This document shows positions 1-64,000 of a stretch of 64,000 nucleotides of DNA, one piece after another (the first letter of the stretch is position 1; every line of letters begins with the position of its first letter). The position numbers and the translations under genes were made by a program. Origin of the DNA: a virus; IMG/VR virus record IMGVR_UViG_3300046808_001301; one strand, given 5' to 3'. The notes beneath the pieces are model-generated. The model was not told the DNA's origin and made no database searches. It saw only the letters and a list, made by a program, of their open reading frames with translations.

Positions 1-111
1 TTTAAGATCTGTCGCAATAGTCATAAGACTCTTCCAAAGCATGTAGCGTTTGATGGAGAGAAGTTTACATACGAGACTGGCTACAAGACTAAGGCAACTC
101 GCAAGCGATAG
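1..111 (+). CDS. 3' end of hypothetical protein (truncated by window)
   Basis: Frame 1 is open to TAG at 109-111. Confidence 0.5.
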   Translation, partial: FKICRNSHKTLPKHVAFDGEKFTYETGYKTKATRKR

Positions 112-114
112 TCA

Positions 115-143
115 TTGACCTGTCCAATCTGAGTCCCTATACT
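115..143 (+). promoter_or_regulatory. Early sigma70-type promoter with TGTCC box
   Basis: TTGACC-TGTCC, 17-nt spacer, TATACT; ATG 10 nt downstream. Confidence 0.85.
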
Positions 144-153
144 GATCCCTGTA

Positions 154-408
154 ATGAAAGAGACCCACTACATTGTCAGAACTCCAAAACATCAACTTGA
201 TTGTTCGAAGACCAAATACTTTTCCTCTATAAAGAAGGCTGAGCAGTTCATCAGCAAAGAGTTAGCAACTATTCAGAAATGGTACTCTAACTCAAGCTTT
301 ACAGATCCTCAAGATACTCAGAGACAATTCCAAAAGTCTGAAGCATTTAGGAAGTTTGCTTTGGTCAAGCCAATTGCTTTTGAGGTAGAGATGCAAGACT
401 TCAATTGA
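154..408 (+). CDS. hypothetical early protein
   Basis: ORF directly after promoter repeat. Confidence 0.8.
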   Translation: MKETHYIVRTPKHQLDCSKTKYFSSIKKAEQFISKELATIQKWYSNSSFTDPQDTQRQFQKSEAFRKFALVKPIAFEVEMQDFN

Positions 409-433
409 CCTGTCCACTCTGAGTCCCTATACT
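405..433 (+). promoter_or_regulatory. Early promoter with TGTCC box
   Basis: TTGACC-N17-TATACT. Confidence 0.85.
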
Positions 434-443
434 GATCCCTGTA

Positions 444-791
444 ATGAGAAAGAACACACCACTCACAATCACTAAACGAATCGCAGAAGCTCTGGGACAA
501 GACACAGAGATGGCTGATGCACTTCAGGTAGTTCGCTACAGGGCTGTGGCAGAGATCGTTAGTAGCTTCCTGAACTACACTGGAAAGAACGAAGTAGGTC
601 AGCAAGGGTTCTTTGCTGGGATGATCATTAGGATCCTCCAGCCTGATGAGAAGGCTGTACACTTCTCTGATCTTCAGACGGTTATCAATATCATCCAGAA
701 GGGTGATAAGGCTATCCAGGACGAGATGAAGCAGGAGAGGGAAGACTGGCTAGCTGCACGGAAGGCTGATAGGGAACTGGCTACTGTTTAA
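444..791 (+). CDS. hypothetical early protein
   Basis: ORF after promoter repeat. Confidence 0.8.
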   Translation: MRKNTPLTITKRIAEALGQDTEMADALQVVRYRAVAEIVSSFLNYTGKNEVGQQGFFAGMIIRILQPDEKAVHFSDLQTVINIIQKGDKAIQDEMKQEREDWLAARKADRELATV

Positions 792-797
792 TACTTT

Positions 798-953
798 ATG
801 ATTAAGAACATTAAACGAGCACTAGTAATTCCTATTCTGTTTATGTTGTCTGCGGTAGTATGGACTATGTGGGGAGTAATTTTTTCAGCTGAATGGGTAA
901 TGAAATCTATAGAACATTACGGAGATAAACTTTTTAAGTGGACATACAAATAA
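798..953 (+). CDS. small membrane protein (51 aa)
   Basis: Hand-translated MIKNIKRALVIPILFMLSAVVWTMWGVIF...; fills the gap. Confidence 0.6.
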   Translation: MIKNIKRALVIPILFMLSAVVWTMWGVIFSAEWVMKSIEHYGDKLFKWTYK

Positions 954-986
954 CTTACCTAGGATTGACCTGAATATATCTAAACA

Positions 987-1256
987 ATGAACACTGTCTA
1001 TTGCCTCTCCGGTATCCTCCCTGTCAAGCAACTCCTTGGTCTGTATAAGACCTACAACGAAGCGTACGATGCAATGCAAGAGTACTTCGACAAGACTCTG
1101 GATGAGGATGGAGTAGGCAAGTACCTGTATCAGTACGACAAGTATCTGATTGAGTCTCGGGACGTTGGACTCCCAGCAGACAAGCAGAACAGGATCTGGT
1201 ATGTAGAGTACAAAGCAGACTACGCTGCAGGGACTTGCAAAGAGATTGTCGAGTAA
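987..1256 (+). CDS. hypothetical protein
   Basis: ORF in packed + strand array. Confidence 0.75.
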   Translation: MNTVYCLSGILPVKQLLGLYKTYNEAYDAMQEYFDKTLDEDGVGKYLYQYDKYLIESRDVGLPADKQNRIWYVEYKADYAAGTCKEIVE

Positions 1257-1267
1257 TAATTTAAACA

Positions 1268-1450
1268 ATGAACAAGTACAAAGTCCAAGCAATTGGTAGG
1301 CAGTCTAAGGCAATTGGCATCACTCACTTCTTTGAGGAAGAAGTAGAAGTCTCTGACAAGACTGATATCCGAATGGCTCTTTATGAGGGACGTACAAAGA
1401 GTGGCAAAGCTTGGGAGTGCATCACTGCACTAAAGTATAAACAATTATGA
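1268..1450 (+). CDS. hypothetical protein
   Basis: ORF, overlaps next start. Confidence 0.7.
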   Translation: MNKYKVQAIGRQSKAIGITHFFEEEVEVSDKTDIRMALYEGRTKSGKAWECITALKYKQL

Positions 1451-1761
1451 AAGACGAACAAGAAGAGAAGCGATACACCAATGAAGAGATCTGGGAGATG
1501 TTCGAGAATGATGATACACTCCCACAGGACTTTAGGTCAGAGGTCCTTGCAAGGCTTGATGCTACATACCAAGCAATGCATGATAGCGTTCATTTTAGAG
1601 AAGAGAGGATGCATGTGATGGATCCGTACAGCGATAGGTGGGTAGATCAATACAACCGTTTTGTAACTTTGTATCAGCATTACCAGTCTCATCCAGAGTA
1701 TTATGTTACAATGGTCCTCAAAAGGATTGCAGAAGAAGAACAAAAGAAAGCAAACAAATGA
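1447..1761 (+). CDS. hypothetical protein
   Basis: ORF, ATGA coupling to next gene. Confidence 0.75.
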   Translation: MKDEQEEKRYTNEEIWEMFENDDTLPQDFRSEVLARLDATYQAMHDSVHFREERMHVMDPYSDRWVDQYNRFVTLYQHYQSHPEYYVTMVLKRIAEEEQKKANK

Positions 1762-1913
1762 GCGACACACCCGAGACAGATCGCTTAGCTGAAGAGTTTA
1801 AGAGAAACACCTTACCCGATGACGTTAAGCTAGATGTATTGTTTGGGTATACTCGTAAGCTTGAGAGAGAATGTACTAGACTAGAACAAATACTAAAAGA
1901 TAAATCACAATGA
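1758..1913 (+). CDS. MSDTPETD-family small coiled-coil protein
   Basis: True start at 1758 (MSDTPETDRL...RKLERE). Confidence 0.7.
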   Translation: MSDTPETDRLAEEFKRNTLPDDVKLDVLFGYTRKLERECTRLEQILKDKSQ

Positions 1914-2233
1914 GCGACACACCCGAGACAGATGCAGAAGAAGATGCATCACATAACTTTGCGGAACTTGTTGTTCCATCCAGTCTATCTCGCAGACTAG
2001 AACGCGCGCTCACCGAGGCGAGGGAGAAGGCCGCTCAATGGGAAAGAATAGCTTTGCGTGCAGACACAGAACGCGCCGAGGCGATAAAGCAAAGCGCCAA
2101 GCTCCGCGACATCGCAGACGGATGTCTAATAGCTTTAGAGCGAGCCACTAAATACCTACCAGAGTATTCGCGCATAAATTATGAAGATGCACTTTGGCGT
2201 CTTCGTAAAAAACTTGAGGAGGAAACTAAATGA
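1910..2233 (+). CDS. MSDTPETD-family coiled-coil protein
   Basis: MSDTPETD...RRLERALTEARE. Confidence 0.75.
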   Translation: MSDTPETDAEEDASHNFAELVVPSSLSRRLERALTEAREKAAQWERIALRADTERAEAIKQSAKLRDIADGCLIALERATKYLPEYSRINYEDALWRLRKKLEEETK

Positions 2234-2616
2234 CAGACACGCCAGAAACAAAAGCATTCAAAACACGCATTCGCGGAATCGACGGAGACAAACACTGGGT
2301 TCCTGCGCTTTTTGCAGAGAGGCTAGAACGCGAGCGCGACGAGGCGAGGGAAGAGCTTCACAAAGCCAGCGTTGAAGCAAACGCTTTGGCGACATCTATT
2401 CAAAAAGCTGAGTATTCTGATGCAAAAGAATTTGAGCTATTGGGATCTGTTGCAGGAGTTATTTCTCAAATCGACAATATGTATGCCGGAGTAAGGCAAC
2501 AGCGCGACGAGGCGAGGGATACAGTGGAACAACTCACCAAGCATGGACTCGATCTGATGGACGCCAACCGCATGCTAAAGCGTGAACTCAAACGACTTAA
2601 GGAGAATACAAAATGA
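2230..2616 (+). CDS. MSDTPETD-family coiled-coil protein
   Basis: MTDTPET...ERLERERDEARE, second RDEAR repeat. Confidence 0.75.
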   Translation: MTDTPETKAFKTRIRGIDGDKHWVPALFAERLERERDEAREELHKASVEANALATSIQKAEYSDAKEFELLGSVAGVISQIDNMYAGVRQQRDEARDTVEQLTKHGLDLMDANRMLKRELKRLKENTK

Positions 2617-2960
2617 GTGATACAGACTTTGAATTCAATATGGACTTTGCTTTGATGGATCAAGAGATTGAGAAGTTCAAGGCAGAGAACAATAGGATCC
2701 TGAATGAGTGGTACAAGGACTGCGAACTACTTCATGCTCAGATAGCGGACCTGCACAACATTAACAAGGAGCTTGAGCTGCGCCGAGAGGAAACGATAAT
2801 GCAGTGCGAGCTACTTAAACAAGACCTAGCAAAGGCTGCAGAGGTTCTCAAGTATATTGAAGAGCAGTCCAGACAAAGCGTTACAGTGGTTGTTGGAGCT
2901 CCATTGAGGGAAGCAGTCTGCAATTGTCTTGATGGTATATGTGGCAAGATTGATAAATAA
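2613..2960 (+). CDS. hypothetical coiled-coil protein
   Basis: ORF with heptad character. Confidence 0.7.
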   Translation: MSDTDFEFNMDFALMDQEIEKFKAENNRILNEWYKDCELLHAQIADLHNINKELELRREETIMQCELLKQDLAKAAEVLKYIEEQSRQSVTVVVGAPLREAVCNCLDGICGKIDK

Positions 2961-2966
2961 AAGGAC

Positions 2967-3428
2967 ATGAAGTCCAACGACCAACAATTGCTAGAAGAAG
3001 CATATAACAAGGTCCTCATCGAACAGATTACAGACGAGTGGTTTCAAGAAGGGTCGTTTGAGACTTATAAGAAGCCAGCTATTGAGCCATACGAAGTAGC
3101 TAAGGAAGACGGGACACTACAGACACTAGAAGGTCCTCAGCAATACAAAGCTGGCTTCTATATCGTGACTGGACCAAAGGGAGAGAAGTATTCTATGCCT
3201 CCAGAGAAGTTTAAAGAGCTCAAGGATGATAATGGAGACGGAACAGCTTCTCCTAAGAAGATTGTAAAGCTTGCTAAGCTTGCTGATTCAGATGGAAAGG
3301 TTAAAACTTCTTGGGGAGCAGAGCTTGAATACAAAACCGGAGAAGACTATATAGTCAAGCATGGTCCAGGAGACTATGGAGTGGTTAAGAAAGACATCTT
3401 CGCAAACACATATTCCTTAAATAAATAG
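2967..3428 (+). CDS. DQQLLEEAY-leader protein with duplicated PGDYG-type domain
   Basis: Leader MKSNDQQLLEEAY; two internal repeats (TLEG..Y.AG.YIV.GPKGE / TSWG..Y.TG.DYIV.HGPGDYG); TAAATA upstream. Confidence 0.8.
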   Translation: MKSNDQQLLEEAYNKVLIEQITDEWFQEGSFETYKKPAIEPYEVAKEDGTLQTLEGPQQYKAGFYIVTGPKGEKYSMPPEKFKELKDDNGDGTASPKKIVKLAKLADSDGKVKTSWGAELEYKTGEDYIVKHGPGDYGVVKKDIFANTYSLNK

Positions 3429-3429
3429 C

Positions 3430-3798
3430 ATGACGATGTCCAACGACCAACAATTATTAGAAGAAGCTTACGAGATGGTATGTGAAAATGGTATACCTCC
3501 GGCAGTGTTTCTTCCTTTGATATCGCTTCTTGGTTCGATCATAGGCTCATCTCTTTCTCAGTACTTTGGTATGTATAACGAAGATCCGAGAACACTTAAA
3601 GAAAAAATCCAAGCTTGGTTTCGAGATAGGACTCTTAAGAAGATTGCTAAGAGGCTTAAAGATGATCCAGAAGTCATTGACTTTGTACGGAATCCAACAA
3701 AGAAGGGTTGGCGGATGATGATGAGTTCCAAGCTATCCGAAGACGAACTTCAGTACTTAAAAAGTCTTAATAGAAGTTATTTTACTTGGCGCAGATAA
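3430..3798 (+). CDS. DQQLLEEAY-leader protein with hydrophobic segment
   Basis: MSNDQQLLEEAYEMVCE then IPPAVFLPLISLLGSIIG; TAAATA upstream. Confidence 0.8.
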   Translation: MTMSNDQQLLEEAYEMVCENGIPPAVFLPLISLLGSIIGSSLSQYFGMYNEDPRTLKEKIQAWFRDRTLKKIAKRLKDDPEVIDFVRNPTKKGWRMMMSSKLSEDELQYLKSLNRSYFTWRR

Positions 3799-3802
3799 TT
3801 CG

Positions 3803-3831
3803 TTGACCTGTCTGCAGGACTATAAGATAGT
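3803..3831 (+). promoter_or_regulatory. Early promoter driving tRNA-like RNAs
   Basis: TTGACC-TGTCT, N17, GATAGT. Confidence 0.55.
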
Positions 3832-3842
3832 CTTTAACAGTA

Positions 3843-3915
3843 TGCGATGTAGCTCAAATGACTAGAGTCCTACTTTGTAGGTAGGAGGTTGAGGGTTAAA
3901 GTCCCTCCATTGCAG
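3843..3915 (+). tRNA. degenerate tRNA-Thr(UGU)-like RNA
   Basis: Cloverleaf TGCGATG/CATTGCA, CCTAC-TTTGTAG-GTAGG, GAGGG-TTAAAGT-CCCTC; lacks D-loop GG and TTC. Confidence 0.7.
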
Positions 3916-3920
3916 AAAAG

Positions 3921-3996
3921 TGACGCTTGGTGTAGAATAGAAAGCATCGCTCTCGTATGGGGGCGGGGACAGAGGCAGGGTCTGTAGCGTCATCCA
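3921..3996 (+). ncRNA. 76-nt tRNA-like RNA with non-canonical loops and encoded CCA
   Basis: TGACGCT/AGCGTCA acceptor, ACAGA-GGCAGGG-TCTGT T-arm, irregular anticodon loop, TCCA end. Confidence 0.7.
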
Positions 3997-4004
3997 ATTT
4001 TCCG

Positions 4005-4033
4005 TTGACCTGTCCAAGTGCTGACAGGACTAT
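4005..4033 (+). promoter_or_regulatory. Early leaderless promoter of rtcB
   Basis: TTGACC-TGTCC, N17, GACTAT; ATG 7 nt later. Confidence 0.65.
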
Positions 4034-4040
4034 ATACATC

Positions 4041-5213
4041 ATGAAGGAAGTAACTGTATTTGGGCAACATGATGAAGGGACTCTGCAGCAGATCAATCTC
4101 TGTGCACAGGGTGCTGAGATGGCTGCACTGATGGCTGACGGGCACAAGGGATATGCTCAGCCAATCGGTGGGGTTGTGGCATACAAGGATAAGGTATCGA
4201 TCTCTGGTGTAGGATTTGATATAGCTTGTGGTAACATGGCTATCCGTACTGATGTGTCTTTAAAGGATGTAAAGGGAAGAGTCCAGACGATCATGGATGA
4301 TGTTGTGAATAATATCTCGTTTGGGGTAGGGAGAGTTAATAATACTCCTGTTGATCATGAGTTGTTTAACAATGATCTGTGGCTAGAGGAACCTTTTAAG
4401 TCTTGGAAGAAGATGGCTATGGACCAGCTTGGGACTGTTGGGTCTGGGAACCACTATGTAGATATCTTTGCGGATGAGAATGATATGGTATGGGTCGGAG
4501 TACACTTTGGTTCTCGCGGACTGGGTCACAAGACTGCTACCTACTTCTTGAAGGCTGCAGGAGGTAAGGATGGAATGGATGTAGAGCCTTGTGTAGTAGA
4601 TGTTAACACTGAGGTAGGTTCTGCTTATCTTCGAGCAATGACTGTAGCTGGCGAGTATGCTTATGCAGGCAGAGAGTATGTTGCAAGGCATGTAGTTAGG
4701 AACATCTTAGGCGCGCGAGTGGTTGAGGAGATTCACAATCACCACAACTTTGCTTGGAAGGAGACTCACTTTGGGGAAGACTATTATGTTGTCCGGAAGG
4801 GAGCTACTCCTGCGTTCGCTGGCCAGAAGGGATTCGTTGGAGGATCAATGGGAGATAATTCTGTTATCCTTCAAGGAGTTGATAGCGAGTTGTCTAAGAA
4901 TGCTTTGTATAGCACTGTGCACGGAGCAGGTCGAGTTATGTCTCGGACTGCTGCTATTGGCAAGTTCGTAAAGGACGAACAAGGCAGGAAGATCCGTCAG
5001 CAAGGACTTGTCCGTCACGATGAGATGATGAAGTGGTTGAGGGACAAGAATGTAGTCCTGAGAGGCGGAGACCTTGATGAGGCTCCGCAAGCATATCGTA
5101 GGCTGGATGAAGTCCTTGCTCAACACGCTGGAACTATAGAAGTCCTTCACACTCTGAGACCTCTCGGAGTAGCAATGGCTGGTAAGGATATTAAGGATCC
5201 ATATAAAGATTGA
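4041..5213 (+). CDS. rtcB: RNA 3'-phosphate/5'-OH ligase RtcB
   Basis: Motifs MADGHKG, GFDIACG, LGTVGSGNHY, HFGSRGLG, HNHHN, RKGAT, HGAGR, DEAPQAY; start moved to 4041. Confidence 0.95.
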   Translation: MKEVTVFGQHDEGTLQQINLCAQGAEMAALMADGHKGYAQPIGGVVAYKDKVSISGVGFDIACGNMAIRTDVSLKDVKGRVQTIMDDVVNNISFGVGRVNNTPVDHELFNNDLWLEEPFKSWKKMAMDQLGTVGSGNHYVDIFADENDMVWVGVHFGSRGLGHKTATYFLKAAGGKDGMDVEPCVVDVNTEVGSAYLRAMTVAGEYAYAGREYVARHVVRNILGARVVEEIHNHHNFAWKETHFGEDYYVVRKGATPAFAGQKGFVGGSMGDNSVILQGVDSELSKNALYSTVHGAGRVMSRTAAIGKFVKDEQGRKIRQQGLVRHDEMMKWLRDKNVVLRGGDLDEAPQAYRRLDEVLAQHAGTIEVLHTLRPLGVAMAGKDIKDPYKD

Positions 5214-5245
5214 CTTGTCCAAGACCTTTCCGGAATATAGACAAC

Positions 5246-5635
5246 ATGAGCGACACACACAAGACAATTGATAGTTACATTAATGCTCTTCGCGAAAGGG
5301 CTACACAAGCTGGAGGACTCGAATATGCTTTGGGATTCCTCTATAGCACACTCGCAGATTTGAAACTGCAAGAGTATGAGATGGGACGCATACGAAAAGA
5401 TACATTTACTCTTCGTAAGCTTGTTGAACAAGAAAACAAGCAAAGAGCAGAGAACAGGTTGAATGATAACTGGATCCCAGCTTGTGGAGGGACAGAGGTA
5501 CCTTTTGTATCTCGTTCTGGCAAACGTCTTCAATATGTCTGGCAACCGTCTACTGGCTATCATGCTTACCTGGATCTGGATTCGGACACGATCCTGTCTG
5601 ATGAAGCTGCTGAGGCTGCTCTAGCTCTTCACTAA
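5246..5635 (+). CDS. hypothetical protein
   Basis: ATG 7 nt after TTGACT-TGTCC...GAATAT promoter (5210-5238). Confidence 0.75.
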   Translation: MSDTHKTIDSYINALRERATQAGGLEYALGFLYSTLADLKLQEYEMGRIRKDTFTLRKLVEQENKQRAENRLNDNWIPACGGTEVPFVSRSGKRLQYVWQPSTGYHAYLDLDSDTILSDEAAEAALALH

Positions 5636-5639
5636 TCTT

Positions 5640-5894
5640 ATGACAACTGCAAACATTAATGGCAAGGAGACTTCTGCAAAGGAGTTTGCTTATGACGGGT
5701 GCCACAAGATTTATCTCTTAGATCAAGAACAAGATAGAGACGAAGCTCGGGATTGTGGTTATGATATTTTGCCTATCTCTCAGCTACAGAAGACATTTGA
5801 CTCAAGCTGTGGACTGCAGTTCATTGACAATTGGAAACTTAACAAGTGCTATGTGTCTCAGTTTGATTCAGAAGCAGTTATAAACCTCATTTAA
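5640..5894 (+). CDS. hypothetical protein (AYDGCHKIY motif)
   Basis: ORF. Confidence 0.75.
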   Translation: MTTANINGKETSAKEFAYDGCHKIYLLDQEQDRDEARDCGYDILPISQLQKTFDSSCGLQFIDNWKLNKCYVSQFDSEAVINLI

Positions 5895-5899
5895 TATAT

Positions 5900-6097
5900 A
5901 TGACAAAACCAGAATATGAATTGATGGAATGCCTTGAGCAAGCACACGACGCATTGGTAGTTGCAGCAAAGATTGCTCACATCGAGAAGTTTCCAGAAGC
6001 TGCAAACATTTCAAGCCAGATTGATACACTAGAAGAGCTCATCAGTGATGCTTGGCAACGGTTTCGTTTAGAGGCGAAGCAATCTATTTGCGAATAG
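5900..6097 (+). CDS. hypothetical protein
   Basis: ORF. Confidence 0.7.
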   Translation: MTKPEYELMECLEQAHDALVVAAKIAHIEKFPEAANISSQIDTLEELISDAWQRFRLEAKQSICE

Positions 6098-6107
6098 AAA
6101 ATAAAAC

Positions 6108-6365
6108 ATGAATACTAAAGACATTAAGCTAGCACTGTGCGGGACCTTTGATACGTTCTCATTGCGCAAAGGAGAGTACACAATCAAGAAGTCCTACTAT
6201 TGGGGATTTGATTCCGACGGAAGTACTTTAGCTAACAAAGTTAAGAAGATCATCCCAGAAGCTGAAGTAGTTGATTATGGCAATCACTGGCATCCATTCG
6301 TGGGAGGAGCAAAGGCTGGGAGTTCACAGGATTCTTATCTTTACTGCAAATTTAAACTACAATGA
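6108..6365 (+). CDS. hypothetical protein
   Basis: ORF. Confidence 0.75.
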   Translation: MNTKDIKLALCGTFDTFSLRKGEYTIKKSYYWGFDSDGSTLANKVKKIIPEAEVVDYGNHWHPFVGGAKAGSSQDSYLYCKFKLQ

Positions 6366-6520
6366 AATTGATCAAGCTCACATACTTTGCAGCAGTAGTA
6401 TTTTATACAACACTACTGGTGACATTTTTAGGTCTCACTTCTTGCAGGGTATATGAACGATATGAAATCAAGAGACAAGCTGCAGCGATGCTAGATCATC
6501 CAAACCTCAACAAACATTAA
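6362..6520 (+). CDS. small membrane or lipoprotein-like peptide (52 aa)
   Basis: Hand-translated MKLIKLTYFAAVVFYTTLLVTFLGLTSC... Confidence 0.55.
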   Translation: MKLIKLTYFAAVVFYTTLLVTFLGLTSCRVYERYEIKRQAAAMLDHPNLNKH

Positions 6521-6521
6521 T

Positions 6522-6752
6522 ATGGAATACTTTAAGATTAATGAAGTGGAAAAGCGTCCGATTGAACAGATTAGGTATAAGCTTATGTACGACCGTCGGA
6601 ACTATACCTTTACGGATTATGTCTATACTGACACAGGCGATCCCGTGGCAGGTGGAGAGTTTGCTATCCTAGTAGACAATCAAGGAAGTACTGTTAAAGA
6701 TCAAAAGGTATTTGATGCAATTGTAGATTACATTATTAAAGAGACTTACTAA
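6522..6752 (+). CDS. hypothetical protein
   Basis: ORF. Confidence 0.7.
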   Translation: MEYFKINEVEKRPIEQIRYKLMYDRRNYTFTDYVYTDTGDPVAGGEFAILVDNQGSTVKDQKVFDAIVDYIIKETY

Positions 6753-6763
6753 TAAATAAAACC

Positions 6764-6901
6764 ATGGAACATAATGACTTAACGTTTGCAGAGTATAGAT
6801 TAGCTGTTCAACTTGCAAAACTTCCTAAAGAGAAAGTGCAACTCATTCTCAAGCAGGCAGCTATCCTGAAGCAAATACCGCCAAGTAAAACAAGAGAATA
6901 A
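6764..6901 (+). CDS. small hypothetical protein (45 aa)
   Basis: Hand-translated MEHNDLTFAEYRLAVQLAKLP...; TAAATA upstream. Confidence 0.55.
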   Translation: MEHNDLTFAEYRLAVQLAKLPKEKVQLILKQAAILKQIPPSKTRE

Positions 6902-6916
6902 GTGAACAAACGCTTG

Positions 6917-7003
6917 GGCCTGTACCCTTGTGAAACTCCGTATTTAAAGATAAGCAGGTCTGCTCCGAAATAAAAGGGTAGGAGAATAAGGAGCACTTTT
7001 TTT
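6917..7003 (+). ncRNA. candidate kissing-loop RNA element or terminator
   Basis: Two adjacent stems with complementary loops (TACCCTT/AAGGGTA), followed by T7. Confidence 0.4.
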
Positions 7004-7018
7004 ATTAAATAAAATAAT

Positions 7019-7387
7019 ATGAAACTCAATGATCGACAACTACTGGAAGAAGCTTACGAAAAAGTTGTGGAAAAATCTTTCCCTCCCGACATGAGAGAGA
7101 AGATCACAAGGTACGCTGAGTTGAGCGATCCAGATTTAGAACATACTGCAGAAGAGGAACTTGAATATGATGATCTGCAGAAGTGGGCTGACCAACACGG
7201 AGTGAGAGATCATTTTGAGAAGCATGCTCAATATTCTCACTACGCAAGGTCTTCTTCAAAAGGACAAGATGACCATTTACAAATGAGACAAAGGTTTATG
7301 AATCCTTTGAGAGTTAATAAAGACGGCAAAGCTAATAAAACAGACATTCAAGGTCGAAAGACCATGATTCGAGACTTGAAGTGGTAA
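7019..7387 (+). CDS. DQQLLEEAY-leader protein
   Basis: MKLNDRQLLEEAYEKVVE; TAAATA at 7006. Confidence 0.8.
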   Translation: MKLNDRQLLEEAYEKVVEKSFPPDMREKITRYAELSDPDLEHTAEEELEYDDLQKWADQHGVRDHFEKHAQYSHYARSSSKGQDDHLQMRQRFMNPLRVNKDGKANKTDIQGRKTMIRDLKW

Positions 7388-7391
7388 GATT

Positions 7392-7835
7392 ATGAAACCT
7401 ACTGACCAACAACTTTTAGAAGAAGCTTATTCAGCTATTAACGAGGGAAAAGACAATACTCCTGTACAAATATTAAAAGGTCCAGTCATGACTCATGTAA
7501 CCATTGAGGACTACTATGTGAGTCTTAATGGTACTGATTACCTTTATCGTACTACGCACACACCAGGACCAAGTAAGCGTCCAGGCAGCAACATCAAAAA
7601 AGAGGAATTGTTTATAGGATTTGGAGACAGCGATCCAAAGCCAACTCCAGGTTCCAACGTAGTCGATAGTCCTTCTCACGAGAAGACCCTTAAGTTAATT
7701 CGCAAGGCTGTAGCTAACCCAGCTAATAGACCGATAGAAAAAGTCTCTCGTAAAGACCTTCGTGACAAATACTCAAAACCCTCTGATCTTGGAAGACAGA
7801 AACCGTACGGATCTACAGGAACCACTGGTTGGTAA
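7392..7835 (+). CDS. DQQLLEEAY-leader protein
   Basis: MKPTDQQLLEEAYSAINE. Confidence 0.8.
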   Translation: MKPTDQQLLEEAYSAINEGKDNTPVQILKGPVMTHVTIEDYYVSLNGTDYLYRTTHTPGPSKRPGSNIKKEELFIGFGDSDPKPTPGSNVVDSPSHEKTLKLIRKAVANPANRPIEKVSRKDLRDKYSKPSDLGRQKPYGSTGTTGW

Positions 7836-7850
7836 AATACACAATCTTAT

Positions 7851-8120
7851 ATGAAAACCAAAGACCAACAACTTTTAGAAGAAGCTTACACCTCAGTTAA
7901 TGAGGGAGACGGTGGCATGGTAAGTGTAGAGATACCTTCTAAATTATGGAAGGCAGCCTTAAATGCTCACAAATTACCAAACTCCCCTGAAGTACTAGCA
8001 ATGGTAATGGGTGAAGTTGTAAATCTTTATTTGCAAAATAAACAATCAAAAAGACAAGAACAAAAAGACTTTCACAATTACATGAAGAAAGTCCATAGCG
8101 GAGAAGCCAGAGAAGATTAA
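7851..8120 (+). CDS. DQQLLEEAY-leader protein
   Basis: MKTKDQQLLEEAYTSVNE. Confidence 0.8.
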   Translation: MKTKDQQLLEEAYTSVNEGDGGMVSVEIPSKLWKAALNAHKLPNSPEVLAMVMGEVVNLYLQNKQSKRQEQKDFHNYMKKVHSGEARED

Positions 8121-8158
8121 TAGTTGACAAGTCCTATAATATCCTGTAGAGTCTTTAC

Positions 8159-8398
8159 ATGACTGAAACGGATAAGCAAAGAGCATACGCTCTTTATAAA
8201 TTTGTTGGAGCTGATCCTATTGATGTAGCAGTGAAACTTGAAAAGGAACGGGACGAGCTTAAAGATATTATTCGTAGAGCTAGCGTTGCTTTTTGTGAGG
8301 ACGGAACTGATAGAGAAATCTGCGCTAAAATGTTTAGTATACTTGGAGAGGCGAGTAATCCAAAAAAAAGTAATGTCCTTAACAAGATGAATAAATAA
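8159..8398 (+). CDS. hypothetical protein (LEKERDE motif)
   Basis: ATG 6 nt after TTGACA-N17-TAGAGT promoter (8124-8152). Confidence 0.7.
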   Translation: MTETDKQRAYALYKFVGADPIDVAVKLEKERDELKDIIRRASVAFCEDGTDREICAKMFSILGEASNPKKSNVLNKMNK

Positions 8399-8408
8399 TT
8401 TACAAAAT

Positions 8409-8566
8409 TTGGTCAAGCGCATAGGCCTGCAAAGCCATATCCGCGACAGATGACAATGCAATGCTTCCGGAAGCAACATTTAATCTGTAGGGAACTTCTC
8501 CTGTTGTTACGCATGCGTCCATAAAATACTTGGAGGGCCAGCAACGGAATGAGAGGTCTTGACCAA
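8409..8566 (+). ncRNA. orphan multi-stem RNA (about 158 nt)
   Basis: Closing helix TTGGTCAAG/CTTGACCAA, internal ACAGAT/ATCTGT and TGCTT/AAGCA stems; GC-rich, intergenic, after TAAATA. Confidence 0.6.
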
Positions 8567-8612
8567 TCTCTTTGTACAGAAAAATCAGAGGCTATTGATA
8601 AATACTTTTACT

Positions 8613-9092
8613 ATGTCAAAAGACCAACAACTTCTTGAAGAAGCATATCAACAAATTTTAGAAGGCAAGTACTTAGATTCTTACGGAAGATATAAAGGCA
8701 AAACAAAGGGTAAGCCGCTTGGGGATTTTGACGATACAGCAAGAGAAGAACTCCGCAACGATGAACGGAACGCTGGGTTAGAAACAGATGTAGATATTCC
8801 CTCTGAACCAGAAAATTCTCCACTTCCTTCAACTGGTTCTTCTGAAACTCCAGCAGCTGCACCTACTATAGATTTTGATCTTTCTTCATTAGCTGATAAG
8901 AAAATAATTCCAGTAATGTGGGATTACCCTGATGTGGTTATTCAAATTGATGGCAAAACAGTAGGACCAATGGTTAGTCGCGATGAGGGAACGGAATTAG
9001 CAAACCAACTCAAAGCGGGAAACATTGAGCACGAACTCGTTCAAAAATTTTTGAGGGCAGCTAAACAAATGGGAGATTTAGACAAACTGTAG
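8613..9092 (+). CDS. DQQLLEEAY-leader protein
   Basis: Start at 8613, MSKDQQLLEEAYQQILE; TAAATA at 8599. Confidence 0.8.
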   Translation: MSKDQQLLEEAYQQILEGKYLDSYGRYKGKTKGKPLGDFDDTAREELRNDERNAGLETDVDIPSEPENSPLPSTGSSETPAAAPTIDFDLSSLADKKIIPVMWDYPDVVIQIDGKTVGPMVSRDEGTELANQLKAGNIEHELVQKFLRAAKQMGDLDKL

Positions 9093-9097
9093 TATAT

Positions 9098-10468
9098 ATG
9101 AATTCGCGAGATCAATTGTTATTGGAACAAGCTTATTGTTCGATTTATAAATCTACTAATTTTCAAAAGTTAGCAGAGAATGATTTGCGGACAATAGAAC
9201 AGTTAATTATCGAAGGGTTTTTTGATGATGTGGCAAACAAAGTAAACAGCATTTGGGGAAAGACAAAAGAAGCTGTTTCAGCTGTTGCTAGTAAACTATC
9301 ATCTAAGTTAGCTAGTACTTTAGCTACGACAATTTTTAATAAACTCGAAGAAGGAGAAAAAGAAAAGTTCCTACAGATTATTGCTTCAGGCAAGCTTCCT
9401 TCAGAAGGGAAAAATATTGCTAAACAAGCAGCTTCTTCAGGAGAGGGACAACAATCCGAATCATTTGAAGACAATAAATCTTTTTTAGCTCATTTGTTGT
9501 TTACAGAAGAGAATCTCAGATATGCGTTAGAAGGAAGTTTACTCACGGAAGGTAAAAATACAGGAGAGTTAAACAAGTTGGCTAAAGAAGTAGCACAAAA
9601 GATAAACGCTTTGTATCCAAAAAATAAAAAAGCAATGGCCAAAGCAATTCCCAAATTTGCTCAGAATGTTTCTAAAAAATTAGGCATACAGCCTCAGGAT
9701 GCCGCTCAACCTCAAACGAACCAACCAGAACAAACTCCTTCCGCGCCCAACGACAAACAAGAAGATAAACAACAAGAGGGAGATCTTGCATCAGCTTATG
9801 ACAAAGCAATGCAGAGATGGAATAACGACAAGCGAAACGAAACGGATCCTTATGGAACCAACAGCGACTCAGAGGACTCGGCCTCAAGCTCAGACAAACA
9901 AATTCAACCTGCTAACAATTCTTCCAACCAACAAGAACAACCTAATAAACAAGAAGGAGAAAAAAACGCTCCTGGGATATTCCAAAAGGTAATGGCTTTT
10001 GCAAAAGCTCATCCTAAGCTTTCAGCTGTAGCTGGAGCTGCTTTAGCTGGGCTTGTTGTTGCTGCTTTTGCTGGTTCTGCTCCCGTCGTCGGTCCAGCTA
10101 TATTTGCTGCAGCAAAAGTTGCTGGCATCACAGCAGTTGGAGATGTTATACAAAAGGCAGTTAGAGGGAAAGAACAAAACTGGAAAGAAACTGCAAAACG
10201 AGCAGCAACCGGTGGAGCAATTGCTGCAGGAGGAAGTATTTTATCAGCAGGTCTTGGAGCAATAGGAATTGATTTAAGTAATATTATTCCCAAAACAGTT
10301 CCTGACAATCAGATCGTAGATTCTAGCAAACACGGATTTGGATACAAAGAACAAGAATATACTAAGTGGCTTGGACACGAAGTTCCAGGAACAAGACACG
10401 TTACCAGCCAATATAATCCCGGAGCAGTTGATGCTGTTAACGCAGAATTTCGAGCTAAGGGAATGTAA
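9098..10468 (+). CDS. large leader-family protein with Ala/Gly-rich hydrophobic C-terminal region
   Basis: MNSRDQLLLEQAY; internal IIEG and LTEG sites; hydrophobic hairpins. Confidence 0.8.
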   Translation: MNSRDQLLLEQAYCSIYKSTNFQKLAENDLRTIEQLIIEGFFDDVANKVNSIWGKTKEAVSAVASKLSSKLASTLATTIFNKLEEGEKEKFLQIIASGKLPSEGKNIAKQAASSGEGQQSESFEDNKSFLAHLLFTEENLRYALEGSLLTEGKNTGELNKLAKEVAQKINALYPKNKKAMAKAIPKFAQNVSKKLGIQPQDAAQPQTNQPEQTPSAPNDKQEDKQQEGDLASAYDKAMQRWNNDKRNETDPYGTNSDSEDSASSSDKQIQPANNSSNQQEQPNKQEGEKNAPGIFQKVMAFAKAHPKLSAVAGAALAGLVVAAFAGSAPVVGPAIFAAAKVAGITAVGDVIQKAVRGKEQNWKETAKRAATGGAIAAGGSILSAGLGAIGIDLSNIIPKTVPDNQIVDSSKHGFGYKEQEYTKWLGHEVPGTRHVTSQYNPGAVDAVNAEFRAKGM

Positions 10469-10512
10469 ACAATTTTCGTTGACTATTCGTGCGAAGGCTG
10501 TATGATGTTTTC

Positions 10513-10827
10513 ATGGCATCAAAGTCTTATATTGTTAATTCAAATTCTACTTCAGTTAATGGCACCCACTTTCAAGGCAACGTGCGTACCACATACGACG
10601 AGCTCGTAAACATTCTAGGTCAGCCAAAAAAAGGTAGCGCGGACGAAAAAACAACGTGCGAATGGAGACTAGAGTTTGAAGACGGAGCAGTTGCTACAAT
10701 TTACGATTGGAAGATGGGAACTACTCCTAAGGATATTTACAATTGGCACGTGGGAGCAAAGGATCATACGGCATTAGACAATTTGCAGGAAGCGTTGAAT
10801 ATTCCAGTTGTAAAAGCAAAATACTAA
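10513..10827 (+). CDS. phage hypothetical protein (TYDELV..LG.P / ATIYDWK)
   Basis: ATG 6 nt after TTGACT-N16-TATGAT. Confidence 0.75.
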   Translation: MASKSYIVNSNSTSVNGTHFQGNVRTTYDELVNILGQPKKGSADEKTTCEWRLEFEDGAVATIYDWKMGTTPKDIYNWHVGAKDHTALDNLQEALNIPVVKAKY

Positions 10828-10828
10828 C

Positions 10829-11101
10829 ATGAAACAATACAATACAATTCACGAATTAGTTGCAGACGCGAAACGAAAAATTAATGATTTAAACAGCATC
10901 GTAGACATTCTTCTTTCGGGTTATAGAACAGCATCTGAAGTAATTGATGAACAAACTGATCACAGAAAACACTACGTGGATCAACTACGAGAATTAAATA
11001 ACGAACTGTCGGCGATCACTGATACACATCCAGCACTAAAGACAGAAAAGCTTGCTCAAGACGTGTTTGCTAATATGATTGATATAGCGTACAATAGGTA
11101 G
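10829..11101 (+). CDS. hypothetical protein
   Basis: ORF. Confidence 0.7.
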   Translation: MKQYNTIHELVADAKRKINDLNSIVDILLSGYRTASEVIDEQTDHRKHYVDQLRELNNELSAITDTHPALKTEKLAQDVFANMIDIAYNR

Positions 11102-11103
11102 AG

Positions 11104-11304
11104 ATGAACCCTTTAAAAGAATATTATTCAACGCATAACTGGTTTCCAAAACAAATGCCTTGTGTTATTATTAATGGAGAAGCGGTTCCTGTAGAAAATG
11201 TGGAGACTGTTAATATAGAGGAGGATGCGTCAGGCAGAGACCTATTAACATTCAACTGGAAAGGAGAACAACTACAATCTTTTGTTGTTCTCAAATACGT
11301 ATAA
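11104..11304 (+). CDS. hypothetical protein
   Basis: ORF. Confidence 0.7.
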   Translation: MNPLKEYYSTHNWFPKQMPCVIINGEAVPVENVETVNIEEDASGRDLLTFNWKGEQLQSFVVLKYV

Positions 11305-11525
11305 TAAATGAAGGGATATTGGGACCACAAAACAAAACCTTCTATGTTTGTTGTCATAAAAGATGGAGTGGAAGTTTATAGAGGACCTTTTGTCGAAGGA
11401 TACAAAATGATTTCAACAACAAGATGTTACAAAACAGAAGTAGCAAAGTATTTTAGCGAACCTGCTTGTTTGACTCCCAAAAAATAAAAGTTGTCTTGTC
11501 CGTTTGTCAAGCGGAATATGATTTT

Positions 11526-11888
11526 ATGTACAAATCCAATATAACCGTTTATCGCGCTCCATGGAATAATATCGTTCGTTTCGACGATCGAGAAAATTGG
11601 TACATAGCAAGAGAGCCTGGAATTTCTTATCGAAGCAAACTAAATGGAGAAGAAGCCGCAGAAGAAGCTTTTCATCTTACTAATGCTCCAGAAGATTGTT
11701 TAGAGGACGAACACAAAGAAATTCTTAAAGAACAACAATTTAAAGGACCTTCGCTTTCTGTAGGAGATGTAGTTAGAGTTGAATCTGTTGTAAAAGGATC
11801 TAAAATGCCTGAGTATTATCTTTGTAAATCTTTTGGTTGGGAAAAATATGAAGGAGATGTAATCCAACTTTTAAAGCATTTGTTATGA
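11526..11888 (+). CDS. YodL-like protein
   Basis: SLSVGDVV...YYLCKSFGW motif; ATG 6 nt after TTGTCT-TGTCC...GAATAT. Confidence 0.55.
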   Translation: MYKSNITVYRAPWNNIVRFDDRENWYIAREPGISYRSKLNGEEAAEEAFHLTNAPEDCLEDEHKEILKEQQFKGPSLSVGDVVRVESVVKGSKMPEYYLCKSFGWEKYEGDVIQLLKHLL

Positions 11889-12151
11889 ACACAAAATATA
11901 AATTTATAGAAACCACTGGGTGTACTGCATTTGATTTTACCGTAAATGGTAAATCCTTTTCTGACATCACTAATGAAGAACATGACGAGATATTAAATTA
12001 TCTTTTTTTAAAAATAAAAGAAGGAATAAACGAACAAACCATACTTCTCGAAAACGTAATCCACTTGTTTCAGTATGACGATTATGAGTATGACGACCAT
12101 ATTTGCGAGCAATGCGGAGACACGGTGACCACAACAACTTGGAACATATGA
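11885..12151 (+). CDS. hypothetical protein with C-terminal CxxC
   Basis: ORF, CEQCGD. Confidence 0.7.
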   Translation: MNTKYKFIETTGCTAFDFTVNGKSFSDITNEEHDEILNYLFLKIKEGINEQTILLENVIHLFQYDDYEYDDHICEQCGDTVTTTTWNI

Positions 12152-12453
12152 AAACACCAACACTTAAACAAAAAGTAGATCAATATGAGGCATTTTTGCA
12201 CAGAATTAATATGTGTTTAATTTCGTGTAACAACGAGGGCATTCAGGAGTTAGTTCAAAATGCTGATCGCTGGAGCTACGCCCACAGAGTTGGAAATGGA
12301 GAGCTTTCAGATAGAGGGCAGCAACAGTTAATCAATAACGCGTTTTGGAAACTTTTGGATACGCCGAAGGCTGACGAAGCAACCAAGCAAAGACAAAAAG
12401 ATTGGATAGAAAAAGCAAAACAGTTAGAAGAGGCTTTTGTAAACAATGATTGA
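12148..12453 (+). CDS. hypothetical protein
   Basis: ATGA-coupled start MKTPTLKQ. Confidence 0.7.
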   Translation: MKTPTLKQKVDQYEAFLHRINMCLISCNNEGIQELVQNADRWSYAHRVGNGELSDRGQQQLINNAFWKLLDTPKADEATKQRQKDWIEKAKQLEEAFVNND

Positions 12454-12721
12454 GGAAATTACTAAGCTAACAGCAGAATGGTATCATTTGATTGGTTCAG
12501 ACCATCACAAAGACAGAGACTGTCATTGGTACATTAATACTAAATGGTCATATGGCAGAGCTCCTGTTTATGTAGTAGAACATTACGGCTATATTTTGGA
12601 TCACTTTGATGGTCAGTGTGATACATATGAAGAAGCTCTACGTATTCTTAAACTTAAACTAGAGGACGCTATAGCGGAAGAAAAGCAGTATCAAGAACAG
12701 TCCAAAGAAGAGCCATTTTAA
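12446..12721 (+). CDS. hypothetical protein (DHHKDRDCHW motif)
   Basis: ORF. Confidence 0.7.
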   Translation: MIEEITKLTAEWYHLIGSDHHKDRDCHWYINTKWSYGRAPVYVVEHYGYILDHFDGQCDTYEEALRILKLKLEDAIAEEKQYQEQSKEEPF

Positions 12722-12735
12722 CCACACAACTAATT

Positions 12736-12933
12736 ATGTACAATAAACATCCGATTCAAGTAAAAGCGACCAGACCGGTCGTGACAGCAATCGTTGACGA
12801 ACCACCACAAAAACCAACTTTTAATATCGTTGACGTTTCTGTTGAGAGACGAGAAACTGATCCTCCTTCATGGAAGATGTTTCTAGTTGATGAAAACGGG
12901 CAACGTTACCCATACGACTTATACTTTTCCTAA
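12736..12933 (+). CDS. hypothetical protein
   Basis: ORF. Confidence 0.65.
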   Translation: MYNKHPIQVKATRPVVTAIVDEPPQKPTFNIVDVSVERRETDPPSWKMFLVDENGQRYPYDLYFS

Positions 12934-13334
12934 TGAAAGCTGAAACAATAAGATATTTTAAAAAAGCAGAAAAGATTCAAGAAACTCTTCGAGAGTTTAA
13001 TTTTCATCATTTCGAGTATATGTGGTATACTGACGGAAGATATTCTGGATGTTGGAAGGATTTGTCCGTATCTATGGACGAACCAGATTACGATCATTGG
13101 TGTTACTGGCAGTTTTGCTTTAGAAGCAGTTGGTCAACTAATAGAAGAGTGCATTTAGAAGCAATTGTTCCTGTTGGTGAAGATTATTTTACTTTTGATT
13201 TGAAATACATGCAAGACATTGAACTTCATGACAGAAAAGGATATCATGGACCGGTTGCTGTTTCTTCTATTCAAGATATTTTAGAAGAAGATTTGCCCAA
13301 CATGCAAAAATTTATAGACTATTTAGTGAAGTGA
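12933..13334 (+). CDS. hypothetical protein
   Basis: ORF. Confidence 0.7.
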   Translation: MKAETIRYFKKAEKIQETLREFNFHHFEYMWYTDGRYSGCWKDLSVSMDEPDYDHWCYWQFCFRSSWSTNRRVHLEAIVPVGEDYFTFDLKYMQDIELHDRKGYHGPVAVSSIQDILEEDLPNMQKFIDYLVK

Positions 13335-13552
13335 GAGCAGACTATAAGAATACAAAAAGAGGAGATAAAATTATCTTCAAGAAAGCTGGGGAATGGCATT
13401 ACTTTAAAGATAGAATAGAGAACGCCAAGAAACTAGAAGTAGGAAAAACTTATACAGTAAAAGAAATTTCTGTTGCTTCTTCTTCAACCGGTGTTACACT
13501 AAAAGAAACTAATGAGTTGGTATACGAACTTGGTTGGTTTGATAAATTATGA
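13331..13552 (+). CDS. hypothetical protein
   Basis: ORF. Confidence 0.7.
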   Translation: MRADYKNTKRGDKIIFKKAGEWHYFKDRIENAKKLEVGKTYTVKEISVASSSTGVTLKETNELVYELGWFDKL

Positions 13553-13884
13553 AAGAGTACATACCAGATAAATGGGTAGTTGTAAAAATTGAAGGAAAGA
13601 ACGTTCCTTTGACTTACAAAGTTTTTGGTTGTTGGTTTGGTGGTTATCTTGGCTCTAATTCTTGGAAGATGAATAGTGGTATTAAAGCAGTAACAGAAGG
13701 AGAAGATAATTGGTTGTTCGAAGGTTATTCTGGTTCTGTTTACAAATGTTATAAAGGAATATATGGTATGCATATGTATGGTAATGGTGTTCTAAATGAC
13801 ATCATCAACAAATCCGAAGAAGTAGAAGTTAAGGTAGAAATTATGCCACAAGATACGAATTGGCTTGACTTGTCCTACGAATAA
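13549..13884 (+). CDS. phage hypothetical protein (WFGGYLGSNSWKMNSGI)
   Basis: ORF with a motif I recognise from other phages. Confidence 0.75.
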   Translation: MKEYIPDKWVVVKIEGKNVPLTYKVFGCWFGGYLGSNSWKMNSGIKAVTEGEDNWLFEGYSGSVYKCYKGIYGMHMYGNGVLNDIINKSEEVEVKVEIMPQDTNWLDLSYE

Positions 13885-13899
13885 TGTAATATCGATTTC

Positions 13900-14109
13900 A
13901 TGACGGATTTAAAAAATTTATTAAATTCCAATAGTATTAGTGAAGGTGAAGTTTTGAATATTTTGCCACACGATCTTCATAATGAGTGGGATAATTTTAT
14001 GAGAGGTAAAACTTGCCCGCTTCTTGACAACGGAGATCATGGAGTATATTCTTGGGATTTAAAACAGTTTATCAGCATTGTAGAAAAGTATGACAGACGA
14101 ACAAATTAA
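13900..14109 (+). CDS. hypothetical protein
   Basis: ATG 7 nt after TTGACT-TGTCC...TAATAT. Confidence 0.7.
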   Translation: MTDLKNLLNSNSISEGEVLNILPHDLHNEWDNFMRGKTCPLLDNGDHGVYSWDLKQFISIVEKYDRRTN

Positions 14110-14356
14110 CGAAGCTATTGGACAAGAGATTGGATGGCACTATGCAGATGGTTGGCATCATGAAGATGGTAAAGAAGGTTTGCCAGATTTTTGTAATAAT
14201 CACGAAGCAATGTTAAAAGCAGAGAACTGGCTTATGAAAATTGATGAATTGTCTTGGGATGAATATTATTGTAGTTTTGAAAAGAGTTTGTGTTGTTCTA
14301 CTGAACGTCAACGTGCTGAGAACTTTTTAAAAGTTATTGGAAAATGGAAAGAATAA
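14090..14356 (+). CDS. phage ABA-sandwich-like protein
   Basis: TDEQINEAI..GW...LPDFCN pattern. Confidence 0.5.
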   Translation: MTDEQINEAIGQEIGWHYADGWHHEDGKEGLPDFCNNHEAMLKAENWLMKIDELSWDEYYCSFEKSLCCSTERQRAENFLKVIGKWKE

Positions 14357-14359
14357 ATT

Positions 14360-14545
14360 ATGAAAGAAAAAATTGATCCGCTCATTATAGCTATAGTGTT
14401 ACCTGCTTTTGTGACGTTAGGGCTTTGTTATATGTCTACATTAGAAAGAAAAGACAAAAACAAAAGAGCAGAACTTATTAAAGAAGCTATTGAAAAGAAC
14501 TGGACACCAGAACAAATTAAAGTTATTATAGAAGCAAGAGAATGA
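14360..14545 (+). CDS. small membrane-anchored protein
   Basis: N-terminal TM segment. Confidence 0.65.
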   Translation: MKEKIDPLIIAIVLPAFVTLGLCYMSTLERKDKNKRAELIKEAIEKNWTPEQIKVIIEARE

Positions 14546-14886
14546 ACAACAGACAACTTAAATTCCGAGTTTGGGATTCCACAGTACATGATTACAGTTA
14601 CTTTGATCTCCAAAACATTACATTACCAGACCGATTGCTGACTCAACATCATTACCCCGTTCAACAATATACAGGAAAAAAAGACTCCTATGGTAAGGAT
14701 TTGTATGAGGGAGACATTATAAAATATTTGGAAGAAGAAGATTATAAAACGTCATTTATTCAATTTGATCCTGATACTTGTTCCTACTCAGCTGTCGTGA
14801 ATGCTCTTTTAGAAGAAGAAAAGATTATTTATAAAAAATTATGTGATGTTGGATCTTTTGAAATAATTGGAAACTGTGTAAATTAA
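14542..14886 (+). CDS. YopX family protein
   Basis: KFRVWD...QQYTG..D..GK.LYEGDII...EIIGN. Confidence 0.85.
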   Translation: MNNRQLKFRVWDSTVHDYSYFDLQNITLPDRLLTQHHYPVQQYTGKKDSYGKDLYEGDIIKYLEEEDYKTSFIQFDPDTCSYSAVVNALLEEEKIIYKKLCDVGSFEIIGNCVN

Positions 14887-14887
14887 T

Positions 14888-15331
14888 ATGCAAAGACAAA
14901 TTAAATTCCGAGTTTGGGATAAATTAGAAAAACGATTCATCTATCCAGATAAAGGATATCAGGGGCATTATGTTCTGAGTCTTGATGGAAAATTTCATAA
15001 TCTCCAGAATGGTTCTGGTGGAGATGAATGTGTTGTTCAGCAATTTACTGGAGAATATGATAAGAACAAAAAGGAGATTTACGAAGGCGATATTATTAGA
15101 TCATATTCAGCAGAATTTATAAATGAAAACTATGATGGAGAAGTAGTTTTCGTAGATGCTGCCTTCAATGTAAAAATTGATGACAAAACGTATGCTGGTT
15201 TGTGGAGTGGAGATGATATTGAAGTGCTTGGACATAAATTTGAACTTCCTTGTAATCCAGATCATAATGGAGAATGTTTGGTTTGTGATGCTTGGTTGAG
15301 TGATTGTCCATTTTTAAAATTTAAAGAATAA
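14888..15331 (+). CDS. YopX family protein with C-terminal Cys cluster
   Basis: KFRVWD...QQFTG..DKNKKEIYEGDII; tail CNPDHNGECLVCDAWLSDC. Confidence 0.85.
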   Translation: MQRQIKFRVWDKLEKRFIYPDKGYQGHYVLSLDGKFHNLQNGSGGDECVVQQFTGEYDKNKKEIYEGDIIRSYSAEFINENYDGEVVFVDAAFNVKIDDKTYAGLWSGDDIEVLGHKFELPCNPDHNGECLVCDAWLSDCPFLKFKE

Positions 15332-15332
15332 T

Positions 15333-15605
15333 ATGATTAGCGACACACCCAAACCAGTTTTAAAAGAACTAGAAATTAGTATTTTAGAAACATCTACGAA
15401 TTTTACGAAGCAACAATTAAATGATTTGGAAAGAAAACTCAAACAAAGCGATATGTTTATTACATACGAAATCGAAAGATTGCAAAAAGAGTTTATAGAA
15501 TTTAAAAAATGCGTAAAGAATTTTAAACGACATTTAGTAGAGGCAATTGTGCTAATGACTGTATCTATTGTTTTTATATATGCTCTTTTTTTCTTTTATA
15601 GGTAA
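15333..15605 (+). CDS. hypothetical protein with C-terminal TM
   Basis: ORF. Confidence 0.65.
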   Translation: MISDTPKPVLKELEISILETSTNFTKQQLNDLERKLKQSDMFITYEIERLQKEFIEFKKCVKNFKRHLVEAIVLMTVSIVFIYALFFFYR

Positions 15606-15610
15606 AATAA

Positions 15611-15982
15611 ATGAATAAAAATAAATTTAGATTTTGGAATCCTCAAGCTAAAACATTTGTACAGAATTACAAATATAATGGATTAGTGGATGAATTATTT
15701 GATCCAGATCCTCTTCTTGTGCCTCAGCAGTTTCTTGGAATTTTAGACTCAAACATGAAAGAAGTCTATGAAGGGGATGTTGTAAAATTTGTATATTCTT
15801 CTAATGAATCTAAATTGGGAGTAATTGAATTTATAGACAGCCACTGTGCTTATGTTATTCAATATGATAATAGCTTTGTGCCTATTATGAACATTGCTAT
15901 TGACTCTTTAGAAATTGTTGGTAATATTATGAAGGATTATATTTGGAACGAAAAAGGAGAACTTGTTAAATATGAATGCTGA
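15611..15982 (+). CDS. YopX family protein
   Basis: KFRFWN...QQFLG..D...KEVYEGDVV...EIVGNI. Confidence 0.85.
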   Translation: MNKNKFRFWNPQAKTFVQNYKYNGLVDELFDPDPLLVPQQFLGILDSNMKEVYEGDVVKFVYSSNESKLGVIEFIDSHCAYVIQYDNSFVPIMNIAIDSLEIVGNIMKDYIWNEKGELVKYEC

Positions 15983-16451
15983 TAATCTAACCAAAAAAGA
16001 AGTAATCGACGAATACAATAAACTAGAAAAACTATTTGTTCAAACGGTGAGCAAACTCACAGAAACTGGTATTAAACTATGTGACGTATCTATAGAGGAA
16101 CGTAAACTGCGAATAGAAATTGAGGAATTAAAAGAAAAATTAAACGAAAACAAAAACAACACTATGAAATATAAAAACTTCGAAACGTTAATAACTAAAA
16201 TGCAAAGCCTTCAACAACGAAGCCTTGCGATGTGCGAATTGGGACTAGATACAGTAAATTACGAAGACGATTTCTATCAAGTCATTGAACTACTTATAGA
16301 CGAAGCTTTTTCAGACTATAATAGAGAGTGGATTGATTGGTTTCTTTACGAACGAGTTACTCCTGGCGGGGAAATTCTTAAAGCTCATGATCAACATGGA
16401 AAAGAAATTTGTTACGATATTAAATCGCTTTGGGAGGAAATAACAAATTAA
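15972..16451 (+). CDS. hypothetical protein
   Basis: ORF; WIDWFLYE motif. Confidence 0.7.
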   Translation: MNADNLTKKEVIDEYNKLEKLFVQTVSKLTETGIKLCDVSIEERKLRIEIEELKEKLNENKNNTMKYKNFETLITKMQSLQQRSLAMCELGLDTVNYEDDFYQVIELLIDEAFSDYNREWIDWFLYERVTPGGEILKAHDQHGKEICYDIKSLWEEITN

Positions 16452-16454
16452 TTT

Positions 16455-16781
16455 ATGGAAAACAATGAAGGAAAATTAGACATACCGTTCCACGACGAAA
16501 TTTGTGAATTTACAAATTTTGATTATCACAGTGTTATATCGATCATTGGTCTAATGGATGGTATCTCCGTTCTTGAAAGCAATAAACTAGAACAACCAGC
16601 CCTTCCATCTGACATTTTGTATAATGATAAAGAACCGGTTGATTTAAATTTGCAAGGGTTGTATTACGACGAAGGAATCACGGTTTCAGATTATCAAGTA
16701 GAAGATTTCGGAGAAGCTGTTACGTTGTTGAGTACCATTACTATGGATGAAGCTATTTTCGGAACAGGCGATACTGTTTGA
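16455..16781 (+). CDS. acidic hypothetical protein
   Basis: ORF. Confidence 0.7.
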   Translation: MENNEGKLDIPFHDEICEFTNFDYHSVISIIGLMDGISVLESNKLEQPALPSDILYNDKEPVDLNLQGLYYDEGITVSDYQVEDFGEAVTLLSTITMDEAIFGTGDTV

Positions 16782-16782
16782 T

Positions 16783-16854
16783 GCACTGGAAGCTAATCGG
16801 TTAGGCAAGGGTCTGCAAAACCCTTTATGGTCGGTTCGACTCCGACCCAGTGCT
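16783..16854 (+). tRNA. tRNA-Cys(GCA)
   Basis: Cloverleaf, AGGGT-CTGCAAA-ACCCT, TTCGA T-loop. Confidence 0.9.
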
Positions 16855-17429
16855 CACTTCCATTGTAACACTCTCGTAGAAGAATTCCGCTCAATTGTAT
16901 CAATTAAAGTTTGAGTTTTTTGTTTAAAAACGTCATCATATAGACCATGAAACTCTACCCACATGGTGACTATATTTTTAGGCCAGCCTCGAGTTATCAT
17001 ATCTTGTAGTAGTTCGTACTCGGCCCATTCTACGTCCATTTTAATATATAGATTTGAGCTAGGATCGAATGCTGTTATAAAATCCCACAAATCAATAGCT
17101 TCAACTGTAGTGCTCGAATGATAATCGTTATAAAAGGTATCCCCTTTAGTTTCCTCTAACAAACTCCCCTGAGAACAACCTTTGTTGCCAAACATTTTAA
17201 ATGTCAATTGTCCAGGCTTTGTCCAAACAGCTTTTTTAAAAAACGTTATATCTAGTTTTTTGTCTTTTAAAATATCGTTATTGTTAAAACTTTGTTCTGT
17301 ATCAATTAACGGATTTGGTTCAAACGAATAAATTTTCCACGTGTCATCAATTGGTAAAATTTGAGATACAAATTCCGTCAACCCTTCGCAGCGATGTGCT
17401 CCTAGGTCTAAAAAAACATTTTTTTCCAT
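16854..17429 (-). CDS. FkbM family methyltransferase
   Basis: FLDLGAH, YSFEPNP, KAVW, YIKMDVEWAEY. Confidence 0.85.
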   Translation of the reverse strand: MEKNVFLDLGAHRCEGLTEFVSQILPIDDTWKIYSFEPNPLIDTEQSFNNNDILKDKKLDITFFKKAVWTKPGQLTFKMFGNKGCSQGSLLEETKGDTFYNDYHSSTTVEAIDLWDFITAFDPSSNLYIKMDVEWAEYELLQDMITRGWPKNIVTMWVEFHGLYDDVFKQKTQTLIDTIERNSSTRVLQWK

Positions 17430-17505
17430 TTGTTGTAATTAGTTAAGTTTTTTAAAAAATAAAGGTTGATTACTTTTAATGAAGTATTATTCTATTAGAA
17501 ATTAT

Positions 17506-17772
17506 ATGTCACAGAATTTTTTGCACAACTATGTTTCAAATTTATCAAACGAATACCACCAACACCCAGAGGTGCAACAAATGGTTTTTGGGCTGGAGGG
17601 AATTATGGGTCCTCACTTTGACTCCACAATTGTTGATGTATGTGTAGAGCGCCAAGCCTGGAAAGAGCTATGTGAAGAATTATACGATGTTGTTTTAGCT
17701 GCTCGTTACAAAACAGATGATTGGGAAACTGAGTTGGCTCGACTGACTCAAAAAATCGAAGATTCAGAATGA
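17506..17772 (+). CDS. hypothetical protein
   Basis: ORF after TTGATT...TATTCT promoter. Confidence 0.7.
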   Translation: MSQNFLHNYVSNLSNEYHQHPEVQQMVFGLEGIMGPHFDSTIVDVCVERQAWKELCEELYDVVLAARYKTDDWETELARLTQKIEDSE

Positions 17773-18218
17773 AAAGAATATACAAATATCCTTCTGAAAC
17801 TGTTTCAATTTCATTTAAAACAGCTTTTTATATTGTGATCGGAGTCCATCTTTTTGGAGCTTTGCTGTACTATGCTATGTCCCATAATAAAACTCCAAGC
17901 AACAAACAACAAGCTGTTGTAGCAGTAAAGCGTGGACCAATTTCTGATGCGCTGAACAACAACTGGCCCAAGAAACCAGAAGCTCCTAAACAGGCTGTAG
18001 CTGTTTCCCTCAAACAAACAATTCAACAACCAAAGTCTGTAGCTGTGGTCCAACTGCATCCCCAACCAGCAGAGTATACTTTAGCACCTGGTGATAATTT
18101 TTACACTGTGTCCAAAAAGCTTGGAGTATCATTTAATGACCTAGCTAAATATAATAATATTCATGACGTTAGAGCGCTTAGAGTAGGACAAGTAATAAAG
18201 GTTCCCCAGAAGAGCTAA
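17769..18218 (+). CDS. membrane-anchored LysM protein
   Basis: ISFKTAF + TM; YTLAPGDNFYTVSKK...LAKYNNI...LRVGQVIKVP. Confidence 0.9.
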   Translation: MKRIYKYPSETVSISFKTAFYIVIGVHLFGALLYYAMSHNKTPSNKQQAVVAVKRGPISDALNNNWPKKPEAPKQAVAVSLKQTIQQPKSVAVVQLHPQPAEYTLAPGDNFYTVSKKLGVSFNDLAKYNNIHDVRALRVGQVIKVPQKS

Positions 18219-18463
18219 TTAAACATCATAGCTCCATAGCTTGAAAAGCTGTCTGCAAAAAATACCCCATTTAGAGCGCTTTTGGTATTTAGATAAGTAT
18301 ATTTGTTATGAAACAAAGATTGCGACGAGCATTTTTGCATTTTCGTTGTTTGTGTTTTAACCCCAAACATTGGAGATTTTATTTGTCAGGAATATTGCGA
18401 GAGATTACAAAAAAATAATTTTTTGTCGTTGAAATGTCCAAATACTCCTGTGAGCATAAGAGT

Positions 18464-20275
18464 ATGAAAAAGACACTAATTGGTTTAACCGCTCTTGTGA
18501 TTTCTTTGTATATTGGCATTTTCTTTTTTAGTTTAAGCTCAGACAAGCCTTTGAATGTAGTCTGCGTTAAGGACAAAGACAATGAAGAAGCCAAGCGCGA
18601 ACAATTCATTGCAATGTCTGCTGTGTTAACCTCTGGCATTGCTGAAACAGAAGTTGTTGATTTAAGTTACATTACAGTACCAGAACTTAAACAGGAAATT
18701 CAACGGTTACCAAAAAACGCTCAATTGAGGGCGCTGCAAAAAATTAAACAACTTCCGGTCAACGACATGAACAGCGTGCATGTTGGACCCAATGGCAGTA
18801 TTTTTTATACATGTCGATCATTAAAGCACAAACACGTTAATCCTTCTTTGTCTGCTCCTAGCGTTGTTAAATCTCAGTTGGTAACAAGTACCGTAAAGCC
18901 GTTTCCTATTTTAGTGTCTCAAATTCCTCAATTTAGCAGTAAGCCAGGATCAGCAAATATTTTGTATCTTTGTTTTGTTGGAGGAAATGTGACCAACACG
19001 TATTGGAATGGCTCAATTGAAACATACAATCCTTTGCCTTTTGATAGAGACGGAACTCCAGCAACATTTAATTCAGAAGAGCAAACTTTTTTAATACAAG
19101 TGTGGGAGAGCGTAGCTGAGGATTTTAAGCCGTTTGACGTTAACGTTACAACCGTTTCTCCGACAGCGGCTCAAATGGCGACAAATAAAGTAATATGGTG
19201 TTACATAACTCCCACAGTTGATTCGAACGGTAACTATCTTCCGTATGCTCCATATGCTGGCGGAGTAGCCTATTTTGACGTGTTTGGCTCAGCTGATTAT
19301 TCTCAATTGTCTCCTATTTGGAATTACAACATATGGGACATGAGCAATTGCGCAGCAACTGTTTCTCATGAAGCTGGCCATAATTTAGGATTATCTCATG
19401 ATGGCACGTTTTCATCGGAATATTATACCGGACATACTGCTAACGGAAGTAACAGCGGAACAAATTGGTTTCCGATTATGGGCAGCGGAATAGGAGTTTC
19501 CCATTGGAGTAAAGGAGAGTACTTCAATGCAAACAATTTCGAAGATGATTTAGCAATTATTGGTACCAAATTAAACTTCAATTTTGACGATAATAGTTCT
19601 TTCAGGCCCTGTTCAGTTTCGTCTACTGGTTATTTCGCAAACGGTACAATAGATTGCAATGACCGCATAGACATTTTTGAATTCAAGGCCCAAACTAATA
19701 TGATTACATTTAATTCAACGTCCAGTATTGCGGACGGGAATTTGGGAATGAGGTTGCAAATTATGAATGGCGGCAACATTCCTCTAGCTAGTAGTGTTAA
19801 TGGAACAGTTGGTCAAAATATCACAGTAACATGCAACAATCTTGTAATAGGAAGCATTTACAGGCTTGCTATATTGCCCATTGGGTCTGGAGCTCCAACA
19901 TCCGTGACACCAACTGGATATACTTCATATGGAAGTTTAGGGAGCTATACTATAACTCAAACGAGCCCAGTGTCTCCAACTCCAACGCCAACTCCTAGTC
20001 CCACTCCTGCTCTTGTTCCAGTTATTAAAACGGAAACAATACACGCGTATGCTAAAGCGTTTAGGTTTTTATACTGGTTAACTGCCTCAAATTCTCCGAC
20101 GACGTGGAAAATAGTTTCCGGTAAGTTGCCAGCAGGTTTAAAATTTGATACCAAGACAAGTTGCATATCAGGCATTCCAACTGTGACTGGAACATTCATG
20201 TTTAATGTCACTGCAACGAACCGACACGGAACATCTAAGCCAACATTAATTGTAATAAAACTTTATCGGTATTGA
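18464..20275 (+). CDS. exported metzincin zinc metalloprotease with C-terminal putative Ig domain
   Basis: N-terminal TM/signal; HEAGHNLGLSHD; IMG Met-turn; PT linker; LPAGL.FD..T..ISG.PT..GT. Confidence 0.85.
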   Translation: MKKTLIGLTALVISLYIGIFFFSLSSDKPLNVVCVKDKDNEEAKREQFIAMSAVLTSGIAETEVVDLSYITVPELKQEIQRLPKNAQLRALQKIKQLPVNDMNSVHVGPNGSIFYTCRSLKHKHVNPSLSAPSVVKSQLVTSTVKPFPILVSQIPQFSSKPGSANILYLCFVGGNVTNTYWNGSIETYNPLPFDRDGTPATFNSEEQTFLIQVWESVAEDFKPFDVNVTTVSPTAAQMATNKVIWCYITPTVDSNGNYLPYAPYAGGVAYFDVFGSADYSQLSPIWNYNIWDMSNCAATVSHEAGHNLGLSHDGTFSSEYYTGHTANGSNSGTNWFPIMGSGIGVSHWSKGEYFNANNFEDDLAIIGTKLNFNFDDNSSFRPCSVSSTGYFANGTIDCNDRIDIFEFKAQTNMITFNSTSSIADGNLGMRLQIMNGGNIPLASSVNGTVGQNITVTCNNLVIGSIYRLAILPIGSGAPTSVTPTGYTSYGSLGSYTITQTSPVSPTPTPTPSPTPALVPVIKTETIHAYAKAFRFLYWLTASNSPTTWKIVSGKLPAGLKFDTKTSCISGIPTVTGTFMFNVTATNRHGTSKPTLIVIKLYRY

Positions 20276-20313
20276 AGCGTTGACTTGTTTATAATTTTTT
20301 ATAGTCTTAATTT

Positions 20314-20808
20314 ATGAGCACAAACAAAAACACCTACCACATTGATGTAACTCAAGAAGAAGATGCTTGGTTTAAAGACCCAGTAATTCCTTCTCAAGAA
20401 GAAAAAAAATCGCCGATTTCATTTAAAACGGCATTTGTAATCGCACTAGTCGTGCACGCAATTGGAGCAATTGCTTTAATCTCAACCGCTCAAAAGGCTA
20501 GCGCAAAGGAGCTAGGAACAGAACCAATAAAAACAACACCTGCTGCTCAGATCCCTGTTCAGACTCCGACACCTGTGCCCAAACCATCTCCAGACGCTCA
20601 GCCTGTAGAGCGTCAAGTTTCTCAGACCGTCTCTGCAGAAAAGGTTGTTCCAAACAACCTAACAAAAGTATACGTTGTAAAACAAGGAGACAGTCTTAAT
20701 TCAATTGCTAGAAAATATAAACTTAGCACTCAACAACTTATAAAATTAAACAACATTACTGATCCAAACAAAATTAAAATTGGACAAACGTTGAAGTTCC
20801 TACACTAA
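20314..20808 (+). CDS. membrane-anchored LysM protein
   Basis: ISFKTAF + TM; YVVKQGDSLNSIARKY...LIKLNNI...IKIGQTL. Confidence 0.9.
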   Translation: MSTNKNTYHIDVTQEEDAWFKDPVIPSQEEKKSPISFKTAFVIALVVHAIGAIALISTAQKASAKELGTEPIKTTPAAQIPVQTPTPVPKPSPDAQPVERQVSQTVSAEKVVPNNLTKVYVVKQGDSLNSIARKYKLSTQQLIKLNNITDPNKIKIGQTLKFLH

Positions 20809-21488
20809 TGAAAACTTGGGTTTTAATTATAGCATGCGTAATCGGTTCTTTGTTTGCTTATGGTCGATACAACGGCGCGCAAGCCAAAAAGCACAGAGAG
20901 CAAAAAAGCCATGTTCTTGTTAATAAACAAATTGAAGAGTACTGGCCACAAGCACAAGGAGCCAAAGTAGTAACGTATCCAAAACAAGTTCCTACAAAGC
21001 CTGTCAACAAAAGCAATATTGATAACATATGTCAGTCGGTTGCTCTCAAGGTTGGTAATTTGTATGAACAGCTCGAATCTGCATTGACGGTAGGATATAA
21101 GATAGTTTGTTCGACGATTAACAACCTAGAAATTAAAACAGCAAAAACAAGCAAATCTCCCTTTATTGATTTGTTCCCCGAGCCAGTAAAAATTGTTGAC
21201 AAGAGCATCGAGAAAAAACCAGCTGTTAAACGCCCACGGCCTTCAGCAAATGAAAAAATTGTTCGCAAACGTCCCGAACAACCCACGAGAAGTTCTTCTG
21301 TTATAACAAGAACCGTTCCTTTACAGATAGCAGAGATGCCGAGAACCATTCCTTTAGAGATAACAGAAACGTCAGTTCCTGTACCAATAGTAAACAGCAA
21401 TAATGAAATCGAAATTCACTCAATAAACGCCACGCCAGCTGTTCCAAGAGCTAATTTTGATTATGTTGTAGTAAATTACAATCGCTAA
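20808..21488 (+). CDS. exported Pro-rich hypothetical protein
   Basis: N-terminal signal or TM. Confidence 0.7.
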   Translation: MKTWVLIIACVIGSLFAYGRYNGAQAKKHREQKSHVLVNKQIEEYWPQAQGAKVVTYPKQVPTKPVNKSNIDNICQSVALKVGNLYEQLESALTVGYKIVCSTINNLEIKTAKTSKSPFIDLFPEPVKIVDKSIEKKPAVKRPRPSANEKIVRKRPEQPTRSSSVITRTVPLQIAEMPRTIPLEITETSVPVPIVNSNNEIEIHSINATPAVPRANFDYVVVNYNR

Positions 21489-21571
21489 TGTACAGTATCT
21501 TACAAAGAGTGACGCATTGATTCATTTTAAAATAACATTAATTACATTAAAGGGCTAAACATGAAAACGAG

Positions 21572-21792
21572 CCGCGACCCACTGATAAGGGGAGGTTTGG
21601 TCCTGAGACGTCGCGGGTAAACGTCTCGCTTATACCAGATCCGATTAGGCAGGGAGTAATAAGTAAACTTCGTCCAGCGTGTTAAAACACGGTAGCCAAT
21701 GAAGAACTTTCTGGTATAATACATTTTGATCTCTGCCAAAGGCAGGAATCCTACAGAGGCTTGACCATTGAGCCAGCGATGCAAATCAGTGG
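21572..21792 (+). ncRNA. orphan structured RNA (about 220 nt) upstream of tmRNA
   Basis: CCACTGAT/ATCAGTGG, TTATACCAGA/TCTGGTATAA, GAGACGT/ACGTCTC, CCGCGAC/GTCGCGG pairings. Confidence 0.65.
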
Positions 21793-21810
21793 TAACGATC
21801 TTTGAAATTT

Positions 21811-22267
21811 GGGGGCGTACTGGTTTCGATTTATAGTCGGAATTAAAAGCGCATGCCGTGGTTGATCTGTTGGCCACGTTAAAAGCAGATCAAAAACTAA
21901 ACGCAGAAGACAACACTTCTGACCTCTTAGCTGAGGCCGAGTATATCTTCAACAATGCTGACGAAGTCCTCGCTAGCTTTGAAGAAGAGTACGAACTCGC
22001 AGCCTAAGAGCCTAGTAGAGGATCCTCTAAATCTACTTTGAACGACAGAGGTTCGTGCACGAGGTGACTAGTGTGGTAAAATTAGTCATAGGTGATATGC
22101 GGTCTTTAATCACGCATATAGGCAGACATAAAACTCGGTTGGTGCAACCAAACAGCCTATTGTCTCCGTTACCGTAGGGTAGCTGAAATGTTGAATGTAT
22201 CCAAGCATGTGAAGACCTTTTAATGTAAATTATAAAGACAGGGGTTCAACTCCCCTCGCCTCCACCA
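21811..22267 (+). ncRNA. ssrA: tmRNA
   Basis: GGGGGCG...CGCCTCCACCA with G3-U70, GGTTTCGA 5' motif, T-arm, tag ORF 21903-22007 ending YELAA*. Confidence 0.95.
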
Positions 22268-22272
22268 CTTTT

Positions 22273-22359
22273 GGAACGATGGCTGAGCGGCTTAAGGCAG
22301 AGCTTTGCTAAAGCTCCGAGGCCTAAAAACCTCCGAAGGTTCAAATCCTTCTCGTTCCG
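22273..22359 (+). tRNA. tRNA-Ser(GCU)
   Basis: Cloverleaf with long variable arm. Confidence 0.9.
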
Positions 22360-22365
22360 CTTAAC

Positions 22366-22454
22366 GGACAGATGGCAGAGTTGGTCTATTGCATCTGACT
22401 TGAAATCAGAAGTACCGAAAGGTACCGTGGGTTCGAATCCTACTCTGTCCGCCA
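22366..22454 (+). tRNA. tRNA-Ser(UGA)
   Basis: Cloverleaf, long variable arm, CCA. Confidence 0.95.
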
Positions 22455-22498
22455 TTTTTTCGCTTGAATGTCCAAAATAAATGTGTATTATATAAATC

Positions 22499-22765
22499 AT
22501 GCAACCAACCATTAAAGACCTAAGAAGGCAAGGATATAAAGTTCGAGTTATTCACAAGCGACATACGATTAAAGTTCAAAAAATTATGGGTTTTGCTTAC
22601 GAAGTTTCAGCTAAAGGAGGTACTACTTTTATTGAAATTACGACGCCCGATAAACAGCATACCGTTTCAGGGTCTGCAAAATGTTCTTTGGAAGACAATT
22701 TTAACAGAAAAGTCGCTAACGCAATCGCCGTTGGTCGAGCTTTAAAAAAGCTGGAAAGCATGTAA
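22499..22765 (+). CDS. phage protein, Gp49/Gp66-like motif
   Basis: GSAKCSLEDNFNRKVA..IAVGRA; leaderless promoter 22464-22491. Confidence 0.6.
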   Translation: MQPTIKDLRRQGYKVRVIHKRHTIKVQKIMGFAYEVSAKGGTTFIEITTPDKQHTVSGSAKCSLEDNFNRKVANAIAVGRALKKLESM

Positions 22766-22772
22766 TTTAAAT

Positions 22773-22857
22773 GCTCGGATGGCGTAATGGCAGCCGCAAC
22801 GGACTTAAAATCCGTTGGTCTTTGACCGTGAGGGTTCGAGTCCCTCTCCGAGTACCA
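22773..22857 (+). tRNA. tRNA-Leu(UAA)
   Basis: Cloverleaf, CCA. Confidence 0.95.
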
Positions 22858-22867
22858 ATTTTAATAT

Positions 22868-22950
22868 GGGTAGATACCGAAGTGGCCAAACGGGGCGGAC
22901 TGTAAATCCGCTGGCTTACGCCTTCACTGGTTCGAATCCAGTTCTGCCCA
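22868..22950 (+). tRNA. tRNA-Tyr(GUA)
   Basis: Cloverleaf. Confidence 0.95.
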
Positions 22951-22956
22951 TTTTTT

Positions 22957-23031
22957 GGACTTGTAGCTCAGCGGTAGAGCGGTAGTTTTACACACTATTG
23001 GTCGTAGGTTCAACTCCTATCGAGTCCACCA
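22957..23031 (+). tRNA. tRNA-Val(UAC)
   Basis: Cloverleaf, CCA. Confidence 0.9.
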
Positions 23032-23035
23032 TTTT

Positions 23036-23299
23036 ATGAATACAATACGCGAAATATCTGGAATTATAATGGCACTGTGCTTTATGTTTTGTTATGTTCC
23101 TCAGATTATCAAAATTACAAAAACCAAATCAGCCAAAGACGTTTCTTTATCTTTAATTTTTATGTGCATGGGCGGATATACTTTTGGTTTGATTTACATG
23201 TTTTTAACAAGCTTTGCTTTGTGGATATTTTTAAATTATTCTTTGGGTCTTGTCATGTCGTCGATATTGGTGTATATTTGCTATAAATACAAAAAATAG
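23036..23299 (+). CDS. PQ-loop / SemiSWEET-like 3-TM transporter
   Basis: 87 aa, three TM helices, YVPQIIKI.KTKSAKDVS motif. Confidence 0.8.
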   Translation: MNTIREISGIIMALCFMFCYVPQIIKITKTKSAKDVSLSLIFMCMGGYTFGLIYMFLTSFALWIFLNYSLGLVMSSILVYICYKYKK

Positions 23300-23374
23300 A
23301 CTTGTAGCTCAGTTGGTTAGAGCAATTCATTGATAATGAATAGGTCGCTGGTTCGAGCCCAGCCAGGTCTACCA
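23298..23374 (+). tRNA. tRNA-Ile(GAU)
   Basis: Cloverleaf, CCA; TATAAATA at 23282. Confidence 0.9.
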
Positions 23375-23375
23375 C

Positions 23376-23450
23376 GCTCCCATAGTGTAATGGTTAGCAC
23401 ACTACCCTTTCACGGTGGTAGTAAGGGTTCAAATCCCTTTGGGAGTGCCA
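23376..23450 (+). tRNA. tRNA-Glu(UUC)
   Basis: Cloverleaf, CCA. Confidence 0.95.
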
Positions 23451-23455
23451 TTTAA

Positions 23456-23528
23456 TACGGAGTAGCACAATTGGTAGTGCATCAGAATTTGGATCTGAGG
23501 GTTGAAAGTTCGAGTCTTTCCTCCGTAG
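23456..23528 (+). tRNA. tRNA-Gln(UUG)
   Basis: Cloverleaf, U1-A72, loop ATTTGGA. Confidence 0.85.
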
Positions 23529-23536
23529 CTTTGGTA

Positions 23537-24628
23537 TTATTTGAATACAGCAAACTTGCTGTTGCCTGGCATAGAATAAGAACTAACATCAAACGAATAT
23601 AATTTAGATTGTTCCCATATGTTTGTGTTGTCTAAATTTTCTTGCAAACATTCTAATTTCTTCGCTTCCCAATCTGTGTTATCAATTATTGACTTTATAT
23701 AATCAATTACACTCTGTTTTGTTAGACGGTTGTTTGCAAAAGCATAAGCATTAGCTTTAATGTGTTCTTCTAATTTAGGATCATTTTTAATCAATTCTAT
23801 TTTTGAAGCTAAGTCCTGAATGTTATCTACGGGAACATAGTGTTCCCAAGGAGTTAAAAACTTATCATAAAACTCATCGTGATGTCTGTTAATTCTAAAA
23901 ATTAATCTATTAGAAAAATAAAAAAACTTTACTCGATCAGACCACGTATTTCCTTGTATATCTAAAAGATATCTCCACTTTTTAATCTGATCGGCATAAG
24001 AAATATAATTTGGAGGCCAAGTTGCTCCTGTAGCATTACTGTCAAACAACGGAGAGTTTTTATACCAAGATACATCTATAATGTCAATGTCTGGATGAGA
24101 GTTATAATGATTGAGCATTTCAATTCGTCTCCAATTGTGTTCGATTAATCCAGCCCAACCTACTTTGTTTGTTAAAGGTTGAGTCTGTCCTGCTTGTTTT
24201 ATACTCTCAACAATTGCTTCGTATGAATCGTCTCCTTCTCCAGGAAATCCATACCTGCCTTTAAGCGTAGGAGAATCAAAACAATAATCAGGAAACAAAG
24301 TGTTTGGATTGCTTATTGTTTCATCCCAGTGAGTGCAATACATAAATGCAGGTTTGTTTAAAAATTTTCGTGGAACATCTTCACACGACAACACACATTC
24401 AAAATTCGGCCTTGTTGATAATTTATATGCCTCTTGAAATAATCGCAAAGTAGATGTTTGTCTTGCAACAGAAGATTGTCCGTTTTCAGTACCAGTAACA
24501 CTCCACAATTCGCCGTTAATTGACTTTAGGTCTACTCGAGAAGGAGGAAAATCTACTCTCTTGTTTATCATGTCGTTAGCGTGTTCAATTAAACAACCAT
24601 GAGCCCATTGCTTTTGTTCTTCTGTCAT
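23537..24628 (-). CDS. glycosyltransferase family 90 (CAP10/POGLUT-like)
   Basis: YLLDIQGNTWSDRVKFF, PWEHYVPV, GWAG; TATAAATA late promoter at 24638-24645 (- strand). Confidence 0.8.
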   Translation of the reverse strand: MTEEQKQWAHGCLIEHANDMINKRVDFPPSRVDLKSINGELWSVTGTENGQSSVARQTSTLRLFQEAYKLSTRPNFECVLSCEDVPRKFLNKPAFMYCTHWDETISNPNTLFPDYCFDSPTLKGRYGFPGEGDDSYEAIVESIKQAGQTQPLTNKVGWAGLIEHNWRRIEMLNHYNSHPDIDIIDVSWYKNSPLFDSNATGATWPPNYISYADQIKKWRYLLDIQGNTWSDRVKFFYFSNRLIFRINRHHDEFYDKFLTPWEHYVPVDNIQDLASKIELIKNDPKLEEHIKANAYAFANNRLTKQSVIDYIKSIIDNTDWEAKKLECLQENLDNTNIWEQSKLYSFDVSSYSMPGNSKFAVFK

Positions 24629-24827
24629 ACGAGAACATATTTATAAAAATTAATTAATTACACAACAAATGAAGGTTTCTCCTATACAATCAACAACTAC
24701 TACATTCAAAAACTTTTTTAAACAAAAGGAAGAAAAGAAAAAACAAGAAAAAAAAGAAAAAAAAGTTGATGCGTCCACCATAAAGAAGGATAGTAATTTT
24801 ATTGGATGGGCATAAATAGTTTCATAT

Positions 24828-24899
24828 TGCGGGTTACAATTCTGGGAATTGGGGGGTCTCATAAGCCTCTTCAGGAGGGTTCGATTCCCTCACCCGCTA
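24828..24899 (+). tRNA. tRNA-Met(CAU), initiator-like
   Basis: 1:72 mismatch, GCGGG acceptor, CTCATAA loop; atypical D-arm. Confidence 0.8.
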
Positions 24900-24908
24900 A
24901 TCTTTTTT

Positions 24909-24983
24909 GCCGACATAGCTCAGTGGTAGAGCAACGGTTTTGTAAACCGTCGGTCCTCGGTTCGAATCCGAGTGTCGGCTCCA
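24909..24983 (+). tRNA. tRNA-Thr(UGU)
   Basis: Cloverleaf, CCA. Confidence 0.95.
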
Positions 24984-24989
24984 ATTTTT

Positions 24990-25064
24990 TGGCGAGTAGC
25001 TCAGCGGTAGAGCGGGGAGCTGTTAACTCCTTGGTCGTAGGTTCGAGTCCTACCTTGCCAGCCA
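24990..25064 (+). tRNA. tRNA-Asn(GUU)
   Basis: Cloverleaf, CCA. Confidence 0.95.
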
Positions 25065-25069
25065 CTTTC

Positions 25070-25146
25070 GTACCTGTAGCTCAGCTGGATAGAGCAATAG
25101 CCTTCTAAGCTATTGGCCGCTGGTTCGAACCCAGCCAGGTACGCCA
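25070..25146 (+). tRNA. tRNA-Arg(UCU)
   Basis: Cloverleaf, CCA. Confidence 0.95.
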
Positions 25147-25156
25147 TTTTAATATT

Positions 25157-25450
25157 ATGATTAAGACAAACATAGCAATAAGGAATCCGTTTGCAAAAGA
25201 TGCTCCAGTAAAATTTGATTTTTGGAAGGCTCTTGTAATCACTAAAAACAAATCATTCGAATTTCAAATTTGGCACGGTTCAATGTACTGTTTGTTTGAA
25301 TTTAGCCTGGATTTGAGTTGGAGAGGCTGCGATCACGCTGGACCGAGCCTTTATATTTCTTTATTTGGTTGGGATGTAACGTTTAAACTTTATGACAACA
25401 GACACTGGGACTACAAAAACGGAACTTGGCAATTACATACACAAAGTTGA
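25157..25450 (+). CDS. phage hypothetical protein (DHAG..., YDNRHWDY)
   Basis: ORF. Confidence 0.7.
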   Translation: MIKTNIAIRNPFAKDAPVKFDFWKALVITKNKSFEFQIWHGSMYCLFEFSLDLSWRGCDHAGPSLYISLFGWDVTFKLYDNRHWDYKNGTWQLHTQS

Positions 25451-25673
25451 GCGAAAACCAGCAGAGACGCTGGCTAATTGGTATGAAGTGATGTTGTCTC
25501 CGTTTAAGACTCGCAAAGAAGCAATAAGTTACATAGCAAAATACAAATGCTATTATCCTTCAGAAGACCAAACGTATAGGATTACAAAAATTAAATGTAA
25601 CCAAGATGGCGCATTCTGCGATGACGCTCCCGACCTGATTCTACACCAAGGTCGTATGTGTCAAACGGCTTAA
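25392..25673 (+). CDS. hypothetical protein (low confidence)
   Basis: ORF overlapping both neighbours. Confidence 0.4.
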   Translation: MTTDTGTTKTELGNYIHKVERKPAETLANWYEVMLSPFKTRKEAISYIAKYKCYYPSEDQTYRITKIKCNQDGAFCDDAPDLILHQGRMCQTA

Positions 25674-25992
25674 CTGTATCTTCTGCAACAGTGCTGAGCA
25701 CAATGTTTCCGGAGTTAACCGTTGCTTGTGAAAATATTCCCTCTGATGTTGCAGACAATGCTGAAACTGAAACAGTGTATGTTCCGAGAGTTGCTGTTAA
25801 CGCATCAAATTTATATGAGGAATCAGTTGCTCCGGAAATAGCAGTTCCTCCCTTTTTCCACTGATAAGCATACGTAGCTGTTGAAAAATCAGCAGAAGCA
25901 ACGACCGAAAATGTTGTGTCTTGTCCGAAAGGAACGTTTGTGAGAGTTGTTCCTGCATTTGGAGTTAGTGTTTTAATGATAACAGATGCCAT
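25591..25992 (-). CDS. Ig-like domain virion decoration protein (Hoc-like)
   Basis: TFSVVA...YAYQWKKGG.AISGAT.SSY....GTYTVSV; TAAGTA upstream. Confidence 0.7.
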   Translation of the reverse strand: MASVIIKTLTPNAGTTLTNVPFGQDTTFSVVASADFSTATYAYQWKKGGTAISGATDSSYKFDALTATLGTYTVSVSALSATSEGIFSQATVNSGNIVLSTVAEDTVKPFDTYDLGVESGRERHRRMRHLGYI

Positions 25993-26121
25993 GTTTTTAC
26001 TTATTCAAAATAGGGTGAAATTTTGTTGTTGTGTTGTCCGAATGACTTTTGTACAATATACGTCGAATGAAAAAACTAAAAAACAGCTGTTGTAAAACAA
26101 TAAAAAAAATCTAATATTAAA

Positions 26122-26322
26122 TTGATGTCTACCGAATATTTCCAACCAATGCTGTTTTCAGATATGAAACCAATTCCTCAGCCAGAAAATAACTATCAAA
26201 TTAGAAGCTTCGATGATCCAACGTTTAGCTTGTCGTTTGCGTTAAACGAAGACGAAGAGCCTGAAACTCGAGCATTGGAACAACTTGGTTATTTTATTGT
26301 ATCGGAGGCAACCATTGAATAA
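26122..26322 (+). CDS. hypothetical protein
   Basis: ORF. Confidence 0.6.
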   Translation: MMSTEYFQPMLFSDMKPIPQPENNYQIRSFDDPTFSLSFALNEDEEPETRALEQLGYFIVSEATIE

Positions 26323-26548
26323 TTCATTAGATCTCGCAGCAGAGTTTCTTTTAGATCATCCTCCTCTTGACGAACTGAACGGTTCAATTATAGATGTAGT
26401 GGAGCGATATCGATATAAAACGTTAGCAAAATCAGAAGCTGTTATGTTGTTGTTAGCGGAACATCGCAAATACCTCATCTCATTTTCTGACGCTCAACGT
26501 GCACTAGCAGAAGAATTATTTGAAATAGATCAGCAGTTCGCTTCTTAA
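26285..26548 (+). CDS. hypothetical protein
   Basis: ORF; start uncertain. Confidence 0.55.
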   Translation: MVILLYRRQPLNNSLDLAAEFLLDHPPLDELNGSIIDVVERYRYKTLAKSEAVMLLLAEHRKYLISFSDAQRALAEELFEIDQQFAS

Positions 26549-26577
26549 AAAAATACACAGAAAGCCTAAGTAGGGGT

Positions 26578-27198
26578 ATGAAGTCAACCATGCCCCAAAT
26601 TAGCTTTTTGTGTGCTATATTTTTATTAGCATCGTGTACGGTTTACACTGAAAAACAATCAGAAGCTCTTTCGCGTGCAGTATATGCAACAAAGGATTCT
26701 TTAGATACAGCTCGCATTGATACTGCAATCACGTATTCTACTGAAGCAGGACGCATCGTAAAACCACCAAAACACAGAATTCCTATTGAGTCTGTGTATC
26801 AAAAAATTGTAACAACTATTCCTGTTACAACCAGTAGTGCTAAACCTAAAACTCCGATTCCTATTAACAAACAGAGAGTTTTAATAATTCCTGAACAGTA
26901 TAAAAACGACACAGCAATTGTTGTTAATTCGGAAGAGTATCAGCAACTATTAAAAGACAAACAAATTTTTGAACAATTAAAAAGTGATTTAAAAAATGAA
27001 CAAAAATTTAAAAAAGAAGTTGACGAAGAGTTGCAAAGACAAAAAGAATACGCAGAAAAAATGGTCAAGGATTTGAACATTATGCAAAAGAAATTAGTCG
27101 AGAAGGACTTGGCTATTCTAAAACGCAACATTGTAATCGTGATACTGTTGGCTCTTGGAGCTGCTGGCATCTATTTAAGAATGAAAGGAATATTGTAA
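26578..27198 (+). CDS. putative unimolecular spanin
   Basis: Lipobox LLASC at N-terminus, coiled coil, C-terminal TM; next to holin and endolysin. Confidence 0.65.
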   Translation: MKSTMPQISFLCAIFLLASCTVYTEKQSEALSRAVYATKDSLDTARIDTAITYSTEAGRIVKPPKHRIPIESVYQKIVTTIPVTTSSAKPKTPIPINKQRVLIIPEQYKNDTAIVVNSEEYQQLLKDKQIFEQLKSDLKNEQKFKKEVDEELQRQKEYAEKMVKDLNIMQKKLVEKDLAILKRNIVIVILLALGAAGIYLRMKGIL

Positions 27199-27199
27199 T

Positions 27200-27316
27200 A
27201 TGGAAAAGCTAAACGAACTATTGTTTAAATGTGGACACTTCTTAGCAAATCATCCAATGAAGGCCTCCTTTTTATTAGGATTGGTTGTTGGGTTTTTGTT
27301 GGGATTCATGCTGTAA
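27200..27316 (+). CDS. 38-aa membrane peptide in lysis cassette
   Basis: Hand-translated MEKLNELLFKCGHFLANHPMKASFLLGLVVGFLLGFML. Confidence 0.55.
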   Translation: MEKLNELLFKCGHFLANHPMKASFLLGLVVGFLLGFML

Positions 27317-27320
27317 ATAT

Positions 27321-27746
27321 ATGTGGAACAAGGTTACAGAGATCGCTCAATCTGCTGCAGCAATGTTGCAGACCGGAAAGGCACCTCCTAACACTCCTTC
27401 TAATCTTAAAGATCAATTAGAAGGTGTTAATTTTCTAACTTCAAAAAAGTTTTTTGTAGTTTTTTGCTCTGTAATCATATTGTCATTGTTTTACGGTGCT
27501 AGTATTTTTGTTTTATTTTTAACCGCAAAGGCGCCGACTCTAACAGTGCCATTTGTAACTATTTTTACAGAAACAGTAAAAATTCTTGCTGTAATAATTG
27601 CGAGTTACTTAGGAGTACAAACTGTGTTGGATTTTAAGTACAACTCAAATACTACAACTGATTTGAATTACTCACGTCAAGACAACACTGATTCCGTAAC
27701 AGTAATACACACTAATGCAAAGGAGGACGATTATGAACTCAACTGA
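27321..27746 (+). CDS. putative holin (2 TM)
   Basis: LTSKKFF + two TM helices; upstream of lysozyme. Confidence 0.6.
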   Translation: MWNKVTEIAQSAAAMLQTGKAPPNTPSNLKDQLEGVNFLTSKKFFVVFCSVIILSLFYGASIFVLFLTAKAPTLTVPFVTIFTETVKILAVIIASYLGVQTVLDFKYNSNTTTDLNYSRQDNTDSVTVIHTNAKEDDYELN

Positions 27747-28356
27747 ACCTTCTACAGATACTCTTAAGCTGTTGCTCGAATTTGAAGTAGGAGGAGGAGA
27801 ACAATATTATACAAAATATTTGTCTAAATTTACTTGGCCCGGAGGAGCTTCTGGTCCAACGATAGCAATTGGAGTGGATTGTTGTTATTATTCGAGCGAT
27901 GAATTGGAAAAGATATTTTCGTTTTTACCAAAGGACCAACAAAAGCTTATAAAAGAATCGACAGGCAAATCTGGAGAAAAAGGAAAAGAATATACGAAAA
28001 CTTTAAGGCAAGCTGGAATAGTTGTAAATTGGAATGACGCTTTGTCTATTTTTAATAGATTAACTTGGCCTAAGTTTACAAAACTAGCAGAAAAAGCGTT
28101 TCCTGGGTTAAACAATCTTCATCCAAATGCTTATGGAGCAATCGTATCTCTCGTTTTTAATAGAGGAACGAGCATGAAGGGATCCTCGCGAACAGAAATG
28201 AGAAGCTTAAGGGATACATATATTCCAAAAAAAGATTATAAAAATATTGCTGCTCAGCTCAGAAAGATGAAAAGATTGTGGGTTGGTAAAAATTTGGATG
28301 GACTACTTACGCGCAGAGAAGCAGAAGCAAAGTTAGTTGAAACAGCTTTAAGTTAA
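27733..28356 (+). CDS. endolysin, lysozyme-like (GH24/pesticin-type)
   Basis: LLLEFE...WPGGASGPTIAIGVD...AIVSLVFNRG...GLLTRREAEA; AGGAGG upstream. Confidence 0.85.
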   Translation: MNSTEPSTDTLKLLLEFEVGGGEQYYTKYLSKFTWPGGASGPTIAIGVDCCYYSSDELEKIFSFLPKDQQKLIKESTGKSGEKGKEYTKTLRQAGIVVNWNDALSIFNRLTWPKFTKLAEKAFPGLNNLHPNAYGAIVSLVFNRGTSMKGSSRTEMRSLRDTYIPKKDYKNIAAQLRKMKRLWVGKNLDGLLTRREAEAKLVETALS

Positions 28357-28544
28357 TGTTGTTCGGAGTTCCAATAGAAAAGGATCCACAAATAAACGAA
28401 TTAGTGGATAACGTTTTTAGCCAAATGTCCAAAATTAGGGACGAACATGGACAACCCAATGTTGTTGCTTTTAATGAAATAAAGTTTGTTTCCTTCGAAG
28501 ACGCTGTAAAAGAACTAGTTGCATTAAAAAACGTAAAGTGTTAA
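28356..28544 (+). CDS. hypothetical protein
   Basis: ORF. Confidence 0.6.
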   Translation: MLFGVPIEKDPQINELVDNVFSQMSKIRDEHGQPNVVAFNEIKFVSFEDAVKELVALKNVKC

Positions 28545-28602
28545 AAAACTGTTGCCTTGTCCGTTTAACTCCTGTATGGTGGATCTTGTAACAATCAAAC
28601 AT

Positions 28603-29484
28603 ATGACAGACACACTGCAAATACTAACCGTAGATGAAGCAATCAGCCGAGTTCCTGCTATTGGAGCAACTGGCCCATCGGAGCGCGTCTCTGACCGCTA
28701 TCAATTCGTATCAACCCGCGAGATTTTGGAACGCGTTCATGAGGACGGCTGGCGTATTACTGGAGCTAGCGCTCAAAGTCGTAGTCCGTATGCTCAACAT
28801 CGGGTAACATTGGTACACGAGCGAGATGTCGATACTGCTCGCAACTATCAGCGCGACCTGGCTAGTCAGCCTGTTGAGGGCATTTCTCGTATTGAAATGT
28901 TTAATTCTCACGACAAAACTAAACGTTTGTTGTTTGCTATTGGATACTTCAAATTTGCTTGCTCCAACGGACTCATCGTTGCTAGTGGGCCCACGGAAAC
29001 AATTCGAGCTAAGCATCGGTTTTCTGACGACCGACTCGAACAAATCATGGACCAGGTTTCAGCAATTTCTGAACGTTTTCCGGTCATCAACCAAACTATT
29101 AGCGATTTCCAGTCGCGCCAATTGACTGAGGGAGAGCAAGTCGCTTACGCTCAATTCGCTATCAAAGGACGCTTTAACTATCGTCCGGAAATGCCTAAGC
29201 GTTTTCGCGATATGGGACGAACGGTAGAAAAGCTTCTCACTCATCGTCGAGATGTTGATAACGGAAACAACGTTTGGCAAGTTCTCAATCGAGTACAGGA
29301 AAATCTTATTCGAGGAGTCGAAGGATTTTCGCGACCAATTCGTGGATATTCAGATTCAGTTCGAGTCAATCAGCTCCTTTGGAAGGGAGCTGAAACTGCT
29401 CTGAAGTTTGATTCTCAAGCTTTTAACAAAGCTCTGATGGACTTGATCGTAAAGGACGGAAAAAAAGGTAAGATCGCTGCTTAA
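28603..29484 (+). CDS. DUF932/DUF945 family protein
   Basis: SDRYQFVST, NSHD, FACSNGLI, RR..D...W..LNRVQENLIRG; TGTCC promoter at 28552. Confidence 0.8.
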   Translation: MTDTLQILTVDEAISRVPAIGATGPSERVSDRYQFVSTREILERVHEDGWRITGASAQSRSPYAQHRVTLVHERDVDTARNYQRDLASQPVEGISRIEMFNSHDKTKRLLFAIGYFKFACSNGLIVASGPTETIRAKHRFSDDRLEQIMDQVSAISERFPVINQTISDFQSRQLTEGEQVAYAQFAIKGRFNYRPEMPKRFRDMGRTVEKLLTHRRDVDNGNNVWQVLNRVQENLIRGVEGFSRPIRGYSDSVRVNQLLWKGAETALKFDSQAFNKALMDLIVKDGKKGKIAA

Positions 29485-29494
29485 AGTAAATAAG

Positions 29495-29524
29495 AGAGCC
29501 CTCTTCGGAGGGCTCTTATTTATT
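29495..29524 (+). terminator. intrinsic terminator with UUCG loop
   Basis: AGAGCCCTC-TTCG-GAGGGCTCT-TATTTATT. Confidence 0.8.
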
Positions 29525-29525
29525 C

Positions 29526-29744
29526 ATGGTTAAAAAAGGCTTAATTCAATATTATTTTAAAGGTTCTAGAATGTCTAGCGAAGAATGTACCGTGAGGAGG
29601 CAAGATTCTTCGAGTCTTGTGGTCTTTAGAAATACCGACGAAGAACTTATAGAATTTATTCGCTGTGGACAACATTGGCTTCTTAAGGGACACTCATCTA
29701 CGAACGATCTATTGTATGGATCTCGTTTCTTGGAAAAAAACTAA
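29526..29744 (+). CDS. hypothetical protein
   Basis: ORF. Confidence 0.6.
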   Translation: MVKKGLIQYYFKGSRMSSEECTVRRQDSSSLVVFRNTDEELIEFIRCGQHWLLKGHSSTNDLLYGSRFLEKN

Positions 29745-30181
29745 TGATAGAAAAAATATTTAATACGTACTCCATTTCTCACAAAAATTTGAGAGCATTG
29801 ATTGTAAAGTTTGCGAAATCTTTGGGAGTTAAACGTGTTACTTTTTCTACCAAAGCACTATATGTCAGAGGAACATACAACGCATTTACTGGAAGTATGT
29901 TTTTAGATTTGAATCAGACCAATACTGAGCTACTGCATACTTTTTTTCATGAGCTTGGGCATCACATGGCTGTTAAACAAAAACGTATGGTTGGTTATCA
30001 TTATTGCACTGTTCCTTCCATGTCTTTTGATCAAATTTTTAAATCGGAAAATAAAGTAGACCGTATTGGAGAAAAGCTTTGGTATAAATATGTAGACGTT
30101 GCTCAGTGGGGCAAATATAAATATTCATATCCAAAATCACAAAAAAATCATATTATTAAAAACTTTTTTAACAAACAATAA
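29744..30181 (+). CDS. HExxH metallopeptidase-like protein (ImmA/IrrE-like)
   Basis: TFFHELGH followed by a distal E. Confidence 0.6.
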   Translation: MIEKIFNTYSISHKNLRALIVKFAKSLGVKRVTFSTKALYVRGTYNAFTGSMFLDLNQTNTELLHTFFHELGHHMAVKQKRMVGYHYCTVPSMSFDQIFKSENKVDRIGEKLWYKYVDVAQWGKYKYSYPKSQKNHIIKNFFNKQ

Positions 30182-30396
30182 TGACAAACATATCAGCATT
30201 TGTATATAAAGACGGGGAAGAATTTTATTTCGATCCAGAGAATTATTCAGAAAACACTGAGGCGAGACTTTCAGTAAATTACGAAGACGGGGACTTTGTT
30301 AAGTGGGATTGGGAAGGCCAAACATTAATGGGAACATTAAGAGAAGTTGGAAGAGACATTGGGTTGTTTGCAATCGAAGGCGTCACTACTAAATGA
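30181..30396 (+). CDS. hypothetical protein
   Basis: ORF. Confidence 0.65.
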   Translation: MTNISAFVYKDGEEFYFDPENYSENTEARLSVNYEDGDFVKWDWEGQTLMGTLREVGRDIGLFAIEGVTTK

Positions 30397-31190
30397 CGAA
30401 CCTGTTTAAAGAGCTATCAATTTTTAACAGAGTTACTTTTGTTGAAGATTCTCATTCGTATCTGATAGACAACAAACCGACGAATAGCCCTTCCGTAACT
30501 CAATTGCTCAAGCGATTTAAACGCAAATTTGATGCAGATGCTGCTTCTTTGAGAACTGCTAAAAAACGAGGAGTCACTCAAGAGCAAGTTAAAGCTGAGT
30601 GGGAAATGAATAATTTGTACTCAACCACTATAGGCAGCATGCTGCACAAATACATTGAGAATTTCTACTGCAATAAGAAGATTGCTTATGAAGGAACGTT
30701 TCAGCAATTAGGGTTTGATGAGAAAAGAAAACTCGAGCAAAATTTTCCTGTCCTCGTTCAACATTTTCAAAATTTCTACAATGATAATCCGCACATCCAT
30801 TGTGTGAAGAACGAAGTAGTTCTTGGAGATATTAACGATACCAAAGTATGTGGAATGTCGGATATGCTTTGTTATAATGAACAGACAGATGGTTTGGAAA
30901 TTTTAGACTTTAAGACTAACAAAAAAATGGAGAGAAACAGCAAGCACGGAAAGTTGTTTTATCCGTTCGAGCACTTAGATGAGTGTGAAGTAAATGAATA
31001 TGCAATTCAACTAAACACTTATAAATATTTTATAGAAAAAAATACCAATCTTAAAATAGACAAATTAAAAATTATTTGGTTCAACGTAGTTAATGATAAC
31101 TACAAACAGATCGAACTAGCTGACATGCAAAATCAAGTTAAATTAATGTTTGATCGCTTTAAGTCTGATTCCCTATTTGCAAATATATAA
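30393..31190 (+). CDS. PD-(D/E)XK exonuclease (Cas4-like fold)
   Basis: SVTQ, GSMLH..IE, CGMSD, ILDFKTN, QLNTY. Confidence 0.85.
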   Translation: MTNLFKELSIFNRVTFVEDSHSYLIDNKPTNSPSVTQLLKRFKRKFDADAASLRTAKKRGVTQEQVKAEWEMNNLYSTTIGSMLHKYIENFYCNKKIAYEGTFQQLGFDEKRKLEQNFPVLVQHFQNFYNDNPHIHCVKNEVVLGDINDTKVCGMSDMLCYNEQTDGLEILDFKTNKKMERNSKHGKLFYPFEHLDECEVNEYAIQLNTYKYFIEKNTNLKIDKLKIIWFNVVNDNYKQIELADMQNQVKLMFDRFKSDSLFANI

Positions 31191-31521
31191 ACAAAGAAAT
31201 AACATACAAAGGAGCTGTCAGTACTATATCGTTGATGCAAAAAGCTCCAACCAAAGATGTCCAAAACATTAAACACATAGGACAGCTAACCATTTTTAAA
31301 ATAAACTTTTTAAATCTATTAGAGCTCTTGAGGGACAATTCGTATAAAAAATCAGGAAAGTATGAACGAGAGTTTTTGCTAATAAATTTAGTATAACGTA
31401 GCCTTAGGTCTTCCCCGAGACCAAATAATTGAGAGTAATATACAAACCAATCTGTGCGAAACCAAGCAATGGAAATTAGCACATTCCAAAATATTAAGTA
31501 AAAAAATTCAATTGTTACCAT
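31159..31521 (-). CDS. membrane protein with CPxC..FW motif (DUF1360-like)
   Basis: Start at MVTIEFF; SCPMCLMFWTSL. Confidence 0.55.
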   Translation of the reverse strand: MVTIEFFYLIFWNVLISIAWFRTDWFVYYSQLFGLGEDLRLRYTKFISKNSRSYFPDFLYELSLKSSNRFKKFILKMVSCPMCLMFWTSLVGAFCINDIVLTAPLYVISLFIYLQIGNQT

Positions 31522-31531
31522 AAATATAATT

Positions 31532-31957
31532 ATGAAGTTTGATGATTTATACAATAAGGTATTCGTCTCTGAACAGGACGAGGACGAAGATTTGACAGCA
31601 ACTGACAAAGATGTTGCTGACCCAGCCGATTTTGATGACGTCGAACCTCTTCCGCTTCCGGAACCAGCTTCGGTTCCTGAGACTCCTCTCGCAACAGATG
31701 GTACCGAGACAGCTCCTGTCCAACCTAGTGGTGGTGGCATTTCAAGCTATATTAGCGAATTAGAAGATTTTGCAAATAAGTTGAATGGCACTGAGGCAAA
31801 TTCATTGCAAAGCTTGGTTTCTCAATTAGACCGCCCAGGAACTCCTTTTGACGGCATTTCCGCTAGAACTCGCTCAGAAATCGTTAGAGTAGCAGAAACT
31901 CTTCGTTCTATTTCTGAAAATTTAAAGAGCTTTATTATTAACGCTGCTAAAAAGTAA
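31532..31957 (+). CDS. acidic late protein with MKF..E leader (putative prohead core or internal protein)
   Basis: CATAAATA promoter; MKFDDLYNKVFVSE. Confidence 0.65.
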   Translation: MKFDDLYNKVFVSEQDEDEDLTATDKDVADPADFDDVEPLPLPEPASVPETPLATDGTETAPVQPSGGGISSYISELEDFANKLNGTEANSLQSLVSQLDRPGTPFDGISARTRSEIVRVAETLRSISENLKSFIINAAKK

Positions 31958-31996
31958 TTTTAGTTGTCTAATTTATAATTGTAGTATTATAAACTC

Positions 31997-33010
31997 GTGG
32001 AGTTAAACCAAGAGTTATTAGTAGAAACGTTTTTTTCTTACTGCAAAAGACCATTATACAAACGTTATCAAAACGTATATAATGCGGAGTGTCCTGTATG
32101 CAAAGAAGGCAAATCAGCAGGCAGGTCCAGACGACTGTTTTACTTCCCGCATAAAGATTATCTTTATTGTCACAATTGTGTAAAATCCTGGAGATCGTTT
32201 GAATGGGTTAAAGAAGTTACTGGGTGGACGTTTCCTGAAATCATTAAAAAGAACGAAGAAAAAAACAACTCTTCTACAATAAAACAAACCACCATCCCAA
32301 TAGAACAGCCAAAGCTAATTATTGAAATTCCGGACTTGCCTGAGAACTCGATTGATTTGACAGACGAAAAACAGTTGGAATTTTATAAAGACAACAAATT
32401 TGTAAAATTGGCTTTGGAATATTGTCAAACCAGACGTTTGTTTACAGCTACAAACAGTTGCAAAACGTTTTATTTGTCTTTAGAAGACAAAGTGCATAAG
32501 AATCGATTGGTTATTCCGTTTCTTAATACTAACAACAAAGTACAGTGCTACCAGACACGAGCGTTGACATCAAATCAGTTTCCTAAATACTTGACCAAGT
32601 TTGGTGAAAAGGAGCTCTTTGGCATTAACAATATCGATTGCGCTATACCGTATGTTTTCATTTTTGAGGGACCAATCGATTCGATGTTTGTTAAGAACGG
32701 AGTTGCTATGGCCTCATTGTCTCCAACAGAACATCAACTCCAGCAGCTTAATAATTTAATTGGGTATGAACAGATATGGGTGTTTGACAACGACAAAAAC
32801 AACAAACAAACTGCTAGCAAGATTGCTAAGCATGTTGACAGCGGCAAGCGTATCTTTATATGGCCAAAAGAATTTTCAAAGTTTAAAGACTTTAATGAAA
32901 TTTGCTGTAGCTTAGAAACTGATGAAATTCCGTGGAAGTTTGTTGTTAAAAATTCCGTGCAAGGAATGGAAGCAAAAATAAAATTTAAGTTAGCGCTTAC
33001 CGCCAACTGA
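31997..33010 (+). CDS. gp61: DNA primase (T4 gp61-like)
   Basis: CPVC..YCHNC Zn ribbon, RLVIPF, PKYLT, FEGPIDSMF, FDND, KDFNE. Confidence 0.92.
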   Translation: MELNQELLVETFFSYCKRPLYKRYQNVYNAECPVCKEGKSAGRSRRLFYFPHKDYLYCHNCVKSWRSFEWVKEVTGWTFPEIIKKNEEKNNSSTIKQTTIPIEQPKLIIEIPDLPENSIDLTDEKQLEFYKDNKFVKLALEYCQTRRLFTATNSCKTFYLSLEDKVHKNRLVIPFLNTNNKVQCYQTRALTSNQFPKYLTKFGEKELFGINNIDCAIPYVFIFEGPIDSMFVKNGVAMASLSPTEHQLQQLNNLIGYEQIWVFDNDKNNKQTASKIAKHVDSGKRIFIWPKEFSKFKDFNEICCSLETDEIPWKFVVKNSVQGMEAKIKFKLALTAN

Positions 33011-34897
33011 AGGTCCACCAAGAGCGGCTAAAGATTTAGCAAAACTTGTAGCTCCTGATAAAGCTTTGTCCCAGTCGAACGACCCTCTAATAAAATTAGC
33101 AAAGTCTTCTAATAATCCATACAACCGTTTGGCGTCATCGTTTTTGTCTTTATACTTCTGTATGTCACTTACGGTGTATTTCCCTTCGATAAACGATTCA
33201 TCTGTTCCTTCAGAGGACTCTGGAGTTGGAGTCTCTTCAGAAGGCTTAGCGGAAGGCTCAACAGGAACCTCAACAGGCTTTTGTTCAATATAAGGATTAG
33301 ATGCAAATTTTCTAGCGACATCTTTAATCATGTCCTCGTGCTCCTGTGCTTTTACATACTCCTGTTCTACGTTTTCTCTGTATTTTGACAAAGATTCTTT
33401 GCTCGGAACGGTATTATTAGATTTAGGAGTTTCAGAAGAAGCGTTTGTTACAATTAAAGCGTCTTTGCTCCATTCTAAGCTGTTTGTTATAAACTTTTCA
33501 TATAATCCAAGCATTTCTGGACTTTGGAGATTCGGCATTATATCTTTTGTTGGTTGATCGGATTGAGGACCAGTGGTTGGCTGTTGTGGCTTGTCAGTTA
33601 ACTGTCCTTGAGCAGAAGGATTAAGCAAGTTGTCAATTTCTTCATCGGTTAAATCCGGAAATACTTTCTTTTTTCGTCCTTCTCCCCAACCGACCAATGA
33701 AAACATTTTAGCTAGAGCCAAAGGACCATAAGCTCTAAATACCTCCTTTTGATCGGTTAAATCTTTAATGACATAAGTTACAGGGTGCTGATTTTCAGTA
33801 TATTCGAAGGTAAAAGTATGCACTCCTTTGTTAGAAATTTCTATGTCAACTCTAGGTATGTCTCTAGAAGAAGCTTCCGTTAACGACTGAAATAGTTCTT
33901 CATATATTTCCTCAAAGCTTAATTTTTCTGCTAAAAGTCCTGGACGAACTTCAATTTTGGGATCAAATAATTTTTTTCTAATTACCTTTTCTCTAAATTG
34001 TTGATCAAAAAGAGCTCTTGTTGCTACAGCGATTGCTAAAATTCTGGCAGGAATGTCGGACCCATAAATTGCTGACATTTTAATATCAGGATATGGAACG
34101 GTTCCTGATGTATAATTTTCTGGATGCAAAATTATATTGCGCACAAACGCTGGCGTCTTTTTTGTGGACGGCTGAAACGTTTCTGGTTTTAGTTTTCGCA
34201 AACCAACAGAAGCTTTTTGTTTTAGCAATTCGTTTATTACGTTTTCAATGCTGACAGTTTTGTATGCATCAAGTTTTAATTTTCCTATATCTAGCTTAGC
34301 GCCTAGTTTCATGTAGGCCTCTTTGACAGAAATAGCCCATGGATCTACTGCTCGATAATCTAAAGGATATTGAATTTTGGATTTTTTTAAACGCTCTATA
34401 AACGAGTCGTAGGCTTTTTCGGCGTTTGCTTCTTTATCTTTTGGGTCCGGTTTTTTTCCTGGAGAGGTAGCAATTGGTTCTAAATATGATTGTTTTACCA
34501 TTGCAGCTAAATCAATCAACGGATAAGCATATTGAAAATTGGGTACTTGATTAGGATCTTTAGTGGACCGCACCGAGTTTTTGCTCACCGTGTATACAAT
34601 AGTATCAAACTCAGCTTCTGGAAATACACTTACGCCCAAATGTTTGAAAAGTACGTCATATGTAGTTTTAAGTTCCCCTTTCTTTTTAGCTAAAAAGGTT
34701 TTTACGTTTGTGGCTACTACTTCATCATCTTCTGTAGTTGCTGTTTCTGTAGAAGACGGAGTAGTAGGAGCGGCCGCCGCAGCGGCTGGTGCAGCAGTTG
34801 CTGGAGACGTTGAGGCCATCGGAGCAAGAGCAGCAACCGCTCCTCCTGATGGGTCCGCTTCACATAACAACGTTGCAACTAACTTTTCAAAATCCAT
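32990..34897 (-). CDS. large late protein, putative internal virion protein
   Basis: Start MDFEKLVATLLCE after TAAATA; internal SFEEIYEELFQSLTE motif. Confidence 0.65.
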   Translation of the reverse strand: MDFEKLVATLLCEADPSGGAVAALAPMASTSPATAAPAAAAAAPTTPSSTETATTEDDEVVATNVKTFLAKKKGELKTTYDVLFKHLGVSVFPEAEFDTIVYTVSKNSVRSTKDPNQVPNFQYAYPLIDLAAMVKQSYLEPIATSPGKKPDPKDKEANAEKAYDSFIERLKKSKIQYPLDYRAVDPWAISVKEAYMKLGAKLDIGKLKLDAYKTVSIENVINELLKQKASVGLRKLKPETFQPSTKKTPAFVRNIILHPENYTSGTVPYPDIKMSAIYGSDIPARILAIAVATRALFDQQFREKVIRKKLFDPKIEVRPGLLAEKLSFEEIYEELFQSLTEASSRDIPRVDIEISNKGVHTFTFEYTENQHPVTYVIKDLTDQKEVFRAYGPLALAKMFSLVGWGEGRKKKVFPDLTDEEIDNLLNPSAQGQLTDKPQQPTTGPQSDQPTKDIMPNLQSPEMLGLYEKFITNSLEWSKDALIVTNASSETPKSNNTVPSKESLSKYRENVEQEYVKAQEHEDMIKDVARKFASNPYIEQKPVEVPVEPSAKPSEETPTPESSEGTDESFIEGKYTVSDIQKYKDKNDDAKRLYGLLEDFANFIRGSFDWDKALSGATSFAKSLAALGGPSVGGKR

Positions 34898-34956
34898 TGT
34901 TATTGTATTTAATCCAAAAATTTGAAAAAAATATCTCAAAACGCTTAAATAATAAC

Positions 34957-35250
34957 ATGACAAACGCGTTTGATAAATTATGTGAGACAATTATGAGCAA
35001 TACTCAGCAGCAAAAGCCTGCTCCAAACGCTCAGGGAACAACGCCGCAAACCACACCGGCTCCTCAACAGCAAAATCAACAACAGAATCAACAACAGGCT
35101 CCTCAGCAACAGAATCAACAACAGCCCCAAATGAAGGATGAGGATTTGCTGAACGTGTTACAACAAAAAATGAATGATCAAAAATTTCGCGATCAATTCA
35201 TGAAAATGTTGAACTTAAATCAACAAAATGCCTCCGCAAAGCCAGTCTAA
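34957..35250 (+). CDS. Gln-rich small late protein
   Basis: TAAATA then MTNAFDKLCE; QQQNQQQ repeats. Confidence 0.65.
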   Translation: MTNAFDKLCETIMSNTQQQKPAPNAQGTTPQTTPAPQQQNQQQNQQQAPQQQNQQQPQMKDEDLLNVLQQKMNDQKFRDQFMKMLNLNQQNASAKPV

Positions 35251-35845
35251 GCAACGACAAAGTCGATGCTCTTATTGTGGCTCCACTAACAGAGGAAAAG
35301 GTTGTAGGTATGCTCCTCACGGAGTTCACATTCACGTAGATGATTCCACAAAATGCTCTTATTGTGGTTCTACTGCTTATGGTAGAGGATGCAAGTTAAA
35401 TCCTACTAGTGATTTGCATATAAGAGGAGCTGTTTTTAATTCGATGTTAAAAGAATCGGTACAAGATTTTATGGATAGTGAATTTTTATTGAGACAGTTA
35501 AGAAAAGATTTTACAACACTTCGGTGTTACGAGCTCGGTGTTATTGACGAAAACGGCAACAAACTGAGACAACCTATTACTGAACAAGAACAAGCTTCAT
35601 TTACTCCTCTTGTTAAAACTATTATTAAGCTCAAAAAGTACTTGGGGTCTAAAGTAGATTTGCTTGAAGCGTCTACTGCTTTGGAGGGACAAACATTCCA
35701 AACAGAAGATATAGAAAAATACAAGAAGCTTATTGAGCACAGAGAAAAAATTGACGAAGCTGTTGAAAATATTTTCAAACTTTTGGACGAAGCGGTGTCC
35801 GATGGCCTAACTCTCGAAGAAGTCAAAAAATTAATTAAGTCTTGA
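35228..35845 (+). CDS. T4-like conserved protein (gp30.3-like) with two N-terminal Cys repeats
   Basis: CSYCGS...G.GC x2; YELGVIDENG...FTPL...IIKLKK. Confidence 0.55.
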   Translation: MPPQSQSKQRQSRCSYCGSTNRGKGCRYAPHGVHIHVDDSTKCSYCGSTAYGRGCKLNPTSDLHIRGAVFNSMLKESVQDFMDSEFLLRQLRKDFTTLRCYELGVIDENGNKLRQPITEQEQASFTPLVKTIIKLKKYLGSKVDLLEASTALEGQTFQTEDIEKYKKLIEHREKIDEAVENIFKLLDEAVSDGLTLEEVKKLIKS

Positions 35846-35875
35846 CATAGCATATTATTATAGTATTCTCAGTGC

Positions 35876-36151
35876 ATGTCCAATATAAACATTGCACTAA
35901 GCGAAAGGGAACTTAACACAGCAATTTCTGGATTGCTTTTTTCATGTTCCGTAAACGTCGTATCAAACACCTCTCTTGAGCGTCAAACAGAATTGCTGCA
36001 GTTGGCAAAAAAGCTTAAGGAAGCAAAACCTGATATTAAGCTTACTGACATTGAATTTGTTGAAGAGGATGATTACGAAGATGAAGTTTCTTCTTTACTT
36101 TTAGAATCTTTCAAGGATAATTTAGAAATTACAACATTTGATCACGTATAA
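35876..36151 (+). CDS. hypothetical protein
   Basis: ATG 6 nt after TTGACA-N16-TATTCT. Confidence 0.7.
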   Translation: MSNINIALSERELNTAISGLLFSCSVNVVSNTSLERQTELLQLAKKLKEAKPDIKLTDIEFVEEDDYEDEVSSLLLESFKDNLEITTFDHV

Positions 36152-36156
36152 TTTTT

Positions 36157-36264
36157 ATGAGCAAGAAAACTACCAATCGCCAAGTCAAAACAATTAAAAG
36201 CGGAAATGTAACAATTAGAAAGACTGTTACTGTGACTAAGACTATTAAATCTCGTAAGAAGTAA
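36157..36264 (+). CDS. 35-aa basic peptide
   Basis: Hand-translated MSKKTTNRQVKTIKSGNVTIRKTVTVTKTIKSRKK; TAATG coupling to queD. Confidence 0.55.
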   Translation: MSKKTTNRQVKTIKSGNVTIRKTVTVTKTIKSRKK

Positions 36265-36728
36265 TGAGCTACGTTTCTACAAAAATTATTGAACTAGGTT
36301 CGTGCGCATTTCGTCAACCAAATGCTGCATTCGATAGACCAGGAGCTGGAGTCAATTCTAAAAGATGTAGTTTTGTGCATGGATACAAACTTCAAGCAAA
36401 GTTTTGGTTTGAGTGCAGCAATCTAGATGATAAAAACTGGGTTGTAGATTTTGGAGGCCTCGGTAATCTCAAATTGATGCTTCAACATCAATTCGATCAC
36501 ACTTTAACAATTGATAAAGCTGATCCTTTACTTCCTTTATTCGAGGAACTCCATAAACAAGGAGGTTGCGACCTTCGAGTAATGGATGGAGTTGGTATAG
36601 AAAAAGTTGCTGAATGGTGCTTCAAACTAGCCAAGCAACATATACAAGAAATTACAAATAACCGCTGTTGGGTTTCCAAGGTGGAAGTATGGGAACACGA
36701 CAAAAATAGTGCAATTTACACAGAATAA
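36264..36728 (+). CDS. queD: 6-carboxy-5,6,7,8-tetrahydropterin synthase
   Basis: C.FVHGY, WVVDFG, FDH, GIE, KVEVWEH..NSA. Confidence 0.9.
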   Translation: MSYVSTKIIELGSCAFRQPNAAFDRPGAGVNSKRCSFVHGYKLQAKFWFECSNLDDKNWVVDFGGLGNLKLMLQHQFDHTLTIDKADPLLPLFEELHKQGGCDLRVMDGVGIEKVAEWCFKLAKQHIQEITNNRCWVSKVEVWEHDKNSAIYTE

Positions 36729-36735
36729 AAAATTT

Positions 36736-37500
36736 ATGAACGACATCAATATTGAAAAGGAAACGTTGTTCTTATCAGACGATAAGATATTTTACACAGT
36801 TGAAGGAGAAGGAGAGTATATTGGCCAGCCATCAGTCTTTATGCGCATGTCTATGTGCAATCTTACTTGTAAAGGGTTTGCTTCTGAAGATAGTCCAAAC
36901 GGTTGCGATTCTTTTATTTCTTGGTCAATAAAAAATAAAATGACTTTCAAAGAAATATTTGAAATGATGGAGGAAAAGAACTACGTTGAGCATCTTCGCA
37001 ATAGAGCTATTTTTAAATTAACTGGAGGTGAGCCTTTGATTCAAGAAAAACAACTTCTTAAATTTATGGAAGCGTTTAATGACCGATATGGGTTTAATCC
37101 TCGTATCGATTTCGAAACAAATGCTACTCTTGTTCCAAATGAGCGTTGGATTACAGATTTTTGCGCTACATTTACTACATCACCAAAACTTACTACAAAC
37201 GGAGATCCAGAAGAAAAAACATACAAGCCTGACGTACTGAAATGGCACGTTGCTCACAATTCAGGGTTTAAATTTGTCATTAGTTCAGATTACGACATTG
37301 AAGAAATTTGGAAAAAGTATGTAGATGATTATGAAGGAGTCAACGTGCATCTTCATAGAGTTTGGTTTATGCCTTGTTGCGGATCCAGACAAGAACACAT
37401 TGAAAGAGCTCCTGCTGTTGCTGAATACGCAAAAGCTATGCATGTAAATTTTAGTCCGAGACTTCATTTGCTAGTTTGGGACAAAGCATTGAAAGTATAA
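36736..37500 (+). CDS. queE: 7-carboxy-7-deazaguanine synthase (radical SAM)
   Basis: FYTVEGEG..IG.PSVFMR..CNLTC(x11)CDS, TGGEPL, ETN, SPKL, PRLH. Confidence 0.92.
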   Translation: MNDINIEKETLFLSDDKIFYTVEGEGEYIGQPSVFMRMSMCNLTCKGFASEDSPNGCDSFISWSIKNKMTFKEIFEMMEEKNYVEHLRNRAIFKLTGGEPLIQEKQLLKFMEAFNDRYGFNPRIDFETNATLVPNERWITDFCATFTTSPKLTTNGDPEEKTYKPDVLKWHVAHNSGFKFVISSDYDIEEIWKKYVDDYEGVNVHLHRVWFMPCCGSRQEHIERAPAVAEYAKAMHVNFSPRLHLLVWDKALKV

Positions 37501-37522
37501 AAATACACTATAATTAAAGACC

Positions 37523-38179
37523 ATGCGCATCGCTTTTATTGGTCCTCAAAATTCTGGCAAAACCACTTTAATCAATCAATTTATTGAGCAATGGCCTATG
37601 TACAAACGGCCGGAAAAAACGTACAGAGACATAATCAAAGAAAAGAATTTACCAATCAATAAAAGCGGAACGCCTGAGTCTCAAAAAGAAATTCTTAATG
37701 CCTTAGTGGATGAAGTACAACAAGCTGTTGCCACAGGCGACAAATACTTAGTGTTCGATAGATGTGTCGTAGATAATATTGCTTATACTCTTTGGCATTA
37801 CGCAAAAGATACGCCCGGGTTTACTACTGAGTTTGTTATTGATTCAAAAACAATTGCAGCTATTGGTCTGAAGTATATAGATGTAATATTTTATGTGCCT
37901 TCTAGAAAAGAAATTCCAGTAGAAGAAAAAGAAGGCAGAGAAACAGACGAAGTATATAGAGAAGAAATTAACAACTTGTTTGAATCTCTCGTTGCTTCAT
38001 ATGAAAAAAATACTGGAGCTTTCTTTCCAAAAGAAGATTGTCCCGCTGTAATCAAATTAGACGGACCACCGGACATGAGATTGCCTCAGATTAAATTGTA
38101 TATCAAAGATAACGGAAACGGATACGGAGAAGAAGACGGTTCGTTAATTGATGCTTCTAACGTAAAATTAGACGAGTGA
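37523..38179 (+). CDS. P-loop nucleoside/nucleotide kinase (AAA_28/NadR-like)
   Basis: GPQNSGKTT, FDRCVVDNIAY. Confidence 0.75.
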   Translation: MRIAFIGPQNSGKTTLINQFIEQWPMYKRPEKTYRDIIKEKNLPINKSGTPESQKEILNALVDEVQQAVATGDKYLVFDRCVVDNIAYTLWHYAKDTPGFTTEFVIDSKTIAAIGLKYIDVIFYVPSRKEIPVEEKEGRETDEVYREEINNLFESLVASYEKNTGAFFPKEDCPAVIKLDGPPDMRLPQIKLYIKDNGNGYGEEDGSLIDASNVKLDE

Positions 38180-38185
38180 CAATTT

Positions 38186-38935
38186 ATGGATAAAAATTTG
38201 CTAATCTGTATAGCTCATCATTATACAGAAAATACTTTTAATTTAGTTTGCAATTTGATTACAAACATTCAAACTACATATACGTGCAAGCATAAGATAG
38301 TTGTTCACGTTAATACGGATTACTGCAAAGAACTGTTGAATAATAAATTTAAAGATTTAGAGGTAATAGTATCCCGCCAATTGGCTCATCCTCACCATCT
38401 TACTTGGCAACACAGACAGTACATGAAGGATAACATACATAATTACGACGCATTTATGTATGTTGAAGACGACATGGTCGTAAACTACGACCAAGTTTGC
38501 AATCACTTAGATCAATTTAATCGGTTGTGGCCAAATTACGTACCCGCTTTCGTTAGATATGAAATAAAAGACGGAACAAATACTAAGTACTCTACTGATC
38601 TTCTTGATAAAATTATCATTAACCGTTCTGATTTGCGTATCGTTGACGGAGTTCCGTTTGTGGAGCACCCTATATACAATGCTTGTTGGTTATGTCCAAA
38701 AGAAGTTTTAATAAATGAAATTAATAAATCTTCTTTTATTAGCGGATCAGAACGGGAAATGGCTGCATTTTTTGTAACTTTGACTTTGGGTAAGCCATGC
38801 TTGATCCAATTAGATAAAGATTCTTACAAATTTTCTGATTTGATACTAATTCATCATTCTTCAAATTTGTATTGTAATCATCAATCAGCATTTGGTAGAC
38901 ATGAAATTGATACAATCTTGTCGATACAAGATTAA
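38186..38935 (+). CDS. GT-A-like glycosyltransferase
   Basis: LTWQHR...FMYVEDD motif. Confidence 0.55.
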   Translation: MDKNLLICIAHHYTENTFNLVCNLITNIQTTYTCKHKIVVHVNTDYCKELLNNKFKDLEVIVSRQLAHPHHLTWQHRQYMKDNIHNYDAFMYVEDDMVVNYDQVCNHLDQFNRLWPNYVPAFVRYEIKDGTNTKYSTDLLDKIIINRSDLRIVDGVPFVEHPIYNACWLCPKEVLINEINKSSFISGSEREMAAFFVTLTLGKPCLIQLDKDSYKFSDLILIHHSSNLYCNHQSAFGRHEIDTILSIQD

Positions 38936-39366
38936 ACCGTAAAAGGCAGCGGCTCTTTAACTCTTAATTGAGAAAATAAATTTCCAAATTTTCTAAAAGA
39001 TGGTTGTTTCTTTAAGCTATTTTCCGCGGCAGTTTCTAAGTCCGGAGAATTAAGATCTATTTTTCCACAATAAGGAAGAGGAATTTCATTTAAAATTCTT
39101 TCAAAATATTTGTCGAAAAACAGGCTAATTTTTTTAGATATGTCTTTTTTGGATATACAAATAACCTTAGGATATTGACTCTGGGTATTTTTGTAATCAG
39201 CTTCAATTGCTCTAATGCAATAGTTTGTGATTAGTCTTCTTCCGTCTCCGCTGTTTAAAGGAATGTTGTGTTTAGAAGCAAACGATATTGCTGTTTTTAA
39301 ACCTTTCTGGAAAGAAGGATACATATCTATTACACAAATTCTGGATTTTGGAAAAGTTTTAATCAT
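38932..39366 (-). CDS. hypothetical protein
   Basis: ORF. Confidence 0.65.
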   Translation of the reverse strand: MIKTFPKSRICVIDMYPSFQKGLKTAISFASKHNIPLNSGDGRRLITNYCIRAIEADYKNTQSQYPKVICISKKDISKKISLFFDKYFERILNEIPLPYCGKIDLNSPDLETAAENSLKKQPSFRKFGNLFSQLRVKEPLPFTV

Positions 39367-39779
39367 TGTTTAAGGTTTTTTGGAGGACGTCCTATGCGGA
39401 CGTTCATTACGCCATTGTAAAATCCATCTTTTAATAAAACTTCTTGTTCAATTTGACGTTTGATTTCTTTATACCCCAATTCCCATTTTGATCCACACCA
39501 ATCAACAATAGTAAATGTGAAATTTTCTTTTCCATACTTAGCAATGTCTTCGTTTAGCTCTTTTGAAGAGCCGGTATAGGTCTTCCAATCCGATTCTTTA
39601 TGGTCAATGCGGTTTCTAGTCTTTCCCTTTAATGGTTTTCTTTTGACTCTGGAAACGCATTGTTTTTTCCCTATATATTTTTTGTTTAATGGGACGCACG
39701 TAATTTCGTAAATAAACCCGAATGCATCTGCTTTTGGATCCAGTCCCTCAAACAGTTGCCAATGGCCGAGCTCGTTCAT
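39363..39779 (-). CDS. GIY-YIG nuclease domain protein
   Basis: GFIYEIT....KKYIGKK...Y.GSS..L..DI.KYG..NF...FYN. Confidence 0.85.
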   Translation of the reverse strand: MNELGHWQLFEGLDPKADAFGFIYEITCVPLNKKYIGKKQCVSRVKRKPLKGKTRNRIDHKESDWKTYTGSSKELNEDIAKYGKENFTFTIVDWCGSKWELGYKEIKRQIEQEVLLKDGFYNGVMNVRIGRPPKNLKQ

Positions 39780-39988
39780 TTCTTCTTGGATTTCTTTTTG
39801 GATTTAAGGCCTCTTCTTGTCAAAACTCCTCCATATAGACTTTTAGGCGTTCTAGCGTCTCCAGGAGCATAATTATCTCCACTAAACGTAGTAGATGTAG
39901 ATTGAACTCCTGAGCCAAGCGCTGATCCAGCTCCGCCAGCAACTGTTGTTTCTGCTAGAATTTCCTCTACGGTTTGTTGAAATTTCAT
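39776..39988 (-). CDS. small late protein with MKF..E leader and basic tail
   Basis: TAAGTA; MKFQQTVEEILAE. Confidence 0.65.
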   Translation of the reverse strand: MKFQQTVEEILAETTVAGGAGSALGSGVQSTSTTFSGDNYAPGDARTPKSLYGGVLTRRGLKSKKKSKKK

Positions 39989-40009
39989 AACAATACTTAT
40001 ATGTTTTTG

Positions 40010-40390
40010 TTGACTTTAAAACATCTTTTAGTAAGCTACCAACATCGCTGTTAGAACTAGCCAGAGCGCGTTTGCGTGGGTCTTCGTGGGAAGATAAAAA
40101 ACAGGAGTCAGCGATTAATAAATTAAAAACATTTCTCGAAGTGCGCAATTGCGTGACCGTTGTTTGGCATATTTTGCCAGGACCGCTCAAGCCAGCCCTT
40201 ATAGGACAACCGAGGGGGCATATCAATCACTAGATTTTTTGAAGCTTGTTAACCCGACTGAGACTCGTTTTACACGGAGTATTAAAGATTGGAGGTTTTC
40301 CCTACACCCGGGGGGACCTCCCTCCTTCGATCTGAATAACCGGAGCTTAAAGATCCTTTATATAAGTTATATAATATTGGGGGAGTGAAT
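40010..40390 (+). other. promoter plus GC-rich hairpin-rich intergenic region (candidate ncRNA or replication origin)
   Basis: TTGACT...TAAGCT; ATCGCTG/CAGCGAT and several other inverted repeats; AT-rich end. Confidence 0.45.
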
Positions 40391-40437
40391 TTTTTTTATT
40401 TGTAGATTTTTTGTTTTTATGGATTATTATTTTTGTA

Positions 40438-40851
40438 ATGAGTGAAAAGAATACAAGTGATCTATTTCTCGAATATCACGAAAAGATTGCAGAGTTTTTA
40501 AAATTTGATGAACTTAACCTTAAAGAGTCTCAGCTAACGCTTGCTTCTGTTCGTCACTACTGGGTCGGTCGGTTAATGTTTCATAAACGAGAAATAGGTA
40601 AATGCAAAAAGATCAAGGATCTCGCAGGAAAAAAATTAAGACATAAGCTTGAAACCGAATCTCCTGTTGGACTTAGTGCTAAAACAATTCATGAATCAAT
40701 AGCTTCTCACGAGGTTATTCAAAAAATTGACGAAGAAATAGCAAATCATGAATTCATTGTAGAATATCTAACTAAAGTAGAAGCAAATTTTAGAGATGCT
40801 CAATACGGAATGACTAATTTAGCTAAAATTATAACACTCGAAACAACCTAA
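40438..40851 (+). CDS. uvsY: UvsY-like recombination mediator
   Basis: Size, helical pattern (LKFDELNL.E...H.W), directly upstream of uvsW. Confidence 0.65.
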   Translation: MSEKNTSDLFLEYHEKIAEFLKFDELNLKESQLTLASVRHYWVGRLMFHKREIGKCKKIKDLAGKKLRHKLETESPVGLSAKTIHESIASHEVIQKIDEEIANHEFIVEYLTKVEANFRDAQYGMTNLAKIITLETT

Positions 40852-42290
40852 TGGATGTATTAATAGATTTTGATTCCGTAGCAAGAAAACCTCAAATTAA
40901 ATCCGACTATTTAGATTTAATCAGAGAAACCTTTTCTGTAGAAGACAAAGCTCTAGTCTTTATGAGAAAGAGACTGGGACGCAACATGCCCGTTCGCAAG
41001 TATGCAATTGCTAATAAAGGACACTTTGATCTTCCGTTTGCTGATCAATTGTGTATAGAATTAAAAGCTAAATTTCCAACAATTAATTTTAAATACACTG
41101 ATTCTTTTAAACACGCCAAACAAATAGACCAGTTAGCACAAAATCATGTTTCACTTAAACTAGAGCCAAGAGACTATCAATCAGAGTCAGCAAATAAAGC
41201 CCTAAATAATGGATTTGGAGTAATTGTGTTGCCTACGTCAGCTGGCAAAACATTAACAATAGCACTAATTGCTCAAACCATTGTTCAAGAAAAAAACTAC
41301 AACATTTTAATTTTAGTTCCAGATATACAATTGGTGCAACAAACATACAAAGACTTTATTGAATATGGAATTTCAGAAAATATAATATCTAAGTGGACAG
41401 GAAGCAATGCCTACAACGAAAACAAAATTGTTATAGCCAATAGTCAAATATTATTATCTAAAAAGCAAGATAAAGATGTGCTGCAAAATTTTCAAGTAGT
41501 ATTTTGTGATGAAGTACACAAATTGGCTACAGCTGACAAAATATCAAAGCTCGTTAAAAACATAAAATGCAAACACAAGTTTGGTTTAACCGGTTCTTTG
41601 CCTGAGAATAATTTTGATGTATGGACCATCAACAGAATATTTGGTCCTATTTTGTACCACAAAAAATCAATTGAGCTAAGGGAAGATAAATTTATCTCAA
41701 ACGTGAGAGTAGTTGGTTTAGAAATTTCATATAAAAATATTCCCGAATTTGCAAGACCTTCTATGTCGGAACCCACAGCTGGATACGAAGAAGAAATTAC
41801 TTGGCTTCATACAAATGAATATAGGAATTCGATTGTAGCCAAGCTCGTCAACAAGTTAGAAACAAATACTCTAATATTAGTGGATAGAATAGTACACGGA
41901 GAGCACTTGCTTGATTATTTGAAAAGCAAAACAGACAAAAAAATTTACTTTATTCAAGGTTCAGTAGAACTTGAAGAGCGTGAAAACATGAGAGCATTAA
42001 TGGAAGAGTCGACCGGCATTGTTTGCATTGCTATATCGAAAATTTTTTCTACGGGTATTTCAATTAAAAATTTACATAATATTATTTTTGCCTCCATAGG
42101 CAAATCTCGCATTAAAATTATTCAATCAATTGGCCGAAGCTTGCGCTTGCATCATACAAAAACAATAGCAACGATATTTGATTTAGCTGATACTTGTTTA
42201 ACTTATGGATATAAACATTTTGAAGAAAGAAAACGTTTATATGTAACTGAAAAAATTCCATTAATTACAAACGAGCTAGTTGAAAATTAA
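40851..42290 (+). CDS. uvsW: SF2 DNA helicase UvsW
   Basis: RDYQ, PTSAGKT, DEVH, GLTGS, FSTGISI, QSIGRSLR. Confidence 0.93.
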   Translation: MDVLIDFDSVARKPQIKSDYLDLIRETFSVEDKALVFMRKRLGRNMPVRKYAIANKGHFDLPFADQLCIELKAKFPTINFKYTDSFKHAKQIDQLAQNHVSLKLEPRDYQSESANKALNNGFGVIVLPTSAGKTLTIALIAQTIVQEKNYNILILVPDIQLVQQTYKDFIEYGISENIISKWTGSNAYNENKIVIANSQILLSKKQDKDVLQNFQVVFCDEVHKLATADKISKLVKNIKCKHKFGLTGSLPENNFDVWTINRIFGPILYHKKSIELREDKFISNVRVVGLEISYKNIPEFARPSMSEPTAGYEEEITWLHTNEYRNSIVAKLVNKLETNTLILVDRIVHGEHLLDYLKSKTDKKIYFIQGSVELEERENMRALMEESTGIVCIAISKIFSTGISIKNLHNIIFASIGKSRIKIIQSIGRSLRLHHTKTIATIFDLADTCLTYGYKHFEERKRLYVTEKIPLITNELVEN

Positions 42291-42320
42291 AAACAAGCCT
42301 GTATAGTAACGCTTTAACAA

Positions 42321-42824
42321 ATGAAAAATCAAAAAATTGCTCCAATTCCTAAGCCAGTAGTAAAACGCGTTAGGAGAACTAAAGAGGAATTGAAGGATGT
42401 ATATATTAATCCTGAAGAAATGGAGAAATTGATTAAAGAGTATTACGGTAATGACATTATTTCAGACAAGCTAGCTGAAATGATTCAAATGATTGCTGTG
42501 AGACTTGCTTTAGCTAGAAACTTTTATTCGTATAGTTTTAAGTCAGAAATGCAAGGAGATGCTATTATTAAAATGATGACGGCTTTGCGCAGAAAAAGAT
42601 ATAAGTGCGACTCTGGGTACAATCCTTTTTCTTACTTCACAAAAGTGGCTTACCATGCTTTTCAAAATTGTATTAAAAAATCCAAAAAAGATTTTGAAAC
42701 GCTTAAACGCTATCAAGAAGAAGTGTATGAAAGTCATATTTGCAGCGGACAAATTCCTTCTCGAAAAAATACTCACAATCCAATGAGCGACGATAATGCA
42801 TCATATAGATACCTTGAAAGTTAA
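42321..42824 (+). CDS. gp55: late transcription sigma factor
   Basis: NFYSYSFKSEMQGDAI, NPFSYFT..AY.AF. Confidence 0.85.
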   Translation: MKNQKIAPIPKPVVKRVRRTKEELKDVYINPEEMEKLIKEYYGNDIISDKLAEMIQMIAVRLALARNFYSYSFKSEMQGDAIIKMMTALRRKRYKCDSGYNPFSYFTKVAYHAFQNCIKKSKKDFETLKRYQEEVYESHICSGQIPSRKNTHNPMSDDNASYRYLES

Positions 42825-43869
42825 TCCAAAAAACAATAAAGTCCTATTCTTTTCCGACCTTCATCTTGGAGTTCATCAAAACTCTCAGACGTGGCACAAC
42901 ATTGCTTTAAATTTAGCTGAGTGGATCAAAGGAGTAATGACGGAAAACAAACTAGACACTATATTTTTTGCAGGTGACGTGTTTCACGATCGTCATGAAA
43001 TTGGTGTTAATACATTGCATATAGCCAAACGGTTTTTCAACAAACTGTCTGATTTCAACATTCATATATTGCCAGGCAACCACGATGCCTTTCTTTCTTC
43101 GACTGTTGAAGTAAATTCAGTAGAAATTTTAGAACACTCTAATGTATTCGTTCACTCTAAACCTACTACTTTATTAGTTGGCGACAAAAAAGTCACATTT
43201 TGTCCTTGGAAAACTAAGTTATCTGAGTTAGAAGCAGTGGATATGCTTGTCGGTCATTTTGAAATACAAAACTTTAGAATGACATCCGCTAAAATTTGTG
43301 ATCACGGAGACAATTCAACTGATTTGTTAGAAAAAGCAAATGCTGTAATTACCGGACACTTTCACACAAGAGAGCACAGGCAGTATGATTCAGGTAAATA
43401 CATTTTGTACCTAGGTTCCCCGTACGAAATGGATTTTGGAGACAGAGAACAACAAAAAGGAGTTACTATTATAGACTTTGATGATTTTAAAACAACGTTT
43501 GTTGAAAATCCAATTACTCCGAAACATTTTAGGCTAAAAATTTCTGAATTAATTTCAAAAAAATACAACAACTTACCTGATATTATTAACAACAATATTG
43601 TTAGTTTGTATGTAGATCAAAAAATTGATACATTAACATTAGATTTATTGATTTCTAAACTTAGTCAATATTCTCCTCTTCAATTCCGCACAGAATTCAA
43701 TATTTTAGATAACGCTCAAATGGACACAAAGGAAGTCAAAAAACTTTCTATAGACATTGAAACAGCTTTTCATGAGTTTATTGATCACGTAGAAACAAGA
43801 GCAACAAAAAAAGAAGTGCTTGATAAATGTTTGGAATTGTATAAAGTATGCCAAACTGTACATGAATAA
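42796..43869 (+). CDS. gp47: recombination endonuclease subunit (Mre11/SbcD-like)
   Basis: SDLHLG, GDVFH, GNHD, GHFE, GHFH, YLGSP. Confidence 0.92.
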   Translation: MHHIDTLKVNPKNNKVLFFSDLHLGVHQNSQTWHNIALNLAEWIKGVMTENKLDTIFFAGDVFHDRHEIGVNTLHIAKRFFNKLSDFNIHILPGNHDAFLSSTVEVNSVEILEHSNVFVHSKPTTLLVGDKKVTFCPWKTKLSELEAVDMLVGHFEIQNFRMTSAKICDHGDNSTDLLEKANAVITGHFHTREHRQYDSGKYILYLGSPYEMDFGDREQQKGVTIIDFDDFKTTFVENPITPKHFRLKISELISKKYNNLPDIINNNIVSLYVDQKIDTLTLDLLISKLSQYSPLQFRTEFNILDNAQMDTKEVKKLSIDIETAFHEFIDHVETRATKKEVLDKCLELYKVCQTVHE

Positions 43870-44713
43870 TAAAGAAAAAATTGGTGTTGGAATTGTCACA
43901 TGCAATCGACCTGAATATCTTAACGGTTTGTTGAGCTCGTTAGTAAAAAGCAATTCTGACATCGACGAAATGGTAGTAGTCAATGATGGCACTCCCGTTG
44001 AACACTTTGACCTTTTTAAGGGAAAGTGGCTTAATAACAAAACGAACTTAGGTGTAGCTAAATCTAAAAACAAAGTACTAGATTATTTGACAAACAAACA
44101 ATGCAAGTATATTTTTGTTTTGGAAGACGATATCGTAATAAAGGACAGCACCGTTTTTACTCAATACGTTGAAGCTTGCAAAGTAAGTGGCATTCAGCAT
44201 TTTAATTACGGGCCTGGGTCTCCTTTTAATCGCGTTCAAACTATTCAAAATCCAGATTTACACAATAGACATTTGTTAGACGAAAAATCGAAGCCAAATC
44301 CCAAACTCATTGTAGATTACAATACTTGTAAAATAGCTTTATATGAACATACAGTTGCTATGTTTTCGTTTTTCACAGCAAATGTTATTAAAAACGTTGG
44401 TTATTATCCAGAAGAATACGACAGGTGTTGGGAGCACGTGGATCACACATATCAAATTATTAAAGCTGGATATCATCCTCCGTTTTGGTGGTTTGCTGAT
44501 TTAGCAAACAGTCATGAATTAATTGAAGAAGCTCCAGGAGCTATTGAAAATTCATCAATAGCTAAAGACAAGACAGAATGGATGGAAAGAGTAATGCAAG
44601 GAAGAGAAATATACAAGACAAAACACGGCCACTACCCAAACCAACCTCCTCTTGTTACTCAGCAGCAAGTTATTGACATTTTAAAAAGTATAAAAAACTC
44701 AAAAGAAAAATGA
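43862..44713 (+). CDS. glycosyltransferase family 2
   Basis: GIVTCNR, VVNDG, NLGVA..KN, LEDD, EHVD. Confidence 0.85.
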   Translation: MNNKEKIGVGIVTCNRPEYLNGLLSSLVKSNSDIDEMVVVNDGTPVEHFDLFKGKWLNNKTNLGVAKSKNKVLDYLTNKQCKYIFVLEDDIVIKDSTVFTQYVEACKVSGIQHFNYGPGSPFNRVQTIQNPDLHNRHLLDEKSKPNPKLIVDYNTCKIALYEHTVAMFSFFTANVIKNVGYYPEEYDRCWEHVDHTYQIIKAGYHPPFWWFADLANSHELIEEAPGAIENSSIAKDKTEWMERVMQGREIYKTKHGHYPNQPPLVTQQQVIDILKSIKNSKEK

Positions 44714-45483
44714 ACGAAATTGTAACATACGGACAAGGTTATAAACTAAGCTCAGGAATTAAAGTATTTGTTCAAAGTGCTAAACAGCATTGTAATACCT
44801 TAACGATAATTTCTTGCGGACTAACACGGGATTTAGAGCAGTATTTAAATGACAACAATGTTAATGTAGTTGATGCTGAATCTTTAGCCACAAAGTTTAA
44901 CATCCAGACATCTTTATCGCCATATACTTTAAAAGTAATTTATTTTTATTTGTACTGCAAACATTACTCAACCTCGTCCAAATTATATCTGTGTGATTTG
45001 ACAGACGTATATATCCAAAAATCTCCGTTTAGTTTAATTACAAACGACAAACCATACGTTACGAGCGAAAATTTTAATATATGCAATTGTCCGACTAACA
45101 CAACGTGGCTGAATTTATGTTATAATTCCGACATATATAATTTAACAAAAAAATACGAGATTATTAACGGAGGAAGCATATTAGGAAACATCGAATCTGT
45201 AACAGCGTTGCTTAAAGAGATGTGCACAGACATGACTCATGTCATATCCCGAATAGGGAATTATCAAAATATTGATCAAGCAGTTTTAAACAAAATTGTA
45301 TATTTTGATCAATATAGATACAACATTTTAAAAAGCTTTGAAATTGCTAACCTAGCTCACTTTGGAACAGCCAAGGTAGAAACAAACTCAGTTATCACAA
45401 TTAATAACAAAGAGCCTCATGTTATACACCAATACGATGTAATTAAATCATTAGAAAACTACTTGTATGTCAAATTTCAATAA
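44710..45483 (+). CDS. GT-A-like glycosyltransferase
   Basis: CDLTDVYIQ.SPF, INGG...G, DQAVLN, VIHQYD. Confidence 0.7.
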   Translation: MNEIVTYGQGYKLSSGIKVFVQSAKQHCNTLTIISCGLTRDLEQYLNDNNVNVVDAESLATKFNIQTSLSPYTLKVIYFYLYCKHYSTSSKLYLCDLTDVYIQKSPFSLITNDKPYVTSENFNICNCPTNTTWLNLCYNSDIYNLTKKYEIINGGSILGNIESVTALLKEMCTDMTHVISRIGNYQNIDQAVLNKIVYFDQYRYNILKSFEIANLAHFGTAKVETNSVITINNKEPHVIHQYDVIKSLENYLYVKFQ

Positions 45484-46210
45484 TAAATTCGATGTAATTG
45501 TGTTGTCTTTGGCAGTTGATGAAGACAGCTTTCAAACCACTAAAAAATGTGTCGATTCTTACATCGACACAGCCAATGAATTAATCAACAATATATACGT
45601 ATTAGAAACTAATTCTAAATTTGACAAAAATTACAATCAACAAAAAGTGTCAGTAATTAAACCAAACAAACCGTTTAATTACAATCAATTTTACAACATA
45701 GGATTAAAGCAATGCAACTCTGAATATATTATTGGACCGAACAATGATTTAATAATCCAACCAGGTTGTCTTCAAACAATCTTAACTGAATTTCAGACAA
45801 ACAAACAAATAAGTTCTATTTCTCCTATAGACAGAGAATGGCACAGACACACAAAAATGTATTTGCCAACAGACAATAAGCTCTATTATGGATATGAAGT
45901 ATCGCTCCATATGTTTGGATGTATCTTTGCTTGTCGAAAATCAGTGTTCGACAAAATAGGGTTTTTAGATGAAAGATTTTACTTCTTTTATCAAGACAAC
46001 GACTACATAATGTCTCTCGAACGATGCAACTTGCTCCACGGAGTACACACAGGAGCTAGAGTCAAGCACCAGTCAGGACATTCAAACAAATACGCAGAAG
46101 ATAGATTAAAATATACCCCCAACAACATGCATGAACAGGGAGAATTGTTCATGAAAAAATGGTTCAACGAAGAGCCATACAAATCAGGTGGGTTTAAACC
46201 AGCAAATTAA
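45467..46210 (+). CDS. glycosyltransferase family 2
   Basis: FNYN..YN.G, NNDL, GFLDE.F..FYQDND. Confidence 0.85.
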   Translation: MSNFNNKFDVIVLSLAVDEDSFQTTKKCVDSYIDTANELINNIYVLETNSKFDKNYNQQKVSVIKPNKPFNYNQFYNIGLKQCNSEYIIGPNNDLIIQPGCLQTILTEFQTNKQISSISPIDREWHRHTKMYLPTDNKLYYGYEVSLHMFGCIFACRKSVFDKIGFLDERFYFFYQDNDYIMSLERCNLLHGVHTGARVKHQSGHSNKYAEDRLKYTPNNMHEQGELFMKKWFNEEPYKSGGFKPAN

Positions 46211-46996
46211 ATGAAATTAATAGGCAATTTTACTCAAACATATACAGGAAGTGTTCACTGGACTCCTGGAAGTGATTGCAAAAACAGAGACTTTTTAATA
46301 GATGCCTTTTGCAACGATAAAAACAAAATTAATTGTTACAACTTGTTGGATTATCAAACATTTTCGTTTCACAACATGGAGCTGTCCCACGCTCAAAAAT
46401 TAAACAATCAAATTAAAACAGCATTACCAAAAATAAAAGGAGTGTGTTACAACGACACTACTTTAGGTAATTGCATTTTAACTCACTTGCTGTTTTTAAA
46501 AAAACAAGGTATGACTGATTTTTTGTGGATACAAGATGACGAATTTTTTACTCATACAAATTTTAATGACTTCCGTTATTTTTTGGATTTTTACAAAAAC
46601 AACTCAGATATTAAAAACGTAAGTCTTTTATATCCAGTAAGCGAATTTTCTATCTTGGAATCCAAAGACGTTAGAAAAATACCGAATACTGAATTAGAAA
46701 TTAGTTGTTTTTTTCCTACTGAATTAAAGCAAGTTAGACCGTACTCAATGGATTTTACTGCGTTTATTTGTAACATTGATTATTTTTTAACAAAGATGTT
46801 TGACTCAAGTTTTACAAATATCAGAGACGCATATCAACTCGAAGGTGCTGTTTTGCATAAAAGTGCATCAAATAACGTTGAACGAAGATTTTTAAATATT
46901 AAGTTCTTTGACTCGTTTAATATTGTAGGCATGGGAGGATCTCTTAGCCAAGCAACAGAAAGACTAGAAACACTAAAACAGTTAAAATTATTATGA
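46211..46996 (+). CDS. putative glycosyltransferase-like protein
   Basis: FLWIQDDEF; cluster context. Confidence 0.45.
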   Translation: MKLIGNFTQTYTGSVHWTPGSDCKNRDFLIDAFCNDKNKINCYNLLDYQTFSFHNMELSHAQKLNNQIKTALPKIKGVCYNDTTLGNCILTHLLFLKKQGMTDFLWIQDDEFFTHTNFNDFRYFLDFYKNNSDIKNVSLLYPVSEFSILESKDVRKIPNTELEISCFFPTELKQVRPYSMDFTAFICNIDYFLTKMFDSSFTNIRDAYQLEGAVLHKSASNNVERRFLNIKFFDSFNIVGMGGSLSQATERLETLKQLKLL

Positions 46997-47586
46997 CACT
47001 ACTAGATCAATATAACGCATTACTTAAAGAGTCTGTTCCTTCAGATAAGTGGCCAGGAAGGACAATCACAGATAAGGGAACCGTCCATTGTTACGTTCAA
47101 GAATATTACAATAAAAAATTTACTCCTTTGAAAAATAAACCAATCAAATTATTAGAATTAGGAGTAGAATACGGATATTCTATGAAACTCTGGTTGTCTT
47201 GGTTTACTAACGCGGATTTTATCGGTATAGATCCATTTCAACCAGAAACGTTATCTTACTTTAATACTCTTTCTAATTGCAAAGGAATTGAAGCTGATGG
47301 TTTTGCAGATTCAACAGTTTCTATGTTTGAAGACAACACTTTTGATTTTATTATTGAAGACGGTCCTCACACTTTAGAGTCCCAAATATTTGCAGCTACA
47401 AAATGGCCAGCAAAATTAAAATCTGGAGGAGTGTTGATTATGGAAGATTTGCAAAATCCCGATTCAGACGTTAAAGCAATTGCGGAACAAACAAAACACA
47501 TGAAAGACGTACAAATCTTGTTTTACGATTTTCGTAGTAAGTCTCGCAGACACGATGATGTTATTATTGAAATAACAAAAAAATAA
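46993..47586 (+). CDS. class I SAM methyltransferase
   Basis: LLELGV..G.S, GID, FDFIIEDGPH, LKSGGVLIMED. Confidence 0.85.
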   Translation: MTLLDQYNALLKESVPSDKWPGRTITDKGTVHCYVQEYYNKKFTPLKNKPIKLLELGVEYGYSMKLWLSWFTNADFIGIDPFQPETLSYFNTLSNCKGIEADGFADSTVSMFEDNTFDFIIEDGPHTLESQIFAATKWPAKLKSGGVLIMEDLQNPDSDVKAIAEQTKHMKDVQILFYDFRSKSRRHDDVIIEITKK

Positions 47587-47589
47587 CAA

Positions 47590-48246
47590 ATGAAAACTAA
47601 AACTGAAAAATACAAGTTTAAAGTATCAAAAGACCAATATCACAACACTGTTGACAGCAATTTTGAAGATTTAAATGAGTCTACAATCCTTAATTTATTT
47701 GAAGAAGCGTGCTTAAATCTAAAACAAAAGAACCAACCTACATACAACATGATCGAATTAGGTTCAAATCAATCATATTACTCGTTGTTGTTCAAACATA
47801 TCTTGGGAGTCGAACGCACTAAAACCATAATGGTAGAACCAGTAGAAACAAATTTAAATGTAGGAAAAAATCAATTTGAACTTAACAACTGTACAGGCAT
47901 GTTTTACCACAGAGGTATTGGAAAAAACGCGAGCTTGTTTTTAGGAGAAAACAATTTATTATCAGTAACCCCGATAACATTAGAAGAAATTTTTTTAGAA
48001 AATAAGTTAAACAATGTAGACATTTTACATTGCGATATTGACGGCTCCGAAAAAATTTTGCTACCTGAAAATCAAAATTTGTTCAAAGATTTAAAATTTT
48101 CTTATATATTTCTAATGACCCATACAAACGAAATTCATTCCTTTTGCAAACAATTTTTAATTAATTGCAAATATCAACTGTTGTCAGAACACTTAATAGG
48201 AGCTCCAAACGTTGGTTGCGACGGACTTCTTGTATTTAGCTTATGA
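47590..48246 (+). CDS. FkbM-like methyltransferase
   Basis: MIELGS, MVEP, DILHCDIDGSE, TH. Confidence 0.8.
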   Translation: MKTKTEKYKFKVSKDQYHNTVDSNFEDLNESTILNLFEEACLNLKQKNQPTYNMIELGSNQSYYSLLFKHILGVERTKTIMVEPVETNLNVGKNQFELNNCTGMFYHRGIGKNASLFLGENNLLSVTPITLEEIFLENKLNNVDILHCDIDGSEKILLPENQNLFKDLKFSYIFLMTHTNEIHSFCKQFLINCKYQLLSEHLIGAPNVGCDGLLVFSL

Positions 48247-49097
48247 AAATTTTATATTTAACAAAAGGAGATCACGTTGATTATCAAGACGATTGTTTAC
48301 TAATTGGACTAAAAGAACTGTTTGGAGCTGACGTAGTAGATTACAACAAACGCGATCATAATTACGTCTCTTACGATTTATCTGCTGCAAAGACGATGTA
48401 CGGTAAAGGAATGACAGTTACCAGAGTTTTACCTGACCTCGAAGTTGACAGAACTGATATCACCTCAAAAATTAAAAACAAGTATTTTGACTTTGTTGTT
48501 TACGGATCAATTTGGAGATGCAATGATTACATCGAACAAATATTGCAATTTTATCCCAAAAATCAAGTAATAGCTATCGACGGAGAAGACGAAACCAACC
48601 TTCATAAAAATTTTAATTTAGGAATTCCTTATTTCAAAAGAGAGCTTAATTTCGAACATAGTCGCTTGTTTCCAATATCGTTTGCGTTTCCAACATCAAA
48701 AGTCAATTTCACTAAAAACAAAACAAGAGATTTTTCGTTTATAACTCCGTTAAACAAAAATACGTATGTGTACACTAATGAACAAGAATATTATGCGGAT
48801 TACAGTCAATCTCGTTTTGGAGTCACTGTTAAAAAAGCAGGATGGGATTGTCTGAGGCATTATGAAATTTTAGCAAATGGTTGCATTCCTTATTTTTTAA
48901 ACGTAGAAAAGTGTCCCGCTCTTACGATGACTCACTTTCCTAAATTTTTGTGTAATGAAATAAACTCAAATGTCACGCGCTTGAAAAACGACGAACTTTA
49001 TGATAAGTTTATAAACAAGTTTGAAGAGCACTTTTTATCTCATAATACCACAAAAGCTCTGGCTAAATATTTTACCAACAAAATACAAACACTATGA
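48243..49097 (+). CDS. glycosyltransferase (GT-B-like)
   Basis: IDGED, YFKREL, KKAGWDCLRHYEILANGCIPY. Confidence 0.7.
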   Translation: MKILYLTKGDHVDYQDDCLLIGLKELFGADVVDYNKRDHNYVSYDLSAAKTMYGKGMTVTRVLPDLEVDRTDITSKIKNKYFDFVVYGSIWRCNDYIEQILQFYPKNQVIAIDGEDETNLHKNFNLGIPYFKRELNFEHSRLFPISFAFPTSKVNFTKNKTRDFSFITPLNKNTYVYTNEQEYYADYSQSRFGVTVKKAGWDCLRHYEILANGCIPYFLNVEKCPALTMTHFPKFLCNEINSNVTRLKNDELYDKFINKFEEHFLSHNTTKALAKYFTNKIQTL

Positions 49098-49675
49098 AAC
49101 GTTTCGACATCATTAATTCTTTAATTAAAAAGCACAACTACAAAAGTTATTTGGAAATAGGAACACAGTTCGGAGATTGTTTTAAACAAATCGTTATAGA
49201 TCACAAAGAATGTGTCGATCCGCATAAATGTTATAGTGAATTAACACACGAAATGACATCAGATGATTTTTTTGCAAAAAACGTAAAAACATTTGATATT
49301 GTTTTTGTGGACGGTCTCCATGTTGAAGAACAAAGCACAAAAGACATCCACAACGCCTTGAAGATATTAAACAAAAATGGATCTATTGTAATTCACGATT
49401 GTCTTCCTCACTGCGAAGAATTTATTCAAGTATGTTTTAGCGGAACGGTATTTCGTTCAATTATTGATTTGCGTTATAACAATCCGGAACTAAGCGTTTG
49501 TGTTGTAGATACGGACTGCGGTTGCGGAATAGTTCAAACTCAACCTCCACTTCAAACAATATACAATGCTGCTCCCATTGATTTAGCAAAAACGTATTAT
49601 TACTACGAAAAAAACAAGCAGGAGTTAATGAACATTATCTCTACTGAAAATTTTATTTCCTCTTTGAACAGTTGA
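49094..49675 (+). CDS. class I SAM methyltransferase (Methyltransf_24-like)
   Basis: SYLEIG, VDP, TSDDFF, FDIVFVDGLH, IHDC. Confidence 0.85.
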   Translation: MKRFDIINSLIKKHNYKSYLEIGTQFGDCFKQIVIDHKECVDPHKCYSELTHEMTSDDFFAKNVKTFDIVFVDGLHVEEQSTKDIHNALKILNKNGSIVIHDCLPHCEEFIQVCFSGTVFRSIIDLRYNNPELSVCVVDTDCGCGIVQTQPPLQTIYNAAPIDLAKTYYYYEKNKQELMNIISTENFISSLNS

Positions 49676-49706
49676 TAAATTTGTTTTGTAATTTATCATT
49701 ACAAAA

Positions 49707-51506
49707 ATGCGATTCATTACGTTTAAAACACTAGAAGGAAAAAACTTCTTGTCGTTTGGAGATTCAGTTGTAAAGGTAAATTTAAAATCAGGAGTTAACG
49801 CCATAATTGGCACTAATTATGACAAAGAAGACTCTAAGAACGGCGCTGGTAAAAGCTCTATAACTGAACTTCTTTATTACAGTTTGTATGGAGTAACGCT
49901 TAGAGAAATTTCTAAGGACCACATTCAAAATAGCCTTACAAAAGGAAAATGTGAAGTGTCTTTGGAATTTGATGTGTTGTCAAACAACAGTACAGACGAG
50001 TATAAAATCGTTCGCAAATTAAATCCAACAAAGTGTCAATTATTTAAAAACGGAGAAGACGTTACTCGTTCTACACTAGCTAAAACCAATGCTTTAATAC
50101 AAGACATTATCCATACTCCGTCAACGGTTTTTCAAAATTCAGTTATCATGGCAGTCAACAACGCTTTGCCGTTTATGGCATTGCCTAAGACAGACAAACG
50201 CAAATTTATTGAAAGCGTTTTAGGGTTAGAGGTGTTTACTGATATGGTATTAAAGGCCAGAGATGACTACAGTATTGCAAAAAAAGATTACGAGCTCGCT
50301 TACGCCAAATTAGAACAGCAACAAAGCGAGCTAAGTTTTAACCAAACTCAATTAGACAATTACCAAATATCTCGACAAGAACGGCTAAAAAAGCTCGAAG
50401 ACAGAAAAATTACTCTTGAAAAAGATCTTAATACTTTGCAAGTTAAGTTAACAACCACTCAAACAAAAGATCTTTCGTGCTCTAATCAACAATTAGAATC
50501 TCACAAACAGAAGCTTCAACAGTTGCAAGATAAAATAAGACAATTAGACAAGGGAATCTTTCAAGCACAAGCTGAAATTAACGCAGAAAAAAAGCAAATT
50601 GATAAACTACAAACAAATAAAGACATTTGTCCAACTTGTAATCGAGAATATTCTGAAGAACACACTCAGCACGTCACTAACTCCATAACCAACCATCAAC
50701 AAGCAATCGACAAATACTCTGATACAATCGCAAAACTTAACGAAGCCAGCGAAAAAGTTACGGTCGAAATTTCGTCTTTAAAGACCACCATAAAAAATGA
50801 AGAAGCTAAAAAACAAATGTTTGAGGAGCAAATAGCTGCTGATTCAAACATTCAAACAAGCCTAGGATTTCTCAACAAAAGCCTTAAAGAAACAAACGAC
50901 GAAATTGAAATAACAAACAACGAACAAAACAACGAACTAAAAGGAAAGGTTTCTACCCTTAGAGACCAAGTAAACGAAAACATTACTAGAGTAGACAAGC
51001 TAAATAATGATCTAAACGTTTTAGAAACAGTAAAGTTTGTTATTTCAGAAGAAGGAATTAAATCATTTATTGTTAAAAAAATTCTAAAAGTACTGAATTC
51101 AAGAGTAGCTTATTATCTTAAAAAACTTGAAGCCAATTGTTTGTGTCAATTTAACGAATTTTTTGACGAAGAAATTGTAGATGAAAATGCAAATCCAAAA
51201 TCATACTTTAATTTTTCTGGAGGAGAACGTAAGCGTATTGATTTGTCGTGTTTATTTGCGTTTGCTGACATTCGTCGCCTTCAAGGAGACGTAAATTTTA
51301 GCACCGTTTTTTATGATGAGTTATTAGATTCTTCTCTTGACGACAAAGGAGTTCAATTGACATTAAAAATTCTCAGAGAAAGATTTAACGACAACAACGA
51401 ATCTTGTTATATTATTACGCATCGAGGACCAGAAGTTTTATGTAAAGCGGAACACGTAATTCACGTAATAAAACAAAACGGAATAACTCGCGTGAACGAC
51501 ACATAA
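49707..51506 (+). CDS. gp46: recombination ATPase subunit (Rad50/SbcC-like)
   Basis: NFLSFG, NGAGKS, CPTC hook, FSGGE, YDELLD, ITH. Confidence 0.93.
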   Translation: MRFITFKTLEGKNFLSFGDSVVKVNLKSGVNAIIGTNYDKEDSKNGAGKSSITELLYYSLYGVTLREISKDHIQNSLTKGKCEVSLEFDVLSNNSTDEYKIVRKLNPTKCQLFKNGEDVTRSTLAKTNALIQDIIHTPSTVFQNSVIMAVNNALPFMALPKTDKRKFIESVLGLEVFTDMVLKARDDYSIAKKDYELAYAKLEQQQSELSFNQTQLDNYQISRQERLKKLEDRKITLEKDLNTLQVKLTTTQTKDLSCSNQQLESHKQKLQQLQDKIRQLDKGIFQAQAEINAEKKQIDKLQTNKDICPTCNREYSEEHTQHVTNSITNHQQAIDKYSDTIAKLNEASEKVTVEISSLKTTIKNEEAKKQMFEEQIAADSNIQTSLGFLNKSLKETNDEIEITNNEQNNELKGKVSTLRDQVNENITRVDKLNNDLNVLETVKFVISEEGIKSFIVKKILKVLNSRVAYYLKKLEANCLCQFNEFFDEEIVDENANPKSYFNFSGGERKRIDLSCLFAFADIRRLQGDVNFSTVFYDELLDSSLDDKGVQLTLKILRERFNDNNESCYIITHRGPEVLCKAEHVIHVIKQNGITRVNDT

Positions 51507-51507
51507 T

Positions 51508-52839
51508 ATGGCAATAAAATATCAAATACTGTCAGCTGCTTCTGCTGTTTTGTTTTTTTTATTTTATGTACGGTTTTGGGTGTCTATAAAAAAAATTATC
51601 TTGCCGTCATACGACAAGTTCAAAGAGCTTTTTTTCTACTACAGATTTCGAGAATACACAATTGGTGACCGTCGAACCCAACTATTACTATTTGCGGAAT
51701 ACGTTAAATCTGATGCACTAAATTTAAAAGATTTTTTAGTCACAAAACTATCTAAAGAAAAAACGTATGTTCCCTCAAATTTTAATGCATATGATTTGTT
51801 ACGTTTTTGGAAGACTAAAATAAACAAAGCAACTATCTTTAAATTAAAAACACTAGAACGAGAAGGCATACAAAAGCCTAATTTTAATTTAGGCAAAACA
51901 TACAATCATTTTTACGTATTCGGAATTAAAAAATTTCAGGATTTATATTATTTAGTAGACACTGTTATTTCCTGTTGTTTGTCTAGCAATGAACCGCTTT
52001 GGAATAGTTTAACAGAAAGTTTTGATGTAGACGTTTTAAAAAAAGCCAGACTTTCGATTGAAAAATCTTCACTATCTCGCAAAAAATTGTTTTTTTTACT
52101 AAGCCCGTTTATTTTAAAATATAAAAAGACAAAAAAACAAAAAGATTTAAAAAAAGTAGTAGATAAATTTATTTCGTTAACATCAACAACAAATTTAAAA
52201 GAAGTTAAACTATTGTTAAGTGGGTTACAACACTTTGCTCACAATGAGTTAATATACGACTCTATTAAATTTAAACTGCAAAACGGAGAATTGAGAGATA
52301 TTTTTGACAATGAAACCACAGGATGTTGTTCTCTAGCTCCAACTGGTCCTTATTGGGACCAATATTATAGTGCAATGGATTATCTAACCAATAAAAGCGT
52401 AGCACTACTGCACATTAAGCCTCATAAAAATGATATTGAATTTTTTTTGTTAGGAGTGGTGTTTTTAGGGCTATGTAAAACTCAAAAAAACGAACGCGTG
52501 CTGCTAATAGATTCTTTAGAAGCCGCTCAATGGTTTCCGTATAACAAATTTGTAAATTTAAACGCCATCCACCATTGTTGTCTAAATTCAATCAAACAAA
52601 TAGCAACTGAAATGAACGTCAAACACTTGTTTTTTTGTTCAAAGGTTGTAAATTTTACCGCGAAGGAATTTATAAAATTCATAAAGAAAACTTATAAATT
52701 AAACAACAACCCTGACAAGTTGTATTTAGAGCTTCTAGATTGCAAAAATCCTATTTATTTAGATGCATTTTATGACGGTTGCAATCCAATCAGGATTCCG
52801 AAAGGAATTGCTACTGGATATTCTGTTTACATTTCTTAA
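51508..52839 (+). CDS. hypothetical protein with N-terminal TM
   Basis: 443-aa ORF; TTGCC...LLIDSLE motifs. Confidence 0.65.
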   Translation: MAIKYQILSAASAVLFFLFYVRFWVSIKKIILPSYDKFKELFFYYRFREYTIGDRRTQLLLFAEYVKSDALNLKDFLVTKLSKEKTYVPSNFNAYDLLRFWKTKINKATIFKLKTLEREGIQKPNFNLGKTYNHFYVFGIKKFQDLYYLVDTVISCCLSSNEPLWNSLTESFDVDVLKKARLSIEKSSLSRKKLFFLLSPFILKYKKTKKQKDLKKVVDKFISLTSTTNLKEVKLLLSGLQHFAHNELIYDSIKFKLQNGELRDIFDNETTGCCSLAPTGPYWDQYYSAMDYLTNKSVALLHIKPHKNDIEFFLLGVVFLGLCKTQKNERVLLIDSLEAAQWFPYNKFVNLNAIHHCCLNSIKQIATEMNVKHLFFCSKVVNFTAKEFIKFIKKTYKLNNNPDKLYLELLDCKNPIYLDAFYDGCNPIRIPKGIATGYSVYIS

Positions 52840-52860
52840 TTTTTGTTGTAAATAAGCTCT

Positions 52861-54075
52861 ATGTCAATGACTGTACCAATGGGAATCCCACACATACCCG
52901 GCGCTCCTCACGGCCTTCCTCCAGGAATTCCGTTTCAAAACTATCCATCTTCTCGGAGTCTGCCGCCTCCGGAAATTCCTGGAGAAGGATTAAAAAGAGC
53001 AATCACATATCTAGCTGATTATGGAGGATGTGGATATTATCGGTGTATGGCTCCCAATTCTCTTTTAAATTTGCATCAAAAAGCGTGCATCATTGAGTCA
53101 ACAGCTATGATTCTTGATCCAAGGTTTTATCAAACCGTTCAAGCTGTCAAATTACAAAGACAAGCCACTCCTCATCAAAAACAATTTGTTCAATTTTTGA
53201 AAGAAATTTCAAAACAAATTAACACAAAGCTAATATATGAAGTGGACGATGTGGTGTTTAGAGAAGATATTCCTTTGTATAACAGAAATCGAGACGCGTT
53301 TGTGTCCGATGAAATCAGAAATTCCATTTTAGAAATTATGTCTATGATGGACGAAATTACTGTAACTTGTGATTACTTTAGAGACTATCTTATCGATAAA
53401 ACAGGAAATAAAAATGTAACAACCGTTCCAAATTATCTGCAAAAGTGGTGGTTTGATCGCTATTACAATTTGGGAGATTTAATTAAAAAGTTTGAAAAAA
53501 ATAAGAAAAAACCAATAGTAGCTATTTTTGCTTCAGGCACTCACATAGACGTGGCAAATAGAGTTAATCAAAAGGATGATTTTGAAACAGTAGTTCCCTA
53601 TATTATTAAAACGAGAACTGAGTTTGAGTGGCATTTTTACGGATCCTTCCCTCTAGCAGTAAAGCCATACATTGATCGAGGAGAAATGAAGTATTTTCCG
53701 TGGGTCTCTTTGCCTAATTTTGCAGAAACTATGGCTAATTCGGGAGCTCAATTAACATTTGCTGCTTTGCAAGACAATACATTTAATCGTTGCAAATCCA
53801 ACATTAAGTTGATCGAAGCAGGAGCAATTGGACTGCCTTGTGTTTGTCCTGATATGGTAACATATAAAGACGCTTTTTTGAAATACAAAACAGGAGAAGA
53901 ATTTATTGATTGCATTAAAACGGTCACAAAAAATCAAAGCGTTTATGCTGAACATTGCAAAAAAGCCCGATCCCATACGGAAAAATTTTGGTTAGACGAC
54001 GAACATAATTTAATGAAACATCACGAGGTATATTTTACTCCGTTTGGTTCCAAGGAAAGAAAATATTTGCGTTGA
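52861..54075 (+). CDS. glycosyltransferase (GT-B)
   Basis: GCGYYR..P, IYEVDD, VPN, L.DN.FNRCKSNIKLIEAG..G.P. Confidence 0.85.
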   Translation: MSMTVPMGIPHIPGAPHGLPPGIPFQNYPSSRSLPPPEIPGEGLKRAITYLADYGGCGYYRCMAPNSLLNLHQKACIIESTAMILDPRFYQTVQAVKLQRQATPHQKQFVQFLKEISKQINTKLIYEVDDVVFREDIPLYNRNRDAFVSDEIRNSILEIMSMMDEITVTCDYFRDYLIDKTGNKNVTTVPNYLQKWWFDRYYNLGDLIKKFEKNKKKPIVAIFASGTHIDVANRVNQKDDFETVVPYIIKTRTEFEWHFYGSFPLAVKPYIDRGEMKYFPWVSLPNFAETMANSGAQLTFAALQDNTFNRCKSNIKLIEAGAIGLPCVCPDMVTYKDAFLKYKTGEEFIDCIKTVTKNQSVYAEHCKKARSHTEKFWLDDEHNLMKHHEVYFTPFGSKERKYLR

Positions 54076-54107
54076 CCTTCCGTATTATTGTAGTACGTTA
54101 TGCGTAG

Positions 54108-56660
54108 ATGTATAGATCTGCTACCTACAATCCGTTTAACGAGTCTGTGTTTTTACGTACATGGACGGAATCTGGCGATAGAATTGATACAGAAATACCA
54201 TTTCGTCCTTACCTTTTTTTAGAGAAGGATAATGCAAAAGACGCTGTATCAATATTTAAAACTTCTCTAGTAAAGAAGACCTTTCGCAACAGCATTGACA
54301 GGAGAAAGTTTGTTGACAGCACTGCAAATAATCGCCTATTTCATAATCTCGGGCCCGAACAGCAATTTTTGATTGAGATGTTTAAAGATCGAAACAACGA
54401 TCTAACATTTTCTCAGTTTCCATTAAAGATATTTCTGTTAGACATTGAGGTAGACACCACAATGGATTCTTCGTTTCCGACTCCAGAAAGAGCAGCTGTA
54501 CCAATCAATCTCATTACGGTTTATGATACGTTAACTAAAACTACTCACACTTGGGGATTAAAAGAGCGATACGAAAGCAAGTCGCTCAATTGCGTTTATC
54601 ATTGTTGCAAAACAGAAGAGGATCTTATATTACAATTTGTAGATTTTTGGAAAACGGATTATCCAGACATTGCGTCAGGTTGGAATAGTAGCGGGTTTGA
54701 CTTTCCATATATTATAAATAGATTTGTTAAATTGTTTGGGGCAGACTTTATTAACCAACTTTCCCCTGTAGGAAACATTAGAAGCAGAAAGTTTTTTAAC
54801 GAAATGGGCAGAGAGGTTACCGAATGGTACATTTCTGGTATTGCTTTAATTGACTATATGGTTTTATACAAAACCTTTTCGCCTGGGGAGAAAGAATCAT
54901 TTAGTTTAAATTATATTTCTGAGCTCGAACTTGGGGAAGGAAAAACAGCGTACAATGCAATGAGTTTAGGGGAACTAGCTCACACAGACTGGAAAACGTT
55001 TGTTGATTACAACATCCAAGACGTTCACTTGTTAGTAAAACTTGAAGAAAAACTAAAGTTTTTGGAAATTGCTAGAATGCTGTCATACAAAGGATGCACC
55101 AATTTCGAATCGGCCTTAGGTAAAGTATCAATTGTTACGGGAGCTGTTGCAATACAAGCTCACAAACAAGGTTATGTTATTCCTACGTTTACTAACAAAT
55201 TAGATAGAGAATCTTACGAAGGAGGCTTTGTAAGAGAACCAGAAAAAGGAATACAAAAAGCAATTGTAAGCTTTGACGTAAATTCACTTTACCCAAACAC
55301 AATTATCACACTAAACATTTCTCCGGAAACCAAATTAGGGAAAGTAGTTACAGGAGAATTTGGCGTAACTCCTGAAGTAACTATCAAACTCGTTAACGGC
55401 AAACTTCACACTCTTTCTACAGACGCTCTAAAGCAATTTCTTAAAACTGAGCAAGTTTCTATATCAAAAGCTGGCGTAATGTATTCTCAGAAAGCAAAGG
55501 GGGTAATTCCTAATCTTATCGATCAGATTTATAAAGAGCGTGTTGACACAAAAGAAGCATTGCTAAAGCTCAAAAAAACAGGCAAGAAGGATAAAGAAAC
55601 TCAGTTAAAGTTAACTTACTACAACACTCTTCAGTATACATTGAAAATTTTGCTGAATTCTATTTACGGAACGTTTGCAAACAAGCACTCTTCCTTAATG
55701 GACATTGATCACGCTATGTCCATTACTGTTACGGGTCAAAACGTATCAAAGGCTGGAGGATATATCTTGGATGATTTTGTAAACAAAAAGTACGGAGTCA
55801 AAGGTTCAATTACAAAATACGGAGACACAGACAGCTTATATGTATCAATAAATCCAGTACTAACGTCATTAAATATTCCGTTAACAGTTGACGGACAAAT
55901 AAATCCAACGGTTCATGATATCGTTAACGAACTAGATAAACATGTTAACGAAGAAATATTAAATTGGGCAAGAAAAGAGCTATTTTCCAATGATCCTCGT
56001 TACGTGTTTAAGCGAGAAGTTATTTCAGACGTAGGAATATTTCTTCAAAAGAAGCGTTACATATTGCACGTGTTAGATGAAGAGGGCGTTCCACTTGACA
56101 AATTTAAATACACTGGCATTGAGTTAGTTCGATCGACTACTCCCAAAAAAGTAAAAGCGTTTATTGAAGATGTTATTAAAACTTCGTTGCTAACAGAAAA
56201 CATAAAAACTTCAAACGACGTATATCGTTCGTGTTACGACAAGTTCCAGCAATTGGATCCAAACGACATAGCAGCAAGAACGTCTATAAACAATCTCGAA
56301 AAGTACGCGCAGGGAGCTTCTTTATACAAGTACAAAAAAGGAACTCCCTCTCACGTGAAGGGAGCAATTGCATACAATTTATTGATCAAGGAACTCAAAA
56401 TAGATGACAAATATGAAGAAATTCAGACCGGTCAAAAAGTAAAAAAATTATATTGTTCTAAAAATAAATACGGACTAGATGCAATATCTTATCCTGCAAT
56501 CTTTCCAGCTGAATTTTCTTTAAATGTTGATTTTGATCGCATGTTCAACAAACTTGTAACTCAACCGATCGAACGGTTGTATGACGCGATTGGATGGAGG
56601 CTTCCTGTTATAGGCAAAGAAATTCAAACAGATCTATTTGATTTGTTCTCCGACAACTAA
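54108..56660 (+). CDS. gp43: family B DNA polymerase
   Basis: DIEV, GWNS.GFD, YNIQDV, DVNSLYP, KILLNSIYG, YGDTDS, KKRY. Confidence 0.97.
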   Translation: MYRSATYNPFNESVFLRTWTESGDRIDTEIPFRPYLFLEKDNAKDAVSIFKTSLVKKTFRNSIDRRKFVDSTANNRLFHNLGPEQQFLIEMFKDRNNDLTFSQFPLKIFLLDIEVDTTMDSSFPTPERAAVPINLITVYDTLTKTTHTWGLKERYESKSLNCVYHCCKTEEDLILQFVDFWKTDYPDIASGWNSSGFDFPYIINRFVKLFGADFINQLSPVGNIRSRKFFNEMGREVTEWYISGIALIDYMVLYKTFSPGEKESFSLNYISELELGEGKTAYNAMSLGELAHTDWKTFVDYNIQDVHLLVKLEEKLKFLEIARMLSYKGCTNFESALGKVSIVTGAVAIQAHKQGYVIPTFTNKLDRESYEGGFVREPEKGIQKAIVSFDVNSLYPNTIITLNISPETKLGKVVTGEFGVTPEVTIKLVNGKLHTLSTDALKQFLKTEQVSISKAGVMYSQKAKGVIPNLIDQIYKERVDTKEALLKLKKTGKKDKETQLKLTYYNTLQYTLKILLNSIYGTFANKHSSLMDIDHAMSITVTGQNVSKAGGYILDDFVNKKYGVKGSITKYGDTDSLYVSINPVLTSLNIPLTVDGQINPTVHDIVNELDKHVNEEILNWARKELFSNDPRYVFKREVISDVGIFLQKKRYILHVLDEEGVPLDKFKYTGIELVRSTTPKKVKAFIEDVIKTSLLTENIKTSNDVYRSCYDKFQQLDPNDIAARTSINNLEKYAQGASLYKYKKGTPSHVKGAIAYNLLIKELKIDDKYEEIQTGQKVKKLYCSKNKYGLDAISYPAIFPAEFSLNVDFDRMFNKLVTQPIERLYDAIGWRLPVIGKEIQTDLFDLFSDN

Positions 56661-56668
56661 ATAAATGT

Positions 56669-56944
56669 ATGTACGGCTCAGAACAATTGTTTCAGCAGCT
56701 TTCATACAAGGATTTATACTTTACATTAAAAAGTATAACAGAAGAAGATAGCAATTTAGTTGATTGCATTGTCGACGACGTTGTTGGAGATTTTATATAC
56801 TTACTAGAAGTGTACGATCTCGTTTGGATCACTTCTGACGATAGAATTTTACTTACATCAAAAGGAGAAAAAATTATTCAGCATTTAATTATACCTGTTG
56901 AATTAACAAAATTATCAAGTAAGTTAAATTATAAAAAATTATGA
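56669..56944 (+). CDS. hypothetical protein
   Basis: ORF after TAAATA. Confidence 0.65.
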   Translation: MYGSEQLFQQLSYKDLYFTLKSITEEDSNLVDCIVDDVVGDFIYLLEVYDLVWITSDDRILLTSKGEKIIQHLIIPVELTKLSSKLNYKKL

Positions 56945-57303
56945 GCAACACAACAACACAACCCACAGTATTCCTTGATACCATTGGCAGAACAATCATT
57001 GGAAATATTGTTTCAGAAACAGACACAACCATTTCCGTTAAAAATCCGGCTTTGGTTGCTGTACAAGCAAACCCTCAAACAAATCAACTGCAATTGCAAA
57101 TTTTGCCGTTGTTCTTTAAAGAATTTCTGGCATCTCAGACAGATTCTACTGTTTGGGTGTATAAGAAAAACCTTATTACTACCGCTGAGCCAGTCAATTT
57201 TAACGCTCAATTTGTCCTTCAGTATAATCAACTGTTTGCTCCTCCTGCTACTCAAGGAGAGCCAAGCGTTGTTAAGCTGTTTGACGACGAAGAAAAGAAG
57301 TAA
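56941..57303 (+). CDS. hypothetical protein
   Basis: ORF. Confidence 0.75.
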   Translation: MSNTTTQPTVFLDTIGRTIIGNIVSETDTTISVKNPALVAVQANPQTNQLQLQILPLFFKEFLASQTDSTVWVYKKNLITTAEPVNFNAQFVLQYNQLFAPPATQGEPSVVKLFDDEEKK

Positions 57304-57323
57304 ACAAAAAAAAGTTAAAGTTC

Positions 57324-57352
57324 AAAGGGGGAGCAATTGCTCCCCCTTTTTT
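57324..57352 (+). terminator. intrinsic terminator
   Basis: AAAGGGGGAGC-AATT-GCTCCCCCTTTTTT. Confidence 0.85.
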
Positions 57353-57389
57353 ATTGCTGTTGAAAATTCCTAAACATATAGGAGGATAT

Positions 57390-58475
57390 ATGGGCATGAG
57401 CAATCTAAAAGACATATTCGGCGACGTAGATAAATTAAACCCCGATGGCGGAATTCTTGATGATTCCACAATTTCAACTCCTTCTGATTGGATTGATACT
57501 GGGTCAAAAGCATTAAACGCTATCATTTCTGGTTCCCTATATAAAGGTGTGCCTGTAGGAAGAATTACAGGATTTGCTGGCCCATCTGGAGCAGGCAAAA
57601 CTCTTATTATCAACAAAGTGCTGGCCAACGCTCAAAAGAAGGGGTATATAGCTGTCATTTGGGATTCTGAAGTAGCTGTAGATAAACAAAGTGCAAAAAA
57701 CGTGGGGATGGACTTAAAGAAAACAAAATATTATCCAGTTGAAACAATTGAGGATTGCCGAAATCAAATTTCAACTTTCTTGGACAACGTCATTGCTGCA
57801 AACGATCCAGATCTCAAGTTCATTATCTCGATTGATTCACTTGGTAACCTTGCTTCTTCAAAAGAAATCGAAGATGCCCGTAAAGGGAAAGACGCAGCAG
57901 ATGTCGGTCAAAGAGCCAAAGCAACAAAAAGTATGATGAGATCAATTACTTACAAAGCTGCTAAAGCCGGAGTTCCAATTCTTTTTTCAAATCACATTTA
58001 TGAAGGTATGGAAATGTTTCCTTCGTTGATTAAGAATCAAGCTGGCGGCAAAGGTCCAATTTATTTAGCCTCTGTGCTAGTACAACTAGCAACCCGTAAT
58101 GAAAAAGTTTCTGAAAATCCTGAAGAGCAATCCATAGCTATAGCAAATAACGTTTCAGGAGTTACGATGAGTGCCATGACAGTAAAAAACCGTATAGTTC
58201 CGCCTTTTCTCAAAACAGAGCTGTATCTTAACTTTAAGACAGGACTTGATATAAATACTGGTTTGTTTGATTTGGCGTTAGCATTAGGAGTGATCGTACA
58301 ATCAGGCAAAACATATCAATTCGAAGGAGAGAGTGTTGGCTACCGTAAAAACATCGAAAAAGATCCTCAATTTTGGGAAAAGGTGTCTCCTATTCTTGAA
58401 GAAAAATTAAAAGAAGAACTTCGCTACGGAGCTGTTGATTCTGACGAAGCAACAGACGAAGGTGACAACGAATGA
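57390..58475 (+). CDS. uvsX: RecA/UvsX recombinase
   Basis: IDTGS.ALN.IISG, GPSGAGKT, DSE, IDSLG, GGKG; AGGAGG SD. Confidence 0.93.
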   Translation: MGMSNLKDIFGDVDKLNPDGGILDDSTISTPSDWIDTGSKALNAIISGSLYKGVPVGRITGFAGPSGAGKTLIINKVLANAQKKGYIAVIWDSEVAVDKQSAKNVGMDLKKTKYYPVETIEDCRNQISTFLDNVIAANDPDLKFIISIDSLGNLASSKEIEDARKGKDAADVGQRAKATKSMMRSITYKAAKAGVPILFSNHIYEGMEMFPSLIKNQAGGKGPIYLASVLVQLATRNEKVSENPEEQSIAIANNVSGVTMSAMTVKNRIVPPFLKTELYLNFKTGLDINTGLFDLALALGVIVQSGKTYQFEGESVGYRKNIEKDPQFWEKVSPILEEKLKEELRYGAVDSDEATDEGDNE

Positions 58476-59830
58476 GCAAACTCGCAAATCCACACAAGCT
58501 TGACTTAGACTATTTTGAAACAATTCTTCTTTATAATGCATTAAGCAATCCGGAGTATTTGAGTTCGATTGTTTCTCATATCGATCCTTTGTTGTTTAAC
58601 GACAAAAACGTAGGAAAAATAATTGAAAAAATTGGAACGTTTTTTAATGAGCGAGGAACAGTACCAACTGTTGCTGAATTAAAAGCTCGCATTACTTCAG
58701 AAGAAGACAAAAAAGCTTTAGCAGAAGTCAAACAAAAGTTAGGAAACGTTCAAGGACCGTTTAACAAAGACGAGTTAATTTTAAATACAGAAAAGTTTCT
58801 CAAAGAACGTTTTATATATAAAACAATATTAAATGTCGCAGAGAAGTTTTCTGATCAATCGTTTTCCATTGAAGAAACGCTAGTAGATTTTGAGAAAGCG
58901 TACAACATTACTCTTCATGAAGATTTAGGCCATTGGTACTTTGAAGATATTGACAAGCACGTCAAAGAACTCATTGCGATATATAATCCCGTTCCAACTG
59001 GATGGAAGTTTTTTGACGATAAAACGGAAGGTGGTTTATTTCCAAAAACTCTTACTGTTTTTGCTGGTCAAGTCAACGTAGGCAAATCAATCGTTCTCGG
59101 AAATATTGCAACCAACATGCTTTTGGCTGACAAAAACGTGCTGCTGATTTCTTTGGAAATGTCTGAGTTTATGTACGCAAAAAGAATTAGTACGCAACTA
59201 ACTCAGATTCCACACGGAGACTTGAAAACCTTTACAGACGAGCTAAAGGAACAAGTTAAACACATACAGAAAAATATAAATTCTAAATTGGTAGTAAAAG
59301 AATATCCACCTAAAACAGTAACAGTTAGACAAATTGATGGGTTCATTACAAAGTTAGCTCACAAAGGGTTTAAACCAGATATAGTCGTAGTGGACTATAT
59401 TAACCTAATTCAACCTGTTTCTAAAAACCTAAATTCTTACGAATATGTCAAGGAAATTTCTGAGCAGCTCAGAGCATTAGCATTTAAGTACAAAATACCT
59501 TTCGTATCAGCAACTCAGCTTAATAGAGGAGCTTTTAACACAGCTTCTCCGGGAATGGAAGGTATTTCTGAAAGCATTGGACTAGCTGCAACATGCGATG
59601 TAATCTGTTCGTTGTGGCAAGAAGAAGAAGACAGAGAATTGGGAATTATTAATATGGGAATGCAAAAAAACAGATTCGGTCCCAACTTTGGTAATGGAGC
59701 GTTTAAATGTAATTATAATACTCTCACGCTCAAAGAAACGAACAAAGATTACTTTGAGCCCGACGATTCTTCTGAAGATGTTGTCAACAACGCTAGTAAC
59801 GCTTTAAGTAAACTAACAAATGACGAGTGA
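58472..59830 (+). CDS. gp41: replicative DNA helicase (DnaB-like)
   Basis: PTGW, NVGKS, SLEMSE, KEYP, VDYINL, SATQLNR, KNRFG. Confidence 0.95.
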   Translation: MSKLANPHKLDLDYFETILLYNALSNPEYLSSIVSHIDPLLFNDKNVGKIIEKIGTFFNERGTVPTVAELKARITSEEDKKALAEVKQKLGNVQGPFNKDELILNTEKFLKERFIYKTILNVAEKFSDQSFSIEETLVDFEKAYNITLHEDLGHWYFEDIDKHVKELIAIYNPVPTGWKFFDDKTEGGLFPKTLTVFAGQVNVGKSIVLGNIATNMLLADKNVLLISLEMSEFMYAKRISTQLTQIPHGDLKTFTDELKEQVKHIQKNINSKLVVKEYPPKTVTVRQIDGFITKLAHKGFKPDIVVVDYINLIQPVSKNLNSYEYVKEISEQLRALAFKYKIPFVSATQLNRGAFNTASPGMEGISESIGLAATCDVICSLWQEEEDRELGIINMGMQKNRFGPNFGNGAFKCNYNTLTLKETNKDYFEPDDSSEDVVNNASNALSKLTNDE

Positions 59831-60704
59831 ACCAACAGTATTTTTTCACAAAGATCTAGACGGCATAGTTTCTTATTTGGTATTGTGTTGGGCTTTAGGA
59901 AAGAAGCTCAAATATATAGCCACTACTCCGATGAAATTGGAGCAAGACTTTGATGAATGGTGCAGTAAAAACAATGCTCCGTCTTTTTTCTTAGATTTAG
60001 ATGTATCAAAAATAGGAGCCAAGATCGATAAAAACACAACAATTGTTTTTGATCACCATAAGACTAATTTGTACAATTTTGCAAACGCTAAAACGCGTAT
60101 TTACAACGAAACCTCTTGTGCAAAATTGTTGTACGATTACTTCTTTAAAAACAAACCGGAAAAAACTACTAATTCTCAAAAAACACTAGTAGCTCTTGCT
60201 GATGATTGGGACTCAAATACAAAAGCCACTCCTTTGTCAGAGGATTTAAACATAGTGTACCACTCTCTTACAAACAAAGTCGAGTCATTTATAGAAGATT
60301 ATTACAAAGGGTTTTTTGCGTTTGATAAGTTTAAATTAAACACAATTCTTTTATACAAAAAACACAGACAAGAATATCTCAACAAACTCAATCCATTTTT
60401 TGGTAATATTGAATTTGAAGCCAACAAAGTGTTTGTTGGAGCAGTATTTTGCAACAAGTATGTCCAAGAATGTTGCGATTTTTTATTCAAACAATATAAT
60501 GTAGACGTTTCTATTGCTGTGATTATTGACCAAAAACGAATTGCTGTTAGACGGCATCCCAACAATACCACAATTGATGTATCAAAGTTCGTTCAAAGAA
60601 TTGCTAACGGAGGAGGACATGAAGCAGCTGCGGGAGGCAATCTTACAGAAGAATTTATGGAGTTTACCAAAATGTTGAAGCCTCAACATTCGGACGTTAA
60701 TTAA
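59820..60704 (+). CDS. DHH/DHHA1 phosphoesterase
   Basis: HKDLDG, LDL, FDHH, GGGHEAAAG. Confidence 0.88.
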   Translation: MTSEPTVFFHKDLDGIVSYLVLCWALGKKLKYIATTPMKLEQDFDEWCSKNNAPSFFLDLDVSKIGAKIDKNTTIVFDHHKTNLYNFANAKTRIYNETSCAKLLYDYFFKNKPEKTTNSQKTLVALADDWDSNTKATPLSEDLNIVYHSLTNKVESFIEDYYKGFFAFDKFKLNTILLYKKHRQEYLNKLNPFFGNIEFEANKVFVGAVFCNKYVQECCDFLFKQYNVDVSIAVIIDQKRIAVRRHPNNTTIDVSKFVQRIANGGGHEAAAGGNLTEEFMEFTKMLKPQHSDVN

Positions 60705-60708
60705 CCGA

Positions 60709-61047
60709 ATGAGTAAAAACGTATTTGCTGAATTAGGAAGCCCTGATTCTCTTCCTGTCAACCGAATACTTTCACAAGATTTTATTGAAGGGTTGAACAA
60801 AGCTGGCGCGTTGTTTTCAATGCTAGAAAACAAAAAAATAAACGCAACTGGGTTGTTCGGACTGTTGTTAGAAACCCCTTGCTATCAAGATTTTTTTGTC
60901 GAAATAACGGCTTCTGAAGATTTTAGAGATTCGATTCTTTCGTTGTTGTATTTGTATCCTTCTATTGTAAAATCTAAGATTACTAAAGCAACCATACGTA
61001 AGTTAAATGCAAAAAACTCTAACAGAATTAGAAAAATTACTTTATAA
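60709..61047 (+). CDS. hypothetical protein
   Basis: ORF. Confidence 0.65.
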   Translation: MSKNVFAELGSPDSLPVNRILSQDFIEGLNKAGALFSMLENKKINATGLFGLLLETPCYQDFFVEITASEDFRDSILSLLYLYPSIVKSKITKATIRKLNAKNSNRIRKITL

Positions 61048-61687
61048 CAAGCACTTAATTGTTTCGAGATCTTTAAAAAACAAACCGTTTAAAGTCAAAA
61101 AAACATTCGACGATATTATAGATACAGATAAACACAAATATTTGACTCGTTTATCTACTCTTTTTAAAAAACACCCTGAGATTAATCCTGACACGTTCTT
61201 CCAGGCTCCATATAAATTGTATCCAGATGTTGCTTATTTTGGACTTGATTACTTTTCAACTATGCGCGCAGTTAAGGCGTATACTACTTACAAAAAGACT
61301 ATTTTTTTACAAGATCCCGACAATCAAATAGACGACATTAAAAATTCTTTGGAATTTATAGTGAAATTTTGTGTAACAAACAAAATTTATTTGCATCAAT
61401 ACCCATTTCATCGCAACTCTGATGTATATACTTGGATGACACACTATAAAGAAAATAAAATTAACATTTATTCTGTAATGGAATTTTCTGATGTCTATTC
61501 GTCAGTGCAAAGTCTAGCAGAAGATGTACGAAAATTTTTTATTAGTGATTTTGTTGAGCAATTTAAAAACCTGTATATGCTCTATACTAAATCCCAAGTA
61601 CTAAAACCATACATGCAAAAGGCAATCCCACAATTAAACAATTTTATCAACAAACAGTTGACAAACCCAAAACATAATATAGACTAA
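61007..61687 (+). CDS. hypothetical protein (positional gp59 helicase-loader candidate)
   Basis: 226 aa, basic and aromatic, directly upstream of gp32. Confidence 0.4.
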   Translation: MQKTLTELEKLLYNKHLIVSRSLKNKPFKVKKTFDDIIDTDKHKYLTRLSTLFKKHPEINPDTFFQAPYKLYPDVAYFGLDYFSTMRAVKAYTTYKKTIFLQDPDNQIDDIKNSLEFIVKFCVTNKIYLHQYPFHRNSDVYTWMTHYKENKINIYSVMEFSDVYSSVQSLAEDVRKFFISDFVEQFKNLYMLYTKSQVLKPYMQKAIPQLNNFINKQLTNPKHNID

Positions 61688-61691
61688 ACAT

Positions 61692-62606
61692 ATGAGCACA
61701 TATAACACCAAATCCATGTTCGAAGCAATCAAACAATCTCTTTCTTCTGATAAGAAGGAAGGCAACGGTAACGGATTGTACAAAGAAATTCTTAAATTTG
61801 AATCCGGGAACACCTATCAAGTTCGCCTTGTTCCTAATCCAAACTCTCCTAAAGAAACTATCTTCCACTATTACAATCACGGGTGGAATTCTAACGCTAC
61901 TGGCAAATACGTAACAGCTCTTTGTCCGACTACTTTTGGAGAAAGCTGTCCTATTGACGCTTACTATCTTAAAACCTATCGTACGGGTACAGAATCTGAA
62001 AAAGAGTCAGCTAAGGTTCTTTCTCGCAAAGAAGGCTGGATGGTTAACGTGTATGTAATTTCAGATCCTTCTAATCCAGAGAACGAAGGCAAGGTTAAGA
62101 TTCTTCGCTATGGCAAAGAACTATCCAAAATTATTGAATCAGCTCTTGAAGGGGATGATGCTCAAGAGTTTGGAGTAGAAAAAGTGTTTGACGTAGTTGA
62201 AGGTTCTACTCTTCGCATTAAATGCGAACCTCGCACTAATAGTAATAGAAATGCTAAACAAATGGTAACCTATTCAGCTTCGAAGTTTCTTTCTCCATCT
62301 AAACTGGACTTGAATGACAAACAAGTAGACGAAATTTATAACTCCTTGCATGATCTTAAGGCAGTTAATAAACAAACTACTTCTGCTGAGATGCAACGTT
62401 TGCTCGACGAACACTTCTTTAATTTGACCGTAGGTTCTGCTCCAGAAGAAGAGGAAAACGATGAATACACTCCAATTAGAAACGAGCAGCCATCAAAAAC
62501 AGTAAAGACAGAAAATACAATTGAGTCTACATTTGAATCTTCAAGCGATGATGAGACAGACGAGTCTACTGACGAAAAACTCAAAAAGCTTCTTGCTGAT
62601 CTCTAA
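61692..62606 (+). CDS. gp32: single-stranded DNA binding protein
   Basis: VRLVP, H.W, CP.TFGESCPI, NVYVISDP.NPENEGKV, acidic tail ending LLADL. Confidence 0.9.
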   Translation: MSTYNTKSMFEAIKQSLSSDKKEGNGNGLYKEILKFESGNTYQVRLVPNPNSPKETIFHYYNHGWNSNATGKYVTALCPTTFGESCPIDAYYLKTYRTGTESEKESAKVLSRKEGWMVNVYVISDPSNPENEGKVKILRYGKELSKIIESALEGDDAQEFGVEKVFDVVEGSTLRIKCEPRTNSNRNAKQMVTYSASKFLSPSKLDLNDKQVDEIYNSLHDLKAVNKQTTSAEMQRLLDEHFFNLTVGSAPEEEENDEYTPIRNEQPSKTVKTENTIESTFESSSDDETDESTDEKLKKLLADL

Positions 62607-62623
62607 TTTTAGATTTTATACAT

Positions 62624-63271
62624 ATGGAATTAATTAAAAAAGCTAACGGTAATATTGTTCGAACTGCAGAAGAAAAAGCTCAAATGATTGAGCAAGCAGC
62701 TGAATATTATGGAAAATTCTTGACCTCTTTGGGGTTTGATTGGGCTGCAGATCCTCATTCTGCAAACACTCCACGAAGAGTAGCTAAGGCTTGGGTGAAC
62801 GATTTGATCTCTGGATCAATTAGTCCGGAGCCAGAAGTTACAGCGTTCCCGAACGATGAGGGATATACTGGACTAATTTGTCAAACTCGTATTCCAGTAG
62901 TCAGTATGTGTGCCCATCACAATCTAACCTTCCACGGTATGTGTCATGCTGCTTATATTCCAGGCAAGCAAACTACAGACATGGTTATTGGCTTGAGCAA
63001 GCTCAATCGTATTGTGGACTTTTATGCTCGCAGACCCAACATTCAGGAGAGCTTAACAAAGCAAATTCACGATCATATTAATAGCTTGTGTGTAGGTAAC
63101 AGAGGAGTCGCTGTTATTATTGAGAGCCAACATAACTGTGTAAAGTGCCGCGGAATCAAGCACGATAGTGTTATGAAGACGTCCCAGTTGTCAGGCTATT
63201 TTTATACTAACGAAGTTGGTAGCCGAGTAGAGCTATTTAACTTAATCGATCATAGTAGATTTGGGTCATAA
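62624..63271 (+). CDS. folE: GTP cyclohydrolase I
   Basis: TPRRVAK, SMCAHH, GLSKLNR, RRP.IQE.LT, H.C..CRG. Confidence 0.95.
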   Translation: MELIKKANGNIVRTAEEKAQMIEQAAEYYGKFLTSLGFDWAADPHSANTPRRVAKAWVNDLISGSISPEPEVTAFPNDEGYTGLICQTRIPVVSMCAHHNLTFHGMCHAAYIPGKQTTDMVIGLSKLNRIVDFYARRPNIQESLTKQIHDHINSLCVGNRGVAVIIESQHNCVKCRGIKHDSVMKTSQLSGYFYTNEVGSRVELFNLIDHSRFGS

Positions 63272-63330
63272 CAATGACCCTTATTGAAAAGATTAAATTT
63301 TTAATAACACGTATATATAATTCTTTTATT

Positions 63331-63762
63331 ATGATTTCTGAAGACAACATTGCAACAGCTCAAATAGCTCAATTGTTTGGGTCTGAACTTCTTAGAGTTC
63401 AAGAAGGAGCCAGGACAGACTCTGGCTCTCAGCCTAACATTCTCAACATCAACCCCAGACAATTTTTAGTCCCTGAACATTCTCATCAACAAAGATCGAT
63501 TAAAGCAGCAGAAGAACAAAGAATGGTAAAGCTTCTTCAACAAGAAGCTGAAGCGGCATATCCAGTAGCTTCCATTGAACAACTTCCTCCTCAACAAACG
63601 TTTCCAACTGTTCCAACCACTGTTTTTCCTCAATCCCCAAATATTTCTATGCCTTCCGATGCTCTTGAAAGAATTGCATCGAGCTTAGAAAGAATTGCTA
63701 TTCGTCTTGAAGGTGTGGACCTTTCTGTAAAAAAGCGTAAGGTTAGGCGTCCTACTAAATGA
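63331..63762 (+). CDS. hypothetical protein
   Basis: ORF; start uncertain. Confidence 0.65.
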   Translation: MISEDNIATAQIAQLFGSELLRVQEGARTDSGSQPNILNINPRQFLVPEHSHQQRSIKAAEEQRMVKLLQQEAEAAYPVASIEQLPPQQTFPTVPTTVFPQSPNISMPSDALERIASSLERIAIRLEGVDLSVKKRKVRRPTK

Positions 63763-64000
63763 ACATCACATTAAACAAAACGAACTTTGTTAACAACATA
63801 CTTACTCCTGCTTCTAAGTTAGCAGATAATTTATCTTTAGATTTTGTAAGCAATTCTAGCAATTCCATTACAAAAACTCTAGTTTCTTCCTCTGATAACT
63901 CCGTTATTTTTTTAGGAGAAGCAAATTGCAAATTTTCTGAGCCTTTTAAGTGTGTCGTGCCAGACTGTAAGACGTTTCTTCGTTTGTTCTCTAGTATCCA
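63759..64000 (+). CDS. 5' part of probable sliding clamp (gp45-like), truncated
   Basis: MNITLNKTNFVNNILTPASKLADN...; replication-cluster context. Confidence 0.45.
   Translation, partial: MNITLNKTNFVNNILTPASKLADNLSLDFVSNSSNSITKTLVSSSDNSVIFLGEANCKFSEPFKCVVPDCKTFLRLFSSI

Follow-up and report, generated by a model that had tools for sequence, protein, structure and literature searches.

The internal proteins IPI, IPII and IPIII of bacteriophage T4 are basic proteins. The internal proteins of T-even phages form a diverse set with only a capsid targeting sequence (CTS) in common (PMC3012670), and the CTS is regarded as a means of incorporating various proteins (PMC9026906). It is removed by the prohead protease gp21, whose published cleavage motif is L/I-X-E, with the cut after Glu (PMC9026906). 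In IPI, the cut is at residue 19, MKTFKEFTSTTTPVSTITE|A. A portable packaging tag on diverse cargos is thus already the accepted description of the T-even internal proteins.

The N-terminal encapsulation peptides of bacterial microcompartments and the cargo-loading peptides of encapsulins are further cases in which a short peptide suffices to load unrelated cargo into a shell. The microcompartment peptide forms an amphipathic helix, about 18 residues long, with a linker after it. The phage tag described here resembles these peptides in being short, in its unrelated cargo and, for microcompartments, in its predicted amphipathic helix. It differs in that there is no homology, the shells are of another kind and no maturation protease cuts those peptides off; the tagged phage showed no microcompartment or encapsulin genes.

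In phiKZ-like giant phages (201phi2-1, SPN3US), ejection and inner-body proteins carry propeptides that are cut by gp21-related proteases (PMC9026906). A diverged gp21 homologue cuts many of their head proteins after the Glu of a very short motif, and the propeptide sites are redundant (PMC9026906). The phages discussed below likewise have a very short putative cleavage motif ending in Glu and, in relatives, a gp21-related protease. Unlike these tagged phages, which are T4-like and have one sharply defined sequence, the phiKZ-like phages use S/A-X-E and lack a single common leader.

In this study, we analyzed a 64-kb stretch of DNA (the window), which is the left 64 kb of the genome of an uncultured freshwater phage, a distant relative of T4. 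Its T4-type genes include gp43, gp41, UvsX, gp46/47 and gp32. Small unrelated proteins of this phage share an N-terminal helix of 16-19 residues, hereafter the tag. Seven open reading frames had been reported in the initial annotation to begin with a common leader, and all seven are present on the + strand, with starts at 2967, 3430/3436, 7019, 7392, 7851, 8613 and 9098:

2967..3428, + strand: tagged gene 1, 153 aa; tag MKSNDQQLLEEAYNKVLIE, then a body with a PGDYG domain
3430..3798, + strand: tagged gene 2, 122 aa (120 aa from the ATG at 3436); tag, one TM-like segment, basic body
7019..7387, + strand: tagged gene 3, 122 aa; a tagged orthologue is at 8255 in the 217-kb relative G001
7392..7835, + strand: tagged gene 4, 147 aa, basic body; starts 4 nt past gene 3
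7851..8120, + strand: tagged gene 5, 89 aa; starts 15 nt past gene 4
8613..9092, + strand: tagged gene 6, 159 aa, acidic body of the family GKYxDxYGR...NDERNAGLE
9098..10468, + strand: tagged gene 7, 456 aa; most divergent tag, MNSRDQLLLEQAY, and three TM-like segments at residues 306-391

These genes form three tandem groups (2967+3430; 7019+7392+7851; 8613+9098). Their N-termini read M-x(1-4)-D-[QR]-[QL]-LLE-[EQ]-AY, and in a six-frame scan of the whole window the pattern D[QR][QL]LLE[EQ]AY was confined to these seven positions. The alternative start of gene 2 at 3436 gives MSNDQQ, in register with MSKDQQ of the gene at 8613. When the core residues 7-19 were used as a position-weight matrix, the seven tagged proteins scored 24-38 bits, and every other position in the 114 called genes of the window scored at most -0.3 bits. 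The [VI]-x-E triplet claimed to follow the leader in six proteins was also found (LIE, VCE, VVE, INE, VNE and ILE, no more than 6 residues past AY). With Leu allowed at its first position ([VI/L]-x-E), it is present within this distance in 6/7; the exception is the protein at 9098, whose tag has no [VI]-x-E nearby.

The tag occurs well beyond this phage. It had been proposed that a profile of the leader would match N-termini with diverse bodies, and a profile search returned at least 399 protein clusters (50% identity, E<=1e-3), with matches starting at residue 1 in about 146 of the best 150. The consensus is MKSKDQQLLEEAYxK[IV]xxE, and 13 of its residues are nearly invariant. Residues 4-17 are predicted to form an amphipathic helix (pLDDT 92 and 82 in the first two ten-residue blocks; hydrophobic moment in the top 4% of shuffles), with L8, L9, A12, Y13 and I/V16 on the hydrophobic face. 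The full-length AlphaFold model was too poor to judge whether the tag is detached from the body. The tag appears to be virus-only: a single true match, from a MAG contig of 7 kb, was found in 185,579 species genomes. A search of 50,697 cultured-phage records gave no match to the tag, although the 33-aa query had little power at E<=10.

Behind the tag, the proteins diverge. As the initial annotation had held, the bodies look unrelated: once trimmed of the tag, the bodies of the seven proteins have no meaningful pairwise similarity in BLASTP, the best match being 40 aa at 32% identity (E 0.008 in the 7-sequence database). The body types that it had listed are likewise present, namely a PGDYG domain (Pfam; residues 56-149 of the 2967 protein, E 1.8e-8), TM-like segments (one in the 3430 protein and three in the 9098 protein), and basic or acidic domains, with cargo pI from 4.5 to 10 across the seven proteins. 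TM-like segments, seen in these two bodies, are unusual for head cargo. When the window and IMG/VR were combined, 39 distinct tagged proteins fell into 30 body clusters. Bodies are mostly orphans of 50-200 aa and predominantly acidic (pI<7 in 98/139); the only recognisable domains in 150 cargos were PGDYG, a SEC-C motif and one sub-threshold ADP-ribosyltransferase hit. An anti-defence role of the cargos is pure speculation. Some bodies recur with their tags: gene 1 has tag-bearing orthologues in L001, L029, P0050 and P0100, and the body family of gene 6 was found again behind the tag in metagenomes. Genomes carry from 4 to at least 15 tagged genes, located in a variable region next to genes for tRNAs and RNA repair.

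Candidate gp21-type cleavage motifs are present in the tag. The first, L9-E10-E11 followed by A12, is 85-100% conserved, and L9-E10-E11|A12 aligns with F-I-A-E|A of T4 IPII/IPIII. A second candidate, [ILVMF]-x-E ending at residues 17-22, is found in 137/189 proteins (72%) versus 11% in the background, and its end is nearly always at residues 18-20. A corresponding protease is encoded by relatives. The complete 217-kb genome G001, whose polymerase is 77% identical to that of the window, has 4 tagged genes together with a Peptidase_S77 (gp21-type) prohead protease, a scaffold protein and a gp23-type capsid protein; the latter has L-R-E right past an ENQEK block common to T4 gp23. Both the tag and the protease are also present in G002 (polymerase 47% identical). 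The protease was seen only in relatives because the 64-kb contig of the window does not include the head module (late region). The scaffold N-terminus of the relatives (..IEEAFNQAVEE..) resembles the tag, but it was outside the top matches of the weight-matrix scan.

The regions upstream of the tagged genes bear on the time of expression. TAAATA had been noted about 7-8 nt upstream of four of these genes, and it does precede the ATGs at 2967, 7019 and 8613 (7-8 nt) and at 3436 (8 nt). These motifs, other promoter-like sequences around the tagged groups and a candidate late sigma factor are as follows:

2953..2959, + strand: ATAAATA, 7 nt before the gene 1 ATG; heads the group 2967+3430
3421..3427, + strand: ATAAATA, upstream of both possible starts of gene 2, 2 nt from the ATG at 3430 and 8 nt from that at 3436
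3803..3831, + strand: sigma-70-like promoter TTGACC-17-GATAGT (consensus match only), immediately after the first tagged group and before tRNA-Thr and rtcB
7006..7011, + strand: TAAATA, 7 nt before the gene 3 ATG; heads the group 7019+7392+7851
8124..8152, + strand: sigma-70-like promoter TTGACA-17-TAGAGT (consensus match only), immediately after the second group and before the untagged ORF 8159-8398
8598..8604, + strand: ATAAATA, 8 nt before the gene 6 ATG; heads the group 8613+9098
10479..10506, + strand: sigma-70-like promoter TTGACT-16-TATGAT (consensus match only), immediately after the third group
42321..42824, + strand: gp55-like late sigma factor (phrog_234, E 9e-18), adjoining gp47 as in T4

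The gp55-like factor would be the expected reader of the ATAAATA-type motif. TAAATA occurs 38 times on the + strand of the window, and a binomial estimate from these occurrences puts the chance of finding it at such spacing in 4/7 tagged genes at about 1e-8. The late-like motif is at the first gene of all three tandem groups and, within the window, upstream of 4/7 tagged versus 2/107 other genes; in the wider comparison it precedes 20/51 tagged versus 70/646 other genes (p 7e-7). It overlaps upstream stop codons, and the genome is AT-rich. For the 61% of tagged genes that lack the motif directly upstream, we assume co-transcription in tandem arrays. In G001, ATAAATA is found 5-14 nt before the ATGs of sheath, sheath-stabiliser, fibre, scaffold and protease genes. 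This pattern is what would be expected of proteins made during prohead assembly, either late or both early and late. The T4 ip genes differ: TATAAATA is absent from the 60 nt upstream of ipII, ipIII and ipI, whereas the late-type motif of tagged genes lies only a few nt from their ATG. Because T4 lacks the motif there, early transcription would be a weak argument against head loading.

The tag is most likely, at slightly better than an even chance, a clade-specific counterpart of the T4 CTS. Tagged genes would be expressed late from gp55-dependent promoters, and the amphipathic helix would dock each protein on the scaffolding core during prohead assembly. A gp21-type prohead protease would then remove the tag, cutting after Glu11 (L-E-E|A, matching I-A-E|A of T4) and/or after [ILVMF]-x-E at residues 18-20, and the freed bodies would remain in the head and pass into the next host along with the DNA. 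Because only the tag would be needed, bodies could be gained, lost and swapped freely. The sequence-level predictions of head loading that were checked are all favourable, which lends the proposal partial support. The initial annotation had described a portable tag on swappable cargos; its N-terminal position, unrelated bodies and restriction to viruses hold, but the concept is not new (PMC3012670; PMC9026906).

The comparison with T4 shows both likenesses and differences. In each system, small proteins of a T4-type phage that are otherwise unrelated share a short tag at the N-terminus and are encoded by variable-region genes beside tRNA and RNA-repair genes, and tag-bearing relatives have a gp21-family protease. 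Both tags start with MK[ST] and contain hydrophobic-hydrophobic-x-Glu followed by Ala (MKTYQEFIAE|A in T4, MKSKDQQLLEE|A here), and the second possible cut of the tag is near residue 19, as in IPI. Aligned with the T4 CTS MKTYQEFIAE, the tag has 5 identities and 4 conservative matches over 11 residues with one gap, which is too short for statistics; the matches include the residues that T4 requires for processing (I8, E10). The likeness is thus one of pattern only, MK[ST]..Q[EQ]-hydrophobic-hydrophobic-x-E|A. Unlike the T4 CTS, whose 10 residues include few that matter, the tag is longer and far more conserved. The repertoire is larger (4 to at least 15 proteins per genome and at least 399 clusters, versus 3 internal proteins in T4), and the bodies are mostly acidic rather than basic. 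Docking, cleavage, packaging, injection and the functions of the bodies are putative here.

A tentative alternative, which we consider clearly short of an even chance, is that the helix is a docking handle for another intracellular partner, such as a phage chaperone, a sorting hub or a host protein, and that the proteins act in the producing cell. What the data directly show is only a conserved amphipathic helix on many bodies; these are mostly small acidic orphans, like many intracellular takeover proteins, and the tagged genes lie among early-type small genes. In the relative G004, one subfamily of tagged proteins also ends in a conserved ..DFDIDLEDF tail at the C-terminus that resembles a second interaction peptide. 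However, tagged genes are enriched in a late-promoter-like motif with the spacing seen in structural genes, the tag has conserved Glu sites of the gp21 type, and no partner gene recurs beside tagged genes; RNA ligase and metallophosphoesterase do recur, but they are apparently ordinary neighbours. More doubtful is a version in which the tag is the address label of an undescribed virus-only sorting system, with one late-phase partner binding the helix on hundreds of orphans. The tag might also serve twice, first in head loading and then, left uncut where the second Glu site is missing, in docking on a host target after injection.

It is unlikely that the tag instead fixes interchangeable small proteins to the virion other than as cleaved internal cargo, for example as a plug on the outside of the head, in the neck or on the tail. 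The late-type motif is common to structural genes, the tag is virus-only, and one tagged gene of G001 (79266, - strand) lies in the structural region, immediately downstream of a late gene encoding 1328 aa, all of which would suit such a role. Yet the bodies are mostly orphans in which no binding or fibre domain can be recognised, removal by a protease would fit the conserved Glu sites, and copy number and rapid turnover suit cargo better than fixed structural positions.

Very unlikely is conservation at the nucleic-acid level, as a translation-start element of leaderless late mRNAs or a recombination site, or an origin of the proteins as paralogues with fast-evolving bodies. The mRNAs may be leaderless, since promoter-like motifs are only 5-10 nt from start codons; the tag DNA of genes 4 (7392) and 5 (7851) shares 26 identical nt; and bodies can be mosaic, two L009 proteins (700 and 1132) being alike only over the first 35 body residues. 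But in 39 copies of the tag, codons are mixed while residues are invariant (5 codons for Leu8 and 6 for Leu9, with D, A and Y also varied), and this free variation of synonymous codons argues for selection at the peptide level. The tag is missing from other late genes whose promoters have the same geometry, BLAST shows no relationship among the bodies, and one body is an independent Pfam domain, with a model that begins at residue 56 and so does not include the tag. Hardly credible is a recognition sequence for a RiPP-like modifying enzyme: no radical-SAM/SPASM or other enzyme recurs near tagged genes (13 IMG/VR loci, G001 and two JGI contigs whose Pfam hits were precomputed), the only radical-SAM gene of the window is QueE-like, directly after a QueD-like gene and 26 kb from the tagged genes, and the tag contains no core rich in Cys, Ser or Thr, the usual target of such enzymes.

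If the tag is a head-loading signal, it identifies, from sequence alone, proteins that uncultured T4-like phages would carry into the host, and nothing untagged scores near this tag of 16-19 residues. As nearly all of the at least 399 clusters are orphans, they would supply candidates for takeover or anti-defence proteins. Foreign proteins could also be loaded into heads by means of a tag that is strongly conserved and has a defined cut site, as has been achieved with T4. Should the tag not be a head signal, it would be an undescribed virus-only protein-addressing motif, which would be more interesting still. If head loading is correct, the cargo-loading mechanism of T4 would be older and wider than three T-even internal proteins suggest, with each clade having its own tag.

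Seven genes on the + strand of the window open with M-x(1-4)-D-[QR]-[QL]-L-L-E-[EQ]-A-Y (hereafter the tag). Both the list of ORFs and a motif scan in six frames show these genes, in keeping with the initial annotation, which had described seven ORFs sharing a leader at these starts.

Tagged genes of the window (start, strand)
2967, + strand, tagged gene
3430 (or ATG at 3436), + strand, tagged gene
7019, + strand, tagged gene
7392, + strand, tagged gene
7851, + strand, tagged gene
8613, + strand, tagged gene
9098, + strand, tagged gene

The motif has no further copy across the six frames of the 64-kb window. With a weight matrix made from 189 tagged proteins, these genes score 24-38 bits over residues 7-19, and no other position of the window reaches 0. 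As had been claimed, [VIL]-x-E follows AY within six residues in six of the seven proteins. The initial description of diverging bodies (PGDYG, TM, basic or acidic) was also borne out: Pfam identifies one body as a PGDYG domain (the model starts at residue 56), two have TM-like segments, and body pI ranges from 4.5 to 10. The annotation had named full-length homology as one refuting case; once the tags were trimmed, BLAST gave no meaningful similarity among the seven bodies, and simple paralogy was therefore rejected.

The window derives from a distant member of the T4 superfamily. Its gp43 polymerase is ~32% identical to cyanomyovirus polymerases, and it also encodes gp41, UvsX, gp46/47, gp32, a gp55-like late sigma factor whose gene adjoins gp47, RtcB, 14 tRNAs and a tmRNA-like gene. 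The window's own 64.1-kb contig carries no head genes. In related IMG/VR genomes, polymerase identity to the window is 80% (G003), 77% (G001, a complete 217-kb genome with terminal repeats) and 47% (G002); both G001 and G002 have genes for a Peptidase_S77 protease of the gp21 type, a scaffold protein and a capsid protein of the gp23 type. Among 50,697 records of cultured phages, neither the region (megablast) nor the PGDYG protein (tblastn) found a match.

Several other features of the window were observed. A block inserted between gp47 and gp46 (43820-49675) contains three or more genes resembling glycosyltransferases and two resembling methyltransferases, and a further glycosyltransferase gene lies ahead of gp43 (52861-54075); their target may be the DNA or the virion. 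QueD-like, QueE-like (radical SAM) and GTP cyclohydrolase genes are located at 36264-37500 and 62624-63271; since this gene set leads to 7-deazaguanine precursors, the phage DNA may carry a 7-deazaguanine-type modification. The tmRNA-like gene (ARAGORN; 21811-22267), whose tag peptide ends in ...YELAA, heads the tRNA gene array. At 1758-2960, abutting the tagged genes on their upstream side, lies a run of four genes (1758, 1910, 2230 and 2613) whose stop and start codons overlap from one gene to the next. They open with M[ST]DTPET[DK] or MSDTDFE, three of them have an R-x-LERE/LERAL-type stretch further inside, and together they resemble another small tandem family with a common N-terminus.

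tRNA genes of the window
16783-25146, tRNA gene array (14 tRNA genes in the window in all)
3843-3915, lone tRNA-Thr gene between the second tagged gene and rtcB

The tag is widespread. A degenerate DNA pattern for DQQLLEEAY gave 16 matches at 13 IMG/VR loci, all N-terminal and four residues past Met, and a small HMM picked up further, more divergent copies nearby, frequently arrayed in tandem. There are 4 copies in G001, 3 in G002, 9 in G003, 15 in G004 and 7 in the window. A profile built on 39 tags matched 399 clusters (50% identity) at E<=1e-3 in a set of 1.84 billion cluster representatives; among the best 150 of these, the match begins at residue 1 in ~146, and the proteins are 29-520 aa long. 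Pfam searches of the 150 bodies identified only PGDYG (2), a SEC-C motif (1) and a sub-threshold ART-PolyVal (1). The last, in metagenomic protein P0120 on a contig of just 1 kb that offers no context, would suggest an ADP-ribosyltransferase parallel to T4 Alt; at 20.9 bits against a cut-off of 31.2, it was not relied on. A second, internal tag copy occurs in 3 of the best 150 (P0015, P0130 and P0012, at residues 25-46, ~36-48 and 320-338, respectively) and could reflect tandem tags, polyproteins or fused gene calls.

A 33-aa tblastn query at E<=10, which has little power, detected no tag among the 50,697 cultured phage records. The 185,579 species genomes contain one true match, a tagged PGDYG protein of 277 aa (L035 1198-2031) on a 7-kb contig binned with an uncultured Melainabacteria MAG; this contig is phage DNA placed in the wrong bin or else a weak pointer to the host. 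A word-indexed protein search with residues 1-40 of the 7851 protein returned orthologues only (8 proteins), and the ESM Atlas gave no usable match.

The tag consensus is M1 K2 S3 K4 D5 Q6 [QIT]7 L8 L9 E10 E11 A12 Y13 x K15 [IV]16, then Glu at 18-20, and conservation ends at residue 20. For the tag alignment, AlphaFold predicts a helix at residues 4-17 (pLDDT 92 and 82 for the first two ten-residue blocks), one face of which is formed by L8, L9, A12, Y13 and I/V16; the hydrophobic moment ranks within the top 4% against shuffled sequences. The model of the PGDYG protein (5 sequences; mean pLDDT 50) was too poor to place the tag relative to the body. A tag variant, MNKDQKLLEEAY, heads eight genes of 170-226 aa (L031, i.e., G004 40001-58000, at 5146-12604; and L029, another phage locus, at 4911-6053). 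Seven of the eight have a conserved acidic C-terminal tail (..DFDIDLEDF, ..ISALEGF, ..LEALKDF), some contain leucine-rich-repeat-like units, and two L029 proteins end in ..LPELEGVF and ..LPEIKGLF. The samples that yielded loci L029 and L030 (JGI 3300008262 and 3300008108) are probably freshwater lake metagenomes. The tail, which is rare among the top 150 tag clusters, presumably resembles an SSB-tip or clamp-binding peptide.

Information on the timing of expression came from upstream motifs. In G001, ATAAATA is found 5-14 nt before the ATG of the tail sheath, sheath stabiliser, a fibre, scaffold and protease genes, and is expected to be the counterpart of the T4 late promoter, TATAAATA, which is read by gp55. 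[AT]TAAATA lies 2-12 nt upstream of 20/51 tagged genes versus 70/646 other genes (p 7e-7), an enrichment kept although alternative starts were allowed for untagged genes; in the window alone, the numbers are 4/7 versus 2/107. The annotation would have counted it as support if a leader HMM hit only N-termini of late-promoter genes with diverse C-termini: position and diversity held, and the late-type motif proved to be lacking directly upstream of many tagged genes. The motif precedes the first gene of each tandem group ([2967, 3430], [7019, 7392, 7851] and [8613, 9098]), and a good sigma-70-like promoter (consensus matches only) follows each group, at 3803, 8124 and 10479, for the next untagged unit. 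This arrangement, defined by consensus matches only, gives the tagged genes the look of late islands within a region of early type.

Sigma-70-like promoters close to start codons (window)
115-143, sigma-70-like promoter
405-433, sigma-70-like promoter
8124-8152, sigma-70-like promoter
10479-10506, sigma-70-like promoter

Only 5-10 nt separate the ends of these promoters, and likewise of the late-type motifs (in the window and at G001 late genes), from the start codons, and Shine-Dalgarno sequences are scarce. Many mRNAs of the phage could thus lack a leader, a possible clue to the host.

In T4, gp21 cuts after Glu in L/I-X-E, and residues 4 and 7 of IPIII matter for targeting, and 8 and 10 for processing (PMC9026906). 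The internal proteins IPII and IPIII begin with MKTYQEFIAE/A and IPI with MKTFKEFTSTTTPVSTITE/A. Tag residues L8-L9-E10-E11/A12, the most conserved ones, align with one gap to F7-I8-A9-E10/A11 of this capsid targeting sequence (CTS), a likeness too short for a statistical test of homology. In 137/189 proteins, versus an 11% background, a further [ILVMF]-x-E has its Glu at residues 17-22 (nearly all 18-20), and the next residue is mostly N, S, G, Q, E or A. In the G001 capsid protein, L-R-E comes immediately past the ENQEK block common to it and T4 gp23. The T4 CTS resembles the gp22 N-terminus, MLKEQLIAEA, and the scaffold N-termini read ..IEEAFNQAVEE.. (G001) and ..IAEAFEAAVNE.. (G002); an origin of the tag as a copy of the scaffold N-terminus was not supported, the segment being outside the top matches of a G001 weight-matrix scan. 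The scaffold gene of G001 occupies 107582-108547. Four genes away from the capsid gene, a gene with the late motif (L021 2111-2668, - strand; G001 102111-102668) encodes a lysine-rich, low-complexity protein of 185 aa with three degenerate tag-like units, MVFKDTQTLSGLYEGITKK, PSKDQLIEQA and LSKDQDMLAEAYNVITNK; the product could belong to the head interior or core and be related to the tag.

The best-supported model, and the one towards which we lean on these sequence features, is that the tag is a clade-specific counterpart of the T4 CTS. Tagged genes would be expressed late, the amphipathic helix would dock on the scaffold core, a gp21-type protease would remove the tag, and the bodies would be delivered with the DNA. 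Against this reading, the likeness to the T4 CTS is too short for statistics, the bodies are mostly acidic, TM-like segments occur in two of those in the window, 61% of tagged genes lack a late-like motif of their own, and the weight-matrix scan did not single out the likeness to the scaffold N-terminus. The main rival, unlikely but deserving serious consideration, is a docking helix for another partner; an external virion plug is improbable. It is very doubtful that nucleic-acid-level conservation or paralogy accounts for the tag, as synonymous codons vary and bodies are dissimilar: over 39 copies, five codons occur at Leu8 and six at Leu9, and Asp, Ala and Tyr codons are mixed while the amino acids are invariant. 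Nucleic-acid-level conservation was rejected on this variation; selection acts on the tag peptide. Identical tag DNA (26 nt) occurs just in the neighbours 7392 and 7851, which fits a recent local duplication. An enzyme recognition sequence is the least credible reading, since, in 13 IMG/VR loci, G001 and two JGI contigs, the genes that recur beside tagged genes encode an Rnl1-type RNA ligase, a metallophosphoesterase or orphans, with no radical SAM or other candidate modifying enzyme among them.

The portable packaging tag proposed in the initial annotation is not a new principle: in T-even phages, diverse internal proteins have just the CTS in common (PMC3012670; PMC9026906). The motif had not been recognized as a described family, and indeed LLEEAY, DQQLLEE and related strings occur in no paper of the searchable library, a lone LLEQAY match being unrelated. 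New are the sequence of the tag, its very high conservation among phages with polymerases just 47% identical, the size of the repertoire, and the uncultured clade that carries it.
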